A stretch of DNA of 64,000 bases. It comes from Actinomycetes bacterium. GTDB taxonomy: Bacteria; Actinomycetota; Actinomycetes; S36-B12; GCA-2699445. Positions 1 to 64,000 of the stretch are shown here, piece by piece. The notes beneath the pieces are model-generated. The model saw only the letters and a list, made by a program, of their open reading frames with translations, was not told where the DNA came from and did no database searches. Positions within the stretch are counted from its first letter, which is position 1; each line of letters opens with the position of its first letter. The stretch lies in contig JAHZLH010000065.1 in the NCBI GenBank assembly GCA_022599915.1, positions 1,155 to 65,154 on the forward strand. Reading direction: 5' to 3'. The position numbers and the translations under genes were made by a program.

Positions 1-1
1 A

Positions 2-67
2 GCGCTCCACAAGCAGAAGAGCTACAACCTGCACTCGGTGGAGTCCTGCAAGAAGGCTGATGCCTAG
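2..67 (+). CDS. 3' end of a gene running off the left edge (product unknown)
   Basis: Frame 2 is open from the edge to TAG at 65-67 (...YNLHSVESCKKADA*). 19 of 21 codons end in G/C, the coding signature of this genome. Too short to name. Confidence 0.3.
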   Translation, partial: ALHKQKSYNLHSVESCKKADA

Positions 68-377
68 CGATTCGGAGCCAGAGCACCCACCTCAGTCGAT
101 GGGTGAATGTCTCTGTCTTCGGGGGTAGTTCCATTGACGGAGTGCACTGCACTTACATGCACACACAGTGGGTGTTACGGAAAGCAAGGACGAAAACGTC
201 CGAAGACACAGGAACCTAAATCCTGCCCGTCTGCCACTTCCGCCACACCCGCGACTAGTTGACGCTGGTTAGGTCGGGTGGTGGCAGTTCCATCCGCGGG
301 AAACCTTCTGGGCGATTCACTAGGGTGAGGTAAGCACTGGGGATCATGAAACTCCCCGGGCTGGCTTCCGATCCGCG

Positions 378-2132
378 ATGTCTGGAGTAGACATGGAACT
401 CACTCGCCGCGGTTTCTTGGCAGCATCCGCACTAACAGTTGGCACGACGGCGTTTTCGGCGTGCTCCAGTGAAGGCTCAACCCCCTCCGGCAGTTGGCCA
501 GATGAGGCGGCGTGGCAGAGCCTGCGTGACCAAGTGGGAGATCGGCTCATCCAGCCGACTTCGCCGTTGGCTGCCTGCCAAACCGATCCAGATAGCGGCG
601 AGTGCAAGAAAGAACTCAAGCAGGTGGAGAATCCGTTCTACCTGCAGACGGAGGCAGGAGCCACCCAAACGCAGGGGTGGTACGAGGCCTGGGACACCGT
701 GGTCAGCCCCTACGCCATCGCAGTGGCGAGCACCGACGATGTGGTCGCCGGGGTGAACTTCGCTCGGGACAACGGAGTGAAGTTGGTGATCAAGGGTGCT
801 GGTCACGACTATCTCGGCCGGAACCTTGCGCCCGATTCGCTGCTGCTCTGGACGCACAACATGGACGACATTACGGTCCATGACAAGTTCATACCTGAGG
901 GTTCTGCCGGTAAGGGCAGCAAAGCGATCAGCGTTGGTGCCGGCGCTCGTTGGCTGAATGTATACCACGCCGCAACCAAGGCTGGGCTGTATGTCCAAGG
1001 TGGGGGCTGCACCACCGTCGGCGCTTCTGGTGGCTTTATTCAGGGCTCGGGATTTGGCAGTTTCTCGCGACGGTTTGGCACTGGTGCCGGTGGGGTGTTG
1101 GAGTTCGAGGTGGTCACTGCTGATGGCAGCGTCCTCGTGGCCAACGCGGATCAGAACTCCGACTTGTTCTGGGCGCTGCGAGGAGGTGGTGGTAGCACCT
1201 TTGGCGTCGTCGCCCGGACCACATTGCTCGCTCATCCCATCCCGCAGACCATGGGTCTGATCCGAGGCACTGTTAGCACCAAGAGTGACACGGTGTTCCA
1301 GCAACTGTTGGTCCGGATCGTGAAGTTGATGGAGCGCATGGCGACCTCGGATTGGGGGGAGCAAATCAACATCCGCGAGGGCAACACCATCGACTTCGGT
1401 GTGGTGTTCGTGGATAAGGATGAGGAATGGGCTCGCGGTCAATGGCGGGTCCTCACCGACTGGACCGACGACAACAGCGACGTCGTCGACACGGATCTCG
1501 ACTTCCAGGTCTTCCCGTTTTCGGACCAATGGAATGCCGACTTCTGGGACAAGAATGATCCGGATTTCATCACGCACGACCCGACTCCCGGCTCACCCGA
1601 TTGGTACTACTGGTGGACCAGCAACGGCGCGGAAGTGTCGTGGTACCTAACCGGCTATCAATCGCGGTGGCTGCCAGCTGACATGCTGCAGCGACCGACC
1701 AAGTTGGCGCAGTTGTTCTTCGACGTCTCCCGCGACAGCGGTTTCAGTATTCAGATGAACAAGGGGTTATATGGCCAATCCGAAGAATCGCGGAAGCGAG
1801 ACAAGCAAACGTCGCTGCATCCTGGCGCGTTCGCCGCGGCAGCATTGATCATTATCGCGCGCGGCTCGCGGGGCACCTATCCGGAGATTCCCGGATCGGA
1901 CCCAGATGATTCGACCTTTGCCGCGCAACGTGATCAAGTCAACGGCGCCATGGGCAAGTTCCGGGAAGCGATGCCTGGTGCTGGTTCCTATGCCAACGAA
2001 GCTGACTTCTTTGAAACCGATTGGCAAAACGAGTTTTGGGGGAGCAACTACCAGCGGTTACTCGACATCAAGCAGCAGTATGACCCAGACAATTTCTTCC
2101 AGGTGCATCACGGCGTCGGTAGCGAAGTCTGA
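378..2132 (+). CDS. Secreted FAD-linked oxidase (PCMH / berberine-bridge-enzyme-like family) with Tat-lipoprotein signal
   Basis: 584-aa ORF. The N-terminus ...MELTRRGFLAASALTVGTTAFSAC has a twin-arginine motif followed by a lipobox Cys. FAD-binding region motifs VIKGAGHDYLGR and QGGGCTTVG are present. The C-terminal tail YDPDNFFQVHHGVG is BBE-like. Start could be 378 or 393. Confidence 0.85.
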   Translation: MSGVDMELTRRGFLAASALTVGTTAFSACSSEGSTPSGSWPDEAAWQSLRDQVGDRLIQPTSPLAACQTDPDSGECKKELKQVENPFYLQTEAGATQTQGWYEAWDTVVSPYAIAVASTDDVVAGVNFARDNGVKLVIKGAGHDYLGRNLAPDSLLLWTHNMDDITVHDKFIPEGSAGKGSKAISVGAGARWLNVYHAATKAGLYVQGGGCTTVGASGGFIQGSGFGSFSRRFGTGAGGVLEFEVVTADGSVLVANADQNSDLFWALRGGGGSTFGVVARTTLLAHPIPQTMGLIRGTVSTKSDTVFQQLLVRIVKLMERMATSDWGEQINIREGNTIDFGVVFVDKDEEWARGQWRVLTDWTDDNSDVVDTDLDFQVFPFSDQWNADFWDKNDPDFITHDPTPGSPDWYYWWTSNGAEVSWYLTGYQSRWLPADMLQRPTKLAQLFFDVSRDSGFSIQMNKGLYGQSEESRKRDKQTSLHPGAFAAAALIIIARGSRGTYPEIPGSDPDDSTFAAQRDQVNGAMGKFREAMPGAGSYANEADFFETDWQNEFWGSNYQRLLDIKQQYDPDNFFQVHHGVGSEV

Positions 2133-2182
2133 CCGGAACCCGAGGAGGCGCCGACCGAACGGCGCTTGCCGGTGCCGCGCTG

Positions 2183-2650
2183 CTAGAGATCGAGATCGCG
2201 GCGCAGTTTCGCCACATGTCCCTTGGCTCGCACGTTGTAGAAGGCGTGTTCGATAGTGCCATCGGCGGAGATGACGAACGTGGATCGAATCACGCCAACA
2301 ACGGTCTTGCCGTACATCTTCTTCTCGCCGAAAGCGCCGTAGGCAGCCAGTACTTCCTTGTCTGGATCGGACAGCAGCGGAAAAGTCAGGCTTTCCTTAT
2401 CGCGGAATTTCGCCAGTTTCTCCGGAGTGTCCGGGGACAGTCCAACCACGGAGATGCCCGCGGCCTGCAGTGAATCCAGCGAGTCACGAAAGTCGCAGGC
2501 TTGATTGGTGCATCCGGGAGTCATTGCCGCTGGGTAGACGTACAGGATCACAGTGCGGCCCGCGAAGTCCGACAGCGACACCTGGTTGCCAGCATCATCG
2601 GTGAGGGTGAAAGTGGGGGCAGCGTCGCCGGGGCTAAGTCGTTCGCTCAT
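2183..2650 (-). CDS. bcp: Thiol peroxidase Bcp (peroxiredoxin, AhpC/TSA family)
   Basis: 155 aa with the peroxidatic/resolving Cys motif PGCTNQACDFRD. Length and layout are typical of Bcp/PrxQ. Confidence 0.9.
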   Translation of the reverse strand: MSERLSPGDAAPTFTLTDDAGNQVSLSDFAGRTVILYVYPAAMTPGCTNQACDFRDSLDSLQAAGISVVGLSPDTPEKLAKFRDKESLTFPLLSDPDKEVLAAYGAFGEKKMYGKTVVGVIRSTFVISADGTIEHAFYNVRAKGHVAKLRRDLDL

Positions 2651-2800
2651 GGTTGCCTCCTGGTCGGGGGGGTGTCGGGCCGGGCGGTCTCGCGTTGCCC
2701 GGTTGGAGAGTATCTGGGCAGTCCTGCTGTGATTTGTTCGGGGCGGTCGCGTGAGTTGGGCCGCCGCAACGCTTCATCGGCACTGGCTCAGTGCGGTAAG

Positions 2801-2823
2801 TTATTGCAAGGAGTTTGCAATAA
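2801..2823. promoter_or_regulatory. Candidate Nur (nickel-responsive Fur-family) operator upstream of the ECF metal importer
   Basis: Perfect 9-bp inverted repeat TTATTGCAA-ggagt-TTGCAATAA. Its core TTGCAA-N5-TTGCAA (2804-2820) equals the published Streptomyces Nur-box consensus tTGCaa-N5-ttGCAA. It is an AT-rich island in GC-rich DNA, 55-75 nt upstream of the cbiM ATG at 2878. Confidence 0.55.
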
Positions 2824-2877
2824 GCGCTTAATGGTTAACGGGCCAACGGCCTCGTTGCTGGATCGTGAGGAGGCGGC

Positions 2878-3567
2878 ATGCACGTGCCGGATGGCTTCAT
2901 CGATGCGCCGGTGTCGCTTGCCGCCGGCGTGGTGGCCGCGGCGGGAGTGGGAGTGTGTTTGCGCGGGGCTCGTCGCAGTCTCGACGAAGCCACCGCTCCA
3001 CTCGCTGGTCTCGTGGCAGTTTTCGTTTTTGCCGCTCAAATGATCAACTTCCCAGTTGGTGCCGGCACCAGCGGTCACCTGATGGGTGCAGCACTGGCTG
3101 CGATCCTGATTGGTCCCTACGCCGGGGTGCTGGCAATCACGGTGGTGCTGCTGGTGCAAGCATTACTGTTCGCCGATGGCGGCCTGACGGCCATCGGGCT
3201 GAACGTGGTGAATCTGGCGATCATTCCGGTCCTGCTGGCCTGGGTGGTCTTCCGGCTCTGGACTCGGGTGCTAGGTCAAGGCCGGCCAAGTATCGCCGGA
3301 GCAGCCTGGTTTGCCGGCATGCTGTCGGTGCTGGGGGCTGCTGCTGGTTTTGCCGTGGAGTTTGCCTTGGGTGGCACCGCACCGGTCGATCCGACCACGG
3401 TGGCGACGGCGATGCTCGGAGTTCACACCGTCCTCGGGGCGATCGAAGGTGTGGTCACAGCGCTCGTGGTGCTGGCCGTTGTTGGAGTTCGCCCCGATCT
3501 GGTAGCCGGGTTGCGGCGGAGCGGCTCCGGGACAGCACCCGCCCTACCGGAGCGAGTTGAAGCATGA
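2878..3567 (+). CDS. cbiM: ECF transporter substrate-capture component CbiM/NikM (Co/Ni uptake)
   Basis: 229 aa beginning MHVPDGF (the metal-ligating N-terminus of CbiM/NikM). Polytopic membrane protein. RBS GAGGAGG lies just upstream. Confidence 0.9.
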   Translation: MHVPDGFIDAPVSLAAGVVAAAGVGVCLRGARRSLDEATAPLAGLVAVFVFAAQMINFPVGAGTSGHLMGAALAAILIGPYAGVLAITVVLLVQALLFADGGLTAIGLNVVNLAIIPVLLAWVVFRLWTRVLGQGRPSIAGAAWFAGMLSVLGAAAGFAVEFALGGTAPVDPTTVATAMLGVHTVLGAIEGVVTALVVLAVVGVRPDLVAGLRRSGSGTAPALPERVEA

Positions 3568-3932
3568 CTCGCGCGTTCAGCACGGATATGTCGGCACCCA
3601 TGCGCCGGGCGGTGGCCCTGGTGCTCATCGTGGGCATGGGGGTGTCAGTACTGCTCGCCGCAGGTGTGTCCATGTACGCCAGTGACGAACCGGACGGGCT
3701 GGAACGGGTGGCATCCGATACCGGGATTGTGGAAACCGAGCAGGACTCCGCCACGGCTGATTCGCCGTTCGCCGACTACGGTGTCTCCGGATTGCAGGAT
3801 CAGCAGTGGACGGTGGGGCTAGCCGGGGTGGTGGGAGTCTTGGTCACCTGCGGTATCGCATTCTTACTATTTCGGGCGTTAGCGCGCGGCAGCGGCGAAC
3901 CCGATCAAGCTGACGGCAACCCTGATGGGTGA
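3564..3932 (+). CDS. Small membrane protein with PDGLE domain (CbiN/NikN-like partner of CbiM)
   Basis: 122 aa with N- and C-terminal TM helices and the literal PDGLE motif (ASDEPDGLERV). ATGA overlap with the cbiM stop. Confidence 0.7.
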   Translation: MTRAFSTDMSAPMRRAVALVLIVGMGVSVLLAAGVSMYASDEPDGLERVASDTGIVETEQDSATADSPFADYGVSGLQDQQWTVGLAGVVGVLVTCGIAFLLFRALARGSGEPDQADGNPDG

Positions 3933-4716
3933 CCATTCGCGTGGTCACGATCTGGGGGAGCGGCTCTATCTTCCTGGTGACACTGTGCTTCATCGGCTAC
4001 CCGCCCACGTGAAAATCCTGTCGCTGCTGCTGACCATGCTGGTCGTGGTGGCCACGCCTGGGGAGCGCTACGGGGCTTTCGTTGGTTATGCCTTACTGGT
4101 CGCGGGGGTGGTCGTGGTCGCCCGGATTCCGTTGCGGACGCTGGGTACTCGGATGACGGTAGAGATCCCGTTCGTCGTTTTCGCCCTACTGATGCCCGTC
4201 ATTGGCTCCGATCCGCGGGTCGTGGTCGGCCCGGTGAGTCTGTCCGAGCCGGGGCTATTGGCGGCATGGACGCTGCTAGCAAAGGCCACACTCGGAGTGG
4301 TGTGTGCCATTGTGTTGGCTGCCACGACCAGCACTACCGACCTCATCGCTGGCTTGCGTCGACTCCGATTGCCTGACCTGCTGGTGCAGATAGTTGCCAG
4401 CATGATCCGCTACATCCATGTGGTGTCGGCAGAGTTCTCCCGAATGTCTCGAGCCCGAGTGGCGCGTGGCTTCTCGGGTCGTGGTCCGAAGTCATGGCCA
4501 ATCCTTGCCCGCAGCCTAGGGACGCTGTTCATCCGCTCCTACGAGCGAGGTGAGCGAGTGCATCTGGCCATGTTGGCTCGCGGCTACTCCGGGCAGATGC
4601 CGCAACTGCAGCCGCAGACAGCAGCGACAACCGCTCAGTATGCGATCGGTGCCATGCTGCCGATCGCTGCCGCAGCGCTGCTGGGGTCCAGCCTCTGGCT
4701 GGCGGTGATGTCGTGA
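3925..4716 (+). CDS. cbiQ: ECF transporter transmembrane (T) component CbiQ
   Basis: 263 aa, multi-TM. Positioned between CbiN-like and CbiO, overlapping both neighbours. The ARG-containing cytoplasmic loop (MSRARVARGF) is typical of EcfT/CbiQ. Confidence 0.85.
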   Translation: MGDHSRGHDLGERLYLPGDTVLHRLPAHVKILSLLLTMLVVVATPGERYGAFVGYALLVAGVVVVARIPLRTLGTRMTVEIPFVVFALLMPVIGSDPRVVVGPVSLSEPGLLAAWTLLAKATLGVVCAIVLAATTSTTDLIAGLRRLRLPDLLVQIVASMIRYIHVVSAEFSRMSRARVARGFSGRGPKSWPILARSLGTLFIRSYERGERVHLAMLARGYSGQMPQLQPQTAATTAQYAIGAMLPIAAAALLGSSLWLAVMS

Positions 4717-5456
4717 GTAGCGCCCTGCAGATCAACGATCTGCACTTCGATTACCCCGACGGCACCTCGGCACTGCGCGGAGTTGATTTGGTGGTGCAGC
4801 CAGGTGAGCGGGTGGCAGTGCTGGGGCCTAATGGAGCTGGCAAGACCACACTGATGCTGCACAGTAACGGTTTGCTGCGCGCCCGGTCGGGCTCAATTCG
4901 GGTCGCGGGGCAACTGCTGGCCGACGAGTCGTTGGCGCAGATTCGCCAGCAAGTGGGGATGGTCTTTCAAGACCCCGACGATCAACTCTTCATGCCTACC
5001 GTCGCCGATGATGTGGCTTTCGGTCCCGCCAATGCCGGGCTATCGCAGGCAGAAATCACCACCCGAGTGGAAAAGGCGCTGACCGAGGTGGGCATGTGGG
5101 CGCAACGAGATCGCCCGCCACACCATCTGTCATTGGGGCAGCGGCGGCGAGTCGCGGTGGCTACCGTGTTGGCCATGGACCCGGAGTTACTGGTCCTTGA
5201 TGAACCCAGTTCCAACATGGATCCCACTTCGCGGCGGGAACTTGCTGACATCCTGCTCAGTTCAGGTCGGACGTTGGCGATGGTCACCCACGATCTGCCC
5301 TATGCGGCGCAGATCTGCCCGCGGGCAGTCATCTTGAATGAGGGTCGGATCAAGGCTGACGGTCCGACGCTGCAACTTCTGGCTGATGAGCAGTTATTGC
5401 GAGAGAACCGACTGGAACTGCCATACGGGTTCGACCCGGCTGCGCTGACCGCGTAG
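4713..5456 (+). CDS. cbiO: ECF transporter ATPase CbiO
   Basis: 247 aa ABC ATPase with Walker A GPNGAGKTT, signature LSLGQRRR, Walker B LLVLDEP and H-loop VTHD. Confidence 0.9.
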   Translation: MSSALQINDLHFDYPDGTSALRGVDLVVQPGERVAVLGPNGAGKTTLMLHSNGLLRARSGSIRVAGQLLADESLAQIRQQVGMVFQDPDDQLFMPTVADDVAFGPANAGLSQAEITTRVEKALTEVGMWAQRDRPPHHLSLGQRRRVAVATVLAMDPELLVLDEPSSNMDPTSRRELADILLSSGRTLAMVTHDLPYAAQICPRAVILNEGRIKADGPTLQLLADEQLLRENRLELPYGFDPAALTA

Positions 5457-5488
5457 GCTTCGCTACGACCCGCGAACTGGAGGATCGA

Positions 5489-5896
5489 GTGCCCGAGAAG
5501 ACCACAGAAAAGCCGGAGCGCCGCTCTGTTGAAGACATCCAGGCTGACCTCGAAGAGACTAGGCAGCGACTGGCGGTGAATATCGCTCAACTCAAAGAGG
5601 AGATTAAGCCGGAAGCGCTGAAGGCCAAAGCCAAGGCTGCGGTGATGTCGGTGGCTGTAGATCCGCAGACTGGTCAGGTTCGGGTTGAGCGGGTAGCTAT
5701 GGTGGCTGGTGTGGTCGTGGGTTTGATCGTGATCACCCAAGGACTGCGGTCCCGGGCGCACAAACGCCACATGCGACGCCTCGGTGAAGTGGTCTGGGTG
5801 CCGGTGCCGCGTGGCAGCGTGCGACCGGAGTTGATTCCGATGTCTCGTGACGCAGCCGAGTTGGCGCCATCGCCAGCCGCGATTACAGCGGGCTGA
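5489..5896 (+). CDS. DUF3618-like membrane-anchored protein
   Basis: 135 aa. N-terminal helical segment SVEDIQADLEETRQRLAVNIAQLKEEIKP resembles DUF3618. One central TM helix. Function unknown. Confidence 0.5.
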   Translation: MPEKTTEKPERRSVEDIQADLEETRQRLAVNIAQLKEEIKPEALKAKAKAAVMSVAVDPQTGQVRVERVAMVAGVVVGLIVITQGLRSRAHKRHMRRLGEVVWVPVPRGSVRPELIPMSRDAAELAPSPAAITAG

Positions 5897-6225
5897 TGGC
5901 GCCGGAACATAGCGGCGACCCGATCAAGTTGCTGCACGACCGCGTGCTCGTGCGTGGTGTCGGTCCTGATGGCGAACGCACATCCACTGGCGGCATCTTG
6001 ATCCCCGCAACGGCCACCGTGGGCAGGCGCCTTATGTGGGCTGAAGTAGTGGGGACGGGACCAAACGTCCGGACGGTGGAACTCGGCGACCGGGTGCTCT
6101 TCGAACCGGAGGACCGGGCGAATGTGGAAATCCAGGGTGAGGAATACATTCTTATGCGGGAACGCGATGTTCACGCTGTAGCCAGTGAGCGCCATAGCGA
6201 TTCCGACACCGGCCTCTACCTCTAG
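5896..6225 (+). CDS. GroES/Cpn10-family co-chaperonin paralogue
   Basis: 109 aa. The LHDRVLVR...GGILIPATA...GDRVLF...EYILMRERDVHAV pattern matches the Cpn10 fold. Its ATG shares 1 nt with the preceding TGA (TGATG). Confidence 0.7.
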   Translation: MAPEHSGDPIKLLHDRVLVRGVGPDGERTSTGGILIPATATVGRRLMWAEVVGTGPNVRTVELGDRVLFEPEDRANVEIQGEEYILMRERDVHAVASERHSDSDTGLYL

Positions 6226-6345
6226 CCTGCTGCCCTTACCTGCGGCCACGATCGAAATCTGCAGTGGTAGCCAGACCTTTCGGGATCGCCAGAATCGCGC
6301 AGCTATCTTCCCAAATCGGGCCGCGGCAACGGGCAGAATGGCGGG

Positions 6346-8322
6346 ATGACCACTCAGGGCGAACTACTGTGGCAGCCAAGTCCGGAATCCGTCCGCGAGA
6401 GCGCCCTGACGAGTTTTCGGGTGCAGTACGCACCGCATTGTTCTGACTCGAACACGCTGCAGCAGTGGTCAGTGGCCCAGCCAGCAGACTTTTGGCAGGC
6501 GGTCTGGGAATTCACTGGGGTCGTTGGTGAGCGAGGCGGCGGTTCGGCAGTCGAGAGTGACCCAAATGCGGGTATCCGCGGCACCCGCTTCTTCCCCGAG
6601 GCCTCGATCAATTACGCCGAGAATCTGTTGGCTGGTGGTGACAAGCCGGGAGCGGCGCCCGTTGCGGTGATCGCACGGGACGAGGCGGGTCATCGCCAAG
6701 AGCTCACCTGGCAGCAATTGCGACAGCAGGTGGCTTCGTGTCAACAGTGGTTGCAGGCGCAAGGGGTCGGCCCAGGAGATTGCGTAGCGGCTTGGGTGCC
6801 CAACAACTCGCAGGCATTGGTGGCGATGTTGGCTGCCAATGGGCTGGGGGCGGTGTTTACCAGTACGAGTCCCGACTTCGGTGCCACCGGGGCGCTAGAT
6901 CGTTTCGCCCAGGTAAGGCCCAAGGTGCTGATCGCAGCGACTGGCTACTACTACGGCGGCAAACGGCACGACCGGCGGTCTGTGCTGGCGGAAATCGCCG
7001 CGGGCTTGCCCAGTGCGGTTGCGGTGGCGGTCGCCCAAGAGCTCGCAGAGCCGATGCCAGCGGACCTAGCCGTTGTTCCAGTCGCCGACTGGAACAACGT
7101 CATCAGTCAACCGGTAGGTGAGCCGCAGTTCCTGCGGCAGCCGATCGATACGTCGGGCTTCGTGCTGTATTCCTCCGGAACCACCGGAAAGCCGAAGTGC
7201 ATTGTTCACAGCGCTGCGGGGGTGTTGCTGAAGCAGTTGAGCGAACACCAACTGCACTGCGACATTTCACCCGGAGATCGAGTTTTCTACTACACCACCT
7301 GTGGCTGGATGATGTGGAACTGGTTGGTGACGGCACTCGCATCGGGAGCCACCATCGTGCTCTTTGACGGTTCGCCGGTGCATCCCGATTCGGGCGCGCT
7401 GTGGCGGATGGCGGCCGAGGAACAGGTGACGTTGTTTGGCACCAGTGCCAAGTTCATCGATGGCTGCGCCAAGGCTGGTATCGAGCCGGGGGACGATCAC
7501 AAACTCACCGCATTGCGCACCATTACCTCCACCGGATCGCCGCTGTCAGCTGAGGGGTTTGCCTACGTCTATCGCAGTATCAAGTCCGATGTGCACCTAG
7601 CCTCGATCAGCGGTGGGACCGACCTGTGCGGTTGTTTCGTGATTGGGAATCCGACGGTTCCGGTGCACGCCGGTGAGATTCAGGGTCCGGCATTGGGGTG
7701 TGCAGTGGATGTCTGGAGCGAAGCTGGCGAGTCACTACGGCATGACTCGGGGGTTCGGGGCGAGTTGATCTGTGCCTCTGCCTTCCCGTCAATGCCGTTG
7801 GCGTTCGCGGGCGACCCAGACGGCCGTAAGTACTCCGCTGCCTACTTCGAGCGATTCCCCGGACTGTGGGCTCACGGCGATTTCGCCTCATGGACACAAC
7901 ACGGCGGGCTAGTGATCCACGGGCGCTCCGATGCCACGCTGAACGCAGGTGGTGTGCGGATTGGCACGGCGGAAATCTATCGCCAAGTCGAACAGTTCCC
8001 GGAGGTGGTCGAGTCCTTGGCGATTGGGCAGGAATGGGACGACGACACCAGAATTGTGCTCTTTGTGCGGCTGGCGGCGGATGCGGAACTTGATGAGACG
8101 TTGGCTCGCAATATTCGCAGCCGACTACGAGTGGAATGTTCGCCGCGACATGTGCCAGCTCGAATTGTTGCGGTGACGGACCTACCGCGCACTCGGTCGG
8201 GGAAGTTAGCCGAACTAGCGGTTGCTGACGCAGTGCACGGCCGGGAAGTTCGCAATACCGGAGCCCTGGCAAACCCGGAATCGCTAGCGCTCTTCACGGA
8301 CCTGATAGACCTGCGCAGTTAG
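6346..8322 (+). CDS. Acetoacetyl-CoA synthetase (acetoacetate-CoA ligase)
   Basis: 658 aa AMP-forming ligase with YSSGTTGKPK and a C-terminal TRSGK. The N-terminal LWQPS...FR and long N-domain are typical of acetoacetate-CoA ligases rather than Acs. Confidence 0.85.
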   Translation: MTTQGELLWQPSPESVRESALTSFRVQYAPHCSDSNTLQQWSVAQPADFWQAVWEFTGVVGERGGGSAVESDPNAGIRGTRFFPEASINYAENLLAGGDKPGAAPVAVIARDEAGHRQELTWQQLRQQVASCQQWLQAQGVGPGDCVAAWVPNNSQALVAMLAANGLGAVFTSTSPDFGATGALDRFAQVRPKVLIAATGYYYGGKRHDRRSVLAEIAAGLPSAVAVAVAQELAEPMPADLAVVPVADWNNVISQPVGEPQFLRQPIDTSGFVLYSSGTTGKPKCIVHSAAGVLLKQLSEHQLHCDISPGDRVFYYTTCGWMMWNWLVTALASGATIVLFDGSPVHPDSGALWRMAAEEQVTLFGTSAKFIDGCAKAGIEPGDDHKLTALRTITSTGSPLSAEGFAYVYRSIKSDVHLASISGGTDLCGCFVIGNPTVPVHAGEIQGPALGCAVDVWSEAGESLRHDSGVRGELICASAFPSMPLAFAGDPDGRKYSAAYFERFPGLWAHGDFASWTQHGGLVIHGRSDATLNAGGVRIGTAEIYRQVEQFPEVVESLAIGQEWDDDTRIVLFVRLAADAELDETLARNIRSRLRVECSPRHVPARIVAVTDLPRTRSGKLAELAVADAVHGREVRNTGALANPESLALFTDLIDLRS

Positions 8323-8572
8323 CGCAACTGCGCCTGATTGAGATTCCTTCCGCTCGAAGAGGCCAGTCAGGTCGACAGTCGCTGGTGGGAGGAAATGGTA
8401 TGGCCGCCGCATGGCTGCTGACTTGCGACTGGCGTAGTGGGAGTCCTCGACACCGGGTATCCCTGGTGGCGCTGAACGGTGCTCTAGACATCAACGTTTG
8501 GGTCTAGTGCTGTCTCGTGGTGGACAGTCGTAGGAGGCCAGCGGCACAGTTCGCGGCATGGTGGATGCTGCT

Positions 8573-8647
8573 GGGGGTCGGGGTTCAGAGGTCGGGGGTG
8601 TGGTGGGTGTCACAGATGTGGGGGTTTGGGGGTGGCGTGGTGTGGGG
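8573..8647 (+). repeat. G-tract cluster (candidate G-quadruplex) in a C-poor GT-rich leader
   Basis: Six runs of G4-G5 (8573-77, 8580-83, 8594-98, 8620-24, 8628-32, 8644-47) plus a GGG at 8605-07, all within 75 nt. They are on the sense strand, ~150 nt upstream of the 8801 gene. Confidence 0.5.
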
Positions 8648-8800
8648 TATCAGGTTGGTGTTGCTGGAAAAGGTCCAGCGGCCGGGAGGACGGTCCTCTT
8701 GTACGTCTACGTAGGCGTTGGTGATCATACGAGCCGGGCATTGGTTGGTGTGGTGGTCAGTTCATCTGCGTGGGCTTGTGTGATGTGAAGGAGCATCATC

Positions 8801-10489
8801 ATGAGTACTTCATCAACTCATTATTCATTTAGTGGCGTTGCCACTACCGCGACGACTATTGGTATGGCGGGGCTGCTGCTGTTGGGTGGTGCTGCTGCTG
8901 GCGCACCGGCGAAGGCTGCTGATGCCACACCGGCTGGTGATACTTCGGTCGCGGCAGCGGGTGCCCATCACAGCAAGGCTCAGGTGGCGTTGCATGCACC
9001 ATCGGCCGCGACCAAGGGTGACAGCATCACGTTGAAGGGCAAGGTGAAGAAGACTCATCACCATAAGACCCGGGTCGTGATTCAGAAGAAGCACGGCAAG
9101 AAGTGGCAGAAGGTGGATGCGACTAAGACCACTAAGAAGGGCAAGTTCCACACTGCTGACGCGTTTGGTAAGAAGCACAAGGTGAAGCTGCGGGCCAAGG
9201 CAACCGGTCACGGGGTGAGTAACACCCAGATGGTGACGTTCACCAACCCCACACCACCACCACCACCCCCGCCCCCGGACAACGGCGGTGGTACCGGCGA
9301 CGGCGGCGGCGATGTTCAGCCATCCCAACCGCAAGCCCAAAGCATCACCTGGGACACCGACCTGGGTGGCGATCATGCGGTTGGTGACTCGATGCCGTTG
9401 AAGGCTCACGCCCAAAGCGGTGAGACGGTCACCTACACGTCCAGCAACACCAACGCGGCAACCATCTCCGGTAACAAGTTGACGTTCAAGAAGTTTGGTG
9501 AAAGCACCACGATTACTGCGAAGGTTGCTGGGGACGCGAACTGGAAACCAGCCAGCACCGCCAAGACAGTCAAGGTTGACGCCAACAAAAGCGCCTCCAA
9601 CGGCAATGAGTTGCAAGACGCCATCACTGAAGCCGGTAGCAACCCCACGGTCATCCAACTCAAGGGAACGGACTTTACCCACGCACCGCAGGACGGACAT
9701 GGGGATGACGACGCGTTCATTGTGCCTGACGATGCGCAGGTGACCCTCATCGGGAAAGGCACCCTAGATGGACGGAACCAGATGCGCGTGATGGAGGTCG
9801 CCGGCAAACTCACGATCAGTGGCGACATCAAGATCACCGACGGCAGCGCCAGCGATGGTGCCGGTATCCTCAACAAGGGGGCGGTGACCCTCAACAGTGG
9901 CACCATCACCGACAACGGCGCCGACTACGGCGGTGGCATCTACAGCGTCCGAGGGACGGTGGCCCTCAACGGGGGCACCATCACCGGCAACACCGCCACA
10001 GCATGGGGTGGCGGCATCTACAACAGCGACGGGACAGTGACCCTCAACGGAGGCCAAGTCGGCAGCGACAAGCCACGAGACGGTAACACCGCCAAGCTTG
10101 GTGGCGGCATCTACAACATCGGCCCCAATGCCAAGGTGACCCTCAACGGCGGCAGCATCGAAAACAACCAAGCCGAGGACGAAGGTGGCGGCATCTACAA
10201 CACGGGGTGGAATGATCGTCTTGGAGTCGTAACCATGCTTGGCGGCAGCATCACCGGCAACACCGCCGGGATCCATGGTGGCGGCATCTACAGCTACGGC
10301 CCCGTGACCCTCACCGGCGGCAAGATCACCAAGAACCACGCCGACTCCGAAGCTGGCGGTATCTTCATGAATGGGGGCGAGTTGAAGGTGAATGATCAGA
10401 AGATCACCAACGAAGACGCGGCGAAAATGTTCGTGTACGGCAACACAGCCACGTATAGTAAGAACATCGCGTTCCGACCCAAGCCGTAG
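8801..10489 (+). CDS. Secreted beta-helix protein with Pmp-type (GGGIYN) repeats, Ig-like domains and a poly-Pro linker
   Basis: 562 aa. Signal peptide, a Lys-rich Ig-like module, a PPPPPPPPP linker and a Big-like domain. At least 7 repeats of the G-G-(G/A)-I-(Y/F)-(N/S) type are spaced ~25 aa apart, as in polymorphic-membrane-protein/right-handed beta-helix repeats. Confidence 0.75.
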   Translation: MSTSSTHYSFSGVATTATTIGMAGLLLLGGAAAGAPAKAADATPAGDTSVAAAGAHHSKAQVALHAPSAATKGDSITLKGKVKKTHHHKTRVVIQKKHGKKWQKVDATKTTKKGKFHTADAFGKKHKVKLRAKATGHGVSNTQMVTFTNPTPPPPPPPPDNGGGTGDGGGDVQPSQPQAQSITWDTDLGGDHAVGDSMPLKAHAQSGETVTYTSSNTNAATISGNKLTFKKFGESTTITAKVAGDANWKPASTAKTVKVDANKSASNGNELQDAITEAGSNPTVIQLKGTDFTHAPQDGHGDDDAFIVPDDAQVTLIGKGTLDGRNQMRVMEVAGKLTISGDIKITDGSASDGAGILNKGAVTLNSGTITDNGADYGGGIYSVRGTVALNGGTITGNTATAWGGGIYNSDGTVTLNGGQVGSDKPRDGNTAKLGGGIYNIGPNAKVTLNGGSIENNQAEDEGGGIYNTGWNDRLGVVTMLGGSITGNTAGIHGGGIYSYGPVTLTGGKITKNHADSEAGGIFMNGGELKVNDQKITNEDAAKMFVYGNTATYSKNIAFRPKP

Positions 10490-10505
10490 ACAGTACACAC
10501 GACCA

Positions 10506-10539
10506 GTGGCGGGGTTCATCTTCGGATGGACCCCGCCAC
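10506..10539 (+). terminator. Hairpin terminator after the 8801-10489 gene
   Basis: GTGGCGGGGTtCATC-TTCG-GATGgACCCCGCCAC: a ~15-bp stem with a UUCG tetraloop, 17 nt after the stop. No U-tract, as is common in high-GC actinobacteria. Confidence 0.5.
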
Positions 10540-10760
10540 CGTCATGTCTAGACGTCACTAGCCGGGGTCGCCGTAGTCGATGCGGTTTGTGGCCACAAGT
10601 GGTAGCAGGACTCGGGTGGCTCAGCGTGTGAGGGCACAGTCAAGCAAGATGTCTGCTGACCATCGACTCAGCTAGTGGCGAGGTCGTAGGGAGAGCGCCG
10701 CGCAGCGCACAGCACTGTACGGAAATGTGAAACTCCCCCGTGTCTACGAGGGAGTGGATG

Positions 10761-10833
10761 TAGGCCGCCGGGGACTCGAACCCCGAACCCACGGATTAAG
10801 AGTCCGTTGCTCTGCCAGTTGAGCTAGCGACCC
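10761..10833 (-). tRNA. tRNA-Lys (anticodon CTT)
   Basis: The reverse complement folds as a cloverleaf: GGGTCGC acceptor, GCTC/GAGC D-stem, anticodon loop cuCUUaa, T-arm CGGGG-TTCGAGT-CCCCG. CCA is not encoded. Confidence 0.9.
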
Positions 10834-11060
10834 AGAGGAAGCGTACCACTCCACTGGATCCAGCAAATCCATCAGGAGTTCAACGGGAATACCGGCGCGG
10901 AAAATCTCCCTGCCGAAATCCTCTGCCGAATGCATGACGGTGACTCCTCTGGTCGACCCCCGTCGTCGTTTGACTAGTTACTTCATCGGCACTGGCGGAA
11001 AATAGTTGAGTCCATGCTCACCGACCGATGGTCAATCTGTGACCTGGATGGCGCGCCTAG

Positions 11061-11942
11061 TCACCCGGTTGGGGGAGAAATTGCATCCGGCAACAGCCGA
11101 ACCGGCTGTCCCGGCACGAGTTGACCGCAACGATCGGTGTCATCGGCCGTAATCACACCGATAACCGGGTAGCCACCGGTCGTGGGGTGATCCGCTCCCA
11201 AGATGATCGGCTGACCATCGGGGGGCACTTCCACCGCACCACGAACCAAACCCTCGGACGGTAGCGAGCGATCTCGATATGCGGCGGCACGGGGCAGTGG
11301 GGTTCCCTGGAGCCGAACACCTACTCGGTCGATGCGAGGACTAACCTGCAGATCGCCACTGGCGAGTACCTGCCAGGCCGCCGGGTCGAACCAATCCGCG
11401 CGTGGTCCGGGGGTGAGGTGCAAGGTGACCACCTCCGTGGCCGGCGAGGGTACCGGGGCGCTGGCGACGATCGGGTCGCCGGCGATCGCGGTGCCGATGG
11501 GTAGTTGAGCGCCCGCGACTAGTGGGGGCGGCCCCAGGTGCGCCAGGGAATCCCAGGATCGTGACCCGAGCGTGGTGGCGACAGCAATCCCGCCGCGGAC
11601 CGCTAAGTAGCTGCGCAGTCCGCTGGTCGGTGGTCCGATCGCGAGTTCTGCCCCTGGCAGCATTCGAAAAACACTGTTGCGGCCACTGGCGGCGGTGCCC
11701 GCGGTGACCGGCCCTTGCGCCCCGGTCACGGCCACTTCGATCGCTCGGTCAGTGGTCAGCCGCAGTCCACCGGTTAGCACCTCAAGCCCGGCGGCGTACT
11801 CGGCGTTACCCACCAGTCGGTTAGCCAGTGCCAGGGCTGATCGATCGAAAGCGCCAGCCGGACCTACGCCTATGGCGGCGTAGCCGGGTCGACCTTGGTC
11901 CTGCACGGTTGTGAATGGCCCGGGCGCGACGACGGTGAGCAT
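11061..11942 (-). CDS. pxpC: 5-oxoprolinase subunit C (PxpC; allophanate hydrolase subunit 2 / KipA family)
   Basis: 293 aa. N-terminus TVQDQGRPGY..GV..AGA.D is typical of the AHS2/CT_A_B family. It follows pxpAB with a 1-nt overlap. Confidence 0.85.
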   Translation of the reverse strand: MLTVVAPGPFTTVQDQGRPGYAAIGVGPAGAFDRSALALANRLVGNAEYAAGLEVLTGGLRLTTDRAIEVAVTGAQGPVTAGTAASGRNSVFRMLPGAELAIGPPTSGLRSYLAVRGGIAVATTLGSRSWDSLAHLGPPPLVAGAQLPIGTAIAGDPIVASAPVPSPATEVVTLHLTPGPRADWFDPAAWQVLASGDLQVSPRIDRVGVRLQGTPLPRAAAYRDRSLPSEGLVRGAVEVPPDGQPIILGADHPTTGGYPVIGVITADDTDRCGQLVPGQPVRLLPDAISPPTG

Positions 11943-13318
11943 CAGGTCACCGGCTCGAATCGGACGAGGTCTCCGGCACGGATCGTGGCTGGATCAGCCC
12001 GCTCGGGATCGAACATAACTGCGTCGGTGCTTCCCAATAAGTGCCATCCGCCGGGTGAGGAAGTGGGGTAGATCGCGGTATAGCGATCGGCAATGGCGAC
12101 ACTGCCCGCGGGAACCTGAGTCCGGGGGGTAGCCAATCGGGGTAGATGCAGTGCCGGATCAGAGCCACTCAGATAGGCAAAACCAGGGCTAAAGCCAGTG
12201 AAGTCGGCGATGTAGTTCGGCTGAGTGTGGCGGTCGATCAACGCCTCGGTCGATATTCCCACGGTTGTGGCCACTGCCGCCAGATCGGGGCCGTTGTATC
12301 GAACCGGGATCACATGCTGGCGGGGGACTGGCTGCGCCGTGGTTCCGGCTGCGAGGCCAACTGCTCGGGCAGCTGTCGCTGCGGACAACTGCCTAGGGTC
12401 GAATCTCACCAACATCGTGGTCGCCGCAGGAACGACCTCCCGAATCCCAGGAATCGTGACGCTCACCAATGCCGCCAGTTGCCGACGCTGCTCAGGGTCA
12501 GGAAGCAGCAGCAGAATTGCATCGGCGCCAACCTGGCGGTAACGGGGAATGGTTGCTGACTGGGTATCAGCAAAGGCGGCGACCGTCACGTTGGCTGCCA
12601 GGAGCGCTTTCCGCACCTGACCAGCCAACGTCACCGCGTCGGGACTGTCGGAATGAAGGCACAGGCTGTCGGCAGAAATGCGTAGCTGGCCCCCGGTCAC
12701 GGTTTCGATCGGCGTGCGCCGCGCCAATGCCAACGCCCGGCGGGCCACGTCGGCTGGCGACGTGATCAGCGCATCGGGGAATCGCCGTGGCTGCAACGTG
12801 GCGTCGTCGGTGTAGCTCCGATCCACGAACGCCTCGGCGTAGCTGTGCAGACCGACCCGGTCAGCTGCGGTCACGAGTTGGCTATCGGGCAGGGTGAGCA
12901 CCGGCAGTCGGTAGCCCTCCAGCGCGTCCGCCACGATCTGAGCAGTGATCGGGTCGGCGGCCGCTCGGTTGTACAGTGCGCCATGCAGTTTGACGTAGCG
13001 CACTTGCGTGTCTGCTTGCCGAGCAGCCACGGTCAGATCGTTCAACTGGTCGGTGAGAGCAGCAGCGAGATCGTCCGCTGTGATCTCCATATCGAGCCGG
13101 CCAAAGTTCTCCCGATCGGGATACGACAGATGAGCACCCATGGCGACTGCATGCGCAGCTGCGGTCCGGCATACCCGCACCATGGAAGCGGCGTCACCAG
13201 CGTGTCCACCAGCGGCCACATTGGCACTGCTGACGATATTCAGCAGATCAGCATCGATCTGTTCTCCTGCCGCACCTGGGAGTTCACCCAAGTCGGCGTT
13301 CAGATCAATAGTCGTCAC
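11942..13318 (-). CDS. pxpA: Fused 5-oxoprolinase subunits A and B (LamB/YcsF domain + KipI/AHS1 domain)
   Basis: 458 aa. Residues 1-~250 carry the LamB/YcsF signature MTTIDLNADLGE...GGHAGD...KLHGALYN. Residues ~255-458 carry the PxpB/KipI pattern (GFSPGFAYL...IYPTSSPGGWHLLG). Confidence 0.85.
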   Translation of the reverse strand: MTTIDLNADLGELPGAAGEQIDADLLNIVSSANVAAGGHAGDAASMVRVCRTAAAHAVAMGAHLSYPDRENFGRLDMEITADDLAAALTDQLNDLTVAARQADTQVRYVKLHGALYNRAAADPITAQIVADALEGYRLPVLTLPDSQLVTAADRVGLHSYAEAFVDRSYTDDATLQPRRFPDALITSPADVARRALALARRTPIETVTGGQLRISADSLCLHSDSPDAVTLAGQVRKALLAANVTVAAFADTQSATIPRYRQVGADAILLLLPDPEQRRQLAALVSVTIPGIREVVPAATTMLVRFDPRQLSAATAARAVGLAAGTTAQPVPRQHVIPVRYNGPDLAAVATTVGISTEALIDRHTQPNYIADFTGFSPGFAYLSGSDPALHLPRLATPRTQVPAGSVAIADRYTAIYPTSSPGGWHLLGSTDAVMFDPERADPATIRAGDLVRFEPVT

Positions 13319-13347
13319 AGCGCCAGCCTAGGGCGACGCTGCGCAGT

Positions 13348-13424
13348 TGGGGTGAGTGACGGGACTTGAACCCGCGACATCCTGGATCACAACCAGGTGC
13401 TCTACCGGCTGAGCTACACCCACC
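13348..13424 (-). tRNA. tRNA-His (anticodon GTG)
   Basis: Reverse complement: extra G(-1), GTGGGTG acceptor, anticodon loop uuGUGau, T-arm GCGGG-TTCAAGT-CCCGT, discriminator C. A 3' CCA is encoded. Confidence 0.9.
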
Positions 13425-13539
13425 GTGGGCCACGGACGAACCGTGGCCTACCCAAGTGTAGCCGTCGTCGATCGCTACGGCGTGGCGGGAGGACGGCTGA
13501 GCGCGTGAAGAATCTCGGGGTAGGCAGCGTGGTCGCGGT

Positions 13540-14163
13540 CTAGTTGGTTGCAGTAGCGGCTTTCGGTGAACCGTCCATCAGGGTTTCGCGGTAGTAGCGC
13601 AGTTCGGCGATGGAATCCAAGATGTCGCCCATAGCCCGATGATTGCCGGTCTTTTCCGGAGCGGCGTAATAGACCTTCGGGTACCACCGCCGAGCGAGTT
13701 CTTTCAATGAAGAGACGTCGATGACCCGATAGTGCAGATGGTTGTCCAGATCGGGCATGTCTCGAGCGAGGAAACCCCGATCAACGTAGATCGTGGAGCC
13801 CGCGAGCGGAGCCTTGCGATTATCAGGCACGTGAGACCGGACATAACTCAAGACCTGGTCAGCGGCCGCAGCCAATGAAATGCCTTGCGGAATCTCGTTG
13901 ATCAAACCCGAATTTTCGTGCATTTCCACAACTATCGGGGCCATCTGGGCGAGTGCTTCCTCGGGGGGTCGAATGACGACAGTGATGCCGTCATCCACCG
14001 GGGTGAGGTCCGCCTCGGTAACGATGCAAGCGATCTCCACCAACGCGTCCACTGCTAGGTCCAGGCCGGTCATTTCGCAGTCCACCCAGACGATGCGACC
14101 GTCAGGAGTCGGTTCCGATTTGCCGTCTTGAGTGGCAGGCGCAGATGACATGTCCCTCACCAT
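13540..14163 (-). CDS. orn: Oligoribonuclease
   Basis: 207 aa DEDDh exonuclease with VWVDCEMTGLD and HRAMGDI motifs. The orn/tRNA-His adjacency is common in actinobacteria. Confidence 0.9.
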   Translation of the reverse strand: MVRDMSSAPATQDGKSEPTPDGRIVWVDCEMTGLDLAVDALVEIACIVTEADLTPVDDGITVVIRPPEEALAQMAPIVVEMHENSGLINEIPQGISLAAAADQVLSYVRSHVPDNRKAPLAGSTIYVDRGFLARDMPDLDNHLHYRVIDVSSLKELARRWYPKVYYAAPEKTGNHRAMGDILDSIAELRYYRETLMDGSPKAATATN

Positions 14164-14200
14164 ATCGGGCTAGGACGACGGAGTCGGACTCGACAGCGAG

Positions 14201-15070
14201 TCAGCGGACGATGGCCACCGTGGCATGGGCGTGATGAGCGACACCATGACTGACCGATCCCAGCAACAACCCCAAGAAACCACCCCTACCGCGCGAACCC
14301 ACTACGACCAGGGATGCGGACTCTGACGCCTCGACCAGTAGCTGTACCGGGTTGCCCTGTTGGTCGTCGAGCTGAATCTGCAGGTCGGGGTACCGCTCGT
14401 GCAGGCCCGACAGGGATTCGGCTACCGATCGGTAGTCACTCTCGCGTAGCTCCTGCAGCATTTCGGGGGAGGAAAAAGTGGGTACGCCGGTGATGACTCC
14501 CACCGGTGGTAGATCCCAGCCATGCAGGACTCGCAGCGTTCCACCGATTCGGTCTGCTTCAGCGGCCGCGAACTGCAAGGCCGATGTCGAGGCGTCCGAG
14601 CCATCGGCACCCACCACTACTTCCCGACTCGCTGGGTCGACAGAACGGCGCACCACCACTGTCGTACAGCGAGCATGACTAGCTACTTGCCGAGAGACGC
14701 TGCCGAGCAATAGTGAGGTGAAAGTTCCTCGGCCACGCGAACCGACCACCAGCATGTCGGCGTGTTGGGAGGACTCCACCAGCGCTCGAGCGGGACTCTC
14801 CCCAATCACATCACCGGTTGCGGCCAGCCCACGATCCTTAGCGATCTGCAGGGCACGCTCCATCAATTCATTGCCTAGATCCCGTTCCGCATCCAGCAGG
14901 GCCGGGTCCGCAGAGAGTTGTTCATTGCTGGTGAGATCCAGCGGTGGCAGCGCCCAAGCCACGACAATTCGCAAGTGCGCGCCGGAGTGTTGGACATGCC
15001 GGATCGCCCACTCCAACGCGTCGACAGATTCCGACGAGCCATCAAATCCGACAAGGACCGTTCCCGACAT
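14201..15070 (-). CDS. Universal stress protein, tandem Usp domains
   Basis: 289 aa with two Usp halves, each ending in the ATP-binding motif G(S)RGRG.F....LGSVS (twice). Confidence 0.85.
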   Translation of the reverse strand: MSGTVLVGFDGSSESVDALEWAIRHVQHSGAHLRIVVAWALPPLDLTSNEQLSADPALLDAERDLGNELMERALQIAKDRGLAATGDVIGESPARALVESSQHADMLVVGSRGRGTFTSLLLGSVSRQVASHARCTTVVVRRSVDPASREVVVGADGSDASTSALQFAAAEADRIGGTLRVLHGWDLPPVGVITGVPTFSSPEMLQELRESDYRSVAESLSGLHERYPDLQIQLDDQQGNPVQLLVEASESASLVVVGSRGRGGFLGLLLGSVSHGVAHHAHATVAIVR

Positions 15071-15232
15071 TTCGACCTCCCGGCGCAGCCGTTCCTAGTT
15101 CCCGCCACCAGCCTACTGTTATCCACCGTTGCAGTTGGGTAGGGCCGGTCACAGGAGTATCCTGAAAGAGAAGGGTGCAAGGCACCCGGCGGTGGAGTTG
15201 AGGTGCAGCCTTGTCCCGGTGGGAGGTGCATC

Positions 15233-16108
15233 ATGTCAAGCCAAGTTGTTCTGGGATATGACCAGTCGCCGATTTCCGATCTAGCTCTGGAATGGGCGGT
15301 AGGAGCTGCAGTTGAGCGCGGCGAGCCGTTGCGGGTCGTCGTGTGCTGGCAGGTCCCTGCGATGTTCGTCGGTACCAGTGTTGGGGTCGGCGTCGCGCCT
15401 GAGTCCGTCACCGGAATGGAAGCAGAGGCAGCCGGAGTGCTGGCCGAGGCGCAGGCCAAGGCGTCGGGGATGGCGCTCGATCTCGAGGTTCACGGTGAGA
15501 TTGTCGTCGGTAGTCCAGCGGCTACGTTGGTGGAGCAGTCGCGGCAGGCGTCGCTGGTGGTCGTGGGTTCACATGGCCGCGGTGGCTTCTCCGGTCTTTT
15601 GCTGGGAAGTGTGTCCCGCGAAGTCGCTACCCACGCGTCCTGCCCGGTCGCGGTGGTTCGTGAGCCAGCCACACCGGGGGCCAAAGAAATTGTGGTAGGT
15701 GTCGATGGCTCTGACCACGCGCTGCGGGCGTTGGACTTCGCCTTCGACTATGCCAGCCGCAAGTTTCTGCGGGTGCGGGTGCTACATGCCTGGGAGGTGC
15801 CACCATTAGCAGCGCTATCTTCCAGCCCCGAACTGACCGCGCACCAGTTGCTGCACGATCTAAAGGCGGCGGAAGCTCGGGCTACCGCGGAGGTGGTGGC
15901 GGGCCATTCAGACCGCTACCCCGATGTGGACGTGGTCGAGGAGATCGTCCACGGATCCACCATTGGCCAGTTGGTCACCGCCTCGGAGACTGCGGCAGCG
16001 GTTGTGGTCGGGTCGCGTGGCCGGGGTGGTTTCCTCGGACTGTTGCTCGGCTCAACCAGCCACGGGGTACTGCATTACGCCAAGTGCCCAGTAGTCGTTG
16101 TCCACTGA
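15233..16108 (+). CDS. Universal stress protein, tandem Usp domains
   Basis: Two Usp halves with GSHGRGGFSGLLLGSVS and GSRGRGGFLGLLLGSTS. ATG at 15233 is preferred over the track start 15203 because GGGAGG lies 7 nt upstream. Confidence 0.85.
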   Translation: MSSQVVLGYDQSPISDLALEWAVGAAVERGEPLRVVVCWQVPAMFVGTSVGVGVAPESVTGMEAEAAGVLAEAQAKASGMALDLEVHGEIVVGSPAATLVEQSRQASLVVVGSHGRGGFSGLLLGSVSREVATHASCPVAVVREPATPGAKEIVVGVDGSDHALRALDFAFDYASRKFLRVRVLHAWEVPPLAALSSSPELTAHQLLHDLKAAEARATAEVVAGHSDRYPDVDVVEEIVHGSTIGQLVTASETAAAVVVGSRGRGGFLGLLLGSTSHGVLHYAKCPVVVVH

Positions 16109-16209
16109 GCGAGTTCGCACCGCACTGCGCACCTCCGGAGTGATCGGATAACTGCTCGCTAGCGACAGGCGGCGGCGTCCCGTTAGGGCGTTGCCGCCAG
16201 TCGGATCAG

Positions 16210-17694
16210 TTAACTCTTCACCCATCCCAGGGTGCGCTCGACCGCTTCTTTCCACCTGCTGAACAGCGCTTCACGTTCCTTCTCCGACATCTTGGGCTTC
16301 CAGCGCTTGCCCTCTGCCCAGTTCTTGTGAATATCGTCTTCGCTCTTCCAGAAGCCGACGGCCAAGCCAGCCGCGTAGGCAGCCCCAAGCGCGGTGGTTT
16401 CGATGACTTCAGGACGGACGACATTCACACCGAGAATGTCGCTTTGGAATTGCATCAACATTTCGTTGACCACCATCCCGCCATCCACCTTGAGGCTGAC
16501 TAAGTCGACTCCGGAATCAGCCTGCATCGCTTCGATTACTTCTCGCGACTGGTAGGCGGCCGCTTCCAATGCCGCCCGGGCGATGTGGCCGCGATTGATG
16601 AACCTGGTCAACCCGACGATCACCCCACGAGCATCACTGCGCCAGTAGGGGGCGTAGAGACCGGAAAAGGCGGGGACGAAGTAGCAGTCACCATTGTCAG
16701 GAACGCTCATGGCGAGTTCTTCTACCTCGGGGGCACTTTCGATGATTTCCAAGTTGTCCCGCAGCCACTGGATCAAACTGCCCGTCATGGCGATGGAGCC
16801 TTCCAGCGCAAACACCGTGTCCTGCTGACCTATCTTGTAGCAGACCGTGGTGAGCAAGCCGTTCTCGCTGATGACTCGTTCGGTGCCGGTGTTGAGCAGG
16901 ATGAAACTGCCAGTCCCGTAGGTGTTCTTCGCTTCGCCGGGGGTGAGGCAGGCTTGCCCGAAGGTAGCGGCTTGCTGATCTCCCAGGATTCCGGCGATTG
17001 GTACACCTGCCATGGACGCAGGTGATTTCACCTTCCCGTAGACCTCAGAAGAGGACTTGATCTCAGGGAGCATCGACATGGGAACTCCGATGGCATCGCA
17101 GAGGTTTTCGTCCCACTGCAGCGTCTCCAGATCCATGAGCAAGGTACGGCTCGCGTTGGTGGGATCGGTGATGTGGGCCCCTTCGGTGAGGTTCCAGATC
17201 AGCCAGCTGTCGATGGTGCCGGCAATCAAATCGCCCGCTTCGGCGCGAACTCTGGCGCCGGGCACGTTGTCCAGAATCCAACGAATCTTTGGACCGCAGA
17301 AGTAGGTCGCGAGCGGCAAACCGGTCTGCGCCCGGAACCGATCCGGATCGCCGAGTTCGTCAATAATGCCTTTGGTGCGAGTGTCCTGCCAAACGATGGC
17401 GTTGTAGACCGGTTGACCACTTTGCCGGTCCCACACAATAGTTGTCTCGCGCTGTTGTGTGATCCCAATCGCCTCAACGTCCTTCACTGGAATCGCGGCT
17501 TCGGCTAACGCCGCACCCATCACTTTGCGGGTGTTACTCCAAATCTCCATCGGATCGTGTTCCACCCAGCCTGCCTGCGGAAAAATCTGCCGGTGCTCCA
17601 CCTGGCTGCTGGCAATCGGCTTTCCGTCATGTCCAAACAAGATTGCTCGAGTTGATGTCGTGCCTTGATCCAAAGACATCACACATTTCGCCAT
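16210..17694 (-). CDS. glpK: Glycerol kinase
   Basis: 494 aa FGGY kinase. The N-terminus [21 protein letters not shown] and C-terminal [13 protein letters not shown] are classic GlpK. Confidence 0.95.
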
Positions 17695-17830
17695 AGTCGC
17701 TCAGCTCCTAGACCAGAAAGTTCGGCTGTCGAGTTCCGACTTCGACCGTAGCGATCCGAACCGGTTGAAGCATCTGCTTCGCTCACTTCGGCAGCGATGC
17801 GGCGTCCGCCCTGCGATGCCACAGTGGGGT

Positions 17831-18604
17831 ATGCAGGTAATGGGCGTCGACTTGGCCGCGGCTGACAACAATACGGCGCTGGCAGTGCTGGAGCGGGTGG
17901 ATAGTCGCTGGCGCCTCTGCAGCTTGAGCAGCCCGGTGACGGATGAACAGATCCTCGCTGTCATTAGCGCACTGCCAGTAGGCAGTCGAATCGGTTTCGA
18001 TTGCCCCTTAGGTTGGCCCGCCTCGTTTGTTGATTTCATTGCCGACCACAGCACTTTGGCGCAGCGCCCGGTCCCGGCGAAAGCAGACTTGCTGAAACGT
18101 TGCACTGATCGACGCGTGGCGGAACTAGTAGCAGAGCAGACCAACCCCCCGATCCGGCTGACGCCGCTGAGTGTGTCCTCTGATCGGATTGCGGTGCCAG
18201 CCTGGCGAATGGCCCACTTGGAAAGGCAGTTGCTGGCTGGTGCAGCCCCTGATCGCTCCGGAACTGGTCTGATCGCAGAAGTGTATCCGGCTGCTGCGCT
18301 GGCAATGTGGCAGTTACCCCATCGGGGTTACAAAGGTCGGGATGGCCGAGCAGTACGGGAAAAAATCCTGGCTGGGATCACTCAACGGGCGGGCGACCTG
18401 CTGGGCTTCGGCGACTACGGTGAACAGTTGTTGGCCAGCGATCACTGTCTGGATGCGCTCCTCAGTGCGTTGGTCACCGTGGCGATTGCCGTGGATCAGT
18501 TGGCTGCCGACTCGATTCCACGCGGGAGTAATGAGCAAGAACTGGCGATGACCGAGGGGTGGATCCAGCTACCGGCTCCGGATCTAACTGCCGTATTGGG
18601 CTGA
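17831..18604 (+). CDS. DUF429-family protein (predicted RNase-H-fold nuclease)
   Basis: The beginning ...MGVDLAAADNNTALAVLE resembles DUF429 proteins, as do the length and the later EVYPAAAL segment. Start uncertain (17765/17831/17840). Confidence 0.5.
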   Translation: MQVMGVDLAAADNNTALAVLERVDSRWRLCSLSSPVTDEQILAVISALPVGSRIGFDCPLGWPASFVDFIADHSTLAQRPVPAKADLLKRCTDRRVAELVAEQTNPPIRLTPLSVSSDRIAVPAWRMAHLERQLLAGAAPDRSGTGLIAEVYPAAALAMWQLPHRGYKGRDGRAVREKILAGITQRAGDLLGFGDYGEQLLASDHCLDALLSALVTVAIAVDQLAADSIPRGSNEQELAMTEGWIQLPAPDLTAVLG

Positions 18605-18679
18605 GCGGCGACCGGCAGCACGCCAGGGGCTTGCTCCGCAAGATCACTCCAGTGGTTTGCTCCGCAAGATCGTCGCCAG

Positions 18680-19825
18680 ATGGCTAGCGTAGGGGACGTG
18701 AACGCTAAGCGGCTTGTCGTGATGTTGCTCGCTGCCGTTGGCGGGTTCATCTCCGCGGCGCTGATCTACATTGCGCTGACCAAATCGGTTGATTGGGTCT
18801 GGCATGACAAGGGTGATGGGTCGCTGTGGGGGGAAGCAGGACCGCCGATCTGGTTCGCCATCCTGATTCCCGTGGTTGCTGGCGTTGTGGTGCACGTGCT
18901 GCAGACCAGAGGTGCGCTGTCGCCAGGCCCGCTGGAGGGTCTGGCTCTGGAGATGATTTCCCCGCGGCATTACTTGTGGTTTCTGGGCGCGATCGTAGCC
19001 ACGATGCTTGGTGGGCTAGCGCTGGGGCCAGAGAACGCGGTGCTGGTCACCGCTGGCTTCGTCTCAGCGTTGGCTGGTTCCCGGCTCACTGGCGACCAAG
19101 ATCGGATCGTGAAGTGGACTGGATTCTGGGCACTGGCCGGTCTGTTCTTTGGGGCGTACTTGCTAGGCGGGATTTCGGTGGCTGGCGGGGCGGAGTTTTC
19201 CGCCCAGACGGTCTTGATCGGTCTCGTAGCAGCCGCGTTAACAGCCATTATCTTGCTGGTGGTTCGCTGGGCGGCAGTAAGAATCTTAGGTATCTCGGGC
19301 GGGCGACCGCTGTTGTGGCTCATCGTGACGGCCGGCGCGATGGCGGGTGGTATCGCAGTGATTTATCACCTGATCACTGGCGAGACGGTGTCGCTCGCTT
19401 TGACCAGCGGCGAGCAGATGGTTGGCGAACTGCTGGCGCTCGGATCATTGGGTGCGATAGCCCTCGCTACCTTGGCGAAATCTCTGGTCTACATCATCAC
19501 GTTGAGCACTGGCTTCCGTGGTGGCGAGTACTTCCCCGCGATTTTCATCGGGGCCGGTTCCGGCGGCATCGCGGCCGATCTGTTGGGTGGCTCGCTGCTA
19601 GTCGGGGCGGTAGCAGGCATCTCAGCTGGGGTCGCCTACCTCGCTCATCCGCCGTGGTGGGGGGCGGTAATCCTAGGCCTCGCACTGGGCTTCCTATTCG
19701 GCGGTTGGGCAGCGGTACCCATCTCTATCGCTGCGGCACTGATTGGCTCGGTCGTGCCTCGTGTCGACCCCCCACAACAAGACAAACTGCCCGCGACGCA
19801 GACGAGTCCACCTGCGTCGGGCTAG
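18680..19825 (+). CDS. ClC-family-like ion channel membrane protein
   Basis: 381 aa, ~10 TM helices. GFRGGEYFPAIFIGAGSG resembles the ClC GxFxP/lfiGA selectivity segment. GLALGPENA resembles the G(K/R)EGP segment. Confidence 0.55.
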   Translation: MASVGDVNAKRLVVMLLAAVGGFISAALIYIALTKSVDWVWHDKGDGSLWGEAGPPIWFAILIPVVAGVVVHVLQTRGALSPGPLEGLALEMISPRHYLWFLGAIVATMLGGLALGPENAVLVTAGFVSALAGSRLTGDQDRIVKWTGFWALAGLFFGAYLLGGISVAGGAEFSAQTVLIGLVAAALTAIILLVVRWAAVRILGISGGRPLLWLIVTAGAMAGGIAVIYHLITGETVSLALTSGEQMVGELLALGSLGAIALATLAKSLVYIITLSTGFRGGEYFPAIFIGAGSGGIAADLLGGSLLVGAVAGISAGVAYLAHPPWWGAVILGLALGFLFGGWAAVPISIAAALIGSVVPRVDPPQQDKLPATQTSPPASG

Positions 19826-19830
19826 CAGTT

Positions 19831-21438
19831 TCAGCCGCCGAAGCGCTCGACAAGAGCAGTGGTGTCCGGCGAAGTCCATCTTGGTGGTGGCAAGACCCTA
19901 GCCCATCCGGCCGCTTCGGTATAGCCGTAGACGTGACCGAAGCCCGCGGGAACACTTTGGCTGTCGATCATGTCGCCGCTGACGCCGACAAAGGTGATCA
20001 GCGGCCACCACGACAACTGCGCTAGCACGCCCGGTCCGCGAGGTTCGGTCAACCAGTCCGGCTGCGACCACAGCAGTTCCGGCGCCCACCACACCACCGG
20101 ATCGGAAGCGTTCTGCAAGTAAGCGATTCGGGGTGAAGACCATGTGGTCGCAGGTTCATCGAGTGCGGTGGGCGTATTGGCCCAGCGCAGATTTCGTCCG
20201 TCGTCGTAGACCGGTTGAATCTCAGGAGAGTTCGGTTCTCGTTCGTTGGTGTAGCGGCTCCAAAACGGTGTGCCGTTGGGTGGACCAGCAAGTAGCGCGC
20301 CATCCACTTCGGCGGTCAGTTGATCCAGATCGGAAAAGGGTGCGGTGGCACCAAAAGCCCCCAGGCTCTCACCGAAGATCACGAGTTGCGGCCGATCGTC
20401 GACCGGCAACGTCGACCAGAAGTCATGGACGGTTCGGAATAGCGCTATCGCCTCGTCTTGTGCGGCTTGCTGATCCAGCAGGAAGGACAAGAAGCTGGGC
20501 AGGATGGAGTACTGGGTCGCGACGGTGGCGGTGTCGCCGTTGTACATGTACTCCAACGGCTGCACGGCGCTCTCGTCCACAGTTCCGGTTCCGGTGCTGG
20601 TGCCGACGGCCAGTACATCCCGATCAAAGGCGCCGAATCGCTGCAGTTCAGCCAGCGCCAACTCTGCACGTTGTTGCGGGGTTGGCGCGCTTTCAAATCC
20701 CACGAAGACGCGAATGGGCGGAATCGCAGCAGCGTCACTGAAGTCTGCAATCTGACCGGGGGTGGGAGCGTTGCTCACGAACTGCCGACCATCGGCACCC
20801 AGGTTCTCCCAGGTGACCGCCGAGTCAGACCCACCGGAAACTACAGCACTGGTCGGTGGCGGTTCATCAGTACCGACCGCGTTCATCTGTTGGAAGAGTG
20901 GGTTGAATGCGGCGACTATGCCGGTCAGGGCCCATCCGGTGACAAGAGGGACGAGCAGCAACATCACGACTGCCACAGTGATCCAATGAGCCACGACGGG
21001 GTTTGCCTTGGTTGCCAGCCATCGGTCTAATCCCAAGAACAGTCGACGGATGCCACGACCGATCAGGAGCAACAGCAGCGATAGCAATACTGCAACCAGC
21101 GCAGTCACCAACATCCAGGACAGGTCAGGTGACTCGATGCCGACGAGTTGCGTCAGTTCCTGTTGCCAATAAAGACCCAACCACAACCATGCCACCAGCC
21201 ATAGCAGCGCGACGACGATGCCGATCCGACGTGTGATCACGCGAGCTCGCCAGTCGGGTTGTCGTCTCAATCGTCGGATCAGCCAGCCCAGTCCGGCACC
21301 ACCTGCGTAGCCCAACGCAGCCATTAGTGCCAGCAACAGTCCCTGGATCACGGCTGTGCGAGGAACAAGCGACGGCATGGTTGACAGCGGTGCAAGCAGA
21401 CTGGCGACTGTAGCTCCGGCAAAAGACAAAGGGCGCAT
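19831..21438 (-). CDS. Membrane-anchored alpha/beta-hydrolase family protein
   Basis: 535 aa. An N-terminal ~170-aa block of TM helices is followed by a hydrolase domain with the nucleophile-elbow-like FGESLG. The architecture matches the membrane-bound alpha/beta-hydrolase family. Confidence 0.7.
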   Translation of the reverse strand: MRPLSFAGATVASLLAPLSTMPSLVPRTAVIQGLLLALMAALGYAGGAGLGWLIRRLRRQPDWRARVITRRIGIVVALLWLVAWLWLGLYWQQELTQLVGIESPDLSWMLVTALVAVLLSLLLLLIGRGIRRLFLGLDRWLATKANPVVAHWITVAVVMLLLVPLVTGWALTGIVAAFNPLFQQMNAVGTDEPPPTSAVVSGGSDSAVTWENLGADGRQFVSNAPTPGQIADFSDAAAIPPIRVFVGFESAPTPQQRAELALAELQRFGAFDRDVLAVGTSTGTGTVDESAVQPLEYMYNGDTATVATQYSILPSFLSFLLDQQAAQDEAIALFRTVHDFWSTLPVDDRPQLVIFGESLGAFGATAPFSDLDQLTAEVDGALLAGPPNGTPFWSRYTNEREPNSPEIQPVYDDGRNLRWANTPTALDEPATTWSSPRIAYLQNASDPVVWWAPELLWSQPDWLTEPRGPGVLAQLSWWPLITFVGVSGDMIDSQSVPAGFGHVYGYTEAAGWARVLPPPRWTSPDTTALVERFGG

Positions 21439-21489
21439 CAGATCATTGTCCAGTCACTCGCAGCAGGCGCTGACGGTGGTCGTCACAAT

Positions 21490-23190
21490 CTACTGAGCCA
21501 CGAATCTCTTGACGACGTCGGCGAGATCAGCTCGAGTGAACGGCTTGGAAATGAAATCGTCCATGCCGGCGAGTTGACTGCGCAGTCGATCGGCGTCACT
21601 GGTGAGCGCCGTCAAGGCAATGATGGGAAGCGCGGCCGCTACGAAGCCAGCCTGACCAGCTCTGATTGCCCGAGTAGTTTCGTAGCCATCGAGCCGCGGC
21701 ATACCGACATCCATGAGTACGAGTGCGTATTCGGTCGATCGGTTTAGCATGTCCAGCGCCTCCAGCCCGTCGGCGGCGGTGTCCACCTCAAATCCTAGCG
21801 AGCGAACAATCCCGCTGCCCAGATGACGGGCTACATCGGTGTCATCGACGAGGAGCGCCCGATTTCCCGTTCCCTGACGAGGCGGGGTGGACGGGGTTGC
21901 TGGGATTCGAGTAATGACGCCGTATTTGCCGCCACTGACGGACTCGCTGACAGATCCACCCGCTGCGGACACGATCTGTGACACCAAGGTGTGGCTACTG
22001 ACTCGGTCGGCTTCAGTTGCGGTGACGGAGATGTTGAGGTTGCCGCCGGACAAACTCAGGATCACCCGAACGGGTCCTGAGGTGTTAGCCAACACCAAGG
22101 CCACCGAAGCCTCGAATCCGGCTACCACGGCGGATAGATCAAAGAGCAGTTCCTGTTCGGCGCTTACATCTGTCGTCAACATGATCTCGCGTTGGGAGGT
22201 CGCGAGCAGCTGCGAAAACTCTTGCAGCGAAGGTTCCAGTACTCGGGCTGGTTCGGCTTCGACTGCCACCACCTCTCCGGTGGTGTAGTCCATCAGGTCC
22301 ATCAGGTCGTTGATGCGGGATGTCAGCCGATTTGTTGAGTCGGAGATGATTGCGCAGAGCGATTCCAGTTCAGAGCTCTTGTTAGCTGGTGCGGAATCAA
22401 CGGCATTCCGGATGGCGTGCAACGGCGTCAGCAACTCGTGACTCAAGGTAGCCTGCAGCGACTCCCGGGAGCGTGCTGCCTCATGTGCTCGGCTTCGGGC
22501 TCGGAGCAAGTCTTGGGTACGTTCCTCGACTTGGGCCGCTAAGCGACGTTGCGTTGACTCTCGGTCTTTCGCTCGGTTCTCCCGGTCGATGACGGCACCC
22601 AACTGTTGGCCCATCATCCCGGCACGATCCGGGTAACTGTCATCTGGTTCGGATGCCGTGGGTGCGAGTAGGACGATACTGCCCATCACGCCATCTGCAG
22701 TGAGCAGTGGAAAGCCAGCCGCTGATCCCTCGTCCAGTTCTTCCCCGTCGACGGCGAGTTCCTCCTTGCTTAGATCTGATATCCACAGCGAATCGGCCAG
22801 CGCTAGCGAGGCGATGCCCGCTCGTTTGCTCTTGCCGGTCTGGTGCGCCGCAGTTCCCATGTTGGGGAGGCGGTCCGGATTGCCCACCCGATAGACAGCC
22901 TGCAGCTGAGGATCACCCTCCCCTTCCTCGACGTGCTGCAGCATGAACGCCACGCCGACATCCCAGGGTCCTAAATGCACCAGAATTGGCAATACCTCTC
23001 GCAGCGCATCGGAGGTGCTGTGGGCTTGGTTGGCAACGGCCGCGACTTGAGCGAGCAGATTCAAGTTGCGGTTGGAAAGATATAGCGAGCGAAGCGTTTT
23101 TTCGGCAATCTCTTCAGCCGCTTGCCGAGCTCGACGTTCTCTGTCTAGGCGGCGCCGCAACAGTTGGTCATTATCGTCAGGCGTGGTCAT
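21490..23190 (-). CDS. Hybrid sensor histidine kinase (coiled coil-GAF-HisKA-degenerate ATPase-receiver), H-NOX associated
   Basis: H-box LSHELLTPLHAIRN. C-terminal receiver (LLVDDTDVARH...MDVGMPRLDGYETTRAIR...ALTA..K). ATG at 23190 (MTTPDDND) is preferred over the track start because it overlaps the H-NOX stop by 14 nt. G1/G2 glycine boxes are not recognisable. Confidence 0.8.
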   Translation of the reverse strand: MTTPDDNDQLLRRRLDRERRARQAAEEIAEKTLRSLYLSNRNLNLLAQVAAVANQAHSTSDALREVLPILVHLGPWDVGVAFMLQHVEEGEGDPQLQAVYRVGNPDRLPNMGTAAHQTGKSKRAGIASLALADSLWISDLSKEELAVDGEELDEGSAAGFPLLTADGVMGSIVLLAPTASEPDDSYPDRAGMMGQQLGAVIDRENRAKDRESTQRRLAAQVEERTQDLLRARSRAHEAARSRESLQATLSHELLTPLHAIRNAVDSAPANKSSELESLCAIISDSTNRLTSRINDLMDLMDYTTGEVVAVEAEPARVLEPSLQEFSQLLATSQREIMLTTDVSAEQELLFDLSAVVAGFEASVALVLANTSGPVRVILSLSGGNLNISVTATEADRVSSHTLVSQIVSAAGGSVSESVSGGKYGVITRIPATPSTPPRQGTGNRALLVDDTDVARHLGSGIVRSLGFEVDTAADGLEALDMLNRSTEYALVLMDVGMPRLDGYETTRAIRAGQAGFVAAALPIIALTALTSDADRLRSQLAGMDDFISKPFTRADLADVVKRFVAQ

Positions 23191-23722
23191 GCCACTCGAT
23201 TCGGAGCATGCAACTGGAATCGCCGTTGTGCTGACATTTCGGTTGTGAGATGGAAATCGTCTCACCGAAGTAGTCAGCACAGCCGAACGTCAGTCCCTCA
23301 GCCAGGAAGCAGAGTTGTCGTTGGGATACGTATTCGATGTCCAGCGCACCGGTGCCACTGTCGTGCTGCTGAAATACTGGCACATCCGCTCCCGGGTAAA
23401 GTTTGCGAACTTCTGGGTGGATGACTTCGTTCAGTGACAGGACAAAATTCCGCGCCGAAGTGTGACCGGTAGCCATCTCCGGATAGCGCTGCATCAGCCA
23501 GGGAAAGCCGCGGCGTCCGACGAATCGGACGACATCCGCTGGGGGTAAATCGAGTTTTTCCGAGGCCGCTGTCACGATTGCACTCAACTCATCGACCGAG
23601 TAGTCCCCGAGGGCGGTATAGGCGCCGTCCAGTTCCGCGGCAGCGAGTAGTTCATCCCAGACGTCGGCACCAAACTCGTCCGCGACGGTGTGTTCAACGA
23701 CGTTGAAGATGATCCCTTTCAC
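23177..23722 (-). CDS. H-NOX (haem-nitric oxide/oxygen binding) sensor protein
   Basis: 181 aa stand-alone HNOB domain. It has the N-terminus MKGIIFNVVEHTV...VWDELL, the proximal-His context NEVIHPEVRKLY and the haem-propionate motif Y-V-S-Q-R (YxSxR). The C-terminal ...C.H.G...C.L.IE pattern matches proteobacterial H-NOX proteins. Confidence 0.85.
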   Translation of the reverse strand: MKGIIFNVVEHTVADEFGADVWDELLAAAELDGAYTALGDYSVDELSAIVTAASEKLDLPPADVVRFVGRRGFPWLMQRYPEMATGHTSARNFVLSLNEVIHPEVRKLYPGADVPVFQQHDSGTGALDIEYVSQRQLCFLAEGLTFGCADYFGETISISQPKCQHNGDSSCMLRIEWHDHA

Positions 23723-23974
23723 GAGACTCCCGATCGCTGGTCAGCAGCGGGATTACTGCTGTGGGTCTACGTTATTGCCATCCGGTGTCGTAGTCACCCA
23801 TCTGGCTTCACTAACCGAAAATGGGGGATCGCTGATGGTGACTGACTGCAACTGCGGACTACTCGGCATGGTGGGTATGGCCGTTGGCGAGTGCCTCGCC
23901 GATGCCGTCTCCGACGCCGACACTGTCGTCGGCGGATTCCAGTCGGCCGACGCGCCCGCTAGCAGCTTGTCGTG

Positions 23975-25632
<1,658 letters not shown>

Positions 25633-25770
25633 TGGGACCCTCCAGATCGAGCGTCACTTTAGCCCGGCCGGTTGCCGTAAATACGGTTGGGGTGTCCGAA
25701 TGAGGTACGGATCTCAGGTTGCCGGTGTCGGCGAAGTGCTCCGCGCGGCGATTCCCGCAACAATGCCTGT

Positions 25771-27258
25771 GTGTCGGCATCAACCTTGTGGCTCTTCGGG
25801 GATCAGTTGGGGGACCACTTCCTACCCGACGATCCGGGGCAAGAGATCGTCATCATCGAATCAGCTGCCGTATTTCGGCGCCGTCGCTATCACCGGGCCA
25901 AAGCCCAGTTGATCCTCAGCGCCATGCGCCACCGAGCGGTGGAACTTGGCGATCGGGTTCGTTACATCCGCGCCGACACCTATCAAGATGGCCTCGCCCA
26001 AGTGTCTGGTCCGATTCAAGTGCGTCACCCCACCTCATGGGCCGCACTGCGACTGGTGCAAAAGTTGAGCGATCGGGTGGAGGTAATGCCCGCTGCCGGG
26101 TTCGTTGCAACCCAGCAAGAGTTTCAAGAGTGGGCAGCAGGTCGCGGTAAGAAAAGACTGCTGATGGAGGACTTCTACCGCACGGCTCGGCGGCGGACTG
26201 GACTGCTAATGGATGGCGACCAACCAGTGGCAGGTCGATGGAATTTTGATGCCGATAATCGAGAGCCTCCGCCCAAAGGGGAGCAGCGGTTGGATTTGCC
26301 TGAACCAGCATGGCCAGTCGAAGACGATATCGATGACGAAGTACGCCACGACCTGCAGCAGTGGGAAGCGGCTGGGGTGTCCTTTGCGGGCACGGCAGGT
26401 CCGCGCAGGTTCGCCGCCACTGCCATTGAAGCCGAAGCAGTGCTCGCAGACTTCATCGAACATCGCCTAGGTCTGTTCGGCCGTTACGAAGACGCCATGA
26501 TGGCTGACGACGACTGGATGGCGCACTCACTGTTGTCGGCACCGTTGAATCTGGGGCTATTGGATCCGCTGGCGGTGGCTCGACAAGTGGAAGCCGCCTA
26601 TGTGTCGGGTGAGGCGCCGTTGGCGGCGGCGGAGGGATTTATCCGACAAGTCGTGGGTTGGCGGGATTACGTCTGGCATCTGTACTGGTATCTCGGCGAG
26701 GAGTACCGAGAGGGAAACTACTTCGGCGCCACGAAGGAGTTGCCGGACTGGTGGCAAGACTTGGATGCTGACTCCGTCGATGCGGCTTGTCTGTCCGACT
26801 CGTTGCGAAAGACCCGTGACTTTGGTTGGGCGCACCACATTGAGCGGCTGATGGTGCTGGGGAGTTGGGCACTTCAGCGTGGCTACGATCCGCTGGCGCT
26901 CAACGATTGGTTTCGGCGCAACTATGTCGATGGTTATGACTGGGTCATGGTTCCCAATGTGGTGGGCATGTCGCAGTACGCCGACGGCGGAGTCATGGCC
27001 ACCAAGCCCTATACCTCGGGTGGGGCTTATATCAACCGGATGAGTAATCACTGTCGTGGTTGTCGCTATCGGCCTGGCAATCGACTGGGGGAGCAGGCGT
27101 GTCCCTTTACTGCTGGCTACTGGGATTTTCTGGCTCGCAATGCGGAAATTCTGGCGGGTAATGCTCGACTGAAACAGCCATTGGCCGGCTTGCGCCGATT
27201 GAGTGATCTGGTTGAGCTGCGTGAGCAAGAAGCTGCTCGCGGTGACGCTGCGCCGTAG
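25771..27258 (+). CDS. Cryptochrome/photolyase-family protein of the Fe-S bacterial (FeS-BCP / (6-4) photolyase PhrB-like) type
   Basis: The N-terminus LWLFGDQL is typical of the family. Cys pattern C...C-x2-C-x12-C (AACLS ... NHCRGCRYRPGNRLGEQAC) matches the 4Fe-4S ligands of this clade. The GTG at 25771 is chosen over the track start 25687, and the start remains uncertain. Confidence 0.8.
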   Translation: MSASTLWLFGDQLGDHFLPDDPGQEIVIIESAAVFRRRRYHRAKAQLILSAMRHRAVELGDRVRYIRADTYQDGLAQVSGPIQVRHPTSWAALRLVQKLSDRVEVMPAAGFVATQQEFQEWAAGRGKKRLLMEDFYRTARRRTGLLMDGDQPVAGRWNFDADNREPPPKGEQRLDLPEPAWPVEDDIDDEVRHDLQQWEAAGVSFAGTAGPRRFAATAIEAEAVLADFIEHRLGLFGRYEDAMMADDDWMAHSLLSAPLNLGLLDPLAVARQVEAAYVSGEAPLAAAEGFIRQVVGWRDYVWHLYWYLGEEYREGNYFGATKELPDWWQDLDADSVDAACLSDSLRKTRDFGWAHHIERLMVLGSWALQRGYDPLALNDWFRRNYVDGYDWVMVPNVVGMSQYADGGVMATKPYTSGGAYINRMSNHCRGCRYRPGNRLGEQACPFTAGYWDFLARNAEILAGNARLKQPLAGLRRLSDLVELREQEAARGDAAP

Positions 27259-27321
27259 CGAGATATTCGGCAAGATTTCGAATAGCAGGACACCGCACCA
27301 GCGGTGCGCTACTTTCTCGCC

Positions 27322-27747
27322 ATGAGCGTTAAAGACTCCAAATCAGTAACTGTCAATGCATCAGCCGCGGACGTACTCGCCAAACTGGGGGACGTCGACA
27401 ATCAGGACACCTGGTTCCCCGGCTGTATCGAGAGCGAAGTCCTCGAGACCGATGATCAGGGTCGCGTGAAGCGGGCCCGGCTCATCAACGATGCCAAGGT
27501 CACCAAGGACGAGTTCCAGCTCGACTACACCCACACCGACGACGGCATGGCGTGGACTCTCGTTGAGCCGACCAAGGTGCAAAAAAGCCAGGCCGGTTCC
27601 TGGACAGTCGTGGACAAGGGTGGCAAGTCCGAGTGCACGCTGGAACTGGAAATCGACACCAGCATGCCGCTGCCCGGCTTCATTCAGAAGAAGACGTTGA
27701 AAGACACCCTGAAGAACGCCACAAAGGCCCTCGGCGAACAGTTCTGA
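27322..27747 (+). CDS. SRPBCC (START/polyketide-cyclase-like) family protein
   Basis: ~141 aa with size and beta-rich pattern typical of SRPBCC ligand-binding proteins. Start 27304 (GTG) or 27322 (ATG). Confidence 0.55.
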   Translation: MSVKDSKSVTVNASAADVLAKLGDVDNQDTWFPGCIESEVLETDDQGRVKRARLINDAKVTKDEFQLDYTHTDDGMAWTLVEPTKVQKSQAGSWTVVDKGGKSECTLELEIDTSMPLPGFIQKKTLKDTLKNATKALGEQF

Positions 27748-27848
27748 GTTAACTCACCATTCGGCTCGGCTGGGCCGATACTAGAGTTGCCCGATAGCCT
27801 GGTGGGGCCTGCCTGGGATAGTGGCGGGCCCTACCGGGAGGGTGACTG

Positions 27849-29021
27849 TTGACCAACCAGCCAATCGATCCTGCATCGCTTTACAACATTGACGCGGTGC
27901 TGTCCGAGCAAGAACGCCAAGCGCGGGAAGCAGCTCAGACATTCGTCTCCGAGTTCATCCGGCCAGACGTCGCCTCCTGGTATGACAGCGGTAACCCACC
28001 AGTACGAGACCTCGCCAAGCAACTTGGGTCGCGCGGCATATTGGGGATGCACCTCACCGGCTACGGTTGCGCCGGCGCTACTGCCACCGAATACGGACTC
28101 TCCTGTCTGGAGTTAGAAGCGGGTGACTCTGGAATCCGATCCCTGGTCAGCGTCCAGGGTTCACTGGCTATGCATGCTATTCACGCTTACGGTGCCGAAA
28201 GTTTGCGCCAACAGTGGCTGCCCGGTTTGGCCGCTGGCAATCTGATTGGGTCGTTTGCGCTGACAGAGCCTGACGTGGGGTCCAACCCGGCGGAGATGCG
28301 GACCGCCGCGCGACAGGACGGCAGCGACTGGGTGTTGACAGGCGAAAAAGCCTGGGTAACGAACGGACCAGTTGCCGACGTGATCGTCGTCTGGGCCAAT
28401 AGTCCCGACGGCGTGCGGGGCTTCGCCGTCCCCGCTTCGACGACAGGAGTTGAACTCGTTGATGTTCCGGGGAAAATGTCGCTGCGGGCCTCCGCCACAG
28501 CGCACCTTCGCCTCACGAATGTGCGAGTGCCTGCGGACGCGCTGCTCGACGTTGTTGGGCTGCGTGGGCCGCTGTCGTGCCTGAATGAGGCGCGGTTCGG
28601 AATCGTCTTCGGTGCGCTAGGCGCGGCTCGGGATTGTCTGCAATCTGCGCTGGACTATTCACTCACCCGAAAACAGTTCGATAAGCCGATCGCCGGCTTT
28701 CAGTTGACCCAACAGAAGTTGGCCGACATGGCTGTAGCCCTGGGTAACGGCATGCTGCTGGCAGTGCACTTGGGGGGACTCAAGGAGCAGGGGGCGTTAC
28801 GACCGCAGCAGATCAGCGCTGGCAAGTTGAACAGTGCCCGGACTGCCCTCGACATAGCGCGCAAGTCTCGAACCATTTTGGGAGCCAATGGCGTGACCGC
28901 AGCTCACCCGGTAATGCGCCATGCGAACAACTTGGAATCGGTGGTCACCTACGAGGGCACTGCGGAGATGCACACCCTCGTAGTGGGGCAGGCATTGACC
29001 GGAATTGCGGCATTTGAGTAG
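27849..29021 (+). CDS. Acyl-CoA dehydrogenase (glutaryl-CoA dehydrogenase-like)
   Basis: 390 aa with ALTEPDVGSNPAEM and C-terminal YEGTAEMHTLVVGQALTG motifs of the ACAD family. TTG start. Confidence 0.9.
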   Translation: MTNQPIDPASLYNIDAVLSEQERQAREAAQTFVSEFIRPDVASWYDSGNPPVRDLAKQLGSRGILGMHLTGYGCAGATATEYGLSCLELEAGDSGIRSLVSVQGSLAMHAIHAYGAESLRQQWLPGLAAGNLIGSFALTEPDVGSNPAEMRTAARQDGSDWVLTGEKAWVTNGPVADVIVVWANSPDGVRGFAVPASTTGVELVDVPGKMSLRASATAHLRLTNVRVPADALLDVVGLRGPLSCLNEARFGIVFGALGAARDCLQSALDYSLTRKQFDKPIAGFQLTQQKLADMAVALGNGMLLAVHLGGLKEQGALRPQQISAGKLNSARTALDIARKSRTILGANGVTAAHPVMRHANNLESVVTYEGTAEMHTLVVGQALTGIAAFE

Positions 29022-29143
29022 TTAGCCCGCCAGCGTGCGGGAAAAATGTGTGGTGGGAGTCACCGAAATTGTGTCCCCCGACCGTTTCTACGCCCTTACC
29101 ATAGTCAAGTTGTGGCCTATGTGGTCGCAGGCAGGGGTGCGGC

Positions 29144-32100
29144 GTGGCAGGCACCCCGATTAGGGAGATGGGTATGGGTCGCTCTCGGCGCTGGACGCAT
29201 GCCCTTGTAGCAATTGCGGTTGTTCTGCCGTCGATCGGAGTCGGCGCGTGGGCAGCGAATGCTGCAACCGGAACCGTCATCGGAGCGCCGGTGCTGCCGA
29301 CTGCGCAAACAGCACAGACGCGGTCCGCAACACCCCAAAACGATCAGTTGATCATCGAGCGAGTTGGTAACGGGCCGCACGAGTGGGCCTATGTCATCGT
29401 CAATCCCACCCCTCACCCGCTGAAGGTCAACGCGACGATCAACTTTCGCCACGGCTTCGGGAACGGCGGAAGTTGTGGCTCGCGTACCGTTAATGCGACG
29501 GTCCCGGCGAATGGCCAATACAAATTGGACTTGAGCTGGGCGCCCGGTTGGTTTAGGAACTGCGCACCCAGCTACGGCAGGTCGTCGATAACGGTGACCG
29601 GCAATGGTTGGACGGTGACATTTCCACCGAGCAAGCCGAACCCGAACATCCCAACTTCGGTGCAAACCACGGTGCAAAACCAGGTGAAACGCAGTACACC
29701 AGCCGTAACCGTCATCAAAAAGGCCCAGAGTCAGACCAGCGACAAGTACGAGCCGGCAGCTGGGTGGCGGTTCACGGTTAATCCGCGTCCCACCAGCGGC
29801 AGTTACCGTTGGGTGGAGCCAAACAAGGGTGATGGTCCCGGGTCCAAGACGCGGCAAACTGGAGCTGCGGGGCAGACTCGATTCCAGTGGTCGCTCGATT
29901 CCCAGGTGACCTCGAATGTGTCGGTGTCGGAGCAAGTGAAGTCTGGCTACACCTTCTCCCGGGCGCAGTGCACCCGACGCGATAATGGCGTGCTGTCGAA
30001 CGTGTCGCCGTTCCGTAATGGCACTGCGTCGTTCAACACTCGCACGCTGAACATCCCGGTCGGGCCCGACTCTGAGGTGACCTGCGAGTACTACAACAAC
30101 TTCAACTATCAGCCGGGCATCAAGTTGACCAAGACCGCGGTGGACGATCCGGTTCGTGGCAATGCGTCTGGCTGGAATCAGATCTATCGGTTCACGGTCA
30201 CCAACCCAGGTAATACGACGCTGTCAAACATCACCCTGTCGGATGCTCGGTGTACCCCGGGAACGCTAAAGCGCACCGGTGGCGACACCACCAACGACAA
30301 CCTGCTGCAGACCGATGAAACCTGGACCTATACCTGCGCTCGGAAGATTCAGTACGCAACGTCGAATCAGAAGATTTCGGATACCAACCAAGCGGTAGTC
30401 CAAGGAGTCTCTCCAAATCGCAAGATTGTGGTCGACCGCGCGAACAAGACCGTTGACGTCAAGACACCGGCGCTGAGCTTGGTGAAGACTGCTGCGCTCC
30501 CTGACGGTAGCGCCATCGCCGACGGCCAGAAGGTGGCTGCCGGGACGATGATCACCTACGGATATGTCGCCACCAACGTGGGCAACGACACCATCCGCGA
30601 TGTTCAAATCACTGACGACAAGTGCTCGCCGTTGAAGCGGACCGCCGGCAGCGGCAGTAGCCTGGCTCCTGGCGATAGTTGGACCTACACCTGCGACGCC
30701 CGGCTGCTACCGCCCAGTACCGAATCCAGCGTCACCAACGTGGCGACCGTGTCCGGCTTGTGGTCCAACCCCAACAACAAGACCCAGAACAACAGTCGAG
30801 TCACCGCCAGTGCGCGCAAGACCATCGGCGTCAACCGAGCTGCCATGATCACGGTGATCAAAGAGGTCAACCCGCTACCCGCGGCAGACCAGGACTTCGA
30901 TTTCACGATCACCGGGAACGGTGCCGGGGTGGCCAGTGCTGATGCCGCCTTCACCCTGAACCCGGGCGCGACTCCGGCACAGTTCTCCCGGCAGATCTCT
31001 GTAACCCCCACACCAGGGAATAACGAATACGTCATCACAGAAGGGGCGCTACCGAGTGGCTGGACCTTCGATGAGGTGTTGTGTGACAAGACTGATGGAG
31101 TCGCGTACAACCAGCAGAGCGCGACGCTGTCCGACATAGCGATTGGCGACAATGTCACCTGCGTATTTACCAACCAGATTGAACCCAAACTCACGATCCG
31201 CAAGCAGGCGGTGGGCACTGACGGAAACCCGGACAACTCCTCGACCTTTACCTTCAGTCGAAACGGTGTTAGTGATTTCACCCTAAAGAATGGCGAATCC
31301 CAGGTGGTACAACCGGGGACCGAAAAGGTGAATGAAACTGCCACCAGCGTGGGCGACCCGAGTGACCACTGGAGCACTTCTATTTCTTGTACGGGAGTCG
31401 GCGCCGAACGAGTCACGGTAGATATGACAATCGCTGATCCCGAGGTAGACGGTTCCGGTTTGCTAGCGGGCGACGACGTTACCTGTCTGTTTGTGAATAC
31501 CAGGAAGGACCCGCCGGAAGCCACGCTGACGATCACCAAGCACCTTGATCCGGTGGGAAGTGGCCCTGCCTTCGACTTTGAGCTCTCCGGCGGTCAATCC
31601 GAGTCCTTCTCACTGCAGCCAGATGCAACCGGTTCGGCATCGAAGACCGTGACGTTATCTCCGGCCAACGATCCAACGAAGTATGTGCTGAGCGAAACGG
31701 TGACTGCCGGATGGTCGCTCAAGGACAAGGGCATCGTCTGTAACGGTGCGACCGGGGTTCCTGGGCCTACCTACGATTTTTCGACGGCCACCGCGACCCT
31801 ACACATCAATAGCGGCGACGCAGTCACCTGTCAGTTCACCAACCAAAAGAACGCCTCGCTAACTGTGGCGAAATCGGCTTCGTTTGATGCGGATGCGTCC
31901 ATCCTGTTCCCGTTCGAGTGGAACGTGCCATCGCCGAAGTCCTTCTCGCTGGCCAATGGTGAGCTGGCGGGCGCACAGGTCGGTGTGGGCACCTATCAGG
32001 TACGGGAACAGTTGAGCTCTAGTTCCGTTCCGACGGATTGGTATCTAGCGGGTGATCCGGTGTGTACGGGGACTACTGCTACGCCCACTGCCCTCCCGTC

Positions 32101-33493
32101 ACCGAATCCGGGGGTTGAGATTCAGATCGGCACCGGTGAAGATGCGCGGTGTGTGTTCACCAACTACTACGACTACCGACCGGCGATCCAGTTGGTGAAG
32201 ACGGTCGATCAGCCGGTGATCCTGCAGGGCGGTTCGGCCACCTACACCTACGTAGTGACTAACACCGGCAACGAGAATATCGAGACCAGTGATCCGAACA
32301 GCATGGTCACCGACGACAAGTGTTCTTCGGTGACGCGGACCTCCGGCAGCGGCAACGTCCTGGCCAAGGGCCCGGATCTGGCGACGCCGGGGGAGTCGTG
32401 GACATTTACCTGTACTGCGACCGGCATCACCGACGACACCACCAACGTAGCCACCGCAACGATGACCGGGGTGACGAGTAAGAACACCGTGACCTCGACC
32501 GATAAGGCCTTCGTTGAGGTCCGCAAGCCGCAGGTGATCTTGACCAAACAGGCGAAGCGGACCTTGGTCTACACCGGCGCTGATGTGAAGTACGTCTACT
32601 GGTTGCAGAACAGCGGTCAGACCGACTTCGACGGTTCTGGCGCGAAACGCACCGAGTGGGTGGGGGACAACAAGTGCACGCCGCTGGCCTACAAGTCGGG
32701 TGACACTGGGAAGGATAAGACGCTGGCTGTCGGTGAGATTTGGAAGTTCACCTGTACCGACCAGATCGATCAGAAATTGACGAACCGGGCATCGGCGCAG
32801 CCAACGCCAGTTTTGGCGCAGACGCCAACGCCAACACCTGATCCCACCCAGACCACGACTCCTACTCCCAGCCCCACCCAGACCGGGACCCCCACGCCGT
32901 CGCCGACGCAAACTGGCACGCCGACCCCTACGCCGAGTCCCACCGGAACTCCGGTGAAGCCGGATAAGGTCAAGCAGACCGTGAAGGTCGTGAAGCGGGG
33001 CGGAATGACGGTGTCTAAGTCGGCATCTGCCGACAAGGTTCCCTCTGGCAGTTATGTCACCTACACCTACCGGGTGCGCAACACCGGAGATCTACCACTG
33101 GCCAAGGTCAAAGCATGGATCGCTGACGATAAGTGCGCCGAGATCTACTACGTCAGTGGAGACAGCAACAACAATAATCTGTTGGACGGCAAGCAGGCGG
33201 GCGGCAAGAGCAACGAGACCTGGGTGTTCGAGTGCACGTCTCGCCTCTACCAGACCACCACCAACAAGGTCACCGTCTACGGCCAGCCGAAGAACGGCCA
33301 GGGCAAGAAGGTCGGCCCGCCGGTGAGCAAGTCTGAGAAGAAAACTGTCACGGTGACCGGTTCCGGTGGTCAGACCCCCGCGACAACCGGTGGTTCGATC
33401 ATGCTCGGGTTGCTGACCTCAATCGTGCTGATCGCCTCCGGAGCGACGTTGGTCTTGGTGGTGCGGGAACGTCGGTACCTGCGGGATTCCTAA
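29144..33493 (+). CDS. Giant cell-wall-anchored surface protein (DUF11-type repeat domains + SpaA/prealbumin-fold domains, PT linker, C-terminal sorting signal)
   Basis: 1449 aa with a signal peptide (RSRRWTHALVAIAVVLPSIGVGAWAANA). There are 5 repeat domains of the type VTNTGN...DDKC-x15-35-(E/D)(S/T)W.(F/Y).C and 5 domains ending (V/A)(T/R)C.(F/Y).N. The C-terminus is TPATTG + hydrophobic helix + RERRYLRDS. Confidence 0.85.
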   Translation: MAGTPIREMGMGRSRRWTHALVAIAVVLPSIGVGAWAANAATGTVIGAPVLPTAQTAQTRSATPQNDQLIIERVGNGPHEWAYVIVNPTPHPLKVNATINFRHGFGNGGSCGSRTVNATVPANGQYKLDLSWAPGWFRNCAPSYGRSSITVTGNGWTVTFPPSKPNPNIPTSVQTTVQNQVKRSTPAVTVIKKAQSQTSDKYEPAAGWRFTVNPRPTSGSYRWVEPNKGDGPGSKTRQTGAAGQTRFQWSLDSQVTSNVSVSEQVKSGYTFSRAQCTRRDNGVLSNVSPFRNGTASFNTRTLNIPVGPDSEVTCEYYNNFNYQPGIKLTKTAVDDPVRGNASGWNQIYRFTVTNPGNTTLSNITLSDARCTPGTLKRTGGDTTNDNLLQTDETWTYTCARKIQYATSNQKISDTNQAVVQGVSPNRKIVVDRANKTVDVKTPALSLVKTAALPDGSAIADGQKVAAGTMITYGYVATNVGNDTIRDVQITDDKCSPLKRTAGSGSSLAPGDSWTYTCDARLLPPSTESSVTNVATVSGLWSNPNNKTQNNSRVTASARKTIGVNRAAMITVIKEVNPLPAADQDFDFTITGNGAGVASADAAFTLNPGATPAQFSRQISVTPTPGNNEYVITEGALPSGWTFDEVLCDKTDGVAYNQQSATLSDIAIGDNVTCVFTNQIEPKLTIRKQAVGTDGNPDNSSTFTFSRNGVSDFTLKNGESQVVQPGTEKVNETATSVGDPSDHWSTSISCTGVGAERVTVDMTIADPEVDGSGLLAGDDVTCLFVNTRKDPPEATLTITKHLDPVGSGPAFDFELSGGQSESFSLQPDATGSASKTVTLSPANDPTKYVLSETVTAGWSLKDKGIVCNGATGVPGPTYDFSTATATLHINSGDAVTCQFTNQKNASLTVAKSASFDADASILFPFEWNVPSPKSFSLANGELAGAQVGVGTYQVREQLSSSSVPTDWYLAGDPVCTGTTATPTALPSPNPGVEIQIGTGEDARCVFTNYYDYRPAIQLVKTVDQPVILQGGSATYTYVVTNTGNENIETSDPNSMVTDDKCSSVTRTSGSGNVLAKGPDLATPGESWTFTCTATGITDDTTNVATATMTGVTSKNTVTSTDKAFVEVRKPQVILTKQAKRTLVYTGADVKYVYWLQNSGQTDFDGSGAKRTEWVGDNKCTPLAYKSGDTGKDKTLAVGEIWKFTCTDQIDQKLTNRASAQPTPVLAQTPTPTPDPTQTTTPTPSPTQTGTPTPSPTQTGTPTPTPSPTGTPVKPDKVKQTVKVVKRGGMTVSKSASADKVPSGSYVTYTYRVRNTGDLPLAKVKAWIADDKCAEIYYVSGDSNNNNLLDGKQAGGKSNETWVFECTSRLYQTTTNKVTVYGQPKNGQGKKVGPPVSKSEKKTVTVTGSGGQTPATTGGSIMLGLLTSIVLIASGATLVLVVRERRYLRDS
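32801..32953 (+). repeat. Pro/Thr-rich linker with internal PTPSPTQTGT x2 repeat
   Basis: Encodes PTPVLAQTPTPTPDPTQTTTPTPSPTQTGTPTPSPTQTGTPTPTPSPTGTP inside the 29144-33493 gene. Confidence 0.8.
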
Positions 33494-33549
33494 TCCCAGC
33501 GGATCGTCTGGGGAGGGCGATTGCTGCCCGACGGGGCAGGAGTCCTCGG

Positions 33550-34917
33550 TCAGGAACCGGTGTAGTACTTGTCGACGTCGCCGAACGCCTCGTCCAAGAT
33601 GGCGAGCCCCTCTGATGCCTCTGCTTCGGTGACGACACACGGCGGAACCACATGTAGCCGGTTGAAGTTGGCGAATGGCAGCAAGCCACGCGACATGCAG
33701 CCTTTGGTGAGTGCCCCCATCGCTTCGCTGGTGCCGCCATAGGGGGCCAACGGTTCGCGGGTGCTCCGATCGGTCACCAGATCGAGCGCCCAGAACACCC
33801 CTAGCCCGCGGACCTCACCAATGACGGGATGCTTGTCCGCCAGCTCGGCCAGACCGGGACCGAGAACGTCATTGCCGATGGCAGCGGCGTTCTCGATGAT
33901 CTTCTCTTCACGCATCGCGGTGATCGCTGCCAGCGATGATGCGCACGCCAGCGGGTGACCGCTGTAGGTGAGTCCACCGGGGAACACCCGTTCATCGAAG
34001 GTGGCGGCGATGTCGTCGCTAATGATCACACCACCGAGTGGGACGTAGCCGCTGTTGGAACCCTTCGCAAAAACAATCAGGTCGGGGGAGACGCCCCAGT
34101 GATCAATCGCCAACCAGGCTCCGGTGCGGCCAAAGCCAGCCATCACTTCGTCGGCGATGTAGATAATCCCGTACTTGTCGCATAAGTCCCGAACGCCTTG
34201 CAGGTAGCCGGGCGGTGGAATCAGCACGCCGGCAGTGCCCACGACGGATTCGATCATCACTGCGGCGACCGTCTTCGGGCCTTCGAACTGAATGACTTGC
34301 TCCAGATGGTCCAGGGCTCGCTGACATTCCTCTTCCTCAGTCTGGGCCCAAAACGACGAGCGATAGAGGTAGGGGCCAAAGAAGTGCACGTGACCGAACG
34401 AGAACTCGTTGGGCCAGCGGCGGGGGTCACCGGTGGCGTTGATGGCGGCACCGGTATTGCCGTGGTAACTGCGGTAGAAACTCAAGACCTTGTGTCGGCC
34501 GGTGTGAATCCGGGCCATCCGCACCGCATTCTCGGCAGCATCAGCGCCACCGTTGGTGAAGAAGACTTTGTTCAGCCCAGCTGGTGCTAGTTCCGTGATC
34601 GCCTTGGCGGTGCGGCCACGTACTAGCGAGGCGTGCTGCGGTGCCAGCGTCGCCTGCACGGCGGCCTGCTCCTGGATTGCCTGGATGACGGCAGGGTGTT
34701 GATGACCGATGTTGGTATTCACCAACTGGCTGGAGAAATCCAGGTACGAGGTGTCGTCGAAGTCCCATACTCGGGATCCTTCACCCCCGGCGAGGACGAG
34801 GGGTTTCAGGGCGCCTTGAGCGCTCCACGAATGAAAGACGTGTGAGCGATCGAGGTCGAAGGCTTCCGAATTGCTGCCTTCCGCCCGGGCATTTCCGTTG
34901 ATTCCGCCATCAGTCAT
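33550..34917 (-). CDS. Class-III (omega) aminotransferase, PLP-dependent
   Basis: 455 aa with DEVMAGFGRTG and FAKGSNSG (PLP-Lys) motifs. Overall aspartate-aminotransferase fold type I, class III pattern. Confidence 0.9.
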   Translation of the reverse strand: MTDGGINGNARAEGSNSEAFDLDRSHVFHSWSAQGALKPLVLAGGEGSRVWDFDDTSYLDFSSQLVNTNIGHQHPAVIQAIQEQAAVQATLAPQHASLVRGRTAKAITELAPAGLNKVFFTNGGADAAENAVRMARIHTGRHKVLSFYRSYHGNTGAAINATGDPRRWPNEFSFGHVHFFGPYLYRSSFWAQTEEEECQRALDHLEQVIQFEGPKTVAAVMIESVVGTAGVLIPPPGYLQGVRDLCDKYGIIYIADEVMAGFGRTGAWLAIDHWGVSPDLIVFAKGSNSGYVPLGGVIISDDIAATFDERVFPGGLTYSGHPLACASSLAAITAMREEKIIENAAAIGNDVLGPGLAELADKHPVIGEVRGLGVFWALDLVTDRSTREPLAPYGGTSEAMGALTKGCMSRGLLPFANFNRLHVVPPCVVTEAEASEGLAILDEAFGDVDKYYTGS

Positions 34918-34977
34918 GCAGAAAGCCTATCTGTTCCGCAGAACCTGAGGGAACAGCAGCGGCGGGGTAATCGTGGG

Positions 34978-36666
34978 TCAGCGAACCCGCCAACCTCGTT
35001 GCCAGCGGTACTTGCCTGCGTCGGTCTTCACCACAACTTTCACGACAACCCGGCGATTGCCGCCAAGCGCCTTAACCGCTAGTCGGGTGTCATTCTTCTT
35101 CACCTTGGTCTGGTTGCGCTGTTGTCCCTTGACCTTGTGGCGGATCTTTACCTGTCCGTCGCTGGCGACCTGCCACACCAGTCGCTGCCACTTGCCCGCC
35201 GTGACGGCCTTGCGCTTGCTGCGGGCCCGCAGGCTGAGGGTCTCGTTATCGGGAAGGCCGGGACCGAGCTCCGCGGGCCGCGCTGGCTTACCGCCGCTGG
35301 CGTCGCCAGCGCCAGGTGCGCCACTGGTGGGGCTACCGTCGCCCGGGCCGCTGCTGCCGGGGCCCTCACTACCAGGATCTTCACCAACGGGATCTCCGCC
35401 ACCAGGGCTACCGCCACCAGGATCCTCGCCGCTAGGCGGCTGAAGATCGGCGCGGCAGCCGCTGTCTGGCTGAATGGTGACCTGTAGTGCAGCGGCATCG
35501 TCGAAACGGACCAGCGGGTTGGGTTTGCCGTTGTTGCCGAAGTGGTCGCTGAACGGCATGCCGTAGATCGTGCTGTTGGCGTTGATCACTGATCCGTAGA
35601 CATTCCAGGCGGTGAAGTTTTCCCCACCCGGTCGGGCTGCGGCGAAGGCCGTCGGCGGCGGATCGGCGGCGTAGGTGGCTGAGTCGTTGCCGTGGACGCC
35701 GCCCCAGTAGCCGTAGGAAAGTCCCGCGACCAGATCCCGGTAGATAGCGGCGTAGACGTCGTTTTGGCCGACGTTGGCGGGGCTGCCGCCCACCGTGTAC
35801 GGGCCATTTTGGCTGTATCCGGCCTTGGCCAACTCAGTGCCGGAGGTGAACAGTGTCTGGTTGGCGCCGTCACCAGCGGTCCCAGTGAGTGTGATCGAGC
35901 CGTCGCCGGCGAAGGTCCCGGTGTAGTCGTAGGCCGGGGCACCTTCGGTGCCGTAGTAGCGACCCTGAATCCGGATCGTCTCGCCAGCAAGGGATTGCAC
36001 GTAGTCGATCAGATCGGGGTAGGGGCCGGGGCGAGTCGCCGGGGCCACGATCCGTGCGAATCCGCCGTCGGTGGTTTGCCGCTCAGCACTCGCCGGTACG
36101 CCAGCTGCCGCCAGTTGTTGCCGAATCACGTCAGTGAAGCAGTCCAAGCCGCGGAAGCGCCCGGGAATCATGGTGCCGCCGTTGTCCACCGCGACCAGAT
36201 CCAGTGGTATGCCGAACATCGCCACCGCCGACAGATTCCCAATCCCGACCGCCGGTGTGGTTTCTGGTGTGTAGGTCAGTTCGACAACGTCGAACCGTGT
36301 TGTAGATGTATCAGGGCTGGGTTCCGGGACGGCTGTCACCGGATTGTCGAAGGACAACCAGACCCGACCAGCGACCGCTCGATCGAGCCGGAAGTGCCGA
36401 TGCCCGCGTGAGGAGAGTGGTAAGTCGGTGAGTCGAATAGGCCTAGCGTCCGAAATATCCGCAGAACCATTAGCGGCAGTGAACATGACGTACACGTCGC
36501 TGTCGGGTTGGCCGCTGTTATTGCGGATTTCGATGTCGATCCCGGTGGCGGTTGTTTGCGCTGCCCAAGCTGGTGAACTCAGTAGGGCGAAGACAACGGC
36601 CGCCGCTATCCCCAACACTGCGATGGCCTGATGAAGTGTCGTTGTGCGGTGCGCCAGTTGTGCCAC
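34978..36666 (-). CDS. Secreted beta-1,3-glucanase-like protein (GH64 family) with PG-rich linker and Lys/Arg-rich C-terminal module
   Basis: 562 aa with a signal peptide. IEIRNNSGQPDSDVYVMF, GRVWLSFDNP, FDVVELTY and GNLSAVAMFGIPLDL match my recollection of GH64/thaumatin-like glucanases. An ~80-aa G/P/D/S linker follows, then an 88-aa basic module. Confidence 0.7.
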   Translation of the reverse strand: MAQLAHRTTTLHQAIAVLGIAAAVVFALLSSPAWAAQTTATGIDIEIRNNSGQPDSDVYVMFTAANGSADISDARPIRLTDLPLSSRGHRHFRLDRAVAGRVWLSFDNPVTAVPEPSPDTSTTRFDVVELTYTPETTPAVGIGNLSAVAMFGIPLDLVAVDNGGTMIPGRFRGLDCFTDVIRQQLAAAGVPASAERQTTDGGFARIVAPATRPGPYPDLIDYVQSLAGETIRIQGRYYGTEGAPAYDYTGTFAGDGSITLTGTAGDGANQTLFTSGTELAKAGYSQNGPYTVGGSPANVGQNDVYAAIYRDLVAGLSYGYWGGVHGNDSATYAADPPPTAFAAARPGGENFTAWNVYGSVINANSTIYGMPFSDHFGNNGKPNPLVRFDDAAALQVTIQPDSGCRADLQPPSGEDPGGGSPGGGDPVGEDPGSEGPGSSGPGDGSPTSGAPGAGDASGGKPARPAELGPGLPDNETLSLRARSKRKAVTAGKWQRLVWQVASDGQVKIRHKVKGQQRNQTKVKKNDTRLAVKALGGNRRVVVKVVVKTDAGKYRWQRGWRVR

Positions 36667-36843
36667 GGCTTCACTCTCACCTCGTTGCTCGGTATATCCG
36701 AAGTCTTCGGCGTGCCCGTTGCTGGCTTTAATCGCGCATTCGAGTGAAGGGTCGTGGCGGGTCTGGCTTTGCAGGTGTTCTGCGCGCTCACCTATGAGCG
36801 CTAATGGTGCAGTGAAAGTTTTTTCGCAGCGGTATTGCTACCT

Positions 36844-36874
36844 AAGTTTACAGAAACTAGCATTGTGTAAAGTT
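36844..36874. promoter_or_regulatory. AT-rich imperfect inverted repeat in the alkB promoter region (candidate TetR/AlkU operator)
   Basis: AAGTTTACA-N13-TGTAAAGTT (8/9 complementary), 47-77 nt upstream of the alkB ATG (36921). It sits in the most AT-rich stretch of the region. A strong RBS AAGGAGG is at 36909-15. Confidence 0.25.
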
Positions 36875-36920
36875 TGGAGGCGCGGGCGGGGGGCTCGCCG
36901 ACTCCGGCGAAGGAGGAAAC

Positions 36921-38114
36921 ATGGCACAGGCGGCGCCCGATACTGAGCTAGCGACCGAGCAGTGGACAGACAGGAAGCGGTACCTCTGGCTGTTCGGCCT
37001 GCTGATCCCAACCTTCCCATTCATGGGTGGCGGGTTGGCGGCCCTGACTGGCTGGGATGTTTTCTGGTACATCGGCCCAGTTCTCATTCTGATTGTGATT
37101 CCGTTGATCGATCTGGGATCTGGCTTGGATCGCGCTAATCCGCCGGATGACCTGATCAAGTCCCTGGAAGAGGACAAGTACTACCGCTGGGTGACCTACC
37201 TCTACCTGCCGTTGCAATATGTCGCACTGGTGTGGGCCTGCTGGCTGTGGTCGGGGGACTCGCTGTCGCTGTTCGCCGAAATCGGCCTGGCTCTGACGGT
37301 GGGCACCGTGGCCGGCGTGGGCATTAACACCGCACACGAGCTGGGTCACAAGCGCGAGAAGGTGGAGCGTTGGCTGGCCAAGATCGCATTGGCACAGTCC
37401 TTCTACGGGCATTTCTACATTGAGCACAATCGTGGCCATCACGTGAAGGTTGCGACACCCGAAGATCCGGCTAGTGCCCGGTTGGGCGAGAATTTGTACG
37501 CCTTCCTGCCGCGCACCATCGGCGGTAGCGTCCGTAGCGCTTGGCGGCTGGAGCAGCCCCGGTTCAAGCGTCGTAATGAGTCGCACTGGTCGATTCACAA
37601 TGACGTGTTGAACGCCTGGCTGATGTCGCTGGTGCTGTGGGTAGCACTAGTCGCCGTTTTCGGGATCAGGATCCTGCCGTTCCTGGTGCTGCAAGCGCTG
37701 GTGGGAATCGTCTTGTTGGAGACCGTCAACTACCTAGAGCACTACGGGCTGCTGCGGCAGCGCGAGAAAACCGGTCGCTGGGAGCGAGTGATTCCGGCTC
37801 ATAGTTGGAACAGCAACAACATCGCTACCAACGTTTTGCTCTATCACTTGCAGCGGCACAGTGACCACCACGCCAACCCTACGCGGCGCTACCAGGCGTT
37901 GCGGGACGACCAAGAAGCCCCGGTATTACCCACCGGCTACGCGGGCATGATCGTGTTGGCGTTGTTCCCGCCGATTTGGCGTCGGGTGATGGATCAGCGC
38001 GTCACAGATCATTACCAAGGTGATGTGACCAAGGCGAACATTCAGCCGTCCAAGCGCGAGAAGGTGCTAGCAACCTACGGTGTGCCGCAGGATGTGCCAC
38101 CCTTGTCGGCATGA
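36921..38114 (+). CDS. alkB: Alkane 1-monooxygenase (integral-membrane di-iron hydroxylase)
   Basis: 397 aa with the histidine boxes HELGHK, EHNRGHH and LQRHSDHH plus NYLEHYGL. Confidence 0.95.
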   Translation: MAQAAPDTELATEQWTDRKRYLWLFGLLIPTFPFMGGGLAALTGWDVFWYIGPVLILIVIPLIDLGSGLDRANPPDDLIKSLEEDKYYRWVTYLYLPLQYVALVWACWLWSGDSLSLFAEIGLALTVGTVAGVGINTAHELGHKREKVERWLAKIALAQSFYGHFYIEHNRGHHVKVATPEDPASARLGENLYAFLPRTIGGSVRSAWRLEQPRFKRRNESHWSIHNDVLNAWLMSLVLWVALVAVFGIRILPFLVLQALVGIVLLETVNYLEHYGLLRQREKTGRWERVIPAHSWNSNNIATNVLLYHLQRHSDHHANPTRRYQALRDDQEAPVLPTGYAGMIVLALFPPIWRRVMDQRVTDHYQGDVTKANIQPSKREKVLATYGVPQDVPPLSA

Positions 38115-38299
38115 GCCGGTTTCAGTGCGATACCTGTGATTACATCTATGACGAAACCGTCGGTAACGACCACGAGGGTTTCCCAGCCGGAACCAAGTGG
38201 GAAGACGTCCCCGACGACTGGCCGTGTCCCGACTGCGGAGTCCGAGACAAGGTTGACTTCATCGCCCTCGACGCGGAAGTCGAGGAGCCGAAAGACTGA
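38111..38299 (+). CDS. rubA: Rubredoxin
   Basis: 62 aa with two CxxC knuckles (CDTCDYIYDE ... WPCPDCG). ATGA overlap with alkB. Confidence 0.95.
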   Translation: MSRFQCDTCDYIYDETVGNDHEGFPAGTKWEDVPDDWPCPDCGVRDKVDFIALDAEVEEPKD

Positions 38300-38306
38300 C
38301 CTAGCA

Positions 38307-38873
38307 TTGCGCCATTCGCTACGAGATCGCGTTCTCGATGCTGCTGTTGCGGAGGTTGCCGCCGCCGGATGGTCAGGCGTCACCATGGTTGCGGTGGGGG
38401 AACGGGCCGGAGTTTCTCGGCAATCGGTCTACAACGAGTTCGGCTCCCGATCGGGGTTGGCTGAAGTGCTCATTCAGCGGGAAACCGGCATCTTTTTGGC
38501 GGCCGTGGCGCAGGCATTCACGGAAGCGTCTAATTCAGTGGTGGGGGTAGTGGCGGCCACCCAAGCAGTTCTGGAACTAGGTGAAGAGAATGTGCTGCTG
38601 AAGGCGGCTGTCTCGTTCGAGCCCGACACCGGCAGTGAACTCTTGCCGCTATTGACCTCGCAGTCGCAGCCCATCATCGACGCTGCAACGGTATTAGTTG
38701 CTGGCTGGTTGGGCTCGCAAGCGGAACGACTTTCATCGGCTGCGGCTGACCCCAATTTTACTGCTGGCATCATCGTTCGGTTGGTACTCAGTTTTTTGAT
38801 TCGCCCCGACGGCACGCCAGCTGAGATGGCTGATGCGGTAGGCACCGTGGCCGCCGGAATGCTTCGGCAGTAG
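38307..38873 (+). CDS. TetR-family transcriptional regulator (AlkU-like position)
   Basis: HTH segment VTMVAVGERAGVSRQSVYNEFGSRSGL. The part of the track ORF upstream of 38300 overlaps rubredoxin out of frame, so the TTG at 38307 is proposed as start (uncertain). Confidence 0.75.
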   Translation: MRHSLRDRVLDAAVAEVAAAGWSGVTMVAVGERAGVSRQSVYNEFGSRSGLAEVLIQRETGIFLAAVAQAFTEASNSVVGVVAATQAVLELGEENVLLKAAVSFEPDTGSELLPLLTSQSQPIIDAATVLVAGWLGSQAERLSSAAADPNFTAGIIVRLVLSFLIRPDGTPAEMADAVGTVAAGMLRQ

Positions 38874-38912
38874 TGACTGTGGACGTCGGTTCCTGCTACT
38901 GATCGGGGAACT

Positions 38913-40268
38913 TCACTTGGCAGCTGGGAACTTCACGTGGAAGACCGTGCCACCGCCTTCGCGGTCGGTGAGCCACAATTCAGCACCATGCGCCGCCGTC
39001 ACATCCCGCACGATCGACAGTCCCAATCCGGAGCCAGGAACCCCGCGTGACTCCACTGGTCGATAGAACCGGTCGAAGATTTGTTCGCGATCTGCTGCGG
39101 GAACGCCAGGACCCCGATCAGCAACGCTGAGTTCACGATCGTGAACGTGAATATCGATCGCTGCGTCACTGTCGTCGAACTTGATCGCATTGTCGACCAG
39201 ATTCCACACCGCACGCTCCAAAGCTGCCGCATCCGCCAACACGGTGGTGTCATCGGCATCGATGTTGATTCGCCGCCCAGTACGACGATTGGCGCGGGCT
39301 GCTACTCGTTCCACCACATCCGCCAGTACGATCAACTGGTGCTCGGCGCTGCTGCTGACTCCGGCGGCCGCTTCCAAAAGTTCAGTCACCAAAGTCGCCA
39401 GTTCTGCCGACTCGCCCTGTAGGTCGGCGACGACCCGTTGCTGGACTTCGGGATTGAGTTCGGTAAATCGCTTGAGCAGGGCGACGTTGGTGCGAATCGA
39501 GGTCAATGGCGTCCGCAGTTCGTGACCGGCATCCTGCACGAGCCGCTGTTGCTCCGCCTGAGATCGAGCTAATCGGGCCAGCATGGTGTTGAAGGCATTT
39601 GCCAGTTGACCTACCTCATCCGTGCCGGCCCCGGGAACCGTCACGTCCAGTCGACCCGTTTCACTCACCTGCACTGCTGCTGTGGTGAGCGTTTCTAGTC
39701 GACCGGCGATCCTGCGGGCCAACAGCCAGCCGATCAGCGCTGCCACCAAGGACAGTGCAATGGCCAGCCCGGTCATGATGAGCGCCAGTGAACGCAGCAC
39801 GGCAGCCTGCTCGCTCCCGTCTCGGCCGACCATCAGGGCCGCTTGACCGTTGCCATTCGTAGTGGTGACGATTCGGTAGGGGACACCATCGATGTCTTGG
39901 GTGCGGGCGATATAGATCGAGCGTGGTTCGCTTGCCAACTCGACGTCGACCGGAGTGGGCGCGAGCGATGGATCGCCGCGTAGCGGTAAGTAGGTGCCGT
40001 CACTATCAACTTTCGTTACCAACAAGCTCCGATCCTGGGGCGGTAACCTTTCGCCACCTGGTCGACCTGGTCTGTCACGACCAGATCCCGGCAGCAGCTC
40101 ACCCTCTCGCGGGCCACCGAGAATTCGTTGTCCCGCAGCTAGCAATGCCTCGTCGACTTCGGACGTGATGCGGGAGGCCACCGCAAAGTACCCCAGTGCG
40201 CCCATCAGCAACGCCACCACGGCAGCCAGTGCCGCAAAGGTAATTGCTAGTCGGGCCCGCAGTGTCAT
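38913..40268 (-). CDS. Two-component sensor histidine kinase (HAMP-HisKA-HATPase)
   Basis: H-box AGHELRTPLTSI, N-box VWNLVDNAIKF, G1 DRGPGV, G2 GSGLGLSIV. ATG at 40268 forms an ATGA overlap with the regulator stop. Confidence 0.85.
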   Translation of the reverse strand: MTLRARLAITFAALAAVVALLMGALGYFAVASRITSEVDEALLAAGQRILGGPREGELLPGSGRDRPGRPGGERLPPQDRSLLVTKVDSDGTYLPLRGDPSLAPTPVDVELASEPRSIYIARTQDIDGVPYRIVTTTNGNGQAALMVGRDGSEQAAVLRSLALIMTGLAIALSLVAALIGWLLARRIAGRLETLTTAAVQVSETGRLDVTVPGAGTDEVGQLANAFNTMLARLARSQAEQQRLVQDAGHELRTPLTSIRTNVALLKRFTELNPEVQQRVVADLQGESAELATLVTELLEAAAGVSSSAEHQLIVLADVVERVAARANRRTGRRINIDADDTTVLADAAALERAVWNLVDNAIKFDDSDAAIDIHVHDRELSVADRGPGVPAADREQIFDRFYRPVESRGVPGSGLGLSIVRDVTAAHGAELWLTDREGGGTVFHVKFPAAK

Positions 40269-40939
40269 GACGCCCGCAAGCTGTAGCCGACGCCGCGGAC
40301 TGAGCGGATGAGTTCGTCTCCCGGTGCGGAAAGTTTGCGTCGCAGATAGCCCACGTAGACCGCGAGGTTCTTGGATTCCGATCCGAAGTCGTAGCCCCAA
40401 ATCCGCTCATAGATCGTCGAACGTTCCAGTACGATGCCGGCGTTGCGCATGAGCAGTTCCAGCAAGTCAAACTCTGTTTTGGACAGTTCGATTTCAGTGG
40501 CGCCCTGCCAGACCCGGCGAGAGTTGGGCGATAGCCGCAACTCACCGACGCGAAGGTCCGCGGAATCGTTGCTGGCGGTGGAGCGTCGCAACAGCGCACG
40601 CAGGCGAGCCAGTACTTCGTCTAAGTCGTAGGGCTTGGTGACGTAGTCGTCGGCGCCAGCGTCTAGTCCCGCTACTCGATCGGCAGTCTCGACCCGGGCG
40701 GTGAGCATCAGAATCGGAATTCTGTCGCCCTCGGCCCGCAGCAGTTGGCAGACGCCCAATCCATCGATACCTGGCATCATCACGTCGAGCACCATGATGT
40801 CCACCGGGTCGGTCCGGTAGGACGCGAGTGCTGATACCCCATCGGTCGCGGTCACGACCTCATACCCCTCAAGTTGCAGTGCGGCGGCCAGCGAATCTCG
40901 GATCGCTCGGTCATCGTCTGCGAGTAGCACTCGGTTCAT
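40265..40939 (-). CDS. OmpR/PhoB-family response regulator
   Basis: 224 aa. Receiver (VLLADDD...DVMMPGIDG...LTA) plus a winged-helix output domain (LSKTEFDLLELLM...RSVRGVGY). Confidence 0.9.
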   Translation of the reverse strand: MNRVLLADDDRAIRDSLAAALQLEGYEVVTATDGVSALASYRTDPVDIMVLDVMMPGIDGLGVCQLLRAEGDRIPILMLTARVETADRVAGLDAGADDYVTKPYDLDEVLARLRALLRRSTASNDSADLRVGELRLSPNSRRVWQGATEIELSKTEFDLLELLMRNAGIVLERSTIYERIWGYDFGSESKNLAVYVGYLRRKLSAPGDELIRSVRGVGYSLRAS

Positions 40940-40962
40940 AGTGTCAGTCTTTCAAAGCAGCA

Positions 40963-40990
40963 GGGGCACCGGTGGGATTACCGGTGCCCC
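40963..40990 (-). terminator. Hairpin between the PepSY gene and the response-regulator gene
   Basis: GGGGCACCGG-tgggatta-CCGGTGCCCC, a perfect 10-bp GC stem 20 nt downstream of the PepSY stop (41010). Confidence 0.45.
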
Positions 40991-41009
40991 AGAGTTCAAT
41001 CACTGCTTA

Positions 41010-42110
41010 CTAGGCGGTTGTCGTCTGCTCTGCTGAGTCTTCAGAGTCGGGAGATCCACCAGGACCACCGGGGCCACCTGGACCACCAAATCCTCCGGGC
41101 CCACCCGGACCGCGGTGGTGCCGACCCTCACCTCGCTCCGGGAGTTCCTCGGTGTCGAGGACCTTGAACTGCTTATTCAGCTTCACCAGCACACCGCCGT
41201 CATCAGTACGGACGATCACGTAATAGCGGTTCCCCTTCTGGACCGCGCGCATAGCAGTCCCATCAACCGCTGCCGTTGCCGCCGACTCAGCTTTCCGCTC
41301 GGTATTGCCGGTGAGTGGCTTGCCTGGTCCACGCTTCGCCTTCATGATCTTCTGCACAGCAAACTCGCTATCCAATAAGACGACTCGTTTCTTGCCCGAC
41401 TGCATTTTCACAAAGACTGCATAGCCACCATCGGTTTTGCTGAACACCTGCTTCGGCTCGCCGTTCGGCAGCGCTTCTTGTGCAGCGGCTTTGGCCTGCT
41501 CCGCGGCTTCACCGGTGACCGGCTCGCCCTTGGGCCCCCTGCGGTCAGGCAGATCCTTGACCTCTTCCACCGCGTAGTTCTCATCCAGCAACACCACGAC
41601 TCGGTTACCGTCGTCATTGGTCATCCCCACCGCGTAGCCGCCATCCGGTCGGGCAAAGACGTGGTGAGCGGTGCCCCCCGATACTTCGGCTTCTGCGGCC
41701 GCGGTGGCCTGTTCGGCGGCTTCACCGGTCACCGGCTCGCCCTTGGGGCCGTGGCCGCGACGATCGCCCAACTCCTTGACCTCTTCTGGTTCGAAGTTGT
41801 CCGTCAGCAACACGACGACGCGTTGGCCGTCGGCGTTGGTCATACCCACGGCGTAGCCGCCGTCGGGTCGGGCGAAGACGTGGTGAGCAGTACCCCCCGG
41901 CACCGCGTCTGTCGCGGCAGTCTTGGCTTGTTCGGCGGTTTCACCGGTGACCGGTTCACCCTTGGGTCCGTGCGGTCCTCGGTGCTGTCGCTCCGACTGC
42001 GCACTCTGGCTACCGTCCTGCGCGTTGGCCAGGCCAATCCCGCCCATCGCCGCTGCCGTGAGGGCAATAGCACCAGCGCCGACGCCCAAGGCTGCAATCT
42101 TGTTATTCAT
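41010..42110 (-). CDS. Secreted protein with four tandem PepSY domains and a GPGG-rich tail
   Basis: The unit KGEPVTGEAAEQA.AAA...GGTAHHVFARPDGGYAVGMTN.DG.RVVVLL...EVK.L repeats four times. Signal peptide present. ATG at 42110 has GGAGGA 7 nt upstream and is preferred over 42149. Confidence 0.75.
   Translation of the reverse strand: MNNKIAALGVGAGAIALTAAAMGGIGLANAQDGSQSAQSERQHRGPHGPKGEPVTGETAEQAKTAATDAVPGGTAHHVFARPDGGYAVGMTNADGQRVVVLLTDNFEPEEVKELGDRRGHGPKGEPVTGEAAEQATAAAEAEVSGGTAHHVFARPDGGYAVGMTNDDGNRVVVLLDENYAVEEVKDLPDRRGPKGEPVTGEAAEQAKAAAQEALPNGEPKQVFSKTDGGYAVFVKMQSGKKRVVLLDSEFAVQKIMKAKRGPGKPLTGNTERKAESAATAAVDGTAMRAVQKGNRYYVIVRTDDGGVLVKLNKQFKVLDTEELPERGEGRHHRGPGGPGGFGGPGGPGGPGGSPDSEDSAEQTTTA
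41139..41981 (-). repeat. Four tandem ~70-aa PepSY-coding repeats
   Basis: Units 1 and 2 are near-identical at protein level. Units 3 and 4 are progressively diverged. Confidence 0.6.
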
Positions 42111-42218
42111 CTCGATTCCTCCAGGTTTCCCTTTGGTTGTCGAGTTCACTGTTCACCCGCTGATTCAGAGAGCGTCGTGATCAGGGTAAGGGTCAGGAAA
42201 GAATCCAGACTTTCTCGA

Positions 42219-44021
42219 TCAGCCGTTTGCAGGTCGCTTCGGAATCCCAGGGGCGGGCAGATTGTCATAGACCCGATTCAATCGAGGCGATCCCAGCCCG
42301 GTGGCTAGGTCGTAGCCCTTGCCAGCCTCACAGCAGCCTTGATCGTAAAGATCGTTGTTTCCTTGGGTGATGTCGCGGATGCTGTCAGATCCCGACCCCA
42401 GTGAGTACAGCAGCGGTGAGACTAGCCCTAGCGGTGGTCGGCCCTTGCGTTGCTCATTGCCCGCCATCGTGGCGACCGCGGCAGCCAAGAAGGGCGTGGC
42501 GGCACTGGTGCCACCAACCGGTTGGACAACAAGTTGTGAGTTGATTGCGGTCCACAGCGGCCAGCCGGGGGAAAGGCCAGCGTGGAGTGCCACGTCGGGA
42601 AGGCTGCGGGTTTTACCCGGGATTCCGGCTTTCTTCTGCCACCACGGCTTGTTCACCACCAGAGACTTGCCACCGCCACCGCTGAGGTTTGCCGGGCCGA
42701 GCGGTGGTTGTAGCCCGGAGTCGTTCCACGCCCACTCCTTCTTCAGGGTGTTGTTCTTGCGTACCGTGAGTTGGCTACCCCCGACGGCGGTAATGCCCTG
42801 GGTCGCGGCTGGTAGATTTACCGAAAGTTGCGGGTCACCTTCGCCCGTGTCCTGGTCGACGCAATCGCTGGAGCCGCTATCTCCGGCTGCGGCGAAGACC
42901 GATACGCCGGCCAGGGACAGCCGAGTCGCTACCGATGCGGTGATCTCGAAGCCGGGGAGCCAACCCAAGTCCTGGGCGGCACTCAGTTCACACATACCGT
43001 AGGAGGAGGTAACGGCATCGGGCAGCTCGCCACCGTCAAAGGCGCTGGCGTAGAGCAGGAAAGAACGTGGGTCCACATTGACGGTCTGTACGACATCGAC
43101 GGAACTCCCCTTGGGCAGCATCGCCTGGGCGACTTGGACATCGAGGTCACCCTCGGCTCCCTCAGGTATCTCCCCCTCGATACCGGGCAGAGTTGATCGA
43201 GTGAACCGGATGCTCGGCAGGTCGAAGCATTTGCGTGACGCCAGTAGCGCCTCATCGGAGAATCCTTCCCCTTGCGCGATAACCAAGAGGCGGGTTTCCC
43301 GCCCTACTTTTCGACCCGAGGGTATGTCGTCCAAGCCGTAGGCGGTTCGCAGTTGGTTGTAGGAGTAGGTGTAAGTGCTGGTCTGCTCGCCGATCTCACT
43401 CAGGCAGCCTTCGGGTGTCCCGCGATTCTTGCCAGTGAATGATTCCGGGCTTTGCGACTGTTGGCTGATCGGAGTAGGTTCGTAGGCGGCTTGGACATCG
43501 ATGCCCGACCATTCCGTGATCAACGGTGCGATCCGATCCGGCGGCGTCAGAACGTAGGCGAACTCTGCCGCGCCACCGGGCAACGCAACGTTTTGAACCT
43601 CAACCTCGGCTCCGGTCCAGGCGGATAGCTGCTCCGCTGTGCCGGAGATACCGGCGAACACGCCGGTGCGATCCATCCGAAGTCGCAGCCCAAAGCTCTC
43701 GACGTCGTCGCGGAGTGCCTGAATCGTGTCTGGCTGCGCGCCGTATTGCTTGCGGATCTTTTTTCGGCTGGGGAAGTTCCGGTAGCTCTCGGAGTTCGGA
43801 TTCGACACCTTGCGCAGGGCCTTGTTGGCGGCGCGTTCGTTACGGGCCAGTCCGACGTGGAAGGTGATGTCGTCGCTAGCGGTCGCGCGGAGTTCCGCCT
43901 CGGTTGCGTTGCGGTCTTCGGCGGTGGCGCCGGTGGCGCCCGAGATCAGCAACGCGGCGGCTACGAGGGCGAGCAGTGGTCCCCTTGCGGAACCGGAGCG
44001 TATGGCACTGAGGCGGATCAT
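42219..44021 (-). CDS. S53 (sedolisin/kumamolisin-type) serine-carboxyl peptidase with pro-domain
   Basis: Signal peptide MIRLSAIRSGSARGPLLALVAAALLISGATGATA. N-terminal pro-kumamolisin-like activation domain. Catalytic Ser context GGTSAATPFLAA. ATG at 44021 is preferred over the track start 44177. Confidence 0.8.
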   Translation of the reverse strand: MIRLSAIRSGSARGPLLALVAAALLISGATGATAEDRNATEAELRATASDDITFHVGLARNERAANKALRKVSNPNSESYRNFPSRKKIRKQYGAQPDTIQALRDDVESFGLRLRMDRTGVFAGISGTAEQLSAWTGAEVEVQNVALPGGAAEFAYVLTPPDRIAPLITEWSGIDVQAAYEPTPISQQSQSPESFTGKNRGTPEGCLSEIGEQTSTYTYSYNQLRTAYGLDDIPSGRKVGRETRLLVIAQGEGFSDEALLASRKCFDLPSIRFTRSTLPGIEGEIPEGAEGDLDVQVAQAMLPKGSSVDVVQTVNVDPRSFLLYASAFDGGELPDAVTSSYGMCELSAAQDLGWLPGFEITASVATRLSLAGVSVFAAAGDSGSSDCVDQDTGEGDPQLSVNLPAATQGITAVGGSQLTVRKNNTLKKEWAWNDSGLQPPLGPANLSGGGGKSLVVNKPWWQKKAGIPGKTRSLPDVALHAGLSPGWPLWTAINSQLVVQPVGGTSAATPFLAAAVATMAGNEQRKGRPPLGLVSPLLYSLGSGSDSIRDITQGNNDLYDQGCCEAGKGYDLATGLGSPRLNRVYDNLPAPGIPKRPANG

Positions 44022-44307
44022 TCGAGTCCCTTCTACGAGCGAACATCTCTGTGCCTCTGAACCTAGCAGTGGACACCAGTCGACAGGCGCACAGTGGTGT
44101 TGTGGTTGCGGCTCATGCCGATCTGGTTGGACTAGTGGCGAAGGGCCGATCGCTCTCGAGGTGTTGCGGGAAGCCAAGCGGTAGACATGACGGCTCCGGA
44201 GGAGTGCCCGCTGAACAATCGGTGGCGGCTACGCCGTGAACCAAGGGATGCGCTACGTCGTGCAGTAACTCCTCAGTTCAGTCATTTCAGTGCAGTAATC
44301 GACGACA

Positions 44308-44358
44308 ACAAAAAGCCCGGAGCCGGTCGCCCTCGCAAGAGAGCGCCCGCCCCGGGCT
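44308..44358 (-). terminator. Rho-independent terminator of the lipoprotein gene
   Basis: On the minus strand, AGCCCGG...(inner stem CGCTCTC-ttgc-GAGGGCG)...CCGGGCT is followed by TTTTTGTTG. It lies 20 nt after the stop at 44378. Confidence 0.65.
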
Positions 44359-44377
44359 TGTCAGCGACTAGTGCCGA

Positions 44378-44818
44378 TCAGCAACCGAGCTGGCTATTGA
44401 TCGCATCGAGGTCTGACTCCAAAGTGTCCTGAGCCGTGGCCACTTGCGAAGCAGCTTCAGCCAAAGACAGATCCTGGTCATCCGAGATCGACTTGAGGGT
44501 GTCCTGGTACTTGTCGACGGCAGTGGTTACCTGCTGGGCAACGGCCTCGTTGCGCTCACCGAGAGCGTCCTTGAGCGACATCCACCCTTCGGCGATGGTG
44601 TTGGCGGTGTCCTGCGCCTGGCCGATGGTGACCTGTCCTTCGCCACTTGCGGCACTCTCGGCGCCACTGATGGCCGAATCGACCGTGGTGTTGAAGCCGG
44701 CTAGCGATTCACAGACCTGAGCATTGGCATCAGCAGTCTGCTCCTCTTCCGACGAGCTGCACGCGGTGAAGGTGAGAGCGGCCGCGAAAGCGACTGCTCC
44801 GATTGCGAACTTACGCAT
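44378..44818 (-). CDS. Lipoprotein of unknown function (helical, Ala/Gln/Asp-rich)
   Basis: 146 aa with the lipobox signal MRKFAIGAVAFAAALTFTAC. No recognisable catalytic motif. Confidence 0.7.
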   Translation of the reverse strand: MRKFAIGAVAFAAALTFTACSSSEEEQTADANAQVCESLAGFNTTVDSAISGAESAASGEGQVTIGQAQDTANTIAEGWMSLKDALGERNEAVAQQVTTAVDKYQDTLKSISDDQDLSLAEAASQVATAQDTLESDLDAINSQLGC

Positions 44819-45059
44819 GAAATTCCTTTCGATGTTGTCGCGTCATCCTAGCGAGCGCAAGCAACCTGCCAGGTCGGACCCGATGAATCTCCGTGTGAAG
44901 CCCAGCGGACGAGCGGCGGCTAACTTCTGCTGCGGAGGTCCAGCGTAAGCGTCGGCCAGCAATCTTTTCGTTGCGCTGCTAACCGGTAGTTCCGGGTGAC
45001 ATAGTGGCGGCAGTGCTCCCGTCAGCCAGGCGGCGTGCGCTGTGGAGAAGGAGAACCCT

Positions 45060-46394
45060 ATGCAAAAACGACTGCTCGCTTTGGTCGCTGCCGGTGGGCT
45101 AGGGCTGTCCGCCCTCGTCGCCGGCGGCGGTGCAACCGCCAGCGAATCGAGTGGCTCCGATGCTGGACCCGCCCTGTCGGCCAACATCGTCGAATGTCCC
45201 CGACTGATGGCCCATCGTGGTGGCGACGAAACACCGCCTAACACCAACGAGAACTCCATGGCCGCATTCGAGCGAGCCGCAGACATCGGCGTGTGGGGTA
45301 TTGAAACCGACGTCTGGTTCACCAAGGACATGTATCCGGTGTTGATGCACGATGACACATTGGATCGCACTACGAACGCGCCCGCCGGTACCAAAGTTGG
45401 GGATATTACCTACGAGCAGTTAAAGCAGTACCGGTTGAACAACGGCGAAATGATTCCCACACTGAACCAATATCTGGACCTACTCAAGGAACGGGATATC
45501 TGGGGTTTTGTGGAGTACAAGGATGCGGATGATCCGACCAAGTACCAGGCCTACCTGACTGCGCTGCAAGATTCGGAGGCGAAGGTTTATGCGGCTGGCT
45601 TCTCGAAGGAACTGCTGAACTGGGTGCATCAGCAAGACCCCACGATGGATCTCATGTGGTTCGGCGAGTTGGACAAGCAGATTGGCTTCGTGCCGATGCC
45701 GATCAAACTGAACGAAGTGCCAGGGCAGCCCAAGGGTAATCCCGGTTTCTACAACATTTGGGTGCAGCGCTCCGATGTCACCGCAGCGACTCAGAAGGGT
45801 ATGCGAGTCAATACCTGGTACAACACGTTGACCGGTGGCGATAACCCCACCGCCGCTGGCGAGTTCGATACGTCGGGAACTGGACTAACGCCTGAGGTGG
45901 AGAACATCATCGACTCGGTCTCTGAAAACCGGGGGATGCGTGGCCACGGCTGGGAGTACATGGCTCAGATCGGCACCTACTGGGTGACCACCGACTGGCC
46001 AGACTGGTACCGCGCCTGGGCGCAATCCCAGGAGGGCTCGGAAAATCCCTACTGCGTACCGCCAGCTCCGAAGGAGTCGATGGTGGAATGCGCCGAGGTG
46101 CCCAAGGCCAAGAAGATGAGGGTGGGCAAGACCTACACCATCGTGGAAAAGGGCTGCGAGAGCAGCGCCGGCAAGCCGGTGGCCCTCAAGGTCAACAAGA
46201 AGGCCGTCAAGAAAGACCGAGTCAAGGTTAAAGGCAAGCAGGACAACAAGATCAAGATCAAGGACATCGGGAAAGTCAAGATCAAGGTCAAGGCCGCCAA
46301 GTTGACCAACAGCTACAGCGGCAACGGCCTCGACGAGACCTGGACGGTCTACGACAAGTACCTGATGGAGAAGAATCGCAAGATCAAGAAGTAA
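45060..46394 (+). CDS. Secreted glycerophosphodiester phosphodiesterase-family protein with Lys-rich C-terminal module
   Basis: GDPD motifs MAHRGG...ENS..AF and GIETDVWFTKD..PVLMHDDTLDRTT. Signal peptide MQKRLLALVAAGGLGLSALVAGGGA. ATG at 45060 follows GGAGAAGGAGA. The last 93 aa are Lys-rich. Confidence 0.85.
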   Translation: MQKRLLALVAAGGLGLSALVAGGGATASESSGSDAGPALSANIVECPRLMAHRGGDETPPNTNENSMAAFERAADIGVWGIETDVWFTKDMYPVLMHDDTLDRTTNAPAGTKVGDITYEQLKQYRLNNGEMIPTLNQYLDLLKERDIWGFVEYKDADDPTKYQAYLTALQDSEAKVYAAGFSKELLNWVHQQDPTMDLMWFGELDKQIGFVPMPIKLNEVPGQPKGNPGFYNIWVQRSDVTAATQKGMRVNTWYNTLTGGDNPTAAGEFDTSGTGLTPEVENIIDSVSENRGMRGHGWEYMAQIGTYWVTTDWPDWYRAWAQSQEGSENPYCVPPAPKESMVECAEVPKAKKMRVGKTYTIVEKGCESSAGKPVALKVNKKAVKKDRVKVKGKQDNKIKIKDIGKVKIKVKAAKLTNSYSGNGLDETWTVYDKYLMEKNRKIKK

Positions 46395-46431
46395 CGGCAA
46401 CGCCGGGCGGAAACGCGCGGTTGCCCTATTG

Positions 46432-46463
46432 GTAGGTCCGCAGCCTTCGGGTTGCGGACCTAC
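46432..46463. terminator. Bidirectional hairpin between convergent GDPD gene and RiPP precursor A
   Basis: GTAGGTCCGCAgCC-ttcg-GGtTGCGGACCTAC, a 14-bp stem with a UUCG-type loop. It lies 38 nt after the + stop and 6 nt after the - stop. Confidence 0.6.
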
Positions 46464-46468
46464 TTGCG

Positions 46469-46876
46469 TTAGCGTGCGGAATCGACGTCTTGTGTCCAGG
46501 TCTCATGGCTGACTGCGCCAGTGCAACTGGCACACGGGCAGCAACACGCGAGGCCGGACGCGTCCAGCCCCAACTGATCGTCAGCCGCCAGCACCTCCTC
46601 CGGCGCCTGCGGGATCGGAAATCGGTGAATCGCTTTCATGCCCCGGCCCACCGAATGCCAGTCGCCTGGGGAAGCCCCTGGGTCCTCGAAAAACTCCACC
46701 TCATATCGCTCGGGAAACATCAGCCCTTCGGCGTGCAGGATCGGGGTGGGGTCGGCGAGGAGTTGTTGCTTGAAGTCGCCGTCAATCCAGGCGCGGGCGA
46801 TCAGTCGAGAAATGACCGACTCCCATTCGTCCCGGTACTCACTGAATTCATCGGTGGCGCTGCTCTCGGCCGTCAC
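46469..46876 (-). CDS. RiPP precursor A, nitrile-hydratase-like leader peptide (NHLP) family, poly-Cys core
   Basis: 135 aa. The leader has the NHLP pattern ARAW.D..FKQ.L...P...(EG)...Y.VEF..DP....GDW..VGRG. The C-terminal core is LACCCPCASCTGAVSHETWTQDVDSAR after ...LDASG. The GTG start overlaps the LLM stop (GTGA). Confidence 0.85.
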   Translation of the reverse strand: MTAESSATDEFSEYRDEWESVISRLIARAWIDGDFKQQLLADPTPILHAEGLMFPERYEVEFFEDPGASPGDWHSVGRGMKAIHRFPIPQAPEEVLAADDQLGLDASGLACCCPCASCTGAVSHETWTQDVDSAR

Positions 46877-48174
46877 GGTGACACCGCCGCGCTGCGATCG
46901 GTCGCGGTTCGCAGCACCGGTGGTTCTGGGGCCTCCAGGCCGAACTCCGGCATCACCTTGGTGGCGAACAACTCCAGTTGTTCCAAAGTCTCACCGAGCG
47001 GCATAACTGCGTAGGGGAGATGCCACACCAGGTACTCGAACGGCACGGTGTTGAGTTGCTGCTCCAGGTTCCGCTTGACGTCGTCAACCGTCCCGCCGAT
47101 GAGCAGCCCCACTTTCGTCAGCCGCTGCAATACCGACTCACCTGGTGCCGGGATCGGACCTTCTTCATCGGGGTACTTAAAGCCCTGCAAGTGGCCGAAG
47201 GCGCCGTACCAATCCCGCCAGGCAAGCACCTCGTAGCGCTCCATGGCTTCTTGCGCGGCGATCGCGGACTTGTGGATGCTGAATCCGCGCAACAGGCCCA
47301 TATTCTGGCCGATCTCGAAATCAAAGCCCGCCTTTCCCGCCTCGTAGCGGTAGAGATCGGCGTACCACTTGGCCAGCATTACTGGCGCGAACATGGTGAT
47401 CGGAATGAGACCCTGTGAGCCGGCCCAACGAACCGTGCTGGGGCTGACCGAAAATGGCTGGAACATCGGCGGATGTGGGTCTTGCAGTGGTGTCGGTACC
47501 ACGGAAACACCTGTCAGCGTGCCGTCGTCGTCGACCTCGCCGGGCACCCCGTACTTCCGGGTCAGCGTATCGGCGGGCGGCCAATCGGGAATCCCCTCGT
47601 CGAAAGGGAAAGGGACTTCGTAGTGGCGGCTACGGTACTGCAGCAAGTCCTTTTCCCAGGCCAGCTTCATGATCCGGTAGTGCTCGAAGTACAACTCCTT
47701 GTTGCGCTCTTCGGCTGCCTCATCATTGCGATCCGAAGCCCCTACATTGAGGCGCTGACCCAAGACATTCATCCAGCGCTTCTGATAGCCGCGGGCAATA
47801 CCCACGAACAACCGCCCGCCGATCATGTGGTCGATCATTGCGATCTTTTCCGCCAGCCGAATCGGATCCCTACTGGGTAAGACATAACCCAGTTGGCCGT
47901 GGCGCAGCCGTTGGGTGGCTTGGCCAAGAAAGAGGTTCCACAGGCCTGGATCTGGCGACATTTCCATCCCCTCGGAATGGAAATGGTGTTCGACGTGGGA
48001 CAGTCCCCAATAGCCGAGTTCGTCCATGGCGACGGCAATATCGCGCATGCCGTGCATGACGTCTTGGAACACCTGCGGATCACGACCGATGGGGCGATGC
48101 TCGCGCATCTGCTCGTAGTCACCCATGGAAGGGTAAATCTGCACGATTACCTTGGGCATGCGGACTCGCCTCAC
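46873..48174 (-). CDS. Luciferase-like (LLM-class) flavin-dependent oxidoreductase, co-operonic with precursor A
   Basis: 433 aa. The N-terminal TIM-barrel pattern (VQIYPSMG...LGYWGLSHVEHHF, GRLFVGIARGY) is typical of bacterial luciferase-like monooxygenases. The start may be the ATG at 48159 (MPKVIV). Confidence 0.8.
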   Translation of the reverse strand: MRRVRMPKVIVQIYPSMGDYEQMREHRPIGRDPQVFQDVMHGMRDIAVAMDELGYWGLSHVEHHFHSEGMEMSPDPGLWNLFLGQATQRLRHGQLGYVLPSRDPIRLAEKIAMIDHMIGGRLFVGIARGYQKRWMNVLGQRLNVGASDRNDEAAEERNKELYFEHYRIMKLAWEKDLLQYRSRHYEVPFPFDEGIPDWPPADTLTRKYGVPGEVDDDGTLTGVSVVPTPLQDPHPPMFQPFSVSPSTVRWAGSQGLIPITMFAPVMLAKWYADLYRYEAGKAGFDFEIGQNMGLLRGFSIHKSAIAAQEAMERYEVLAWRDWYGAFGHLQGFKYPDEEGPIPAPGESVLQRLTKVGLLIGGTVDDVKRNLEQQLNTVPFEYLVWHLPYAVMPLGETLEQLELFATKVMPEFGLEAPEPPVLRTATDRSAAVSP

Positions 48175-48380
48175 TTTGTCTGTCGCAACTTGTCCAGCCT
48201 AGTCAGCAACGGCGCTTTTGCACGTTGCTCGGGATGATCTTCCGCGAGTTAGTGGGACTAGCCGTGGCAAGTCCTGGTAAACACTGTTCGATTTTCGTAG
48301 TTTTGAGCGAAACTGGGCGTATCGGTTGCGATAGGTGTCTGGGCGGCGATTAAATCAAAGGGAATGAACTGGAGGTTCAC

Positions 48381-48788
48381 ATGGCAACCTGGGAACGCGC
48401 CGGAGGCGCCGCCACTGACCACAAGGACGACTACGCCGGTGAAGTGAACGACGCGATGCACAAAGTGATCGCTCGAGCATGGCACGATGCGTCGTTCAAG
48501 CAGGAGCTGATTAGCGAGCCCTACAAGGCATTTGCCGATGAGGGGGTGCACTGGCCGGACCACTATAAGGTGGAGTTCTACGACGACCCTTCGGCAAAGG
48601 TCGGTGACTGGACCAACGTTGGTCGCGGTCAAAACGGCATGCTGAAGGTGCCAATTCCGCCCGCACCGGGTGGTGGCAAGGTCAGCGATGACGATCTTGC
48701 TGCGATCGGTGGTGCCGGAACGGACTGTTGCTGCTGCACAGGCTTGTGTACATGCACCGGTGCCGTCAGCCACGACACTTGGTACTGA
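48381..48788 (+). CDS. RiPP precursor B, NHLP family, poly-Cys/Thr core
   Basis: 135 aa with the same leader pattern as precursor A. Double-glycine site ...DDDLAAIGG is followed by the core AGTDCCCCTGLCTCTGAVSHDTWY (48714-48785). RBS GGAGG is 7 nt upstream. Confidence 0.85.
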   Translation: MATWERAGGAATDHKDDYAGEVNDAMHKVIARAWHDASFKQELISEPYKAFADEGVHWPDHYKVEFYDDPSAKVGDWTNVGRGQNGMLKVPIPPAPGGGKVSDDDLAAIGGAGTDCCCCTGLCTCTGAVSHDTWY

Positions 48789-48805
48789 CCCGATAACCGC
48801 TTTTT

Positions 48806-48841
48806 CGAGGGTGGCGGCGCCGTACGGTGCCGCCACCCTCG
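48806..48841 (+). terminator. Strong hairpin between precursor B and the cyclodehydratase gene (attenuator/partial terminator)
   Basis: CGAGGGTGGCGGCg-ccgtacgg-tGCCGCCACCCTCG, a 13-14-bp GC-rich stem preceded by TTTTT. It starts 18 nt after the precursor stop and lies 125 nt before the next ATG. Confidence 0.55.
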
Positions 48842-48966
48842 ATTGCGTTAGATCTCAGACGTCGGCGGTGCGAGGCCCGATTATTCAGCGTTATCTGTCG
48901 CAAGCCAGAACGATTGCTAAACCCGCGATAGCGTAAGACTGCTTCCTACTGCTGCAAGGAGAAGTA

Positions 48967-51249
48967 ATGGCCATTGATGTGCCGAGGTTCCGCTCCGACT
49001 ATCACGTGTCTTCGATCCCCGGTCAGGGAATCTTCCTGCTGACCGAGGCGCTGCCTATCGTGTTGAACGGTGAAATCTATGAGGCGATCTGTCCATTGAT
49101 TGACGGCCAACGCACGGCTAGCGAGATCGCAGCAGAGTTATCGGACAGTGTGAGTGCGGCCGAGGTCTATTACGGTCTGGCGAAATTGGAAGAACGAGGA
49201 TTCATCGAGGAAGTGGTGGCTGCACTCGATCCGGGGGTCGCTGCGTTTTGGCGAGGTGTTGGGCAAGATCCGGAACAGGCATTGGCACGGTTGGCAGAGC
49301 AACCAGTACAACTCGTCACGCTCGGCGCCATCGATCGGGAACATACAGAAAATGTGCTTGCAGCCGCCGGCGTCCATCTTGCCGAGGATGGTTCCCGCAC
49401 CGTTGTCTTCGCTGATGACTATCGATACCCGGAACTCGATGACATCGACGCGAAAATGTTCGCTAATGAAGGGTCCTGGGCGCTGGTCAAGCCCACCGGT
49501 ATCTACCCGTGGGTTGGGCCGTTCCTGCAACCGGCGAACGGTGGTTGCCTGCGCTGCCTGATTGATCGAATCAACATGAACTACATGGCGGACACGTTCG
49601 TGTTGGAGCAGTCGCGCATCACACCGGTGACGGCTCGTGCCTACAACCAGGCCGGTGTTGCGGCGGTCTCGAACTTGGCAGCAGTGGAACTAGCGAAATG
49701 GATCGTGTCGGGGGAAAGCCACCTCGTCAATGAGTTGGTATCGCTGTCGATGAACACCATGCGGTTGGACCGACACTCGCTGACTCCGCGACCGCAATGC
49801 CGCCGGTGTGGTGAGCCCGACTACCGGGAACGTCGCACCAAGTTCCGTGAGCCCACCTCGATCGACTTTCAGTCCCGGCCGCATTTGCATATCAGTGACG
49901 GCGGTCACCGTACTGCCACTGCCGAGGAGACGCTGGAGCGATATTCGCATCTAGTCAGTCCGATTACTGGTGTGGTGTCGCGATTGGAGAGCGTGGCGCA
50001 GCAAGACCACCCATTGGTGCATGCATATTCCGCCAGCCACAACTGGGCAACTCATCCAGACAGCCTGTCCTTCATGCGGCACACATTGCGCTCCCAAAGT
50101 GGTGGCAAAGGCACCTCGGAAATCCAGGCCAAAGTTGGCGCGATGGCCGAGGCGTTTGAGCGCTACAGCGGGGTGTTCCGGGCCGATGAAATCCGCAAGC
50201 GGGCGACGCTAGCGGAGATGGAGGCCGAGGGGCTGGAAATTCTGCTGCCGCAGGAGATTCTGCTGTTCAGTGATTCGCAATACCAGCGGCGGGCGGACAT
50301 CAACGCTGAGGGAAATAGTTTCCAGATTGTGCCGGAACCGTTCAACCCCGAAATGCCTGCGGATTGGTCGCCAGTATGGGCCCCCACTTCAGATCGTTTC
50401 GTGTGGTTGCCGACGGGTCTGCTGTATTACTCGTACAGCAAGCTGGCGCCGCATGACACTCCCAACCGGCTGGCTTACTACGCCGATTCCAATGGCTGCG
50501 CAGCGGGAAACAGCAAAGAGGAGGCAGCTCTGCAAGGTCTGTTGGAACTCGTAGAGCGCGACGCAGTTGCCACCTGGTGGTACAACCAGGTGCAGCGCCC
50601 ACAGGTAAATCTCGACGACCTCGATATTCCGTATCTGGCACAGTTGCGTGATTGGCTGGACTCCGAGGGTCGGGACCTGTGGGTGCTCGACATCACCAAC
50701 GACATTGGTATTCCATCCTTTGCTGCGGTATCGCGGATTCGCGAACCTGCGGACGATGGCAGTGAAAAAATCGTGGTCGGCTTCGGTTCCCATCTGGATC
50801 CGCGAGTCGGAATCATGCGAGCAGTAACCGAGGTGAATCAATTCTTCGCGAGTCTGTTTGCCTTAGGTGAACAGGACTTGAGTCGTGCTTTCGACCCGGG
50901 TGCGGTGGATTGGTGGGAGAACGCTTCTACCAGTGAAAAGAAGTATCTGCTGCCGCTTGATCAACCAGGCGTGAGGTTCGAGGACATCCCGAACCTTGCC
51001 AGTGACGATCTACTTACCGAGTTGAACACTGCTATCGAGATGGTGGAAGCGCGTGGGTTGGAAGTGCTGTTGCTGGATCAGACTCGGCCTGATGTGGAGT
51101 TCCCGGTGATCAAAGCACTTGTGCCGGGGATGCGTCACTTCTGGTCCAGGCTGGCTCCGGGGCGACTCTTTGATGTGCCGGTGGAGTTGGGCTGGCTGCC
51201 AGAGCCGCTGGCTGAGGGTGAACTCAACAAAACGCCGATCTTCTTCTAG
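48967..51249 (+). CDS. Fused TOMM cyclodehydratase (leader-binding winged helix + E1/ThiF-like domain + YcaO domain)
   Basis: 760 aa. The N-terminal winged-helix-like segment (IDGQRTASEIAAEL...YYGLAKLEERGFI) is followed by an E1-like part with CLRC ... CRRC zinc-type pairs. The YcaO/SagD-like region (GGKG...AMAEAFERYSG...ELVERDA) ends in a Pro-containing tail KTPIFF. Confidence 0.85.
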   Translation: MAIDVPRFRSDYHVSSIPGQGIFLLTEALPIVLNGEIYEAICPLIDGQRTASEIAAELSDSVSAAEVYYGLAKLEERGFIEEVVAALDPGVAAFWRGVGQDPEQALARLAEQPVQLVTLGAIDREHTENVLAAAGVHLAEDGSRTVVFADDYRYPELDDIDAKMFANEGSWALVKPTGIYPWVGPFLQPANGGCLRCLIDRINMNYMADTFVLEQSRITPVTARAYNQAGVAAVSNLAAVELAKWIVSGESHLVNELVSLSMNTMRLDRHSLTPRPQCRRCGEPDYRERRTKFREPTSIDFQSRPHLHISDGGHRTATAEETLERYSHLVSPITGVVSRLESVAQQDHPLVHAYSASHNWATHPDSLSFMRHTLRSQSGGKGTSEIQAKVGAMAEAFERYSGVFRADEIRKRATLAEMEAEGLEILLPQEILLFSDSQYQRRADINAEGNSFQIVPEPFNPEMPADWSPVWAPTSDRFVWLPTGLLYYSYSKLAPHDTPNRLAYYADSNGCAAGNSKEEAALQGLLELVERDAVATWWYNQVQRPQVNLDDLDIPYLAQLRDWLDSEGRDLWVLDITNDIGIPSFAAVSRIREPADDGSEKIVVGFGSHLDPRVGIMRAVTEVNQFFASLFALGEQDLSRAFDPGAVDWWENASTSEKKYLLPLDQPGVRFEDIPNLASDDLLTELNTAIEMVEARGLEVLLLDQTRPDVEFPVIKALVPGMRHFWSRLAPGRLFDVPVELGWLPEPLAEGELNKTPIFF

Positions 51250-51257
51250 GGACGGGT

Positions 51258-52658
51258 ATGCCGACGACTACTTTGCGATTCGCCGCAGGCAACGAACTCG
51301 TCGAAGCTGATGGGCAGGTGGTGCTGAACACTCCCCGTGGTCCGGTGCGCTTCAGTGATCTGTCGCAGACCCAGGCATTGGCCTTGAAGCTTCTGCAGCA
51401 GGGAGGAACGGAGCGCGATCTCGTCGACGCCATGCCGGAGGCGGAGGAGCAGATCTGGGCACGAATGATCGTCAATCGCCTGATCGGATTAGGGGTGGTC
51501 GTTAGAGAGTTGGCCGGACTTATTCGTATCGAAGTTATCGGTGATGGCTACCGCGGCAACGGCCGCATCCTGCCAGACGACCAAGAGTTCCAGTTGAGCA
51601 GATTCAGCTACCTGCATCGTGATGGCGACGCGCTGGTACTGGAGTCACCGCGCTCGCTCGTGCGAATCCTGATTCTGGATGCTGCGACAGTGATGCCAGT
51701 GCTCGGTGGGATCGGCGCTCCGACCACGGTGGCGCAACTGCGTTCGATCGATGACACTGCGGAGCCGCTAGTTCAAGCACTGTTTCAGGAAGGCTTCCTA
51801 GAGCCGACCGCACCACCACCGGCGGGCAACCTGGAGGCGGCAGCGTTGCAGGAGTGGTCCTTCCATGACCTGTTGTTTCACTCACGATCCCGCCAAGGCC
51901 GCCATCGTTATCCGTATGGCGCCAGTTACCGGTTTGAGGGAGTTCGCGAGCCACTGCCTGCGGTCGCGGAGGTACCGGAGGGCGCTGGGACGGTGTCGCT
52001 GCCACGTCCTGATCTGGATGAGTTGCGGCACAACGATCCCAGTTTCATCGATGTAGTGGAGCAGCGGCGCAGTTGGCGCAGCACCGGTCCGGAGCCGCTC
52101 ACGCTGGCGCAACTCGGTGAGTTCCTGTTTCGTGCCGCCCGAGTGCGTGGCCGGAGGGGCACCGAACATGAGGAAATCAGCAATCGACCCTATCCCGGTG
52201 GTGGCGCCGACTACGAACTTGAGATTTACCTGCTGGTGAATCGGGTGACTGATGTTGAACGCGGGCTGTACCGCTATGACCCGCTAGGCCATCAACTGGT
52301 GCATGTCAGCGATTGGACGGATTTGGTGCAGGCGGTGGCGGTGGACACTTGCCGGAAAGCGCCACCAGGGGAAATCCCGGATGTGCAGTTCGCGATCACG
52401 GCCCGGATGATGCGGCTGACCTACAAGTACGACTCGATTCCCTACTCCGTGGCGCTGAAAGATGTTGGGGTACTGCTCCAGAACTTCTACCTGTGTGGCA
52501 CTGCTATGGGATTGGCCCCGTGTGCGGTGGGTGGCGGCAATAGCGAGTTATTTGCGACTGCCGCTGGTCTGTCGCCGTTCGTAGAACCGCAGATCGGTGA
52601 GTTCCTGTTAAACACTCAAAACCCCGCTGAGAGTGGTGACGTTCCCGGTACCTGGTAG
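51258..52658 (+). CDS. SagB-type FMN-dependent azoline dehydrogenase (nitroreductase fold)
   Basis: 466 aa. The C-terminal half has RRSWR...RPYPGGGADYELEIYLLV...GLYRYDP..H.L and CAVGGG motifs typical of SagB/McbC-type dehydrogenases. It starts 9 nt after the cyclodehydratase stop. Confidence 0.85.
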   Translation: MPTTTLRFAAGNELVEADGQVVLNTPRGPVRFSDLSQTQALALKLLQQGGTERDLVDAMPEAEEQIWARMIVNRLIGLGVVVRELAGLIRIEVIGDGYRGNGRILPDDQEFQLSRFSYLHRDGDALVLESPRSLVRILILDAATVMPVLGGIGAPTTVAQLRSIDDTAEPLVQALFQEGFLEPTAPPPAGNLEAAALQEWSFHDLLFHSRSRQGRHRYPYGASYRFEGVREPLPAVAEVPEGAGTVSLPRPDLDELRHNDPSFIDVVEQRRSWRSTGPEPLTLAQLGEFLFRAARVRGRRGTEHEEISNRPYPGGGADYELEIYLLVNRVTDVERGLYRYDPLGHQLVHVSDWTDLVQAVAVDTCRKAPPGEIPDVQFAITARMMRLTYKYDSIPYSVALKDVGVLLQNFYLCGTAMGLAPCAVGGGNSELFATAAGLSPFVEPQIGEFLLNTQNPAESGDVPGTW

Positions 52659-52688
52659 TTCGATCGCGCGCTAGTCGGCGGCGCCGTC

Positions 52689-53231
52689 CTAGCCACGCAG
52701 TCGTTCCATGGTGGCGTGCTGAATCGCGAGGAAGTCGATATCAGCCACGGGAGTATTCCGGCAGTTGCCATCAGTCACGACAACGGCGCTAGCTAGTGAC
52801 CGCTCCACCCATCGATGTTCATGCGTCACCAGTACTGCCGTCATCCCCTCATCGGCTGCGGCCAGCAGCCGGTCGTGGATCGCGGCGGTGACCTCTGGTG
52901 CGATGGCTTTGGTGGGCTCATCCAGCAGGAGCGCGGCCGGCGATTGCTCGAGCAGGTGATCGATCTCGGCTAGCCGAGCGGCGCCGGTTCGAGACGACCA
53001 ATCTTGACCATGGATCGGATAATCGCCGCCACAAAGTTCCCCGTTGACCTCTCCGGCTGTGGGCTGGATCTGCTCGGCGAGCACCTTCAGTAGGGTGCTT
53101 TTCCCCGCACCGGAGGCACCGATGATTGCGGTGACCGTGCCTTGCGAAATCTCCAGATTGACGTCGGTCAGCACCCGCTTGCGGTCAAGGTCAGCGGCGA
53201 CGCCTTGCAGCGTCCAAGCGTTAGTGGTCAC
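52689..53231 (-). CDS. Short degenerate ABC-type ATPase (about 180 aa)
   Basis: Walker A GASGAGKST, Walker B LLLDEPT and H-loop VTHEH are present. The helical subdomain is almost absent, and SSRTG replaces the LSGGQ signature. The proposed GTG start at 53231 overlaps the upstream ABC stop by 11 nt. The upstream part of the track ORF (to 53708) is an out-of-frame shadow. Confidence 0.6.
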   Translation of the reverse strand: MTTNAWTLQGVAADLDRKRVLTDVNLEISQGTVTAIIGASGAGKSTLLKVLAEQIQPTAGEVNGELCGGDYPIHGQDWSSRTGAARLAEIDHLLEQSPAALLLDEPTKAIAPEVTAAIHDRLLAAADEGMTAVLVTHEHRWVERSLASAVVVTDGNCRNTPVADIDFLAIQHATMERLRG

Positions 53232-56163
53232 TGGCGTCGTCAGTGGCCGAGGATGAATCAGCGTCGGTGCTGTCGGTGCTGTCGGTGCTGTCGGACTGCG
53301 ACTCGGGCGAGGGTTCGGCCTTGGCGTGCTTAGCGGCCTTGGTGCTCGACCCGTCCGCTGACTTGCTGCTGGTTTTCTTTGAGCCGGCTGACTGATCGGA
53401 TGATGACTTCGCGTTCTCGGTGGTATCCCCGGCAGCAGACTTACTCTTATTCTTACTCGCGCTCTTCTTATGGTCACCGCCACCGCCACCGCTGGCAGCG
53501 CTGGTCGAGTCCTTCTGATGGGTGGCCTCGCCGGTTGTGCCAGCCGAGTCGTCGTCGGCGGGAGCAGCAGGAGGTGAATCACCACCTGCCGCCTCGGCTT
53601 GGTCCTCGTGGAAGCCGGTGAGATCTCGCTTAGCCAGTTTGGCGAACTCGCCCTTCTTGGCCATGAGTTCGGTGTAGGTGCCCTCTTCGACCACGCGACC
53701 GGCATCAATCACCAGGATTCGGTCAGCGCTCTCGATAGTGGAGAGACGGTGAGCAACAATGATTCGAGTCGCACCCAGTGCGTTCATCGCGGCGGTGACT
53801 TTCGCCTGTGCGACATTGTCCAGCGCACTGGTGGCCTCATCCATGATGATGATCGAGGGATTTCGCACCAACGCCCGAGCCAACAGAATGCGCTGCGCCT
53901 GACCGCCGGAAATCAGCGATGGATCGACCAGGGTGTGCATCCCCATCGGCATCGCCCGGATGTCATCAGCCAGCGCCGCTGATTCTGCAGCCTGCCACGC
54001 GGCCCCTTCGTCATAACCAGCGCCACCCATGATGTTCTGCATCATGGTTGCCCGCATGATCTGACCGTTCTGCACCACGACCCCCATCTGTCGGCGCACG
54101 AGATCTGGATCTAGGTCGGACAGCGGACGTTCGTCAAAGAGGATTTGGCCGTCCTCTGGTGAGTCAAAACCCAGCAACAACCGGATCGTGGTGGATTTTC
54201 CCGAGCCGGAGGGGCCGGTAAGGGCAACCATTTCGCCGGGCTTGACATGAAAGCTCAGGTTGTCCAGCACGATGGGGGTGTTCTTCTCGTACCGATAGCG
54301 GACCTTGGTGAGCTGAATGTCACCGGTCAATCGACCGGGATCGGACTTGTCGGAGGTTACCGCCGGGACGTCGTCCATGATCGGGCGCAATAGTCGGAAA
54401 ATTGGTGCAGCCGAACCAATGGGGAGCAGGACTGAGGTCAGCGCGGTCAGTGCACCGAAACTCGCGCCGAACGCGCTGAGCAGCGCGAGGAAGGTTGCGG
54501 ATGAGACGTCAGGGGTCCCCGGCCCGGATCGGGTCTTAATCATGAAAATGAACAGGGCGGTGGCGAAACTGGTGGCGAACAGTGTCCACCCTTGGACTTT
54601 TCCGAAGACATTGGTCATCCGCGAGATGGCCACAACCTGATCGCGGACCAGATCGAGATAGCGGCCCTGCATTCTGGTCGTGGCTCCCGCAAGACGCACC
54701 TTACTGATGCCCGACAGCACCTGGATGACCCAAGAGGTCGAGGTCAACTGTGCGGTGATGGATTGCCAGTACAGCTTTTGCACTGTCCGAACCGCAAAGA
54801 TCCCGATGACCACGGTCACGATAATGACGACTAGCCCGGCCAGCCCGAGCGCAAAATCGTAGTAGAACATCAAACCGATGTTGACCAGGGCGAAGACCGC
54901 GGCGAGTACACCGCCGATCACCTGCACGTTGATGATCTGTTGGAAGGCGTCCACGGCCATGACTCGTACGGAGAGGTCACCGGAGGAGAACTTCTGGAAA
55001 AACGCCACCGGCATAGCGAGTACTCGATCCCAGAAGGCAGTCTGCACCCGCTCGATAGCGCGCTGGGAGATTCGAGACATGGCTCGGTACTGCACGAAGG
55101 AGAAGACCCCGGCGGCTAGCGCAGCCGCAGTCAGTGCCACCCCTGCCTGAACCAGCAGGTTGGTGTCTTGGTTGGGGACGATGGAGCCGAGGACAACGTT
55201 GGTCAGGATCGGAGTCAACAGGCCGATAACGGCCACGACCGCAGCCAGACCGATGGTCCACAGCCATTCCCGCCGCATACCTGAAACTGCCAGCCGGGCC
55301 ACATCCCTGCTGGTCACTGGCCGATCGCGATCCAGGGTTGGGTAGAACTGCATCGCATTTTCGTTCAGGTCCGCAGCTCGGTCGGGTGTCAGCGGCGTAC
55401 CCGGGTCGAGCGGGCCGGTGCGAAGGAGGTATCCCTTGCCGCCTGGGATCAACGCCACCGGGGTGCCGTCGTTCAGTGACTGGTCGAGAGCCAAGAAGGC
55501 GTGAGCTCGAGGCTGCTGCCAGTTCCCGGTCAGCTTCACCGGCCGGACCCTGATCCCGGAGGCATGAGCAATCCCTTGGAGTTGCTGCATCAGGTCGCTG
55601 TCTTTCGGGGTGCTCACCGGCCGACGAACGGTGAACCCTTCGAATTCACCGACCAGTCGAATCACCGCCGTGAGCGAGTCATCGGCGGGCTCGTCGAGAT
55701 CCTCGGATGGATTCTTGATGGCCAATGCCGCTCGGCGGTAGGACCGATCCAGGTTCTTGGTGTCAGCTTGGTAGGCCTGCTGGCTGATGTTTCGTCGCTC
55801 GGTGAAGTAGGCAGTGACTGTTTGTTGGTAGAAGTCGGCAAGATCTGAGCCAGTCTGATAGTTCACCGCGGCCAGTGATTCCAGGTATTTGCTGGCATCA
55901 GGAGTACCGCTGATTGTTGTACGGCTGATGCTGGCACCGATACGCGGCACCACCAGCAAACTCGTGTGATCGGCTCCCGGCACTAGTGCAGGAGCAGTCA
56001 ACGTCACCAACGGCACCAAGGTTCCGGAATCAGCTTTGACAAAGATGTCAGCAACTCCGGCATCGAGTGATGCGGCGGTTGTCGCATCGGTCAGCAGGAT
56101 GGCATCACGTTCCGACATTGCCGCCATCACCCGCCTCAGCGACGAGTCGGAAATACTCGCCAT
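53221..56163 (-). CDS. NHLP-type bacteriocin export ABC transporter, permease/ATPase subunit 2 (no active peptidase), with long low-complexity tail
   Basis: 980 aa. A ~280-aa N-terminal accessory region is followed by a 6-TM permease and an NBD (GPSGSGKST, LSGGQAQR, IIIMDEATSALD). The last ~150 aa are Ser/Asp/Lys/Ala-rich. Alternative starts are at 56127 and 56118. Confidence 0.85.
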   Translation of the reverse strand: MASISDSSLRRVMAAMSERDAILLTDATTAASLDAGVADIFVKADSGTLVPLVTLTAPALVPGADHTSLLVVPRIGASISRTTISGTPDASKYLESLAAVNYQTGSDLADFYQQTVTAYFTERRNISQQAYQADTKNLDRSYRRAALAIKNPSEDLDEPADDSLTAVIRLVGEFEGFTVRRPVSTPKDSDLMQQLQGIAHASGIRVRPVKLTGNWQQPRAHAFLALDQSLNDGTPVALIPGGKGYLLRTGPLDPGTPLTPDRAADLNENAMQFYPTLDRDRPVTSRDVARLAVSGMRREWLWTIGLAAVVAVIGLLTPILTNVVLGSIVPNQDTNLLVQAGVALTAAALAAGVFSFVQYRAMSRISQRAIERVQTAFWDRVLAMPVAFFQKFSSGDLSVRVMAVDAFQQIINVQVIGGVLAAVFALVNIGLMFYYDFALGLAGLVVIIVTVVIGIFAVRTVQKLYWQSITAQLTSTSWVIQVLSGISKVRLAGATTRMQGRYLDLVRDQVVAISRMTNVFGKVQGWTLFATSFATALFIFMIKTRSGPGTPDVSSATFLALLSAFGASFGALTALTSVLLPIGSAAPIFRLLRPIMDDVPAVTSDKSDPGRLTGDIQLTKVRYRYEKNTPIVLDNLSFHVKPGEMVALTGPSGSGKSTTIRLLLGFDSPEDGQILFDERPLSDLDPDLVRRQMGVVVQNGQIMRATMMQNIMGGAGYDEGAAWQAAESAALADDIRAMPMGMHTLVDPSLISGGQAQRILLARALVRNPSIIIMDEATSALDNVAQAKVTAAMNALGATRIIVAHRLSTIESADRILVIDAGRVVEEGTYTELMAKKGEFAKLAKRDLTGFHEDQAEAAGGDSPPAAPADDDSAGTTGEATHQKDSTSAASGGGGGDHKKSASKNKSKSAAGDTTENAKSSSDQSAGSKKTSSKSADGSSTKAAKHAKAEPSPESQSDSTDSTDSTDADSSSATDDASDH

Positions 56164-58345
56164 GTGCCGCTAGGAGTTCCTCGTGGGTGCCCCGTTCCAA
56201 GACCACGCCACCGCGGCCCAAGACCACGATCTCGTCAGAGTCGCGAATCGTGGACAACCGGTGAGCGATGATCAGACATGTGAGTCCTGACGCTCGCAAG
56301 GCATCATCCACCAAGGCTTCCGAGGTGGTATCCAAAGCTGACGTGGCCTCATCCAAGATCATGATCCGGGGTCGGGTGGCTAGCGCCCGAGCGATCTCGA
56401 GCCGCTGACATTGGCCACCGGAGAAGTTACGGCCGTCCTCGGAAACGTGGGTGTTGATGCCACCGGTTCGCGCCAAGACATCGGGAAGTATTTGCGCGCC
56501 ACGCAGCGCCTCGATCACGTAGTCATCGGGAACGGCATCGTTCCACAGTGTCACGTTCTGTTTGACGGTGCCCTCGAACAACACGATGGTTTGGTCGACC
56601 TTGGCCAGCACGCCAGACAAACTGCCCTCTTTATAGTCGGTGATCGACTTGCCGTCTACGAGCACTTCACCGCTCCAGGGGCGCAGCAGTCCTGCTGCCA
56701 GATTCCCGATCGTGCTTTTTCCTGCTCCGCTGACACCGACGAGTGCGACTCGTGCCCCGGGTTTCAGATCGATACTGAAGTTGTCGATGACCGGGGCTCG
56801 CGTGGTGCTGTAGCCGAAGGTCACATTCTTCAACTCCAGATGACCTGCCGGTTTGTCAGGTTGCGCGTTGCCAGCCTCGGTCAGTTGCGGATCTTCCGCC
56901 ACTTTCAAGACATCGTCGAGCGATTGCAGATTCGCGGTGATGACCTGCAACTGGGATCCGGTGCTCATCAGGGTTTGGATTGGGGAGTTGATGTTGATGG
57001 CGATGGTCTGCATCGCGAGCAAGGCGCCAAACGAAAACTCGCCGGCGATCACTAGCGCTCCGCCGAGAATGAGGATCGTGGCGCTGCTGAGCGAAAACAG
57101 TGTGGTGGGTGCCGAGCCAATCACCGCTGTGGAGTTCACCAGTCGAGTCTCAGCAGAAATGTATTGCGACTGCTGGCCGGACAGTGAAGTGAAGATGTCG
57201 TCTTCGGTGCCAGTCGACTTGATGGTTTCAATGCTGCGCACCGCCGATACCGTGGTGCCGCGGAGGTTGTTTTGGGCGTGAGTCACGAGTGACTGCGCAC
57301 TTCGCCGCCGCGACAGTACGACCTGCAAGATCACCACGTTGATCAAGGACAGCAGCACGACTAGCAGTGCGATCAGCCACTGGTAGTAGAAGAGCAAGAT
57401 GACGAACCCGATCAGGCCGATGATCGCAATCCCCGCAGAGGCCAACTGGGTGGCCAGGAGTTGCGCGACGCCAACGTTGTAGGTGACCCGCTGCGAGAGG
57501 TCGCCCGCAGCCCGCTGCATGTAGAACAGCATCGGCATGCGGAGCAGGTGATCGAGGAATTTCGCACTGCCCACGAGCGAGAACTTCACTTGTAATCGTG
57601 TGAGTACGCCGTACTGCGTGATGGCTAGCCCGCCGCGCAACAACCCAATCGCGATCAGGGCGGTGATCACCGTCGGGACAATATTGTCGTCGCCTGCGGT
57701 GAAGTAGTCGTTGACGATTAGTTCGGACAGTGGCGGCAAGGCCAGGCCAAGCAGCATGACCAGCAGGCCGATGATGATGGCGAAGGCGGTTCCCCGCAGG
57801 CTGTGTCGCAGCCAAGCGCCCAAGGCGGGAATCACCCGGAACGGATGCCCGGTCTTTTTGAAATCCGGTCCAGGTGAGAACCACAGCACGGCATCGGAGA
57901 ACTGTTCTTCCATTTGCTGCGCAGTGAACCGATAGCGACCGCTACCTGGATCGTTGATGTAGTACTTGCCGTCGTGCGCACCTTCCAGTACCACGAAGTG
58001 CGATCGCCGAATCCAGATGATCGCGGGAACCTGGACCCCCTGCAGCTTGTCGAAGCCACCGACAGCGCCGTCGGCCTTCAGCCCATACTTTTCTGCTCCT
58101 TTGACGATGTCGAGGGCGGTAGCGCCATCGCGTGAGATACCCAGGGTGTGGCGCAAGTCAGACAGTGGCACCCACTTGCCGTAATGGGCCAACACCATCG
58201 CCAGCGATGCGGCACTGCACTCCACCTCCGACATCTGGTTGATGGTGGGAACTGCCGCCCGTTTGGGTTTGGTCACCACCTGCGTCGGTGACACCGTCGG
58301 TGTGGGATTCGGGGATGCCGCTGCGGTGGCGTCCGATTGACTCAT
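56105..58345 (-). CDS. NHLP-type bacteriocin export ABC transporter with N-terminal C39 peptidase (peptidase/permease/ATPase subunit 1)
   Basis: 746 aa. The C39 triad context is intact (VECSAASLAMV, RSHFVVLEG, INDPGSG), followed by a 6-TM permease and an NBD (GVSGAGKST, FSGGQCQR, IMILDEATSALD). Confidence 0.9.
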   Translation of the reverse strand: MSQSDATAAASPNPTPTVSPTQVVTKPKRAAVPTINQMSEVECSAASLAMVLAHYGKWVPLSDLRHTLGISRDGATALDIVKGAEKYGLKADGAVGGFDKLQGVQVPAIIWIRRSHFVVLEGAHDGKYYINDPGSGRYRFTAQQMEEQFSDAVLWFSPGPDFKKTGHPFRVIPALGAWLRHSLRGTAFAIIIGLLVMLLGLALPPLSELIVNDYFTAGDDNIVPTVITALIAIGLLRGGLAITQYGVLTRLQVKFSLVGSAKFLDHLLRMPMLFYMQRAAGDLSQRVTYNVGVAQLLATQLASAGIAIIGLIGFVILLFYYQWLIALLVVLLSLINVVILQVVLSRRRSAQSLVTHAQNNLRGTTVSAVRSIETIKSTGTEDDIFTSLSGQQSQYISAETRLVNSTAVIGSAPTTLFSLSSATILILGGALVIAGEFSFGALLAMQTIAININSPIQTLMSTGSQLQVITANLQSLDDVLKVAEDPQLTEAGNAQPDKPAGHLELKNVTFGYSTTRAPVIDNFSIDLKPGARVALVGVSGAGKSTIGNLAAGLLRPWSGEVLVDGKSITDYKEGSLSGVLAKVDQTIVLFEGTVKQNVTLWNDAVPDDYVIEALRGAQILPDVLARTGGINTHVSEDGRNFSGGQCQRLEIARALATRPRIMILDEATSALDTTSEALVDDALRASGLTCLIIAHRLSTIRDSDEIVVLGRGGVVLERGTHEELLAAHGEYFRLVAEAGDGGNVGT

Positions 58346-59178
58346 TCTTGGTCCCCGAAGAGCAGTTCAATCGGATGCGGTTCTGAGTAGCGGTTCAACA
58401 CGGTGACTATTTGTCCCACGGCCGGAAGGTCGCTGGCAGAGACGTCGGCGTCATCAGCCACCACTACCGTCACCTGATGCAGTGGCAGATCCTCACCCCG
58501 AGTGAGTAACCCCAGTCGATCCTCGCCACCGGCCAAGACCGCTATCGAGTCTTGATTAGTCGGGGAGGTGGCGACGAATGTTACCTTGCCCGGCAGTTCC
58601 TGGGATTTGCCAGCCGATGTCGTGTAACTGATGGTGAGGCTCTCGGGGTCGTTGTAGAGCGTGGCGACTTCCTGGCTGGTAAAGAGAATGAAACTCAGGT
58701 TTGCGGCATCGGTGACCGCGCCGGTGACGGTCAGGAGTTTGCTACCCGCGTCCACTCCGGTGCCACTCTCGCCGCTGAGGTTGGAGACGGTCCCGGCCAA
58801 TGGTGCGCTGACCTTGATGGTGTCGCTTCCGTTGAAGGAGGTGACTTCCGCGAGGGCGTCTCCTTCTTTCACTTGGTCGCCGTCCGAGACCGCAAACGAG
58901 ACAGTCCCCGCCTGTGGTGCGGAGACTTCTCGCACTTTCGTTGGATCAGAGGTAATTCCGTACTGCTCGGTCTGCTGTGGGACAGTGCCAAACAACGCCC
59001 ACACTAGGCCGGCAGCGAAAGCGACCAAAACGACGCTCAGCGCGATCCATTTGCCGACCGTCGTAGTCGACACCACTTCATCGAGGGCGTCGGCGGATTG
59101 GTAGGTCTTGTGCAGCGGGTGGCTGCTGTGCTCCTGCTGTGCGGAACTGCTGGTTTGTGGACTTGTGGACACAGGCAC
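58342..59178 (-). CDS. HlyD-family secretion/adaptor protein of the NHLP export system
   Basis: 278 aa with one N-terminal TM helix (WIALSVVLVAFAAGLVWALFG) and a barrel-sandwich-like segment (G.V....V..GD.V..GD.LA.V). 4-nt overlap with the ABC gene. Confidence 0.75.
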   Translation of the reverse strand: MPVSTSPQTSSSAQQEHSSHPLHKTYQSADALDEVVSTTTVGKWIALSVVLVAFAAGLVWALFGTVPQQTEQYGITSDPTKVREVSAPQAGTVSFAVSDGDQVKEGDALAEVTSFNGSDTIKVSAPLAGTVSNLSGESGTGVDAGSKLLTVTGAVTDAANLSFILFTSQEVATLYNDPESLTISYTTSAGKSQELPGKVTFVATSPTNQDSIAVLAGGEDRLGLLTRGEDLPLHQVTVVVADDADVSASDLPAVGQIVTVLNRYSEPHPIELLFGDQE

Positions 59179-59334
59179 AGCCTATTGCCCGCGATCAGCG
59201 GAAGCAGTGAATGCGACAACTGATGCACCGATTGATGTCTGTGGATGAGCCTGGCCCGTTGGCGCTGGGACGTTGCTGCGGAGTCCACACGATTGCTGTT
59301 TGGCTCTTCGAGGCTCGCCACATACCCTGGGGGT

Positions 59335-60459
59335 ATGAGGATCGTGGTGCTCGGTGCGGGATTTGGTGGGCTGGAGCTAGCAGCGGTGTTGTCCGATGAG
59401 TTCGGCGAAGACCTAGATTTGACGCTGATCGACGCGGCGGACAGTTTCATCTTTGGCTTCAGCAAACTCGATGTGGTGTTTGGTCGACAAACTCCAGCGG
59501 CGGTCCGCACGCCTTACAGCCAGTTGAACAAGCCGGGCGTTCGGTTTGTTCAGGATCGGGTGGTCGCTATTGATCCGGAAACTCGGGCTACCCGCACTGA
59601 AGGTGGTGAGTACCCGGCGGACATCCTCGTTGTTGCCTTAGGAGCCAACATTCATCCCGAGGCGACTCCCGGTCTGGTCGAAAGTGGGCACGAGTTCTAC
59701 TCGATCCCCGGCGCCTTTGCGTTACGAGACGTCATGGCGGATTTCGCGGGCGGCAAGGTAGTAGTGGGAGTCTGTTCGACTCCGTTCAAATGTCCACCCG
59801 CACCGAGTGAATCAGTCTTGCTGACACACGACTACCTCACCGAGCGAGGCCTGCGAGACCAGTCCGAAATCACGCTGGTCATGCCATTTGGGCGGCCGGT
59901 GCCGCCGTCGCCTGACGCTTCTGCGGCCCTGATGACGGCATTCGCTGAACGAGACATCCGATTCGTACCCAAGACCGTAGTGCGCTCGGTAGATCCCAAG
60001 CGTCGGGTGGCGGTCACTGCGGATGGCGACGAACTGTCCTTTGATCTGTTCCTTGGGATTCCTACACATCGAGTGCCTGAGGTAGTGGCGGCGTCAGGCA
60101 TGACGGAAGATGGCTGGATTCCGGTGGATCCGTTGACGATGGAAACAAAGTTTCCCGGGGTATATGCGCTGGGCGACTGCACCAGTGTCGGTACCCCCAA
60201 GGCCGGAGTCTTTAGTGAAGGCCAGGCCAAGATTGCCGCCACCCGGATTGCTGATGTTATTCGCGATGAACAGCCGCAGGCTGAATACGACGGCCATGGA
60301 ATTTGTTACGTGGAATTCGGTCACGGCTCGGTAGCGAAAGTTGACGTCACATTCATGGCCGGGCAGCGTCCGGTCGGAGGGATAGCGGGCCCGTCGCCTG
60401 ACTTTCTGGCCGACAAGGAAGAGTTCGGTTCGAGTCGGCTGCAGCGCTGGTTCGGGTAG
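59335..60459 (+). CDS. NAD(P)/FAD-dependent oxidoreductase (sulfide:quinone oxidoreductase / NDH-2-like)
   Basis: Rossmann N-terminus MRIVVLGAGFGGLELA, plus a second dinucleotide motif and the GDC..VGTPKAG region. ATG at 59335 is preferred over the track start 59245. Confidence 0.8.
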   Translation: MRIVVLGAGFGGLELAAVLSDEFGEDLDLTLIDAADSFIFGFSKLDVVFGRQTPAAVRTPYSQLNKPGVRFVQDRVVAIDPETRATRTEGGEYPADILVVALGANIHPEATPGLVESGHEFYSIPGAFALRDVMADFAGGKVVVGVCSTPFKCPPAPSESVLLTHDYLTERGLRDQSEITLVMPFGRPVPPSPDASAALMTAFAERDIRFVPKTVVRSVDPKRRVAVTADGDELSFDLFLGIPTHRVPEVVAASGMTEDGWIPVDPLTMETKFPGVYALGDCTSVGTPKAGVFSEGQAKIAATRIADVIRDEQPQAEYDGHGICYVEFGHGSVAKVDVTFMAGQRPVGGIAGPSPDFLADKEEFGSSRLQRWFG

Positions 60460-60602
60460 CCGCTGAAACCAATCTTTGCGGGATCGAGTCGGTGGAGCTG
60501 AAGCTCTTGGTCGACCCGTCCTATGCCATGCCGCTGGTAGCAAATCCTGCGGCTCGGGCTAAACCCGCGCCCAACGGGGCGCTACGTTCCGTTGACAGCA
60601 AT

Positions 60603-60647
60603 CTCGCTGGTGGGTTTCGAGATTATCGATCGAAACCCACCAGCGAG
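60603..60647. terminator. Very strong bidirectional hairpin between convergent genes
   Basis: CTCGCTGGTGGGTTTCGA-gattatcga-TCGAAACCCACCAGCGAG, a perfect 18-bp stem. It ends 8 nt from the stop (60655) of the minus-strand gene. Confidence 0.65.
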
Positions 60648-60654
60648 TAACTTG

Positions 60655-61800
60655 CTACTTCGGGCAGCTGGGGCCCTTCTTTTTGGCCCGCCAGGTCTGT
60701 TTCCATTTGGCGGGATCAGCAGTCTGGTACTGGGCGGTAATCACGACCTTGATCTTCACCTTGCTGCATTGCGGCGTAGCAACGACTTTGGCGGTGGTGG
60801 GATCGTTCTTCTTTTTTTCCACTGCGGCGCAGGTCTTCTTCTTGGCCTTCTTTCCCTTGACCTTGCTGCCGTTGGCCTTACACACCATCTTGACCTTGGT
60901 GATCTCGCCATTCGTGACAGCGGCTCGAACGAGTTTGGCCTTCTTGTCGATCTTGATTTTCTTATCCACTGACTTGCCGTCTACCGCCAAGGTGGTCTCT
61001 GCGGGTGTCGGGTTGTTGGGATCGTTCGGATCGTCGGTTTGGACCGGCTGCCAACTCGGCTCGTCGCCCAGTAGTCCAGTCAGTTCTCGTGTGGCAGCGG
61101 CATTATTCGGGTCGAAGATAATCAGTTGTGGTTGCCGAGCGTTGGGATCCTCTGCGGCGGCCACAATCCGGGTGCCGTCTGGAGACCAGGCTGCATCCCA
61201 CGCATCCGGCCACACCGGAGTCATGGCACCTGCTCCGTCTCCGGCTAGCTGCCACACCTTGCGAACCGGATTGCCCTGGGAGAAGTCCACGCCACTCACA
61301 ATCAATCGCTGGCCATCCGGTGACCAGTCAAAGCTTGTTTCATCAATCAAGCCACTGGTGAAGATCAGCTGTGGGTTAGAACCGTCAACTCCCATCCGGT
61401 AGAGGTCGTTGGTAGCGCCGTTCCGCAGCAGTGCCCCGATAGCGCTGCCGTCTGGGTACCAGGCGGGTGATTCGATCTGGTCCCTAGTGGGTACGTACAG
61501 TCGCTGCGCTGGACCGGTGCCGTTGGCGGGAATCTTCCACAGTGAGGTGTAGGTGATCTCCGGTTGATTGGCGACTCGCTGGTCGTAGTCAGCCCTGATG
61601 TATGCGATCCAGTTGCCATCAGGGGACCAGGATGGCTGCAGGTAGTTGAGGTCGTTTTCCGCCGCAATCAGAGTAGTGACCCCAGTGCCGTTCGCATTCA
61701 TGACCATGAGCGAACCTTCTTCGGAGTAGGTCAACTTCTTTCCGTTGGGCGACCAGTCCGGATCGACTGCACGCTCGGGGCGGGCCCCAACGCCGTTGAG
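60655..61800 (-). CDS. TolB-like PD40/WD40 beta-propeller protein with Lys-rich C-terminal module; 5'-truncated (probable pseudogene or fragment)
   Basis: PD40 repeats (WSPDGNWIAY, WYPDGSAI, WSPDGQRLI, WSPDGTRIV). The frame stays open and still encodes a PD40 repeat (VDPDWSPNGKKLTY) upstream of the first start-like codon (TTG 61734). It runs straight to a stop at 61801-03 with no signal peptide. Confidence 0.6.
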   Translation of the reverse strand, partial: LNGVGARPERAVDPDWSPNGKKLTYSEEGSLMVMNANGTGVTTLIAAENDLNYLQPSWSPDGNWIAYIRADYDQRVANQPEITYTSLWKIPANGTGPAQRLYVPTRDQIESPAWYPDGSAIGALLRNGATNDLYRMGVDGSNPQLIFTSGLIDETSFDWSPDGQRLIVSGVDFSQGNPVRKVWQLAGDGAGAMTPVWPDAWDAAWSPDGTRIVAAAEDPNARQPQLIIFDPNNAAATRELTGLLGDEPSWQPVQTDDPNDPNNPTPAETTLAVDGKSVDKKIKIDKKAKLVRAAVTNGEITKVKMVCKANGSKVKGKKAKKKTCAAVEKKKNDPTTAKVVATPQCSKVKIKVVITAQYQTADPAKWKQTWRAKKKGPSCPK

Positions 61801-62808
61801 TTACAGCCGGTCACCGCGGAAATCTCTCCAGCGGAGTCGCTGTCCAAAGCGGTCGGGCCATTCCCGGTAGGAGCGGTCTGCAAGGTCTATGAAACCGACA
61901 ACGGTGATGCCACGGGACCCGCGCCGGGGCTCATCGACACTGTCGTGATCACTCCCGAGGGCTCGCCTCCCGTTGAGGTGGATGTGGACAATAAGTTCCC
62001 ATCGGGCCGGGTGTCCGTGGCAAAGGTTGTGGACGGAACTGCTGCTGATCAGGTCGCCAAGAGCGAGTTCACCCTTCACGTGAAATGTTCACGCAGTCTC
62101 ACCGCAGGTGGCAGTGAAAAGATCTTCGACAAGAAAGTGAAGCTCAAGAGTGGGCAGTCGAAAGCCTTCAAGAAAGCACTTCCCATCGGTGCGAAGTGCT
62201 GGGCTACTGAACCGAAAGACGGTGGCGCCACCCGTACTCAGATTGATAATGACTCGAAGGCCAATGCAGTAGTGATTACCGAAGCCGCTTCCGCAATCGA
62301 TGTGATCGCAACGAACTCGTTTAACGATGCGGAGCTCATCGTGGAAAAGCAAGTTAATGGCGGCAACCCCGACACGGTGGGTCCGTTCACCTTCGCAGTG
62401 GAGTGCACGCTGGCCAAAACCAAGGTGCTGCTTCCCGGAAAGGATCGCCAGTTCCGGTTAGCCGCCAACGAGCACAGGGTGATTGCTGTCCCCAAGGGTT
62501 CCACGTGTGAAGTTCGCGAGACCGATAATGGCGGTGCATCGCGGGTTGTGATTTCTGACTCCGATAGTTCGTCCAAGCAAGGCAGCAGCGACGGGATCGT
62601 GACGGTCAACAAGAAAGAGACCGTCATCGTCACCAATGACTTCACCGCCGGACCTGGTGGCGGCAGTGGTGGAAACACTCCAGCCAACACCGGTAGTCAG
62701 TACGTCATGGGCATTACCTGGGCGGCGCTGCTGCTGCTGGGAGTAGGAGTGGGTCTCATCCGCTACCGCGGCCGCAAGTCCTGGTGGGACGCGCCGATCC
62801 AGTTGTAG
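61801..62808 (+). CDS. Sortase-substrate surface protein fragment (SpaA/prealbumin-fold repeats, PANTG sorting signal); 5'-truncated, no start or signal peptide
   Basis: Three-plus repeats end in C.V.ETDNGGA-type motifs. The C-terminus is TPANTG + hydrophobic helix + RYRGRK. Homology begins mid-domain at ~61805. The track ORF upstream (61564-61800) is only the antisense of the PD40 gene. Confidence 0.55.
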   Translation, partial: LQPVTAEISPAESLSKAVGPFPVGAVCKVYETDNGDATGPAPGLIDTVVITPEGSPPVEVDVDNKFPSGRVSVAKVVDGTAADQVAKSEFTLHVKCSRSLTAGGSEKIFDKKVKLKSGQSKAFKKALPIGAKCWATEPKDGGATRTQIDNDSKANAVVITEAASAIDVIATNSFNDAELIVEKQVNGGNPDTVGPFTFAVECTLAKTKVLLPGKDRQFRLAANEHRVIAVPKGSTCEVRETDNGGASRVVISDSDSSSKQGSSDGIVTVNKKETVIVTNDFTAGPGGGSGGNTPANTGSQYVMGITWAALLLLGVGVGLIRYRGRKSWWDAPIQL

Positions 62809-62849
62809 TTAGCTGTTCGGGAGTTACTCCGGCCAGTTCGCACCTGGAG

Positions 62850-63662
62850 TTAGGAGCCGGTGGCCGGTTCCTCGATGAAGCCGCGAGCAACGTCTGCGAG
62901 TTCGCTCAATGAGCTGATATCGATCCCGAGTGGTGCAGTGAACGGGTGGGAAATCCAGATCATGACCGCTAATGCCAGCGTCAGTACGCATACCCATCCG
63001 AACAGCAGCCAGGGTCGCTCCTCATCACTCAAGCTTGCGCCCATGAAGACTGCCACGAACAAGGTGGAGATCATGATCAGTGCCATCATCACGGGAGGTA
63101 AGACTCGATTGGAAACGGACAACAACTCACCGCGATTCTCGGCCAAATTCGTTACTGAGTCTTCGATCAGAGAAATCTGAATCTTTTGGCCAGTACCTGG
63201 ATCTTCAATCGCGGCACTTGCGGCTTGTTGGAGCTCACGAAAACTGTCCACGGAGGGTGCGGGAAAGACGTTTCCCTGCGCAAAGAATGTGAAGTCTTCT
63301 TCAGTCGTGGTGTCTAGGTAGTTCGCCACGCTTGCCAGGAGCCGATTCTTGTCCTGAACATTCTCCAGGTCGAGTGACGCGACGATGAGTTCATCCGCGG
63401 CAACAAACTGGGCATCTACCGCAGACTGGCCGGCAGTGAAAGTATTCCAACTCATAGTGATGCCGAAGCCAATGAGCACGAATAACCCCGTGGCGGTGGC
63501 TGACGTTAGTTTGTTGCTATAACGCGCGACCTGGGTTTGCCGTTCCTGGGAAGTTCGTTTTCTGGCGATCGCGCGGGATCCAGCAGCGAACGCTGCCATG
63601 ACGATGAACCAGACGAGGGGGAACAGCACCCATGGAGGAGAAACTGGTAGGACACTATCCAA
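62850..63662 (-). CDS. Membrane protein, DUF4239/bestrophin-like architecture
   Basis: 270 aa with two N-terminal and two C-terminal TM helices flanking a soluble central region. No catalytic motifs recognised. Confidence 0.5.
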   Translation of the reverse strand: MDSVLPVSPPWVLFPLVWFIVMAAFAAGSRAIARKRTSQERQTQVARYSNKLTSATATGLFVLIGFGITMSWNTFTAGQSAVDAQFVAADELIVASLDLENVQDKNRLLASVANYLDTTTEEDFTFFAQGNVFPAPSVDSFRELQQAASAAIEDPGTGQKIQISLIEDSVTNLAENRGELLSVSNRVLPPVMMALIMISTLFVAVFMGASLSDEERPWLLFGWVCVLTLALAVMIWISHPFTAPLGIDISSLSELADVARGFIEEPATGS

Positions 63663-63864
63663 GGTCTTGTTCCTTCCTTGGGATTCTGGCCAACGTGAGA
63701 ACTGAGTGTGGCATCAAATGCTCTTAGTTTTCAGGTCGTCGTGGCACGAGTTGGATGATCGTCGCGGGTCCAAGGGTCGGCTGATGGGTATGTCTCTTGA
63801 CGGGGTAGCTGCGGCGAGTGCACCGACAACCGCTACGGATCATCGGGATAGCTTCGCCTTTACG

Positions 63865-63937
63865 TGCGCCCGGAGGGATTCGAACCCCCAACCTACCGGG
63901 TAGAAACCGGTTGCTCTATCCATTGAGCTACGGGCGC
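63865..63937 (-). tRNA. tRNA-Arg (anticodon TCT)
   Basis: Reverse complement: GCGCCCG acceptor, GCTC/GAGC D-stem, anticodon stem ACCGG/CCGGT with loop uuUCUac, T-arm GGGGG-TTCGAAT-CCCTC. CCA is not encoded. Confidence 0.9.
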
Positions 63938-64000
63938 TGGGTGCGTGCCAATAACCGTGCTCATAACGCTGCTCATAACCTGCGTCATGGGTTGATTGAC

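Follow-up and report, generated by a model that had tools for sequence, protein, structure and literature searches.

A stand-alone H-NOX haem sensor paired with a predicted ATP-blind pseudo-kinase/receiver protein in a planktonic actinobacterium

What might a stand-alone H-NOX haem sensor detect and control in an actinobacterium, when its gene lies downstream of amt-glnK and overlaps the gene of a signalling protein? This question was addressed in a 64,000-nt stretch of DNA, referred to here as the window. The open reading frame originally predicted at 23177-23722 was verified at exactly this position on the minus strand with a length of 181 aa, and the three strings on which its assignment had been based (MKGIIFNVVEHTV, EVIHPEVRKLY and YVSQR) are all present in its translation. 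Both proteins encoded by the pair have exact counterparts in NCBI (MCH9719689.1 and MCH9719688.1) from an 'Actinomycetia/Actinomycetes bacterium' MAG, where the H-NOX protein is already named 'heme NO-binding domain-containing protein' and its partner is labelled 'response regulator'.

24310..25632, minus strand: amt, 5′ neighbour of hnoX (Pfam Ammonium_transp, E=1.7e-124)
23975..24313, minus strand: glnK, 5′ neighbour of hnoX (Pfam P-II, E=7.9e-32)
23727..23731, minus strand: Shine-Dalgarno sequence GGGAG, 5 nt 5′ of the hnoX GTG (sequence inspection)
23177..23722, minus strand: hnoX, stand-alone H-NOX haem sensor, 181 aa, GTG start (translation, Pfam HNOB)
23177..23190, minus strand: 14-nt overlap of hnoX stop and partner ATG, ATGACCACGCCTGA (sequence inspection)
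21490..23190, minus strand: partner gene, 566 aa, with N-module, HisKA, pseudo-CA and REC (Pfam, alignments A2 and A6)

The hnoX stop codon occupies 23177-23179 and the partner ATG lies at 23190, an overlap that recurs in the gene calls of five other contigs. The Shine-Dalgarno sequence is kept, as CGGGAG, in the related loci L001 and L002. Together with the protein names in the MAG, the overlap bears out the earlier view of a stand-alone H-NOX in an actinobacterial host, translationally coupled to a signalling partner.

The identity of the sensor was upheld by the Pfam HNOB profile (PF07700), which matched at 117.7 bits (cut-off 25.5; E=6.3e-34) and from end to end, residues 2-159 covering profile positions 1-162 of 163; an NCBIfam search with the protein returned no matching model. 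Homologues at E<=1e-5 numbered 1861, and the closest solved structures by sequence were those of the Shewanella woodyi and S. oneidensis H-NOX proteins (4u9b, 2kii; E~1e-31). Functional residues were located in alignment A1, comprising 26 H-NOX family members, and in alignment A3, which includes Tt H-NOX (sequence verified as 1U4H) and S. woodyi H-NOX.

23417..23419, minus strand: His102 codon, predicted proximal haem ligand (aligned to Tt His102 in A3)
23318..23332, minus strand: Y131-V-S133-Q-R135, haem-propionate motif (Y, S and R invariant in A1 and A3)
23208..23311, minus strand: C-terminal zinc-site region with Cys138, Gln160, Cys163 and Cys171 (A1, A3)

His102, at the position of Tt His102 and sGC beta1 His105, is invariant in both alignments, as is Pro115 (Tt Pro115). 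The Tt distal network Trp9/Asn74/Tyr140 is replaced by Val9/Gly72/Leu140 in A3, and this non-polar pocket, with Leu in place of the distal Tyr, predicts a protein of the NO-selective type. Reading the protein as an O2 sensor was rejected on account of the absent distal Tyr. The three zinc-site cysteines are invariant in A1 and nearly so in A3, which contains the Cys-free Tt H-NOX. Three cysteines with His or Gln at the So-His161 position are the pattern of network groups 2 and 3, according to PMC7108781, and C138, C163 and C171 with Q160 fit this pattern, metal binding being predicted. Judged by its residues, the protein is a true H-NOX of the zinc-site 'group 3' subfamily with the full haem-binding set, and it is predicted to bind haem, NO and CO and to form no stable O2 complex.

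Conservation of the zinc site also bears on whether the protein might instead be mainly a haem-independent thiol/zinc redox sensor that reports oxidative stress rather than NO. The pattern of three Cys and Gln is fully conserved, and PMC7108781 and PMC8738867 describe a reversible disulfide at the zinc site that regulates a kinase, as well as thiol/zinc redox sensing by haem-free Vibrio cholerae H-NOX in vitro. However, the haem-binding residues are likewise all invariant across the family, a protein could use both the haem and the thiol mode, and whether the haem-free mode matters in vivo is, according to PMC8738867, unproven even in Vibrio. A sensor working chiefly in this way is therefore considered unlikely here, and NO sensing through haem is retained as the preferred reading.

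A first genome scan with the exact window peptides found no relative, and a second scan with alignment A1 identified this H-NOX subfamily in at least 541 species genomes; the best 80 of these loci were used for comparison. They allow the position of the pair to be evaluated, which the original prediction had described as the place where glnD usually sits. Operons of the order amtB-glnK-glnD occur in Corynebacterium, Streptomyces and Mycobacterium, and the strand and position of the pair equal those of glnD in such operons. One could thus suppose that the pair replaces GlnD, is co-transcribed with amt-glnK and couples ammonium uptake and PII signalling to NO sensing. No glnD was found within the 64 kb, and L001 and L002 have the same arrangement, with a divergent amt-glnK beside hnoX in a third locus (L053). 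Nor was a convincing terminator found after glnK: a terminator scan of 21300-25800 gave none in the glnK-hnoX gap, and a hairpin after glnK was not called as one since shuffled sequence folds comparably well (z=-1.05). Nevertheless, amt/glnK are near hnoX in only these three of the best 80 loci, and sister loci of the pseudo-kinase type described below have other neighbours (a regulator, a hybrid kinase, an oxidoreductase, an MFS transporter). GlnK itself carries Tyr51, the usual target of GlnD, so that the genome probably encodes a GlnD outside the window. The 252-nt spacer, moreover, holds a conserved promoter-like element for hnoX.

23769..23797, minus strand: promoter-like element with -35 GTGACT (23792-23797), 17-nt spacer and -10 TAACGT (23769-23774) (alignment A5)

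This element is the sole conserved block of the glnK-hnoX spacer in A5, an alignment of the window, L001 and L002, and its -10 fits the actinobacterial TANNNT type; a strict sigma-70 scan of 21300-25800 called no promoter, including at this site. Rfam gave no match at E<=1 within 21000-26500, and hence no riboswitch, responsive to c-di-GMP or otherwise, 5′ of hnoX. The position after amt-glnK stands as described, as a positional remark only: the adjacency is lineage-specific synteny, and a functional replacement of GlnD by the pair appears doubtful.

The partner had been described as a hybrid kinase, a term that proved correct for two of its domains and failed for the one between them.

22486..23190, minus strand: N-module, helix R14..L46 plus GAF-like domain, partner residues 1-235 (phmmer, Pfam GAF_2)
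22276..22476, minus strand: HisKA/DHp with His251 (SHELLTPL) (Pfam HisKA, E=5e-9)
21871..22275, minus strand: pseudo-CA with G1/F/G2 boxes (ATP lid) deleted and N box degenerate (A2, HATPase_c search, AF2/Foldseek)
21505..21861, minus strand: REC with intact phospho-acceptor pocket D449, D450, D494, T527, K549 (Pfam Response_reg, E=4.5e-22)

HATPase_c gave no match to the whole partner at E<=0.01, nor to the isolated region at E<=10, and in A2 a gap of ~27 residues falls where canonical kinases have DxGxG...F...GGxGxGL. In an AF2 model (pLDDT 80.7) the DHp forms two long helices followed by an alpha/beta domain. The DHp-CA fold is thus kept and the ATP motifs are gone, a combination seen in RetS-like and ChpT-like non-autophosphorylating kinase-fold proteins, which are a functional class and no sequence family. 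Foldseek with this model retrieved DHp-CA kinase cores at E~1e-9, RetS among the top matches and DivL at rank 49, with moderate TM-scores of 0.5-0.64; RetS and canonical ATP-binding kinases match to a similar degree, so the search indicates a kinase core fold and not specifically a RetS-like one. With the ATP lid missing from a CA-shaped domain, sequence and model together predict that the partner cannot autophosphorylate.

The loss is shared by relatives. H251, T255 and P256 are invariant in alignment A6, as are all five REC residues, and since these are maintained at 30-50% identity the partner proteins appear to be under selection rather than decaying. A decaying pseudogene was rejected as an explanation, the frame, His251 and the REC residues being kept down to 30% identity. 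One partner copy, that of L016, carries a frameshift in its MAG, perhaps through misassembly. PF02518 is absent from the precomputed Pfam annotations of all close partner relatives; the partners that lack HATPase_c are those of the window, L001, L002 and P0131/P0152-P0156, and every more distant match has it. A profile search with nine pseudo-kinase sequences, covering at most 8000 word-sharing candidate proteins, gave no further ATP-lid-less members among the matches listed, and as L020/L056-type proteins were themselves not retrieved, the size of the family is a lower bound. Among the relatives compared, the ATP-lid-less variant occurs only in one actinobacterial clade.

These findings weigh on the most familiar arrangement, in which H-NOX controls an ordinary hybrid histidine kinase, one that uses ATP to phosphorylate itself and hands the phosphate on to its own receiver, as with S. 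oneidensis HnoK or Vibrio HqsK. His251 in a HisKA domain and an intact REC are what such a protein requires, and 12 of the best 80 related loci do pair the subfamily with a true HisKA-HATPase-REC protein bearing the same N-module; yet the undetectable HATPase_c, the deleted G1, F and G2 boxes, the degenerate N box and the inheritance of this loss among relatives make it very unlikely that the window partner works in this way. The partner is rather a 'kinase' without ATP-binding machinery, which probably merely relays or drains phosphate.

Whether the pair is native to its host and new to its phylum was considered next to these results. Among the best 80 of the at least 541 species loci, 29 belong to Actinomycetota, and H-NOX proteins of Acidimicrobiaceae, Nocardioidaceae, Micrococcaceae and Mycobacteriaceae are in print (Lee-Lopez & Yukl; PMC8738867, 2022; PMC7108781, 2020). 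According to PMC8738867, no actinobacterial H-NOX has been experimentally characterised. The original claim that H-NOX is uncharacterised in Actinomycetota thus holds for experiment but not for presence, which NCBI annotation and print already record; an H-NOX gene in this phylum is not new, and the claim to novelty is weak. Closest to the window pair are Nanopelagicales and Micrococcales MAGs, which share its gene order (amt-glnK-hnoX-partner), at 68-73% identity for H-NOX and about 49% for the partner. In a neighbour-joining tree of the best 80 loci, built without support values, the window pair falls within an all-actinobacterial clade, and the H-NOXs whose partners are pseudo-kinases group in one clade that is entirely actinobacterial, suggesting that the two genes co-evolve. 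Elsewhere in the subfamily tree the phyla are intermixed, so that ancient transfers occurred. The GC3 values of hnoX (0.648) and its partner (0.647) compare with a mean of 0.693 (sd 0.040) over the window, and both GC and GC3 of the pair lie inside the range of the window genes (z about -1.1, like other regulatory genes), giving no compositional sign of the horizontal acquisition that had been suggested. That the pair was recently acquired from Proteobacteria and inserted by chance after amt-glnK, as the gammaproteobacterial origin of the best solved-structure relatives and the mixing of phyla might hint, is highly improbable in view of its composition, its syntenic actinobacterial relatives, its wholly actinobacterial clade and an identity of only 38% to Shewanella H-NOX.

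The N-terminal part of the partner connects it to the remainder of the subfamily. Homologous N-modules were found in 70 of 78 H-NOX-adjacent partners, whatever the output domain (phmmer E 1e-59 to 5e-6), the outputs being GGDEF-EAL, GGDEF-HD-GYP, a real kinase or a pseudo-kinase of the window type. GAF_2 is weak in the window partner (E=0.005) and strong in GGDEF-EAL partners, which are the commonest arrangement of this H-NOX subfamily (41 of the best 80 loci) and include most Actinomycetota (Solicola, Conexibacter, Mycobacteriales, Acidimicrobiia). From this co-occurrence, the N-terminal helix and GAF-like module is proposed to be the H-NOX docking site.

Several known systems share features with the pair. 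S. oneidensis and V. cholerae H-NOX/HnoK likewise consist of a stand-alone H-NOX of ~180 aa in an operon with a HisKA-containing partner downstream, and the Shewanella and Vibrio sensors have the proximal His, YxSxR, the non-polar distal pocket and the 3-Cys zinc site in common with the window H-NOX. The latter differs in belonging to network group 3 rather than group 2, with the above 38% identity referring to the S. woodyi sequence in A3, and its partner differs from HnoK in the lost ATP binding, the helix and GAF-like N-module and the fused receiver. In the H-NOX/HaCE pairs of S. woodyi and Legionella (Hnox1-Lpg1057), H-NOX controls GGDEF-EAL enzymes; GGDEF-EAL partners of the window's H-NOX subfamily carry the N-module of the window partner, in which HisKA/pseudo-CA/REC takes the place of GGDEF-EAL, so that no direct c-di-GMP output is expected.

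The ATP-blind core has its own parallels. ChpT of Caulobacter and Spo0B of Bacillus combine a His-bearing, DHp-like helical hairpin with a CA-like alpha/beta domain that binds no ATP; they differ from the window partner in having neither fused receiver nor sensor module, and were not among the Foldseek matches listed for it. RetS of Pseudomonas aeruginosa sits in the membrane and has a periplasmic sensor, two receivers and a retained, inactive lid loop. Like the window partner it has a DHp-CA-shaped core without ATP binding joined to receiver domain(s), and structures of its kinase region (6dk7, 6dk8, 7n0e) rank high in the Foldseek results; the window partner, in contrast, is soluble, has the lid deleted and takes its input from a separate H-NOX, and at 15-17% identity there is no sequence kinship beyond the generic kinase fold. 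RetS siphons phosphate and blocks the dimerisation of GacS (PMC8498467), and ChpT is described in PMC3433190 as a histidine phosphotransferase of kinase-like build that does not bind ATP, the type to which Spo0B also belongs. The actinobacterial 'group 3' H-NOXs of Lee-Lopez & Yukl (2020, 2022) belong to the window's subfamily, with its 3-Cys and His/Gln motif. In the available text of these papers (PMC7108781, PMC8738867), neighbourhoods are given as Pfam family frequencies (GGDEF, EAL, kinase/regulator), and neither an ATP-lid-less partner nor a common N-module is described.

Candidate relay partners were sought around the pair. A GacS-like HisKA-HATPase-REC-Hpt hybrid kinase adjoins it in sister loci L016, L020 and L056, a further likeness to RetS-GacS, and an OmpR-type regulator lies directly 5′ of hnoX in L020, L040 and L056; these are the likely relay partners in the sister lineage. 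The hybrid kinase gene in the sister loci is convergent, and its presence could be plain synteny. In the window, L001 and L002, the genes beside the pair include no phosphodonor kinase, Hpt or cognate regulator. When the 64-kb window was searched by tblastn with a hybrid kinase-Hpt of the L020 type and a regulator of the L056 type, generic matches of 28-37% and no orthologue were obtained; these matches correspond to an unrelated HAMP kinase and OmpR pair (38.9-40.9 kb) and to the partner's own REC. If the pair feeds a relay, the genes for it must be encoded elsewhere in the genome of the window lineage.

Taken together, these data suggest that hnoX and the pseudo-kinase/receiver gene probably form a two-gene operon at the input end of an NO-responsive phosphorelay in a planktonic actinobacterium. 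The H-NOX, with its non-polar distal pocket, would sense NO and dock on the N-terminal helix and GAF-like module of the partner. The partner would not autophosphorylate, having kept the DHp His, an E/T motif (H-E-x-x-T) that we read as phosphatase-type, a lid-less CA shape and an intact receiver. By analogy with RetS-GacS and ChpT/Spo0B, it may transfer phosphate within another kinase pathway, remove phosphate from it or serve as its phosphate sink, this activity being switched by NO binding to H-NOX. An NO-gated, RetS-like phosphate relay or sink is the most likely function. A bolder proposal, put forward as possible rather than probable, is that one actinobacterial lineage turned an H-NOX kinase into an ATP-blind pseudo-kinase/receiver that serves as an NO-gated siphon or phosphotransferase on a GacS-like phosphorelay, with the helix and GAF-like N-module as the universal docking domain of group 3.

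By itself the H-NOX adds little, being another member of a large, annotated subfamily already in print for Actinomycetota; the unusual part of the locus is the partner. With an ATP-blind partner whose His and receiver Asp are selected, NO would re-route phosphate inside a multikinase network. If the bolder proposal is true, two things would be seen here for the first time, in Gram-positive plankton: an H-NOX effector that neither makes or degrades c-di-GMP nor phosphorylates itself, and a RetS-type multikinase network whose gas input is defined. To our knowledge, the physiological input signals of RetS/GacS-type networks are generally poorly defined, so that one whose gas input is defined would be of use. 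The single N-module with interchangeable outputs also offers a concrete docking hypothesis for H-NOX with diverse effectors. Nitrifiers, denitrifiers and nitrite photolysis are sources of NO in aquatic habitats, and for Gram-positive bacteria, in this case abundant aquatic plankton, the pair would give a first entry point to H-NOX signalling.

The locus consists of two genes:

23177..23722 (-): hnoX, 181 aa, GTG start with GGGAG ahead of it
21490..23190 (-): partner gene, 566 aa, whose ATG at 23190 gives a 14-nt overlap with the hnoX stop

The hnoX reading frame was predicted exactly in coordinates and length. Pfam HNOB spans the whole domain (E=6.3e-34, 117.7 bits against a cut-off of 25.5), and among proteins of known structure those nearest in sequence are the H-NOXs of Shewanella woodyi and S. 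oneidensis (E~1e-31); its identity as an H-NOX is virtually certain. The identical protein occurs on five other metagenomic contigs with the same gene calls. In NCBI the pair comes from an 'Actinomycetia/Actinomycetes bacterium' MAG: the hnoX product is MCH9719689.1, annotated 'heme NO-binding domain-containing protein', and the partner is MCH9719688.1, annotated 'response regulator'.

Binding of O2 by H-NOX proteins requires a distal Tyr. The window protein was aligned with the O2-binding Tt H-NOX (identical in sequence to PDB 1U4H) and S. woodyi H-NOX; it keeps His102, Pro115 and Tyr131-x-Ser133-x-Arg135, which are invariant across 26 family members, and replaces the O2-holding trio Trp9/Asn74/Tyr140 of Tt H-NOX with Val9/Gly72/Leu140. 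Since Leu140 takes the place of Tyr140, the protein is predicted by the established rule to be NO-selective. Cys138, Cys163 and Cys171 are also invariant in the family alignment, and Gln160 occupies the position of the fourth zinc ligand, His161, of S. oneidensis. These four residues fit exactly the pattern of three Cys with His or Gln as fourth ligand described for sequence-network groups 2 and 3, group 3 including Mycobacterium sp., Caulobacter and Pseudomonas sequences (PMC7108781, section 14). A thiol/zinc redox input, as raised in that source, may act in parallel with NO or as an alternative to it.

H-NOX signalling was originally described as not characterised in Actinomycetota, with horizontal acquisition as one possibility. 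A word-indexed protein search returned 1861 homologues of the window protein (E<=1e-5), the best 120 of which include named sequences from Solirubrobacterales, Thermoleophilaceae, Acidimicrobiales and Actinomycetota MAGs. Scanning one genome per GTDB species gave at least 541 loci; among the best 80, 29 are from Actinomycetota, including cultured Solicola sp. PLA-1-18, and the others from Proteobacteria, Chloroflexota, Acidobacteriota, Verrucomicrobiota, Gemmatimonadota and further groups. The closest species genomes among the matches listed are a Candidatus Nanopelagicales MAG (73% H-NOX identity) and a marine Micrococcales MAG (68%). H-NOX is thus not unusual in the phylum at the genome level, and Lee-Lopez & Yukl, in section 10 of their article, place group-3 genes in several Actinobacteria, none characterised (PMC8738867). 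From the scan counts and that section, therefore, presence in the phylum is largely established as widespread and experimental description is not. The window H-NOX is real but ordinary, already annotated, its presence in the phylum already in print. A related locus, L024 (CAZCBE010000036.1), comes from a MAG labelled 'uncultured Klebsiella sp.'; its H-NOX clusters with Verrucomicrobiota, its partner is HK-REC, and the label of the bin looks doubtful.

The GC profile is flat across the window, and GC3 (hnoX 0.648, partner 0.647; window mean 0.693, sd 0.040, 35 genes) is comparable to that of other regulatory genes there. In a neighbour-joining tree without support values of the best-scoring 80 of at least 541 loci, the window clusters with loci L001 and L002 and next with L016, L020, L040 and L056, all Actinomycetota. 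Nothing in these results indicates recent horizontal transfer of the pair; phyla are intermingled across the subfamily tree, so transfers did occur long ago.

The real surprise of the locus is the partner. Pfam finds a weak GAF_2, HisKA with His251 in SHELLTPL, and a receiver, and no HATPase_c, the isolated 140-aa region giving no match even at E<=10. Relative to canonical hybrid kinases, about 27 residues carrying the G1 (DxGxG), F and G2 (GGxGxGL) boxes are missing, while the flanking strands and helices of the ATP region are retained and the N box is degenerate. 'Hybrid kinase', as the original prediction had it, is a misnomer, because a defining feature of that family was searched for and is absent. 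Modelled with AlphaFold2 (mean pLDDT 80.7), residues 236-440 form two long helices plus an alpha/beta domain, and Foldseek matched the model to DHp-CA cores of histidine kinases (E~1e-9), with the RetS kinase region among the top matches and DivL further down the list. Among the matches listed, PF02518 (HATPase_c) is missing from all full-length relatives (P0131, P0152-P0156; 31-99% identity) and present in every more distant one, the profile score dropping from 704 to 321 bits at the boundary. His251, Thr255 and Pro256 are invariant in nine lid-less proteins, as are receiver residues Asp449, Asp450, Asp494, Thr527 and Lys549. Decay is ruled out by the invariance of His251 and the receiver residues, which indicates a maintained architecture. 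Sequence and model together make it quite probable that the partner does not autophosphorylate. At L016:3900-5700 (Micrococcales MAG) the pseudo-kinase gene is frameshifted, with the N-terminal module and HisKA in one frame and pseudo-CA and REC in another; the gene is either misassembled or truly a pseudogene.

In partner residues 1-235 (the N-module) a highly conserved helix (R14...L46) precedes a GAF-like domain. Of the 78 genes that come directly after hnoX in related loci, 70 encode an N-terminus homologous to this module. From this co-occurrence we infer that the module is the H-NOX docking site, here proposed. Behind it the outputs vary:

Partner outputs, best 80 of at least 541 loci
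GGDEF-EAL: 41
GGDEF-HD-GYP: 2
Partial GGDEF: 3
Kinase without receiver: 5
True HisKA-HATPase-REC(-REC): 12
ATP-lid-less: 6 (L001, L002, L016, L020, L040, L056; all Actinomycetota)
Not assigned: 11

In the same support-free tree, the H-NOX proteins that accompany pseudo-kinases group together as one clade, and so appear to have co-evolved with their partners.

As predicted, hnoX lies downstream of amt and glnK on the same strand (Pfam). The order amt-glnK-hnoX-partner recurs in L001 and L002 (amt 88-92%, H-NOX 68-73%, partner about 49% identity); beyond these, among the best 80 of at least 541 loci, amt/glnK is near hnoX only in L053 (1/78), where it is divergent. glnD was not found within the 64-kb window. 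Replacement of GlnD by the hnoX pair is a low-probability explanation for which we see no evidence. The single conserved block in the 252-nt glnK-hnoX spacer of the window, L001 and L002 is a promoter-like element:

23769-23797 (-): GTGACT-17 nt-TAACGT

Together with a conserved CGGGAG 3' of it, we read this block as a putative promoter and ribosome-binding site of hnoX itself. A strict sigma-70 scan made no call for the element, and searches of the amt-glnK-hnoX region found no Rfam family and no significant terminator. Divergent from amt is a DPRP gene (deoxyribodipyrimidine photolyase-related/cryptochrome-like; 25771-27258 (+)), kept in L002 at 70% identity.

In four sister loci (L020:5307-10630; L056:5239-10621; L016:3425-9190; L040:4052-6987) the pair has additional signalling neighbours. 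Directly upstream of hnoX and in the same orientation, L020, L040 and L056 encode an OmpR-type regulator (89% mutual identity). Directly downstream of the pair, L016, L020 and L056 carry a convergent gene for a membrane HisKA-HATPase-REC-Hpt kinase with a GacS-like domain order (65-68% identity). These flanks suggest a plausible complete relay, with H-NOX and pseudo-kinase modulating a real kinase, and thus a possible four-gene NO phosphorelay. Neither gene is beside the pair in the window, L001 or L002. The window's remaining two-component genes, listed below with its other features, are related to the hnoX system in a generic way only.

Other features of the window
38913-42149 (-): conventional two-component system, HAMP-HisKA-HATPase_c kinase (38913..40400) and OmpR-type regulator (40265..40939), beside a PepSY-domain protein (41010..42149)
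48967-58345: likely RiPP (azoline/thiazole-type) cluster
48967..51249: its YcaO cyclodehydratase with N-terminal wHTH
51258..52658: its ThcOx/nitroreductase-type oxidase
53221..56163 and 56105..58345 (-): its pair of ABC exporters, of which one includes a C39 peptidase domain
58342..59178: its HlyD-like protein
29144-33493 (+): surface protein, 1449 aa, repeated DUF7507, SpaA_4 (prealbumin-like) and DUF11 domains, Pro/Thr-rich linker (TPTPSPTQTG repeats), hydrophobic C-terminal anchor
61564..62808: smaller protein of the same kind (DUF5979/DUF7601)
34978-36666 (-): 562-aa ORF, normal GC3 (0.716), no Pfam match at E<=1e-4
11061-16108: 5-oxoprolinase-like set, fused LamB/YcsF and CT_C_D (11942..13318), CT_A_B (11061..11942), and within the same span an RNase T-like exonuclease
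14201..15070 (-) and 15203..16108 (+): two divergent tandem-Usp proteins

With NO as the preferred ligand, binding at the H-NOX haem would cause a conformational change that reaches the partner through the N-module. For the partner, predicted to be incapable of autophosphorylation, RetS and ChpT/Spo0B serve as models: through His251 and Asp494 it would take up phosphate, hand it on or strip it off in a pathway that a different kinase drives. We lean towards this overall picture of an NO-sensing H-NOX with a non-autophosphorylating partner in another kinase's pathway; a specifically RetS-like role, drawn from analogy, is a more tentative suggestion. What sets the system apart is the pairing of an H-NOX with a kinase-fold/receiver partner that is ATP-blind and confined to one clade of actinobacteria.

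Follow-up and report, generated by a model that had tools for sequence, protein, structure and literature searches.

The window, a stretch of 64,000 nucleotides of actinobacterial DNA, contains a RiPP cluster in which a gene for a luciferase-like monooxygenase (LLM) overlaps that of a precursor peptide, preA. This arrangement raises the question of whether the enzyme modifies the peptide and by what chemistry. Taken together, family, fold, gene context and precursor comparisons make it rather likely that LLM is an FMNH2-dependent group C flavin monooxygenase that acts as the dedicated tailoring enzyme of a two-peptide polyazole RiPP cluster led by nitrile-hydratase-like leaders (NHLP). A tailoring oxygenase was among the possible roles named in the original prediction and stays the best reading, given the conserved cluster membership of the enzyme and its pairing with preA. 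The features of the locus are collected in Table 1.

Table 1. Features of the LLM-preA unit and the remaining cluster genes (positions refer to the window).
Feature	Position	Strand	Details
Terminator-like hairpin, end of LLM-preA unit	46432..46463	(-)	inverted repeat I7; fold test
preA, 135 aa	46469..46876	(-)	NHLP / NHLP-Burk-like leader; core LACCCPCASCTGAVSHETWTQDVDSAR
GTGA stop/start overlap of LLM and preA	46873..46876	(-)	sequence read directly
LLM-class flavoenzyme gene	46873..48174	(-)	maximal ORF 433 aa; PF00296 match
Divergent intergenic region, LLM start to preB start	48160..48380	(.)	~220 bp; GGAGG 6 nt before preB ATG; sigma-70 consensus absent
preB, 135 aa	48381..48788	(+)	GG cleavage motif then core AGTDCCCCTGLCTCTGAVSHDTWY; TIGR03793 40.1 bits
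Attenuator-like hairpin, preB/YcaO	48805..48842	(+)	inverted repeat I3; 19-nt arms, 95% complementary
Fused leader-binding / YcaO cyclodehydratase, 760 aa	48967..51249	(+)	PF02624 295 bits; N-terminal winged helix-turn-helix
SagB-type FMN-dependent azoline dehydrogenase, 466 aa	51258..52658	(+)	TIGR03605 145.9 bits (cut-off 78.4); ThcOx and Nitroreductase domains
NHLP-type ABC exporter permease/ATPase (ABC2)	53221..56163	(-)	TIGR03797 655.7 bits, under cut-off 709.4
NHLP-type C39-peptidase ABC exporter (ABC1)	56105..58345	(-)	TIGR03796 784.3 bits, under cut-off 853.3
HlyD-like secretion adaptor	58342..59178	(-)	TIGR03794 59.4 bits, under cut-off; equal position in relatives

The LLM open reading frame matched the PF00296 Bac_luciferase model with 91.8 bits (cut-off 27.9), which places its product in the luciferase-like monooxygenase superfamily. 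The 433 aa originally assigned to the protein correspond to the maximal open reading frame, but translation probably begins at the ATG at 48159, for a product of 428 aa, because all 24 aligned homologues begin with MPKVI and a GAGG Shine-Dalgarno sequence precedes this ATG. The protein had also been considered ~100 aa longer than typical, but a length of 410–433 aa is the norm of its own subfamily, including members outside RiPP clusters, and the extra residues were discarded as a special feature. All residues that are invariant across the family are kept in LLM, including the motifs EHHxHSEGxE and ARGYQxRW, and E62-H63-H64 is at least 97% conserved across 89 relatives. More than 600 relatives of the subfamily were detected; none of its members has been structurally characterized. 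Domain annotation revealed no RRE (RiPP-recognition) domain in LLM.

Direct reading of the sequence agrees with the initial description of the LLM-preA junction: the TGA stop of LLM (46873–46875) lies inside GTGA, and the GTG start of preA occupies 46876–46874. The next in-frame start codon of preA is Met53, and initiation there would delete the NHLP domain, so that the overlapping GTG is the sole plausible start. Four-nucleotide stop/start overlaps are frequent in bacterial operons and unremarkable when taken alone. Among relatives the junction ranges from -14 to +12 nt, such that the exact overlap varies while adjacency is kept. Neither a hairpin nor a gap was found at the LLM/preA boundary, and the one hairpin of the unit is situated 3' of preA, where the 66-nt stretch 46410–46475 beyond the stop codon folds with a minimum free energy of -28.6 kcal/mol (z = -3.97; 0 of 200 shuffled sequences as stable). 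The hairpin has no U-tract and therefore was missed by a simple terminator scan. LLM and preA thus display the attributes of a coupled pair, namely a common strand, a stop/start overlap and a terminator-free junction. We infer that both genes lie on one two-gene transcript, as the earlier proposal of a single mRNA plausibly had it, and they probably are translationally coupled. Scans for sigma-70 promoters and T-tract terminators gave zero matches, a result of little meaning for actinobacterial sequence of 60% GC. The unit had been described as back-to-back with the preB/cyclodehydratase operon; the actual orientation is head-to-head (divergent).

The genes beyond the divergent region were compared with the models for NHLP-type TOMM clusters. 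The cyclodehydratase and SagB exceeded their cut-offs, with the YcaO gene scoring 233.4 bits against TIGR03604 (cut-off 219.25) and 128 bits against TIGR03882 (cut-off 36.9). The precursor and three transport models were the best matches for the respective proteins but scored under the equivalog cut-offs. By these profile comparisons the cluster is a diverged relative of the NHLP-type TOMM that lies outside NCBIfam thresholds. With TIGR03793, preA scored 40.6 bits and preB 40.1 bits, both under cut-off. With TIGR03795, the NHLP-Burk model, the scores of the two precursors were 26.6 (preA) and 25.8 bits and also under the cut-off, which is 41; this places them outside that family. Homologues of preA fell into 44 protein clusters and those of preB into 30, with a near-invariant core in each case. 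No lanthipeptide dehydratase (LanB, LanM, LanKC or HopA1-type) was found in the cluster or in the loci of relatives, and no flavin reductase gene in the window cluster or the loci of close relatives. Housekeeping flavin reductases can supply two-component monooxygenases.

Ten loci, the window included, possess an LLM that is at least 70% identical to that studied here. In nine of these LLM is directly 5' of preA (window, L001, L084, L082, L085, L087, L171, L172, and L173), and YcaO/SagB/ABC genes are within reach in nine; in the tenth in this respect, L172, preA is the only cluster gene beside LLM in the available DNA, an apparent detachment from YcaO. The LLM-preA pair is intact despite inversion (window and L001) and also is unbroken in L087, in which an M16 peptidase gene is inserted between preA and preB. 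The genes upstream of LLM vary from locus to locus, and LLM consequently marks the edge of the cluster. In M. sediminicola, LLM is positioned 3.6 kb past the transporter genes and after ispG with no preA adjoining, in DNA whose coverage excludes the stretch upstream of SagB. Deeper LLM branches (50–53% identity) also reside inside NHLP/YcaO clusters, in L004 from Acidimicrobiia, L089 from Rudaeicoccus, and L174. In L089 and L174 the gene is flanked on both sides by cluster genes; L174 has the precursor ahead of LLM, separated from it by 82 nt. The L174 locus was foretold as cluster-linked from a clade-specific WHLP signature, and the NHLP/YcaO context was then found. LLM is missing from all 80 related NHLP/YcaO loci. 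Of its more distant relatives, 78 of 80 occupy unrelated contexts (hydrolases, SDRs, acyl-CoA dehydrogenases, other LLMs). The ORF-based clustering of neighbors, a crude procedure that missed LLM at many high-GC loci, was put to qualitative use only. The original prediction held that occurrence of the enzyme beside unrelated genes in relatives would speak against it, and in part it does: relatives at 35–56% identity mostly have unrelated neighbors. At identities of at least 70%, nine of ten loci have cluster genes, and so do the three branches at 50–53%. Thus, by gene neighborhood LLM is a genuine conserved member of the cluster that is specifically paired with precursor A, and its membership in NHLP/YcaO clusters is clade-specific. 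Because the pairing of LLM with the precursor is conserved in related bacteria, LLM probably is a tailoring enzyme, as yet uncharacterized, of the preA/preB peptide family.

A neighbor-joining tree, constructed before L174 was found and hence without it, placed all context-checked RiPP-linked LLMs in one clade. Bootstrap values were 500/500 for the core, 367/500 for the core with L089, and 310/500 (62%) for all RiPP-linked sequences, which lends moderate support to a single RiPP-linked LLM clade in this alignment. LLM is the best-conserved protein of the cluster (dN 0.07–0.21, dS saturated) with a dN/dS of ~0.08–0.12 that denotes purifying selection equal to or stronger than that on YcaO. The gene neighborhoods bear on the proposal that LLM leaves the peptide unmodified and instead travels with the cluster as a small-molecule metabolic, self-protection or detoxification enzyme. 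We regard this as improbable: the ordinary metabolic contexts of the more distant relatives, the missing RRE domain and the detached gene after ispG in M. sediminicola would suit a bystander, but adjacency to preA within -14 to +12 nt persists in nine of ten close loci despite rearrangements, and in L172 it is preA, not the transporters or YcaO, that LLM accompanies. Moreover, LLM is independently embedded among cluster genes in L089 and L174, and an immunity gene would be expected beside the exporters and not beside one precursor.

The AF2 model of LLM is a TIM barrel (pLDDT 81.7, pTM 0.85). A fold search with this model returned 148 PDB matches at E <= 0.001, of which the best 50 all were LLM-fold flavin/F420 enzymes. 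Foldseek ranks 1–26 were FMN-type luciferases or Baeyer-Villiger enzymes, and the best F420 enzyme, Mer, appeared at rank 27. Sequence-profile matches in the PDB were FMN enzymes in 13 of 13 cases, including LuxA/B, E. salina luciferase, RslO1, diketocamphane monooxygenase and PuwE, and E62-H63-H64 of LLM aligned with the EHHF of luciferase 8CBB. The gene of a Mesobacillus relative with 50% identity belongs to a run of genes on one strand that also includes FMN_red and DHBP-synthase/flavokinase genes. Mesobacillus is a genus of Bacillaceae in which F420 production is not expected. The F420-LLM models produced partial matches far under their cut-offs (TIGR03619, 47.8 versus 166.9 bits; TIGR03560, 39.3 versus 231.4; TIGR03621, 24.3 versus 213.15). 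HMM scores fail to part FMN from F420 subfamilies; TIGR04020 (51.6 bits) and TIGR03619 (47.8 bits) both were far under cut-off. No F420 biosynthesis genes were apparent among the annotated open reading frames of the 64 kb, which is weak evidence as the annotation is partial. Overall, sequence, fold and context favor an FMNH2-dependent monooxygenase of luciferase/Baeyer-Villiger type over an F420-dependent reductase. In keeping with a group C two-component enzyme, LLM has FMN enzymes as its closest characterized relatives and retains the catalytic His of the EHH motif.

The same data weigh on the possibility that LLM is a reductase, using F420H2 or FMNH2, that converts azolines to azolidines or, like LanJC/LxmJ-type enzymes, dehydro-residues to D-amino acids. 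F420 is made by many actinobacteria, and the partial matches of LLM to NCBIfam F420-LLM models are as strong as those to FMN models. Reduction also is the best-documented role of LLMs in RiPPs, as exemplified by LanJC in birimositide biosynthesis (PMC7268733), LpvJ and TfDapJ. Nevertheless, a reductase is quite unlikely here: the nearest relatives in sequence and fold all are FMN monooxygenases, the Mesobacillus gene is in a run with an FMN reductase and flavokinase, every F420 model is far under cut-off, F420 biosynthesis genes were unseen in the partial annotation of the 64 kb (weak evidence), and a lanthipeptide dehydratase that could make Dha is missing from the cluster. The F420 or azoline-reductase option of the original prediction hence is disfavored by the 13 PDB and 26 Foldseek matches of FMN type, by the Mesobacillus gene run and by the model scores. 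An F420 reductase was rejected as the leading model as sequence, fold and context all point to FMN, and LanJC-like formation of D-Ala was rejected for want of a dehydratase.

If LLM is an FMNH2-dependent oxygenase of the precursors, their cores may disclose the site of action. A conserved His/Trp follower was proposed at the outset as the target. The follower His of preA varies across the preA clusters (H/P/L/Q/R/S/N/A/E), and the C-termini of the LLM-linked precursors in Rudaeicoccus (CTCTA), L004 (GETL) and L174 (EEIL) have neither His nor Trp. Both residues were therefore rejected as the general target; Trp is possible as a target in preA and preB only. In contrast, CCC or a longer run is present in every LLM-linked precursor (CCCPC, CCCC, CCCPCC, CTCCCC, CCCCCCC), compared with only two of ~55 precursors from LLM-free NHLP clusters. 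Within a comparison that spans only five precursor lineages, the trait that tracks LLM is a run of at least three contiguous Cys residues and not His or Trp. The core motifs CTGLCTC and CPCASC, which resemble the CxLC(S/T)C metal site of nitrile hydratase, were considered as remnants of that site and rejected, since they lie after the leader-cleavage motif. The likeness is not one of positional homology because the nitrile hydratase counterpart of the cleavage motif is ~80 residues after the active-site Cys. The position of the cleavage motif in nitrile hydratase is as described by Haft et al. (2010; PMC2887384).

In the pathway that we propose, LLM and preA would be transcribed, and probably translationally coupled, as a two-gene module closed by the hairpin, and reduced FMN would be supplied to LLM by a reductase encoded outside the cluster. 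LLM would dock on the precursor's folded NHLP leader, and its C4a-(hydro)peroxyflavin would then introduce oxygen into the Cys-rich core, either ahead of azole formation by YcaO and SagB or following it. The likeliest target would be the contiguous Cys or thiazol(in)e run, through sulfur oxygenation or azoline oxidation for example, because this is the sole core feature common to all LLM-linked precursors. The chemistry is not transferable from any characterized relative because most of the wider LLM subfamily is unrelated to RiPPs. More broadly, we tentatively suggest that the LLM clade places an undescribed oxidative modification on contiguous Cys/thiazol(in)e runs of two-peptide NHLP polyazoles, and that the enzyme and precursor module may persist even away from the YcaO machinery. 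A mainly stoichiometric role for LLM, as a partner or chaperone that holds or presents the poly-Cys preA at near 1:1 coupling with little or no catalysis, is highly improbable: the enzyme-then-substrate order with a stop/start overlap, the reverse of the usual precursor-attenuator-enzymes layout of preB, and the nature of NHLP leaders as folded domains in protein-protein contact with their enzymes (PMC12455567) would accommodate such a partner, but EHHxHSEGxE, ARGYQxRW and all other family-wide invariant residues are kept, purifying selection is no weaker than on YcaO, and the overlap is not conserved, as the precursor-first order and 82-nt gap in L174 illustrate.

An oxygenase role for LLM, if true, would be the first assigned to a luciferase-like enzyme in the linear azol(in)e/TOMM class. 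To our knowledge, none of the tailoring reactions described for linear azol(in)e peptides involves a luciferase-like oxygenase, and the LLMs that we know of from RiPP clusters are reductases. With four genes and two precursors, the cluster offers a compact, testable system for new flavin-peroxide chemistry on sulfur-rich peptides. LLM also would provide the first functional foothold in its subfamily, in which none of the detected relatives is characterized or crystallized.

No description of such a cluster emerged from literature searches that paired luciferase-like enzymes with proteusin, LAP, YcaO or NHLP. The closest described systems are the NHLP and NHLP-Burk TOMM clusters (Haft, Basu & Mitchell, 2010, PMC2887384; Cox et al., 2015, PMC4603692), neither account of which mentions an LLM whereas the present cluster has one. 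The NHLP type likewise has nitrile-hydratase-like leaders, a fused leader-binding/YcaO protein with SagB, and a C39-ABC/ABC/HlyD export set; the NHLP-Burk type likewise has a tandem pair of homologous precursors suggesting a two-peptide product, a pair seen here in colinear relatives. NHLP-Burk clusters possess a Ser/Thr kinase but lack the NHLP exporters; in the present cluster the exporters are there and no kinase was seen. Other NHLP peptides have hypervariable cores, unlike the near-invariant poly-Cys cores of these precursors. The LanJC/LxmJ-type LLM reductases of lanthipeptide, lipoavitide and daptide clusters, likened here by description, also are PF00296 enzymes in RiPP clusters that act on the precursor. 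LxmJ uses F420H2. Enzymes of this type reduce Dha/Dhb generated by a dehydratase, and the present enzyme, whose cluster has no dehydratase, falls outside the group. The best profile and fold matches to LLM, namely LuxA/B, the homodimeric E. salina luciferase (8CBB), RslO1 (7BIP) and 3,6-diketocamphane monooxygenase (4UWM), have the TIM barrel and EHH motif in common with it. However, LLM is only 16–20% identical to these luciferase/Baeyer-Villiger enzymes and has ~70–100 extra residues in low-confidence loops near model positions 135–150 and 190–230, and its substrate presumably is a peptide where theirs are aldehydes or ketones. In the srp proteusins (PMC10286304, PMC10858898), an NHLP-led peptide with YcaO azolines is accompanied, as here, by an extra flavin-dependent tailoring enzyme. 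A Trp near the C-terminus of the core is a further common trait, although this residue is missing from three LLM-linked precursor lineages. SrpI is described as a leader-guided, flavin-dependent brominase that acts on the C-terminal Trp, whereas the present enzyme is luciferase-like.

The luciferase-like flavoenzyme gene (LLM) and the NHLP-type precursor gene preA meet in a GTGA tetranucleotide that, read directly in the sequence and as originally noted, holds both the LLM TGA stop and the preA GTG start. Translation of preA can sensibly begin only at the overlapping GTG, since initiation at Met53, the in-frame start that comes next, would leave out the leader domain. The true length of LLM is most likely 428 aa, from ATG 48159, because MPKVI is the N-terminus in 24/24 aligned homologues and GAGG precedes this ATG. 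No separating element was found between LLM and preA, and a hairpin is located 3′ of the preA stop (66-nt stretch, -28.6 kcal/mol, z = -3.97; no shuffled sequence folded as well). The LLM-preA unit had been described as back-to-back with the operon of the second precursor, preB, but is head-to-head with it. Four-nucleotide overlaps are commonplace in operons, and LLM/preA junctions in relatives range from -14 to +12 nt. The adjacency of the genes, rather than the 4-nt overlap, is the conserved and meaningful feature.

Features of the LLM-preA unit and the neighboring cluster genes in the window
Feature	Position	Strand	Remarks
preA, NHLP-type precursor	46469-46876	-	135 aa; GTG start within GTGA
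LLM, maximal ORF	46873-48174	-	433 aa; PF00296 (Bac_luciferase) 91.8 bits, cut-off 27.9
preB, NHLP-type precursor	48381-48788	+	135 aa; followed 3′ by hairpin
Hairpin between preB stop and YcaO start	48805-48842		19-nt arms, 95% complementary, near-perfect
Fused leader-binding/YcaO cyclodehydratase	48967-51249	+	passes NCBIfam cut-off
SagB dehydrogenase	51258-52658	+	passes NCBIfam cut-off
HlyD-like adaptor, C39-peptidase ABC exporter, second ABC exporter (ABC2)		opposite to preB/YcaO/SagB	best models below cut-off

The genomic context of LLM was surveyed at 80 genome loci encoding its relatives. NHLP/YcaO/SagB genes occurred only at L001 (Micrococcales MAG, 91% identity) and L004 (Acidimicrobiia MAG, 50%); the remaining loci (35–52% identity) showed varied metabolic contexts. 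Occurrence beside unrelated genes in relatives lacking RiPP genes, which had been named as evidence against the linkage, is true of these distant relatives but not of the readable ones at ≥70% identity. In all eight of the latter with readable contigs (L001, L084, L082, L085, L087, L171, L172, L173), preA is directly downstream of LLM, and six are colinear (LLM-preA-preB-YcaO-SagB), as a rule with genes for HlyD and the ABC exporters next in line. L001 has the divergent layout of the window, exactly the LLM-preA segment being inverted in both. An M16 peptidase is inserted 3′ of preA in L087, and L172 carries the LLM-preA pair alone, with no preB or YcaO in the 8.7 kb upstream and 1.6 kb downstream that were readable. 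The sole exception is Microbacterium sediminicola in which LLM lies 3.6 kb past the exporters without an adjoining preA.

Three deeper LLM branches also are embedded in NHLP/YcaO clusters: L004 (LLM-precursor-YcaO), Rudaeicoccus L089 (precursor-YcaO-SagB-M20-LLM-radical SAM) and L174 (precursor-LLM-YcaO), the context of the last having been forecast beforehand from a clade-specific WHLP signature and then found. In Rudaeicoccus suwonensis (L089, 6800-11245), LLM has an M20-like peptidase on one side and a B12-binding radical SAM enzyme on the other, and this variant cluster includes a single precursor ending CCCPCCTCTA and a 60-aa membrane ORF. The phylogeny proposed as a check was run as a neighbor-joining tree without L174, which was found later: all context-checked cluster-linked LLMs formed one clade, sister to non-RiPP relatives, with bootstrap values of 500/500 for the core, 367/500 for the core with L089, and 310/500 for all cluster-linked members. 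As LLM was found at 0/80 metagenomic loci whose YcaO is 35–44% identical to that of the window, it is a clade-specific accessory rather than a core TOMM component. It probably was recruited once.

Because the cyclodehydratase and SagB pass their cut-offs and the precursor and exporter NCBIfam models, albeit the best matches, fall short, the cluster is, by its model scores, related to the NHLP TOMM systems (Haft et al., 2010) but diverged from them. The preB-hairpin-YcaO order is a classic precursor-attenuator layout; preA, by contrast, follows its enzyme. The ABC2 C-terminus (53221-53640) is a Ser/Asp/Lys-rich tail of ~130 aa that is missing from relatives of 833–862 aa, and an overlapping ORF (52689-53708, -) encodes another ABC ATPase domain, whose Walker A motif is GASGAGKST. 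An additional ABC_tran gene 3′ of ABC2 in L173 may specify an immunity transporter. An S53/pro-kumamolisin-like peptidase is encoded 2.3 kb beyond preA (42219-44177, -) and a Pro-kuma_activ gene 7 kb upstream of LLM in L084 (2268-2906); such a peptidase might trim the leader, or its presence might be coincidental. At the cluster edge, divergent from the HlyD gene, is the gene of a type III sulfide:quinone reductase-like flavoprotein (59245-60459, +; 235 bits, cut-off 525), and a two-component system of histidine kinase and response regulator adjoins a four-PepSY-repeat protein (38913-42149, -) a few kb from the cluster.

The core of the preA homologues (44 protein clusters) hardly varies and reads [LV]ACC[CS]PCASC[TC]GA..x..W, and the preB homologues (30 protein clusters) share CCCC[TS]GLC[TC]CTGA[VA]S[HQNP][DE]TW[Y]. 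The His proposed as a conserved target is variable in preA (H, P, L, Q, R, S, N, A or E), and the remaining LLM-linked precursors, with C-terminal ends TDYCCCPCCTCTA, CTCCCCTGAASGETL and CCCCCCCGAASEEIL, possess neither His nor Trp. A run of at least three contiguous Cys is the one feature common to all LLM-linked precursors, whereas CCC occurs in only 2 of ~55 precursors from LLM-free NHLP clusters. The LLM target is therefore placed, on sequence grounds, in the poly-Cys or poly-thiazol(in)e segment. NHLP leaders are folded and different enzymes bind different surfaces by protein-protein contacts (PMC12455567), by which LLM, devoid of an RRE domain, could recognize preA. The near-invariance of the preA core (46490-46560; P0121-P0164) and preB core (48715-48785; P0166-P0195), unlike the hypervariable cores of other NHLP clusters, suggests a constrained structure or function, for example metal binding or a specific target, and not a diversifying bacteriocin. 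There is a superficial likeness between CTGLCTC of preB and the nitrile hydratase CTLCSC site, but the preB motif sits past the leader-cleavage motif.

Among 633 LLM homologues detected, nearly all of the best 120 are 409–435 aa. The extra ~100 aa that had marked LLM as unusually long is thus a subfamily trait, also present in relatives unconnected with RiPPs. No NCBIfam subfamily model came near its cut-off, FMN- and F420-type models matching partially alike. A PDB sequence profile search yielded 13 matches, all FMN enzymes and none F420-dependent, including E. salina luciferase 8CBB, RslO1 7BIP, LuxA/B, diketocamphane monooxygenase and PuwE. Foldseek with the AF2 model (pLDDT 81.7, pTM 0.85) likewise ranked FMN enzymes first, the first F420 enzyme being Mer at rank 27. 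LLM E62-H63-H64 aligns with luciferase EHHF and, like R128-G-Y-Q, is ≥97% conserved over 89 relatives. The gene of a 50%-identical Mesobacillus relative belongs to a single run of same-strand genes that also encodes an FMN reductase and a DHBP-synthase/flavokinase. From the profile, Foldseek, EHH motif and Mesobacillus context, we infer that LLM is an FMNH2-dependent two-component monooxygenase. The flavokinase fusion and reductase flank the Mesobacillus gene (L090, 6719-7750 and 11235-11786), and a riboflavin operon (ribD, ribE, ribBA, ribH) lies ~3–7 kb upstream of LLM in L173 (1414-4796). The nearest relatives work through a flavin C4a-peroxide, and sulfoxidation is another reaction of Baeyer-Villiger-type LLMs; sulfur oxygenation or azoline oxidation is therefore the preferred, though tentative, guess for the reaction. 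LLM is better conserved than YcaO, SagB or preA across the same genome pairs (dN = 0.07–0.21; synonymous sites saturated). The window and L001 (3593-4876) LLM proteins are 91% identical with synonymous sites fully saturated (pS 0.78), and GC3 or codon usage seems markedly different between the two genomes.

The cluster is of similar type to the NHLP and NHLP-Burk TOMMs, if diverged, and both foundational papers make no mention of an LLM. Nor was one reported in an NHLP, LAP or YcaO cluster in the full-text literature, in which few subscription-journal papers were covered and absence is not proof. The system would work like a RiPP tailoring step. The known RiPP-cluster LLMs LanJC, LpvJ and TfDapJ are reductases that convert Dha to D-Ala, whereas the window cluster has no dehydratase. 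Thus, of the original prediction of a RiPP enzyme, cluster membership and pairing with preA are upheld by conserved adjacency, but the F420/reductase reading gives way to the FMN-type matches. In comparison with these systems, the NHLP polyazole cluster of the window is distinguished by a putative, so far uncharacterised oxygenase of luciferase type, and it matters as a small, testable system.
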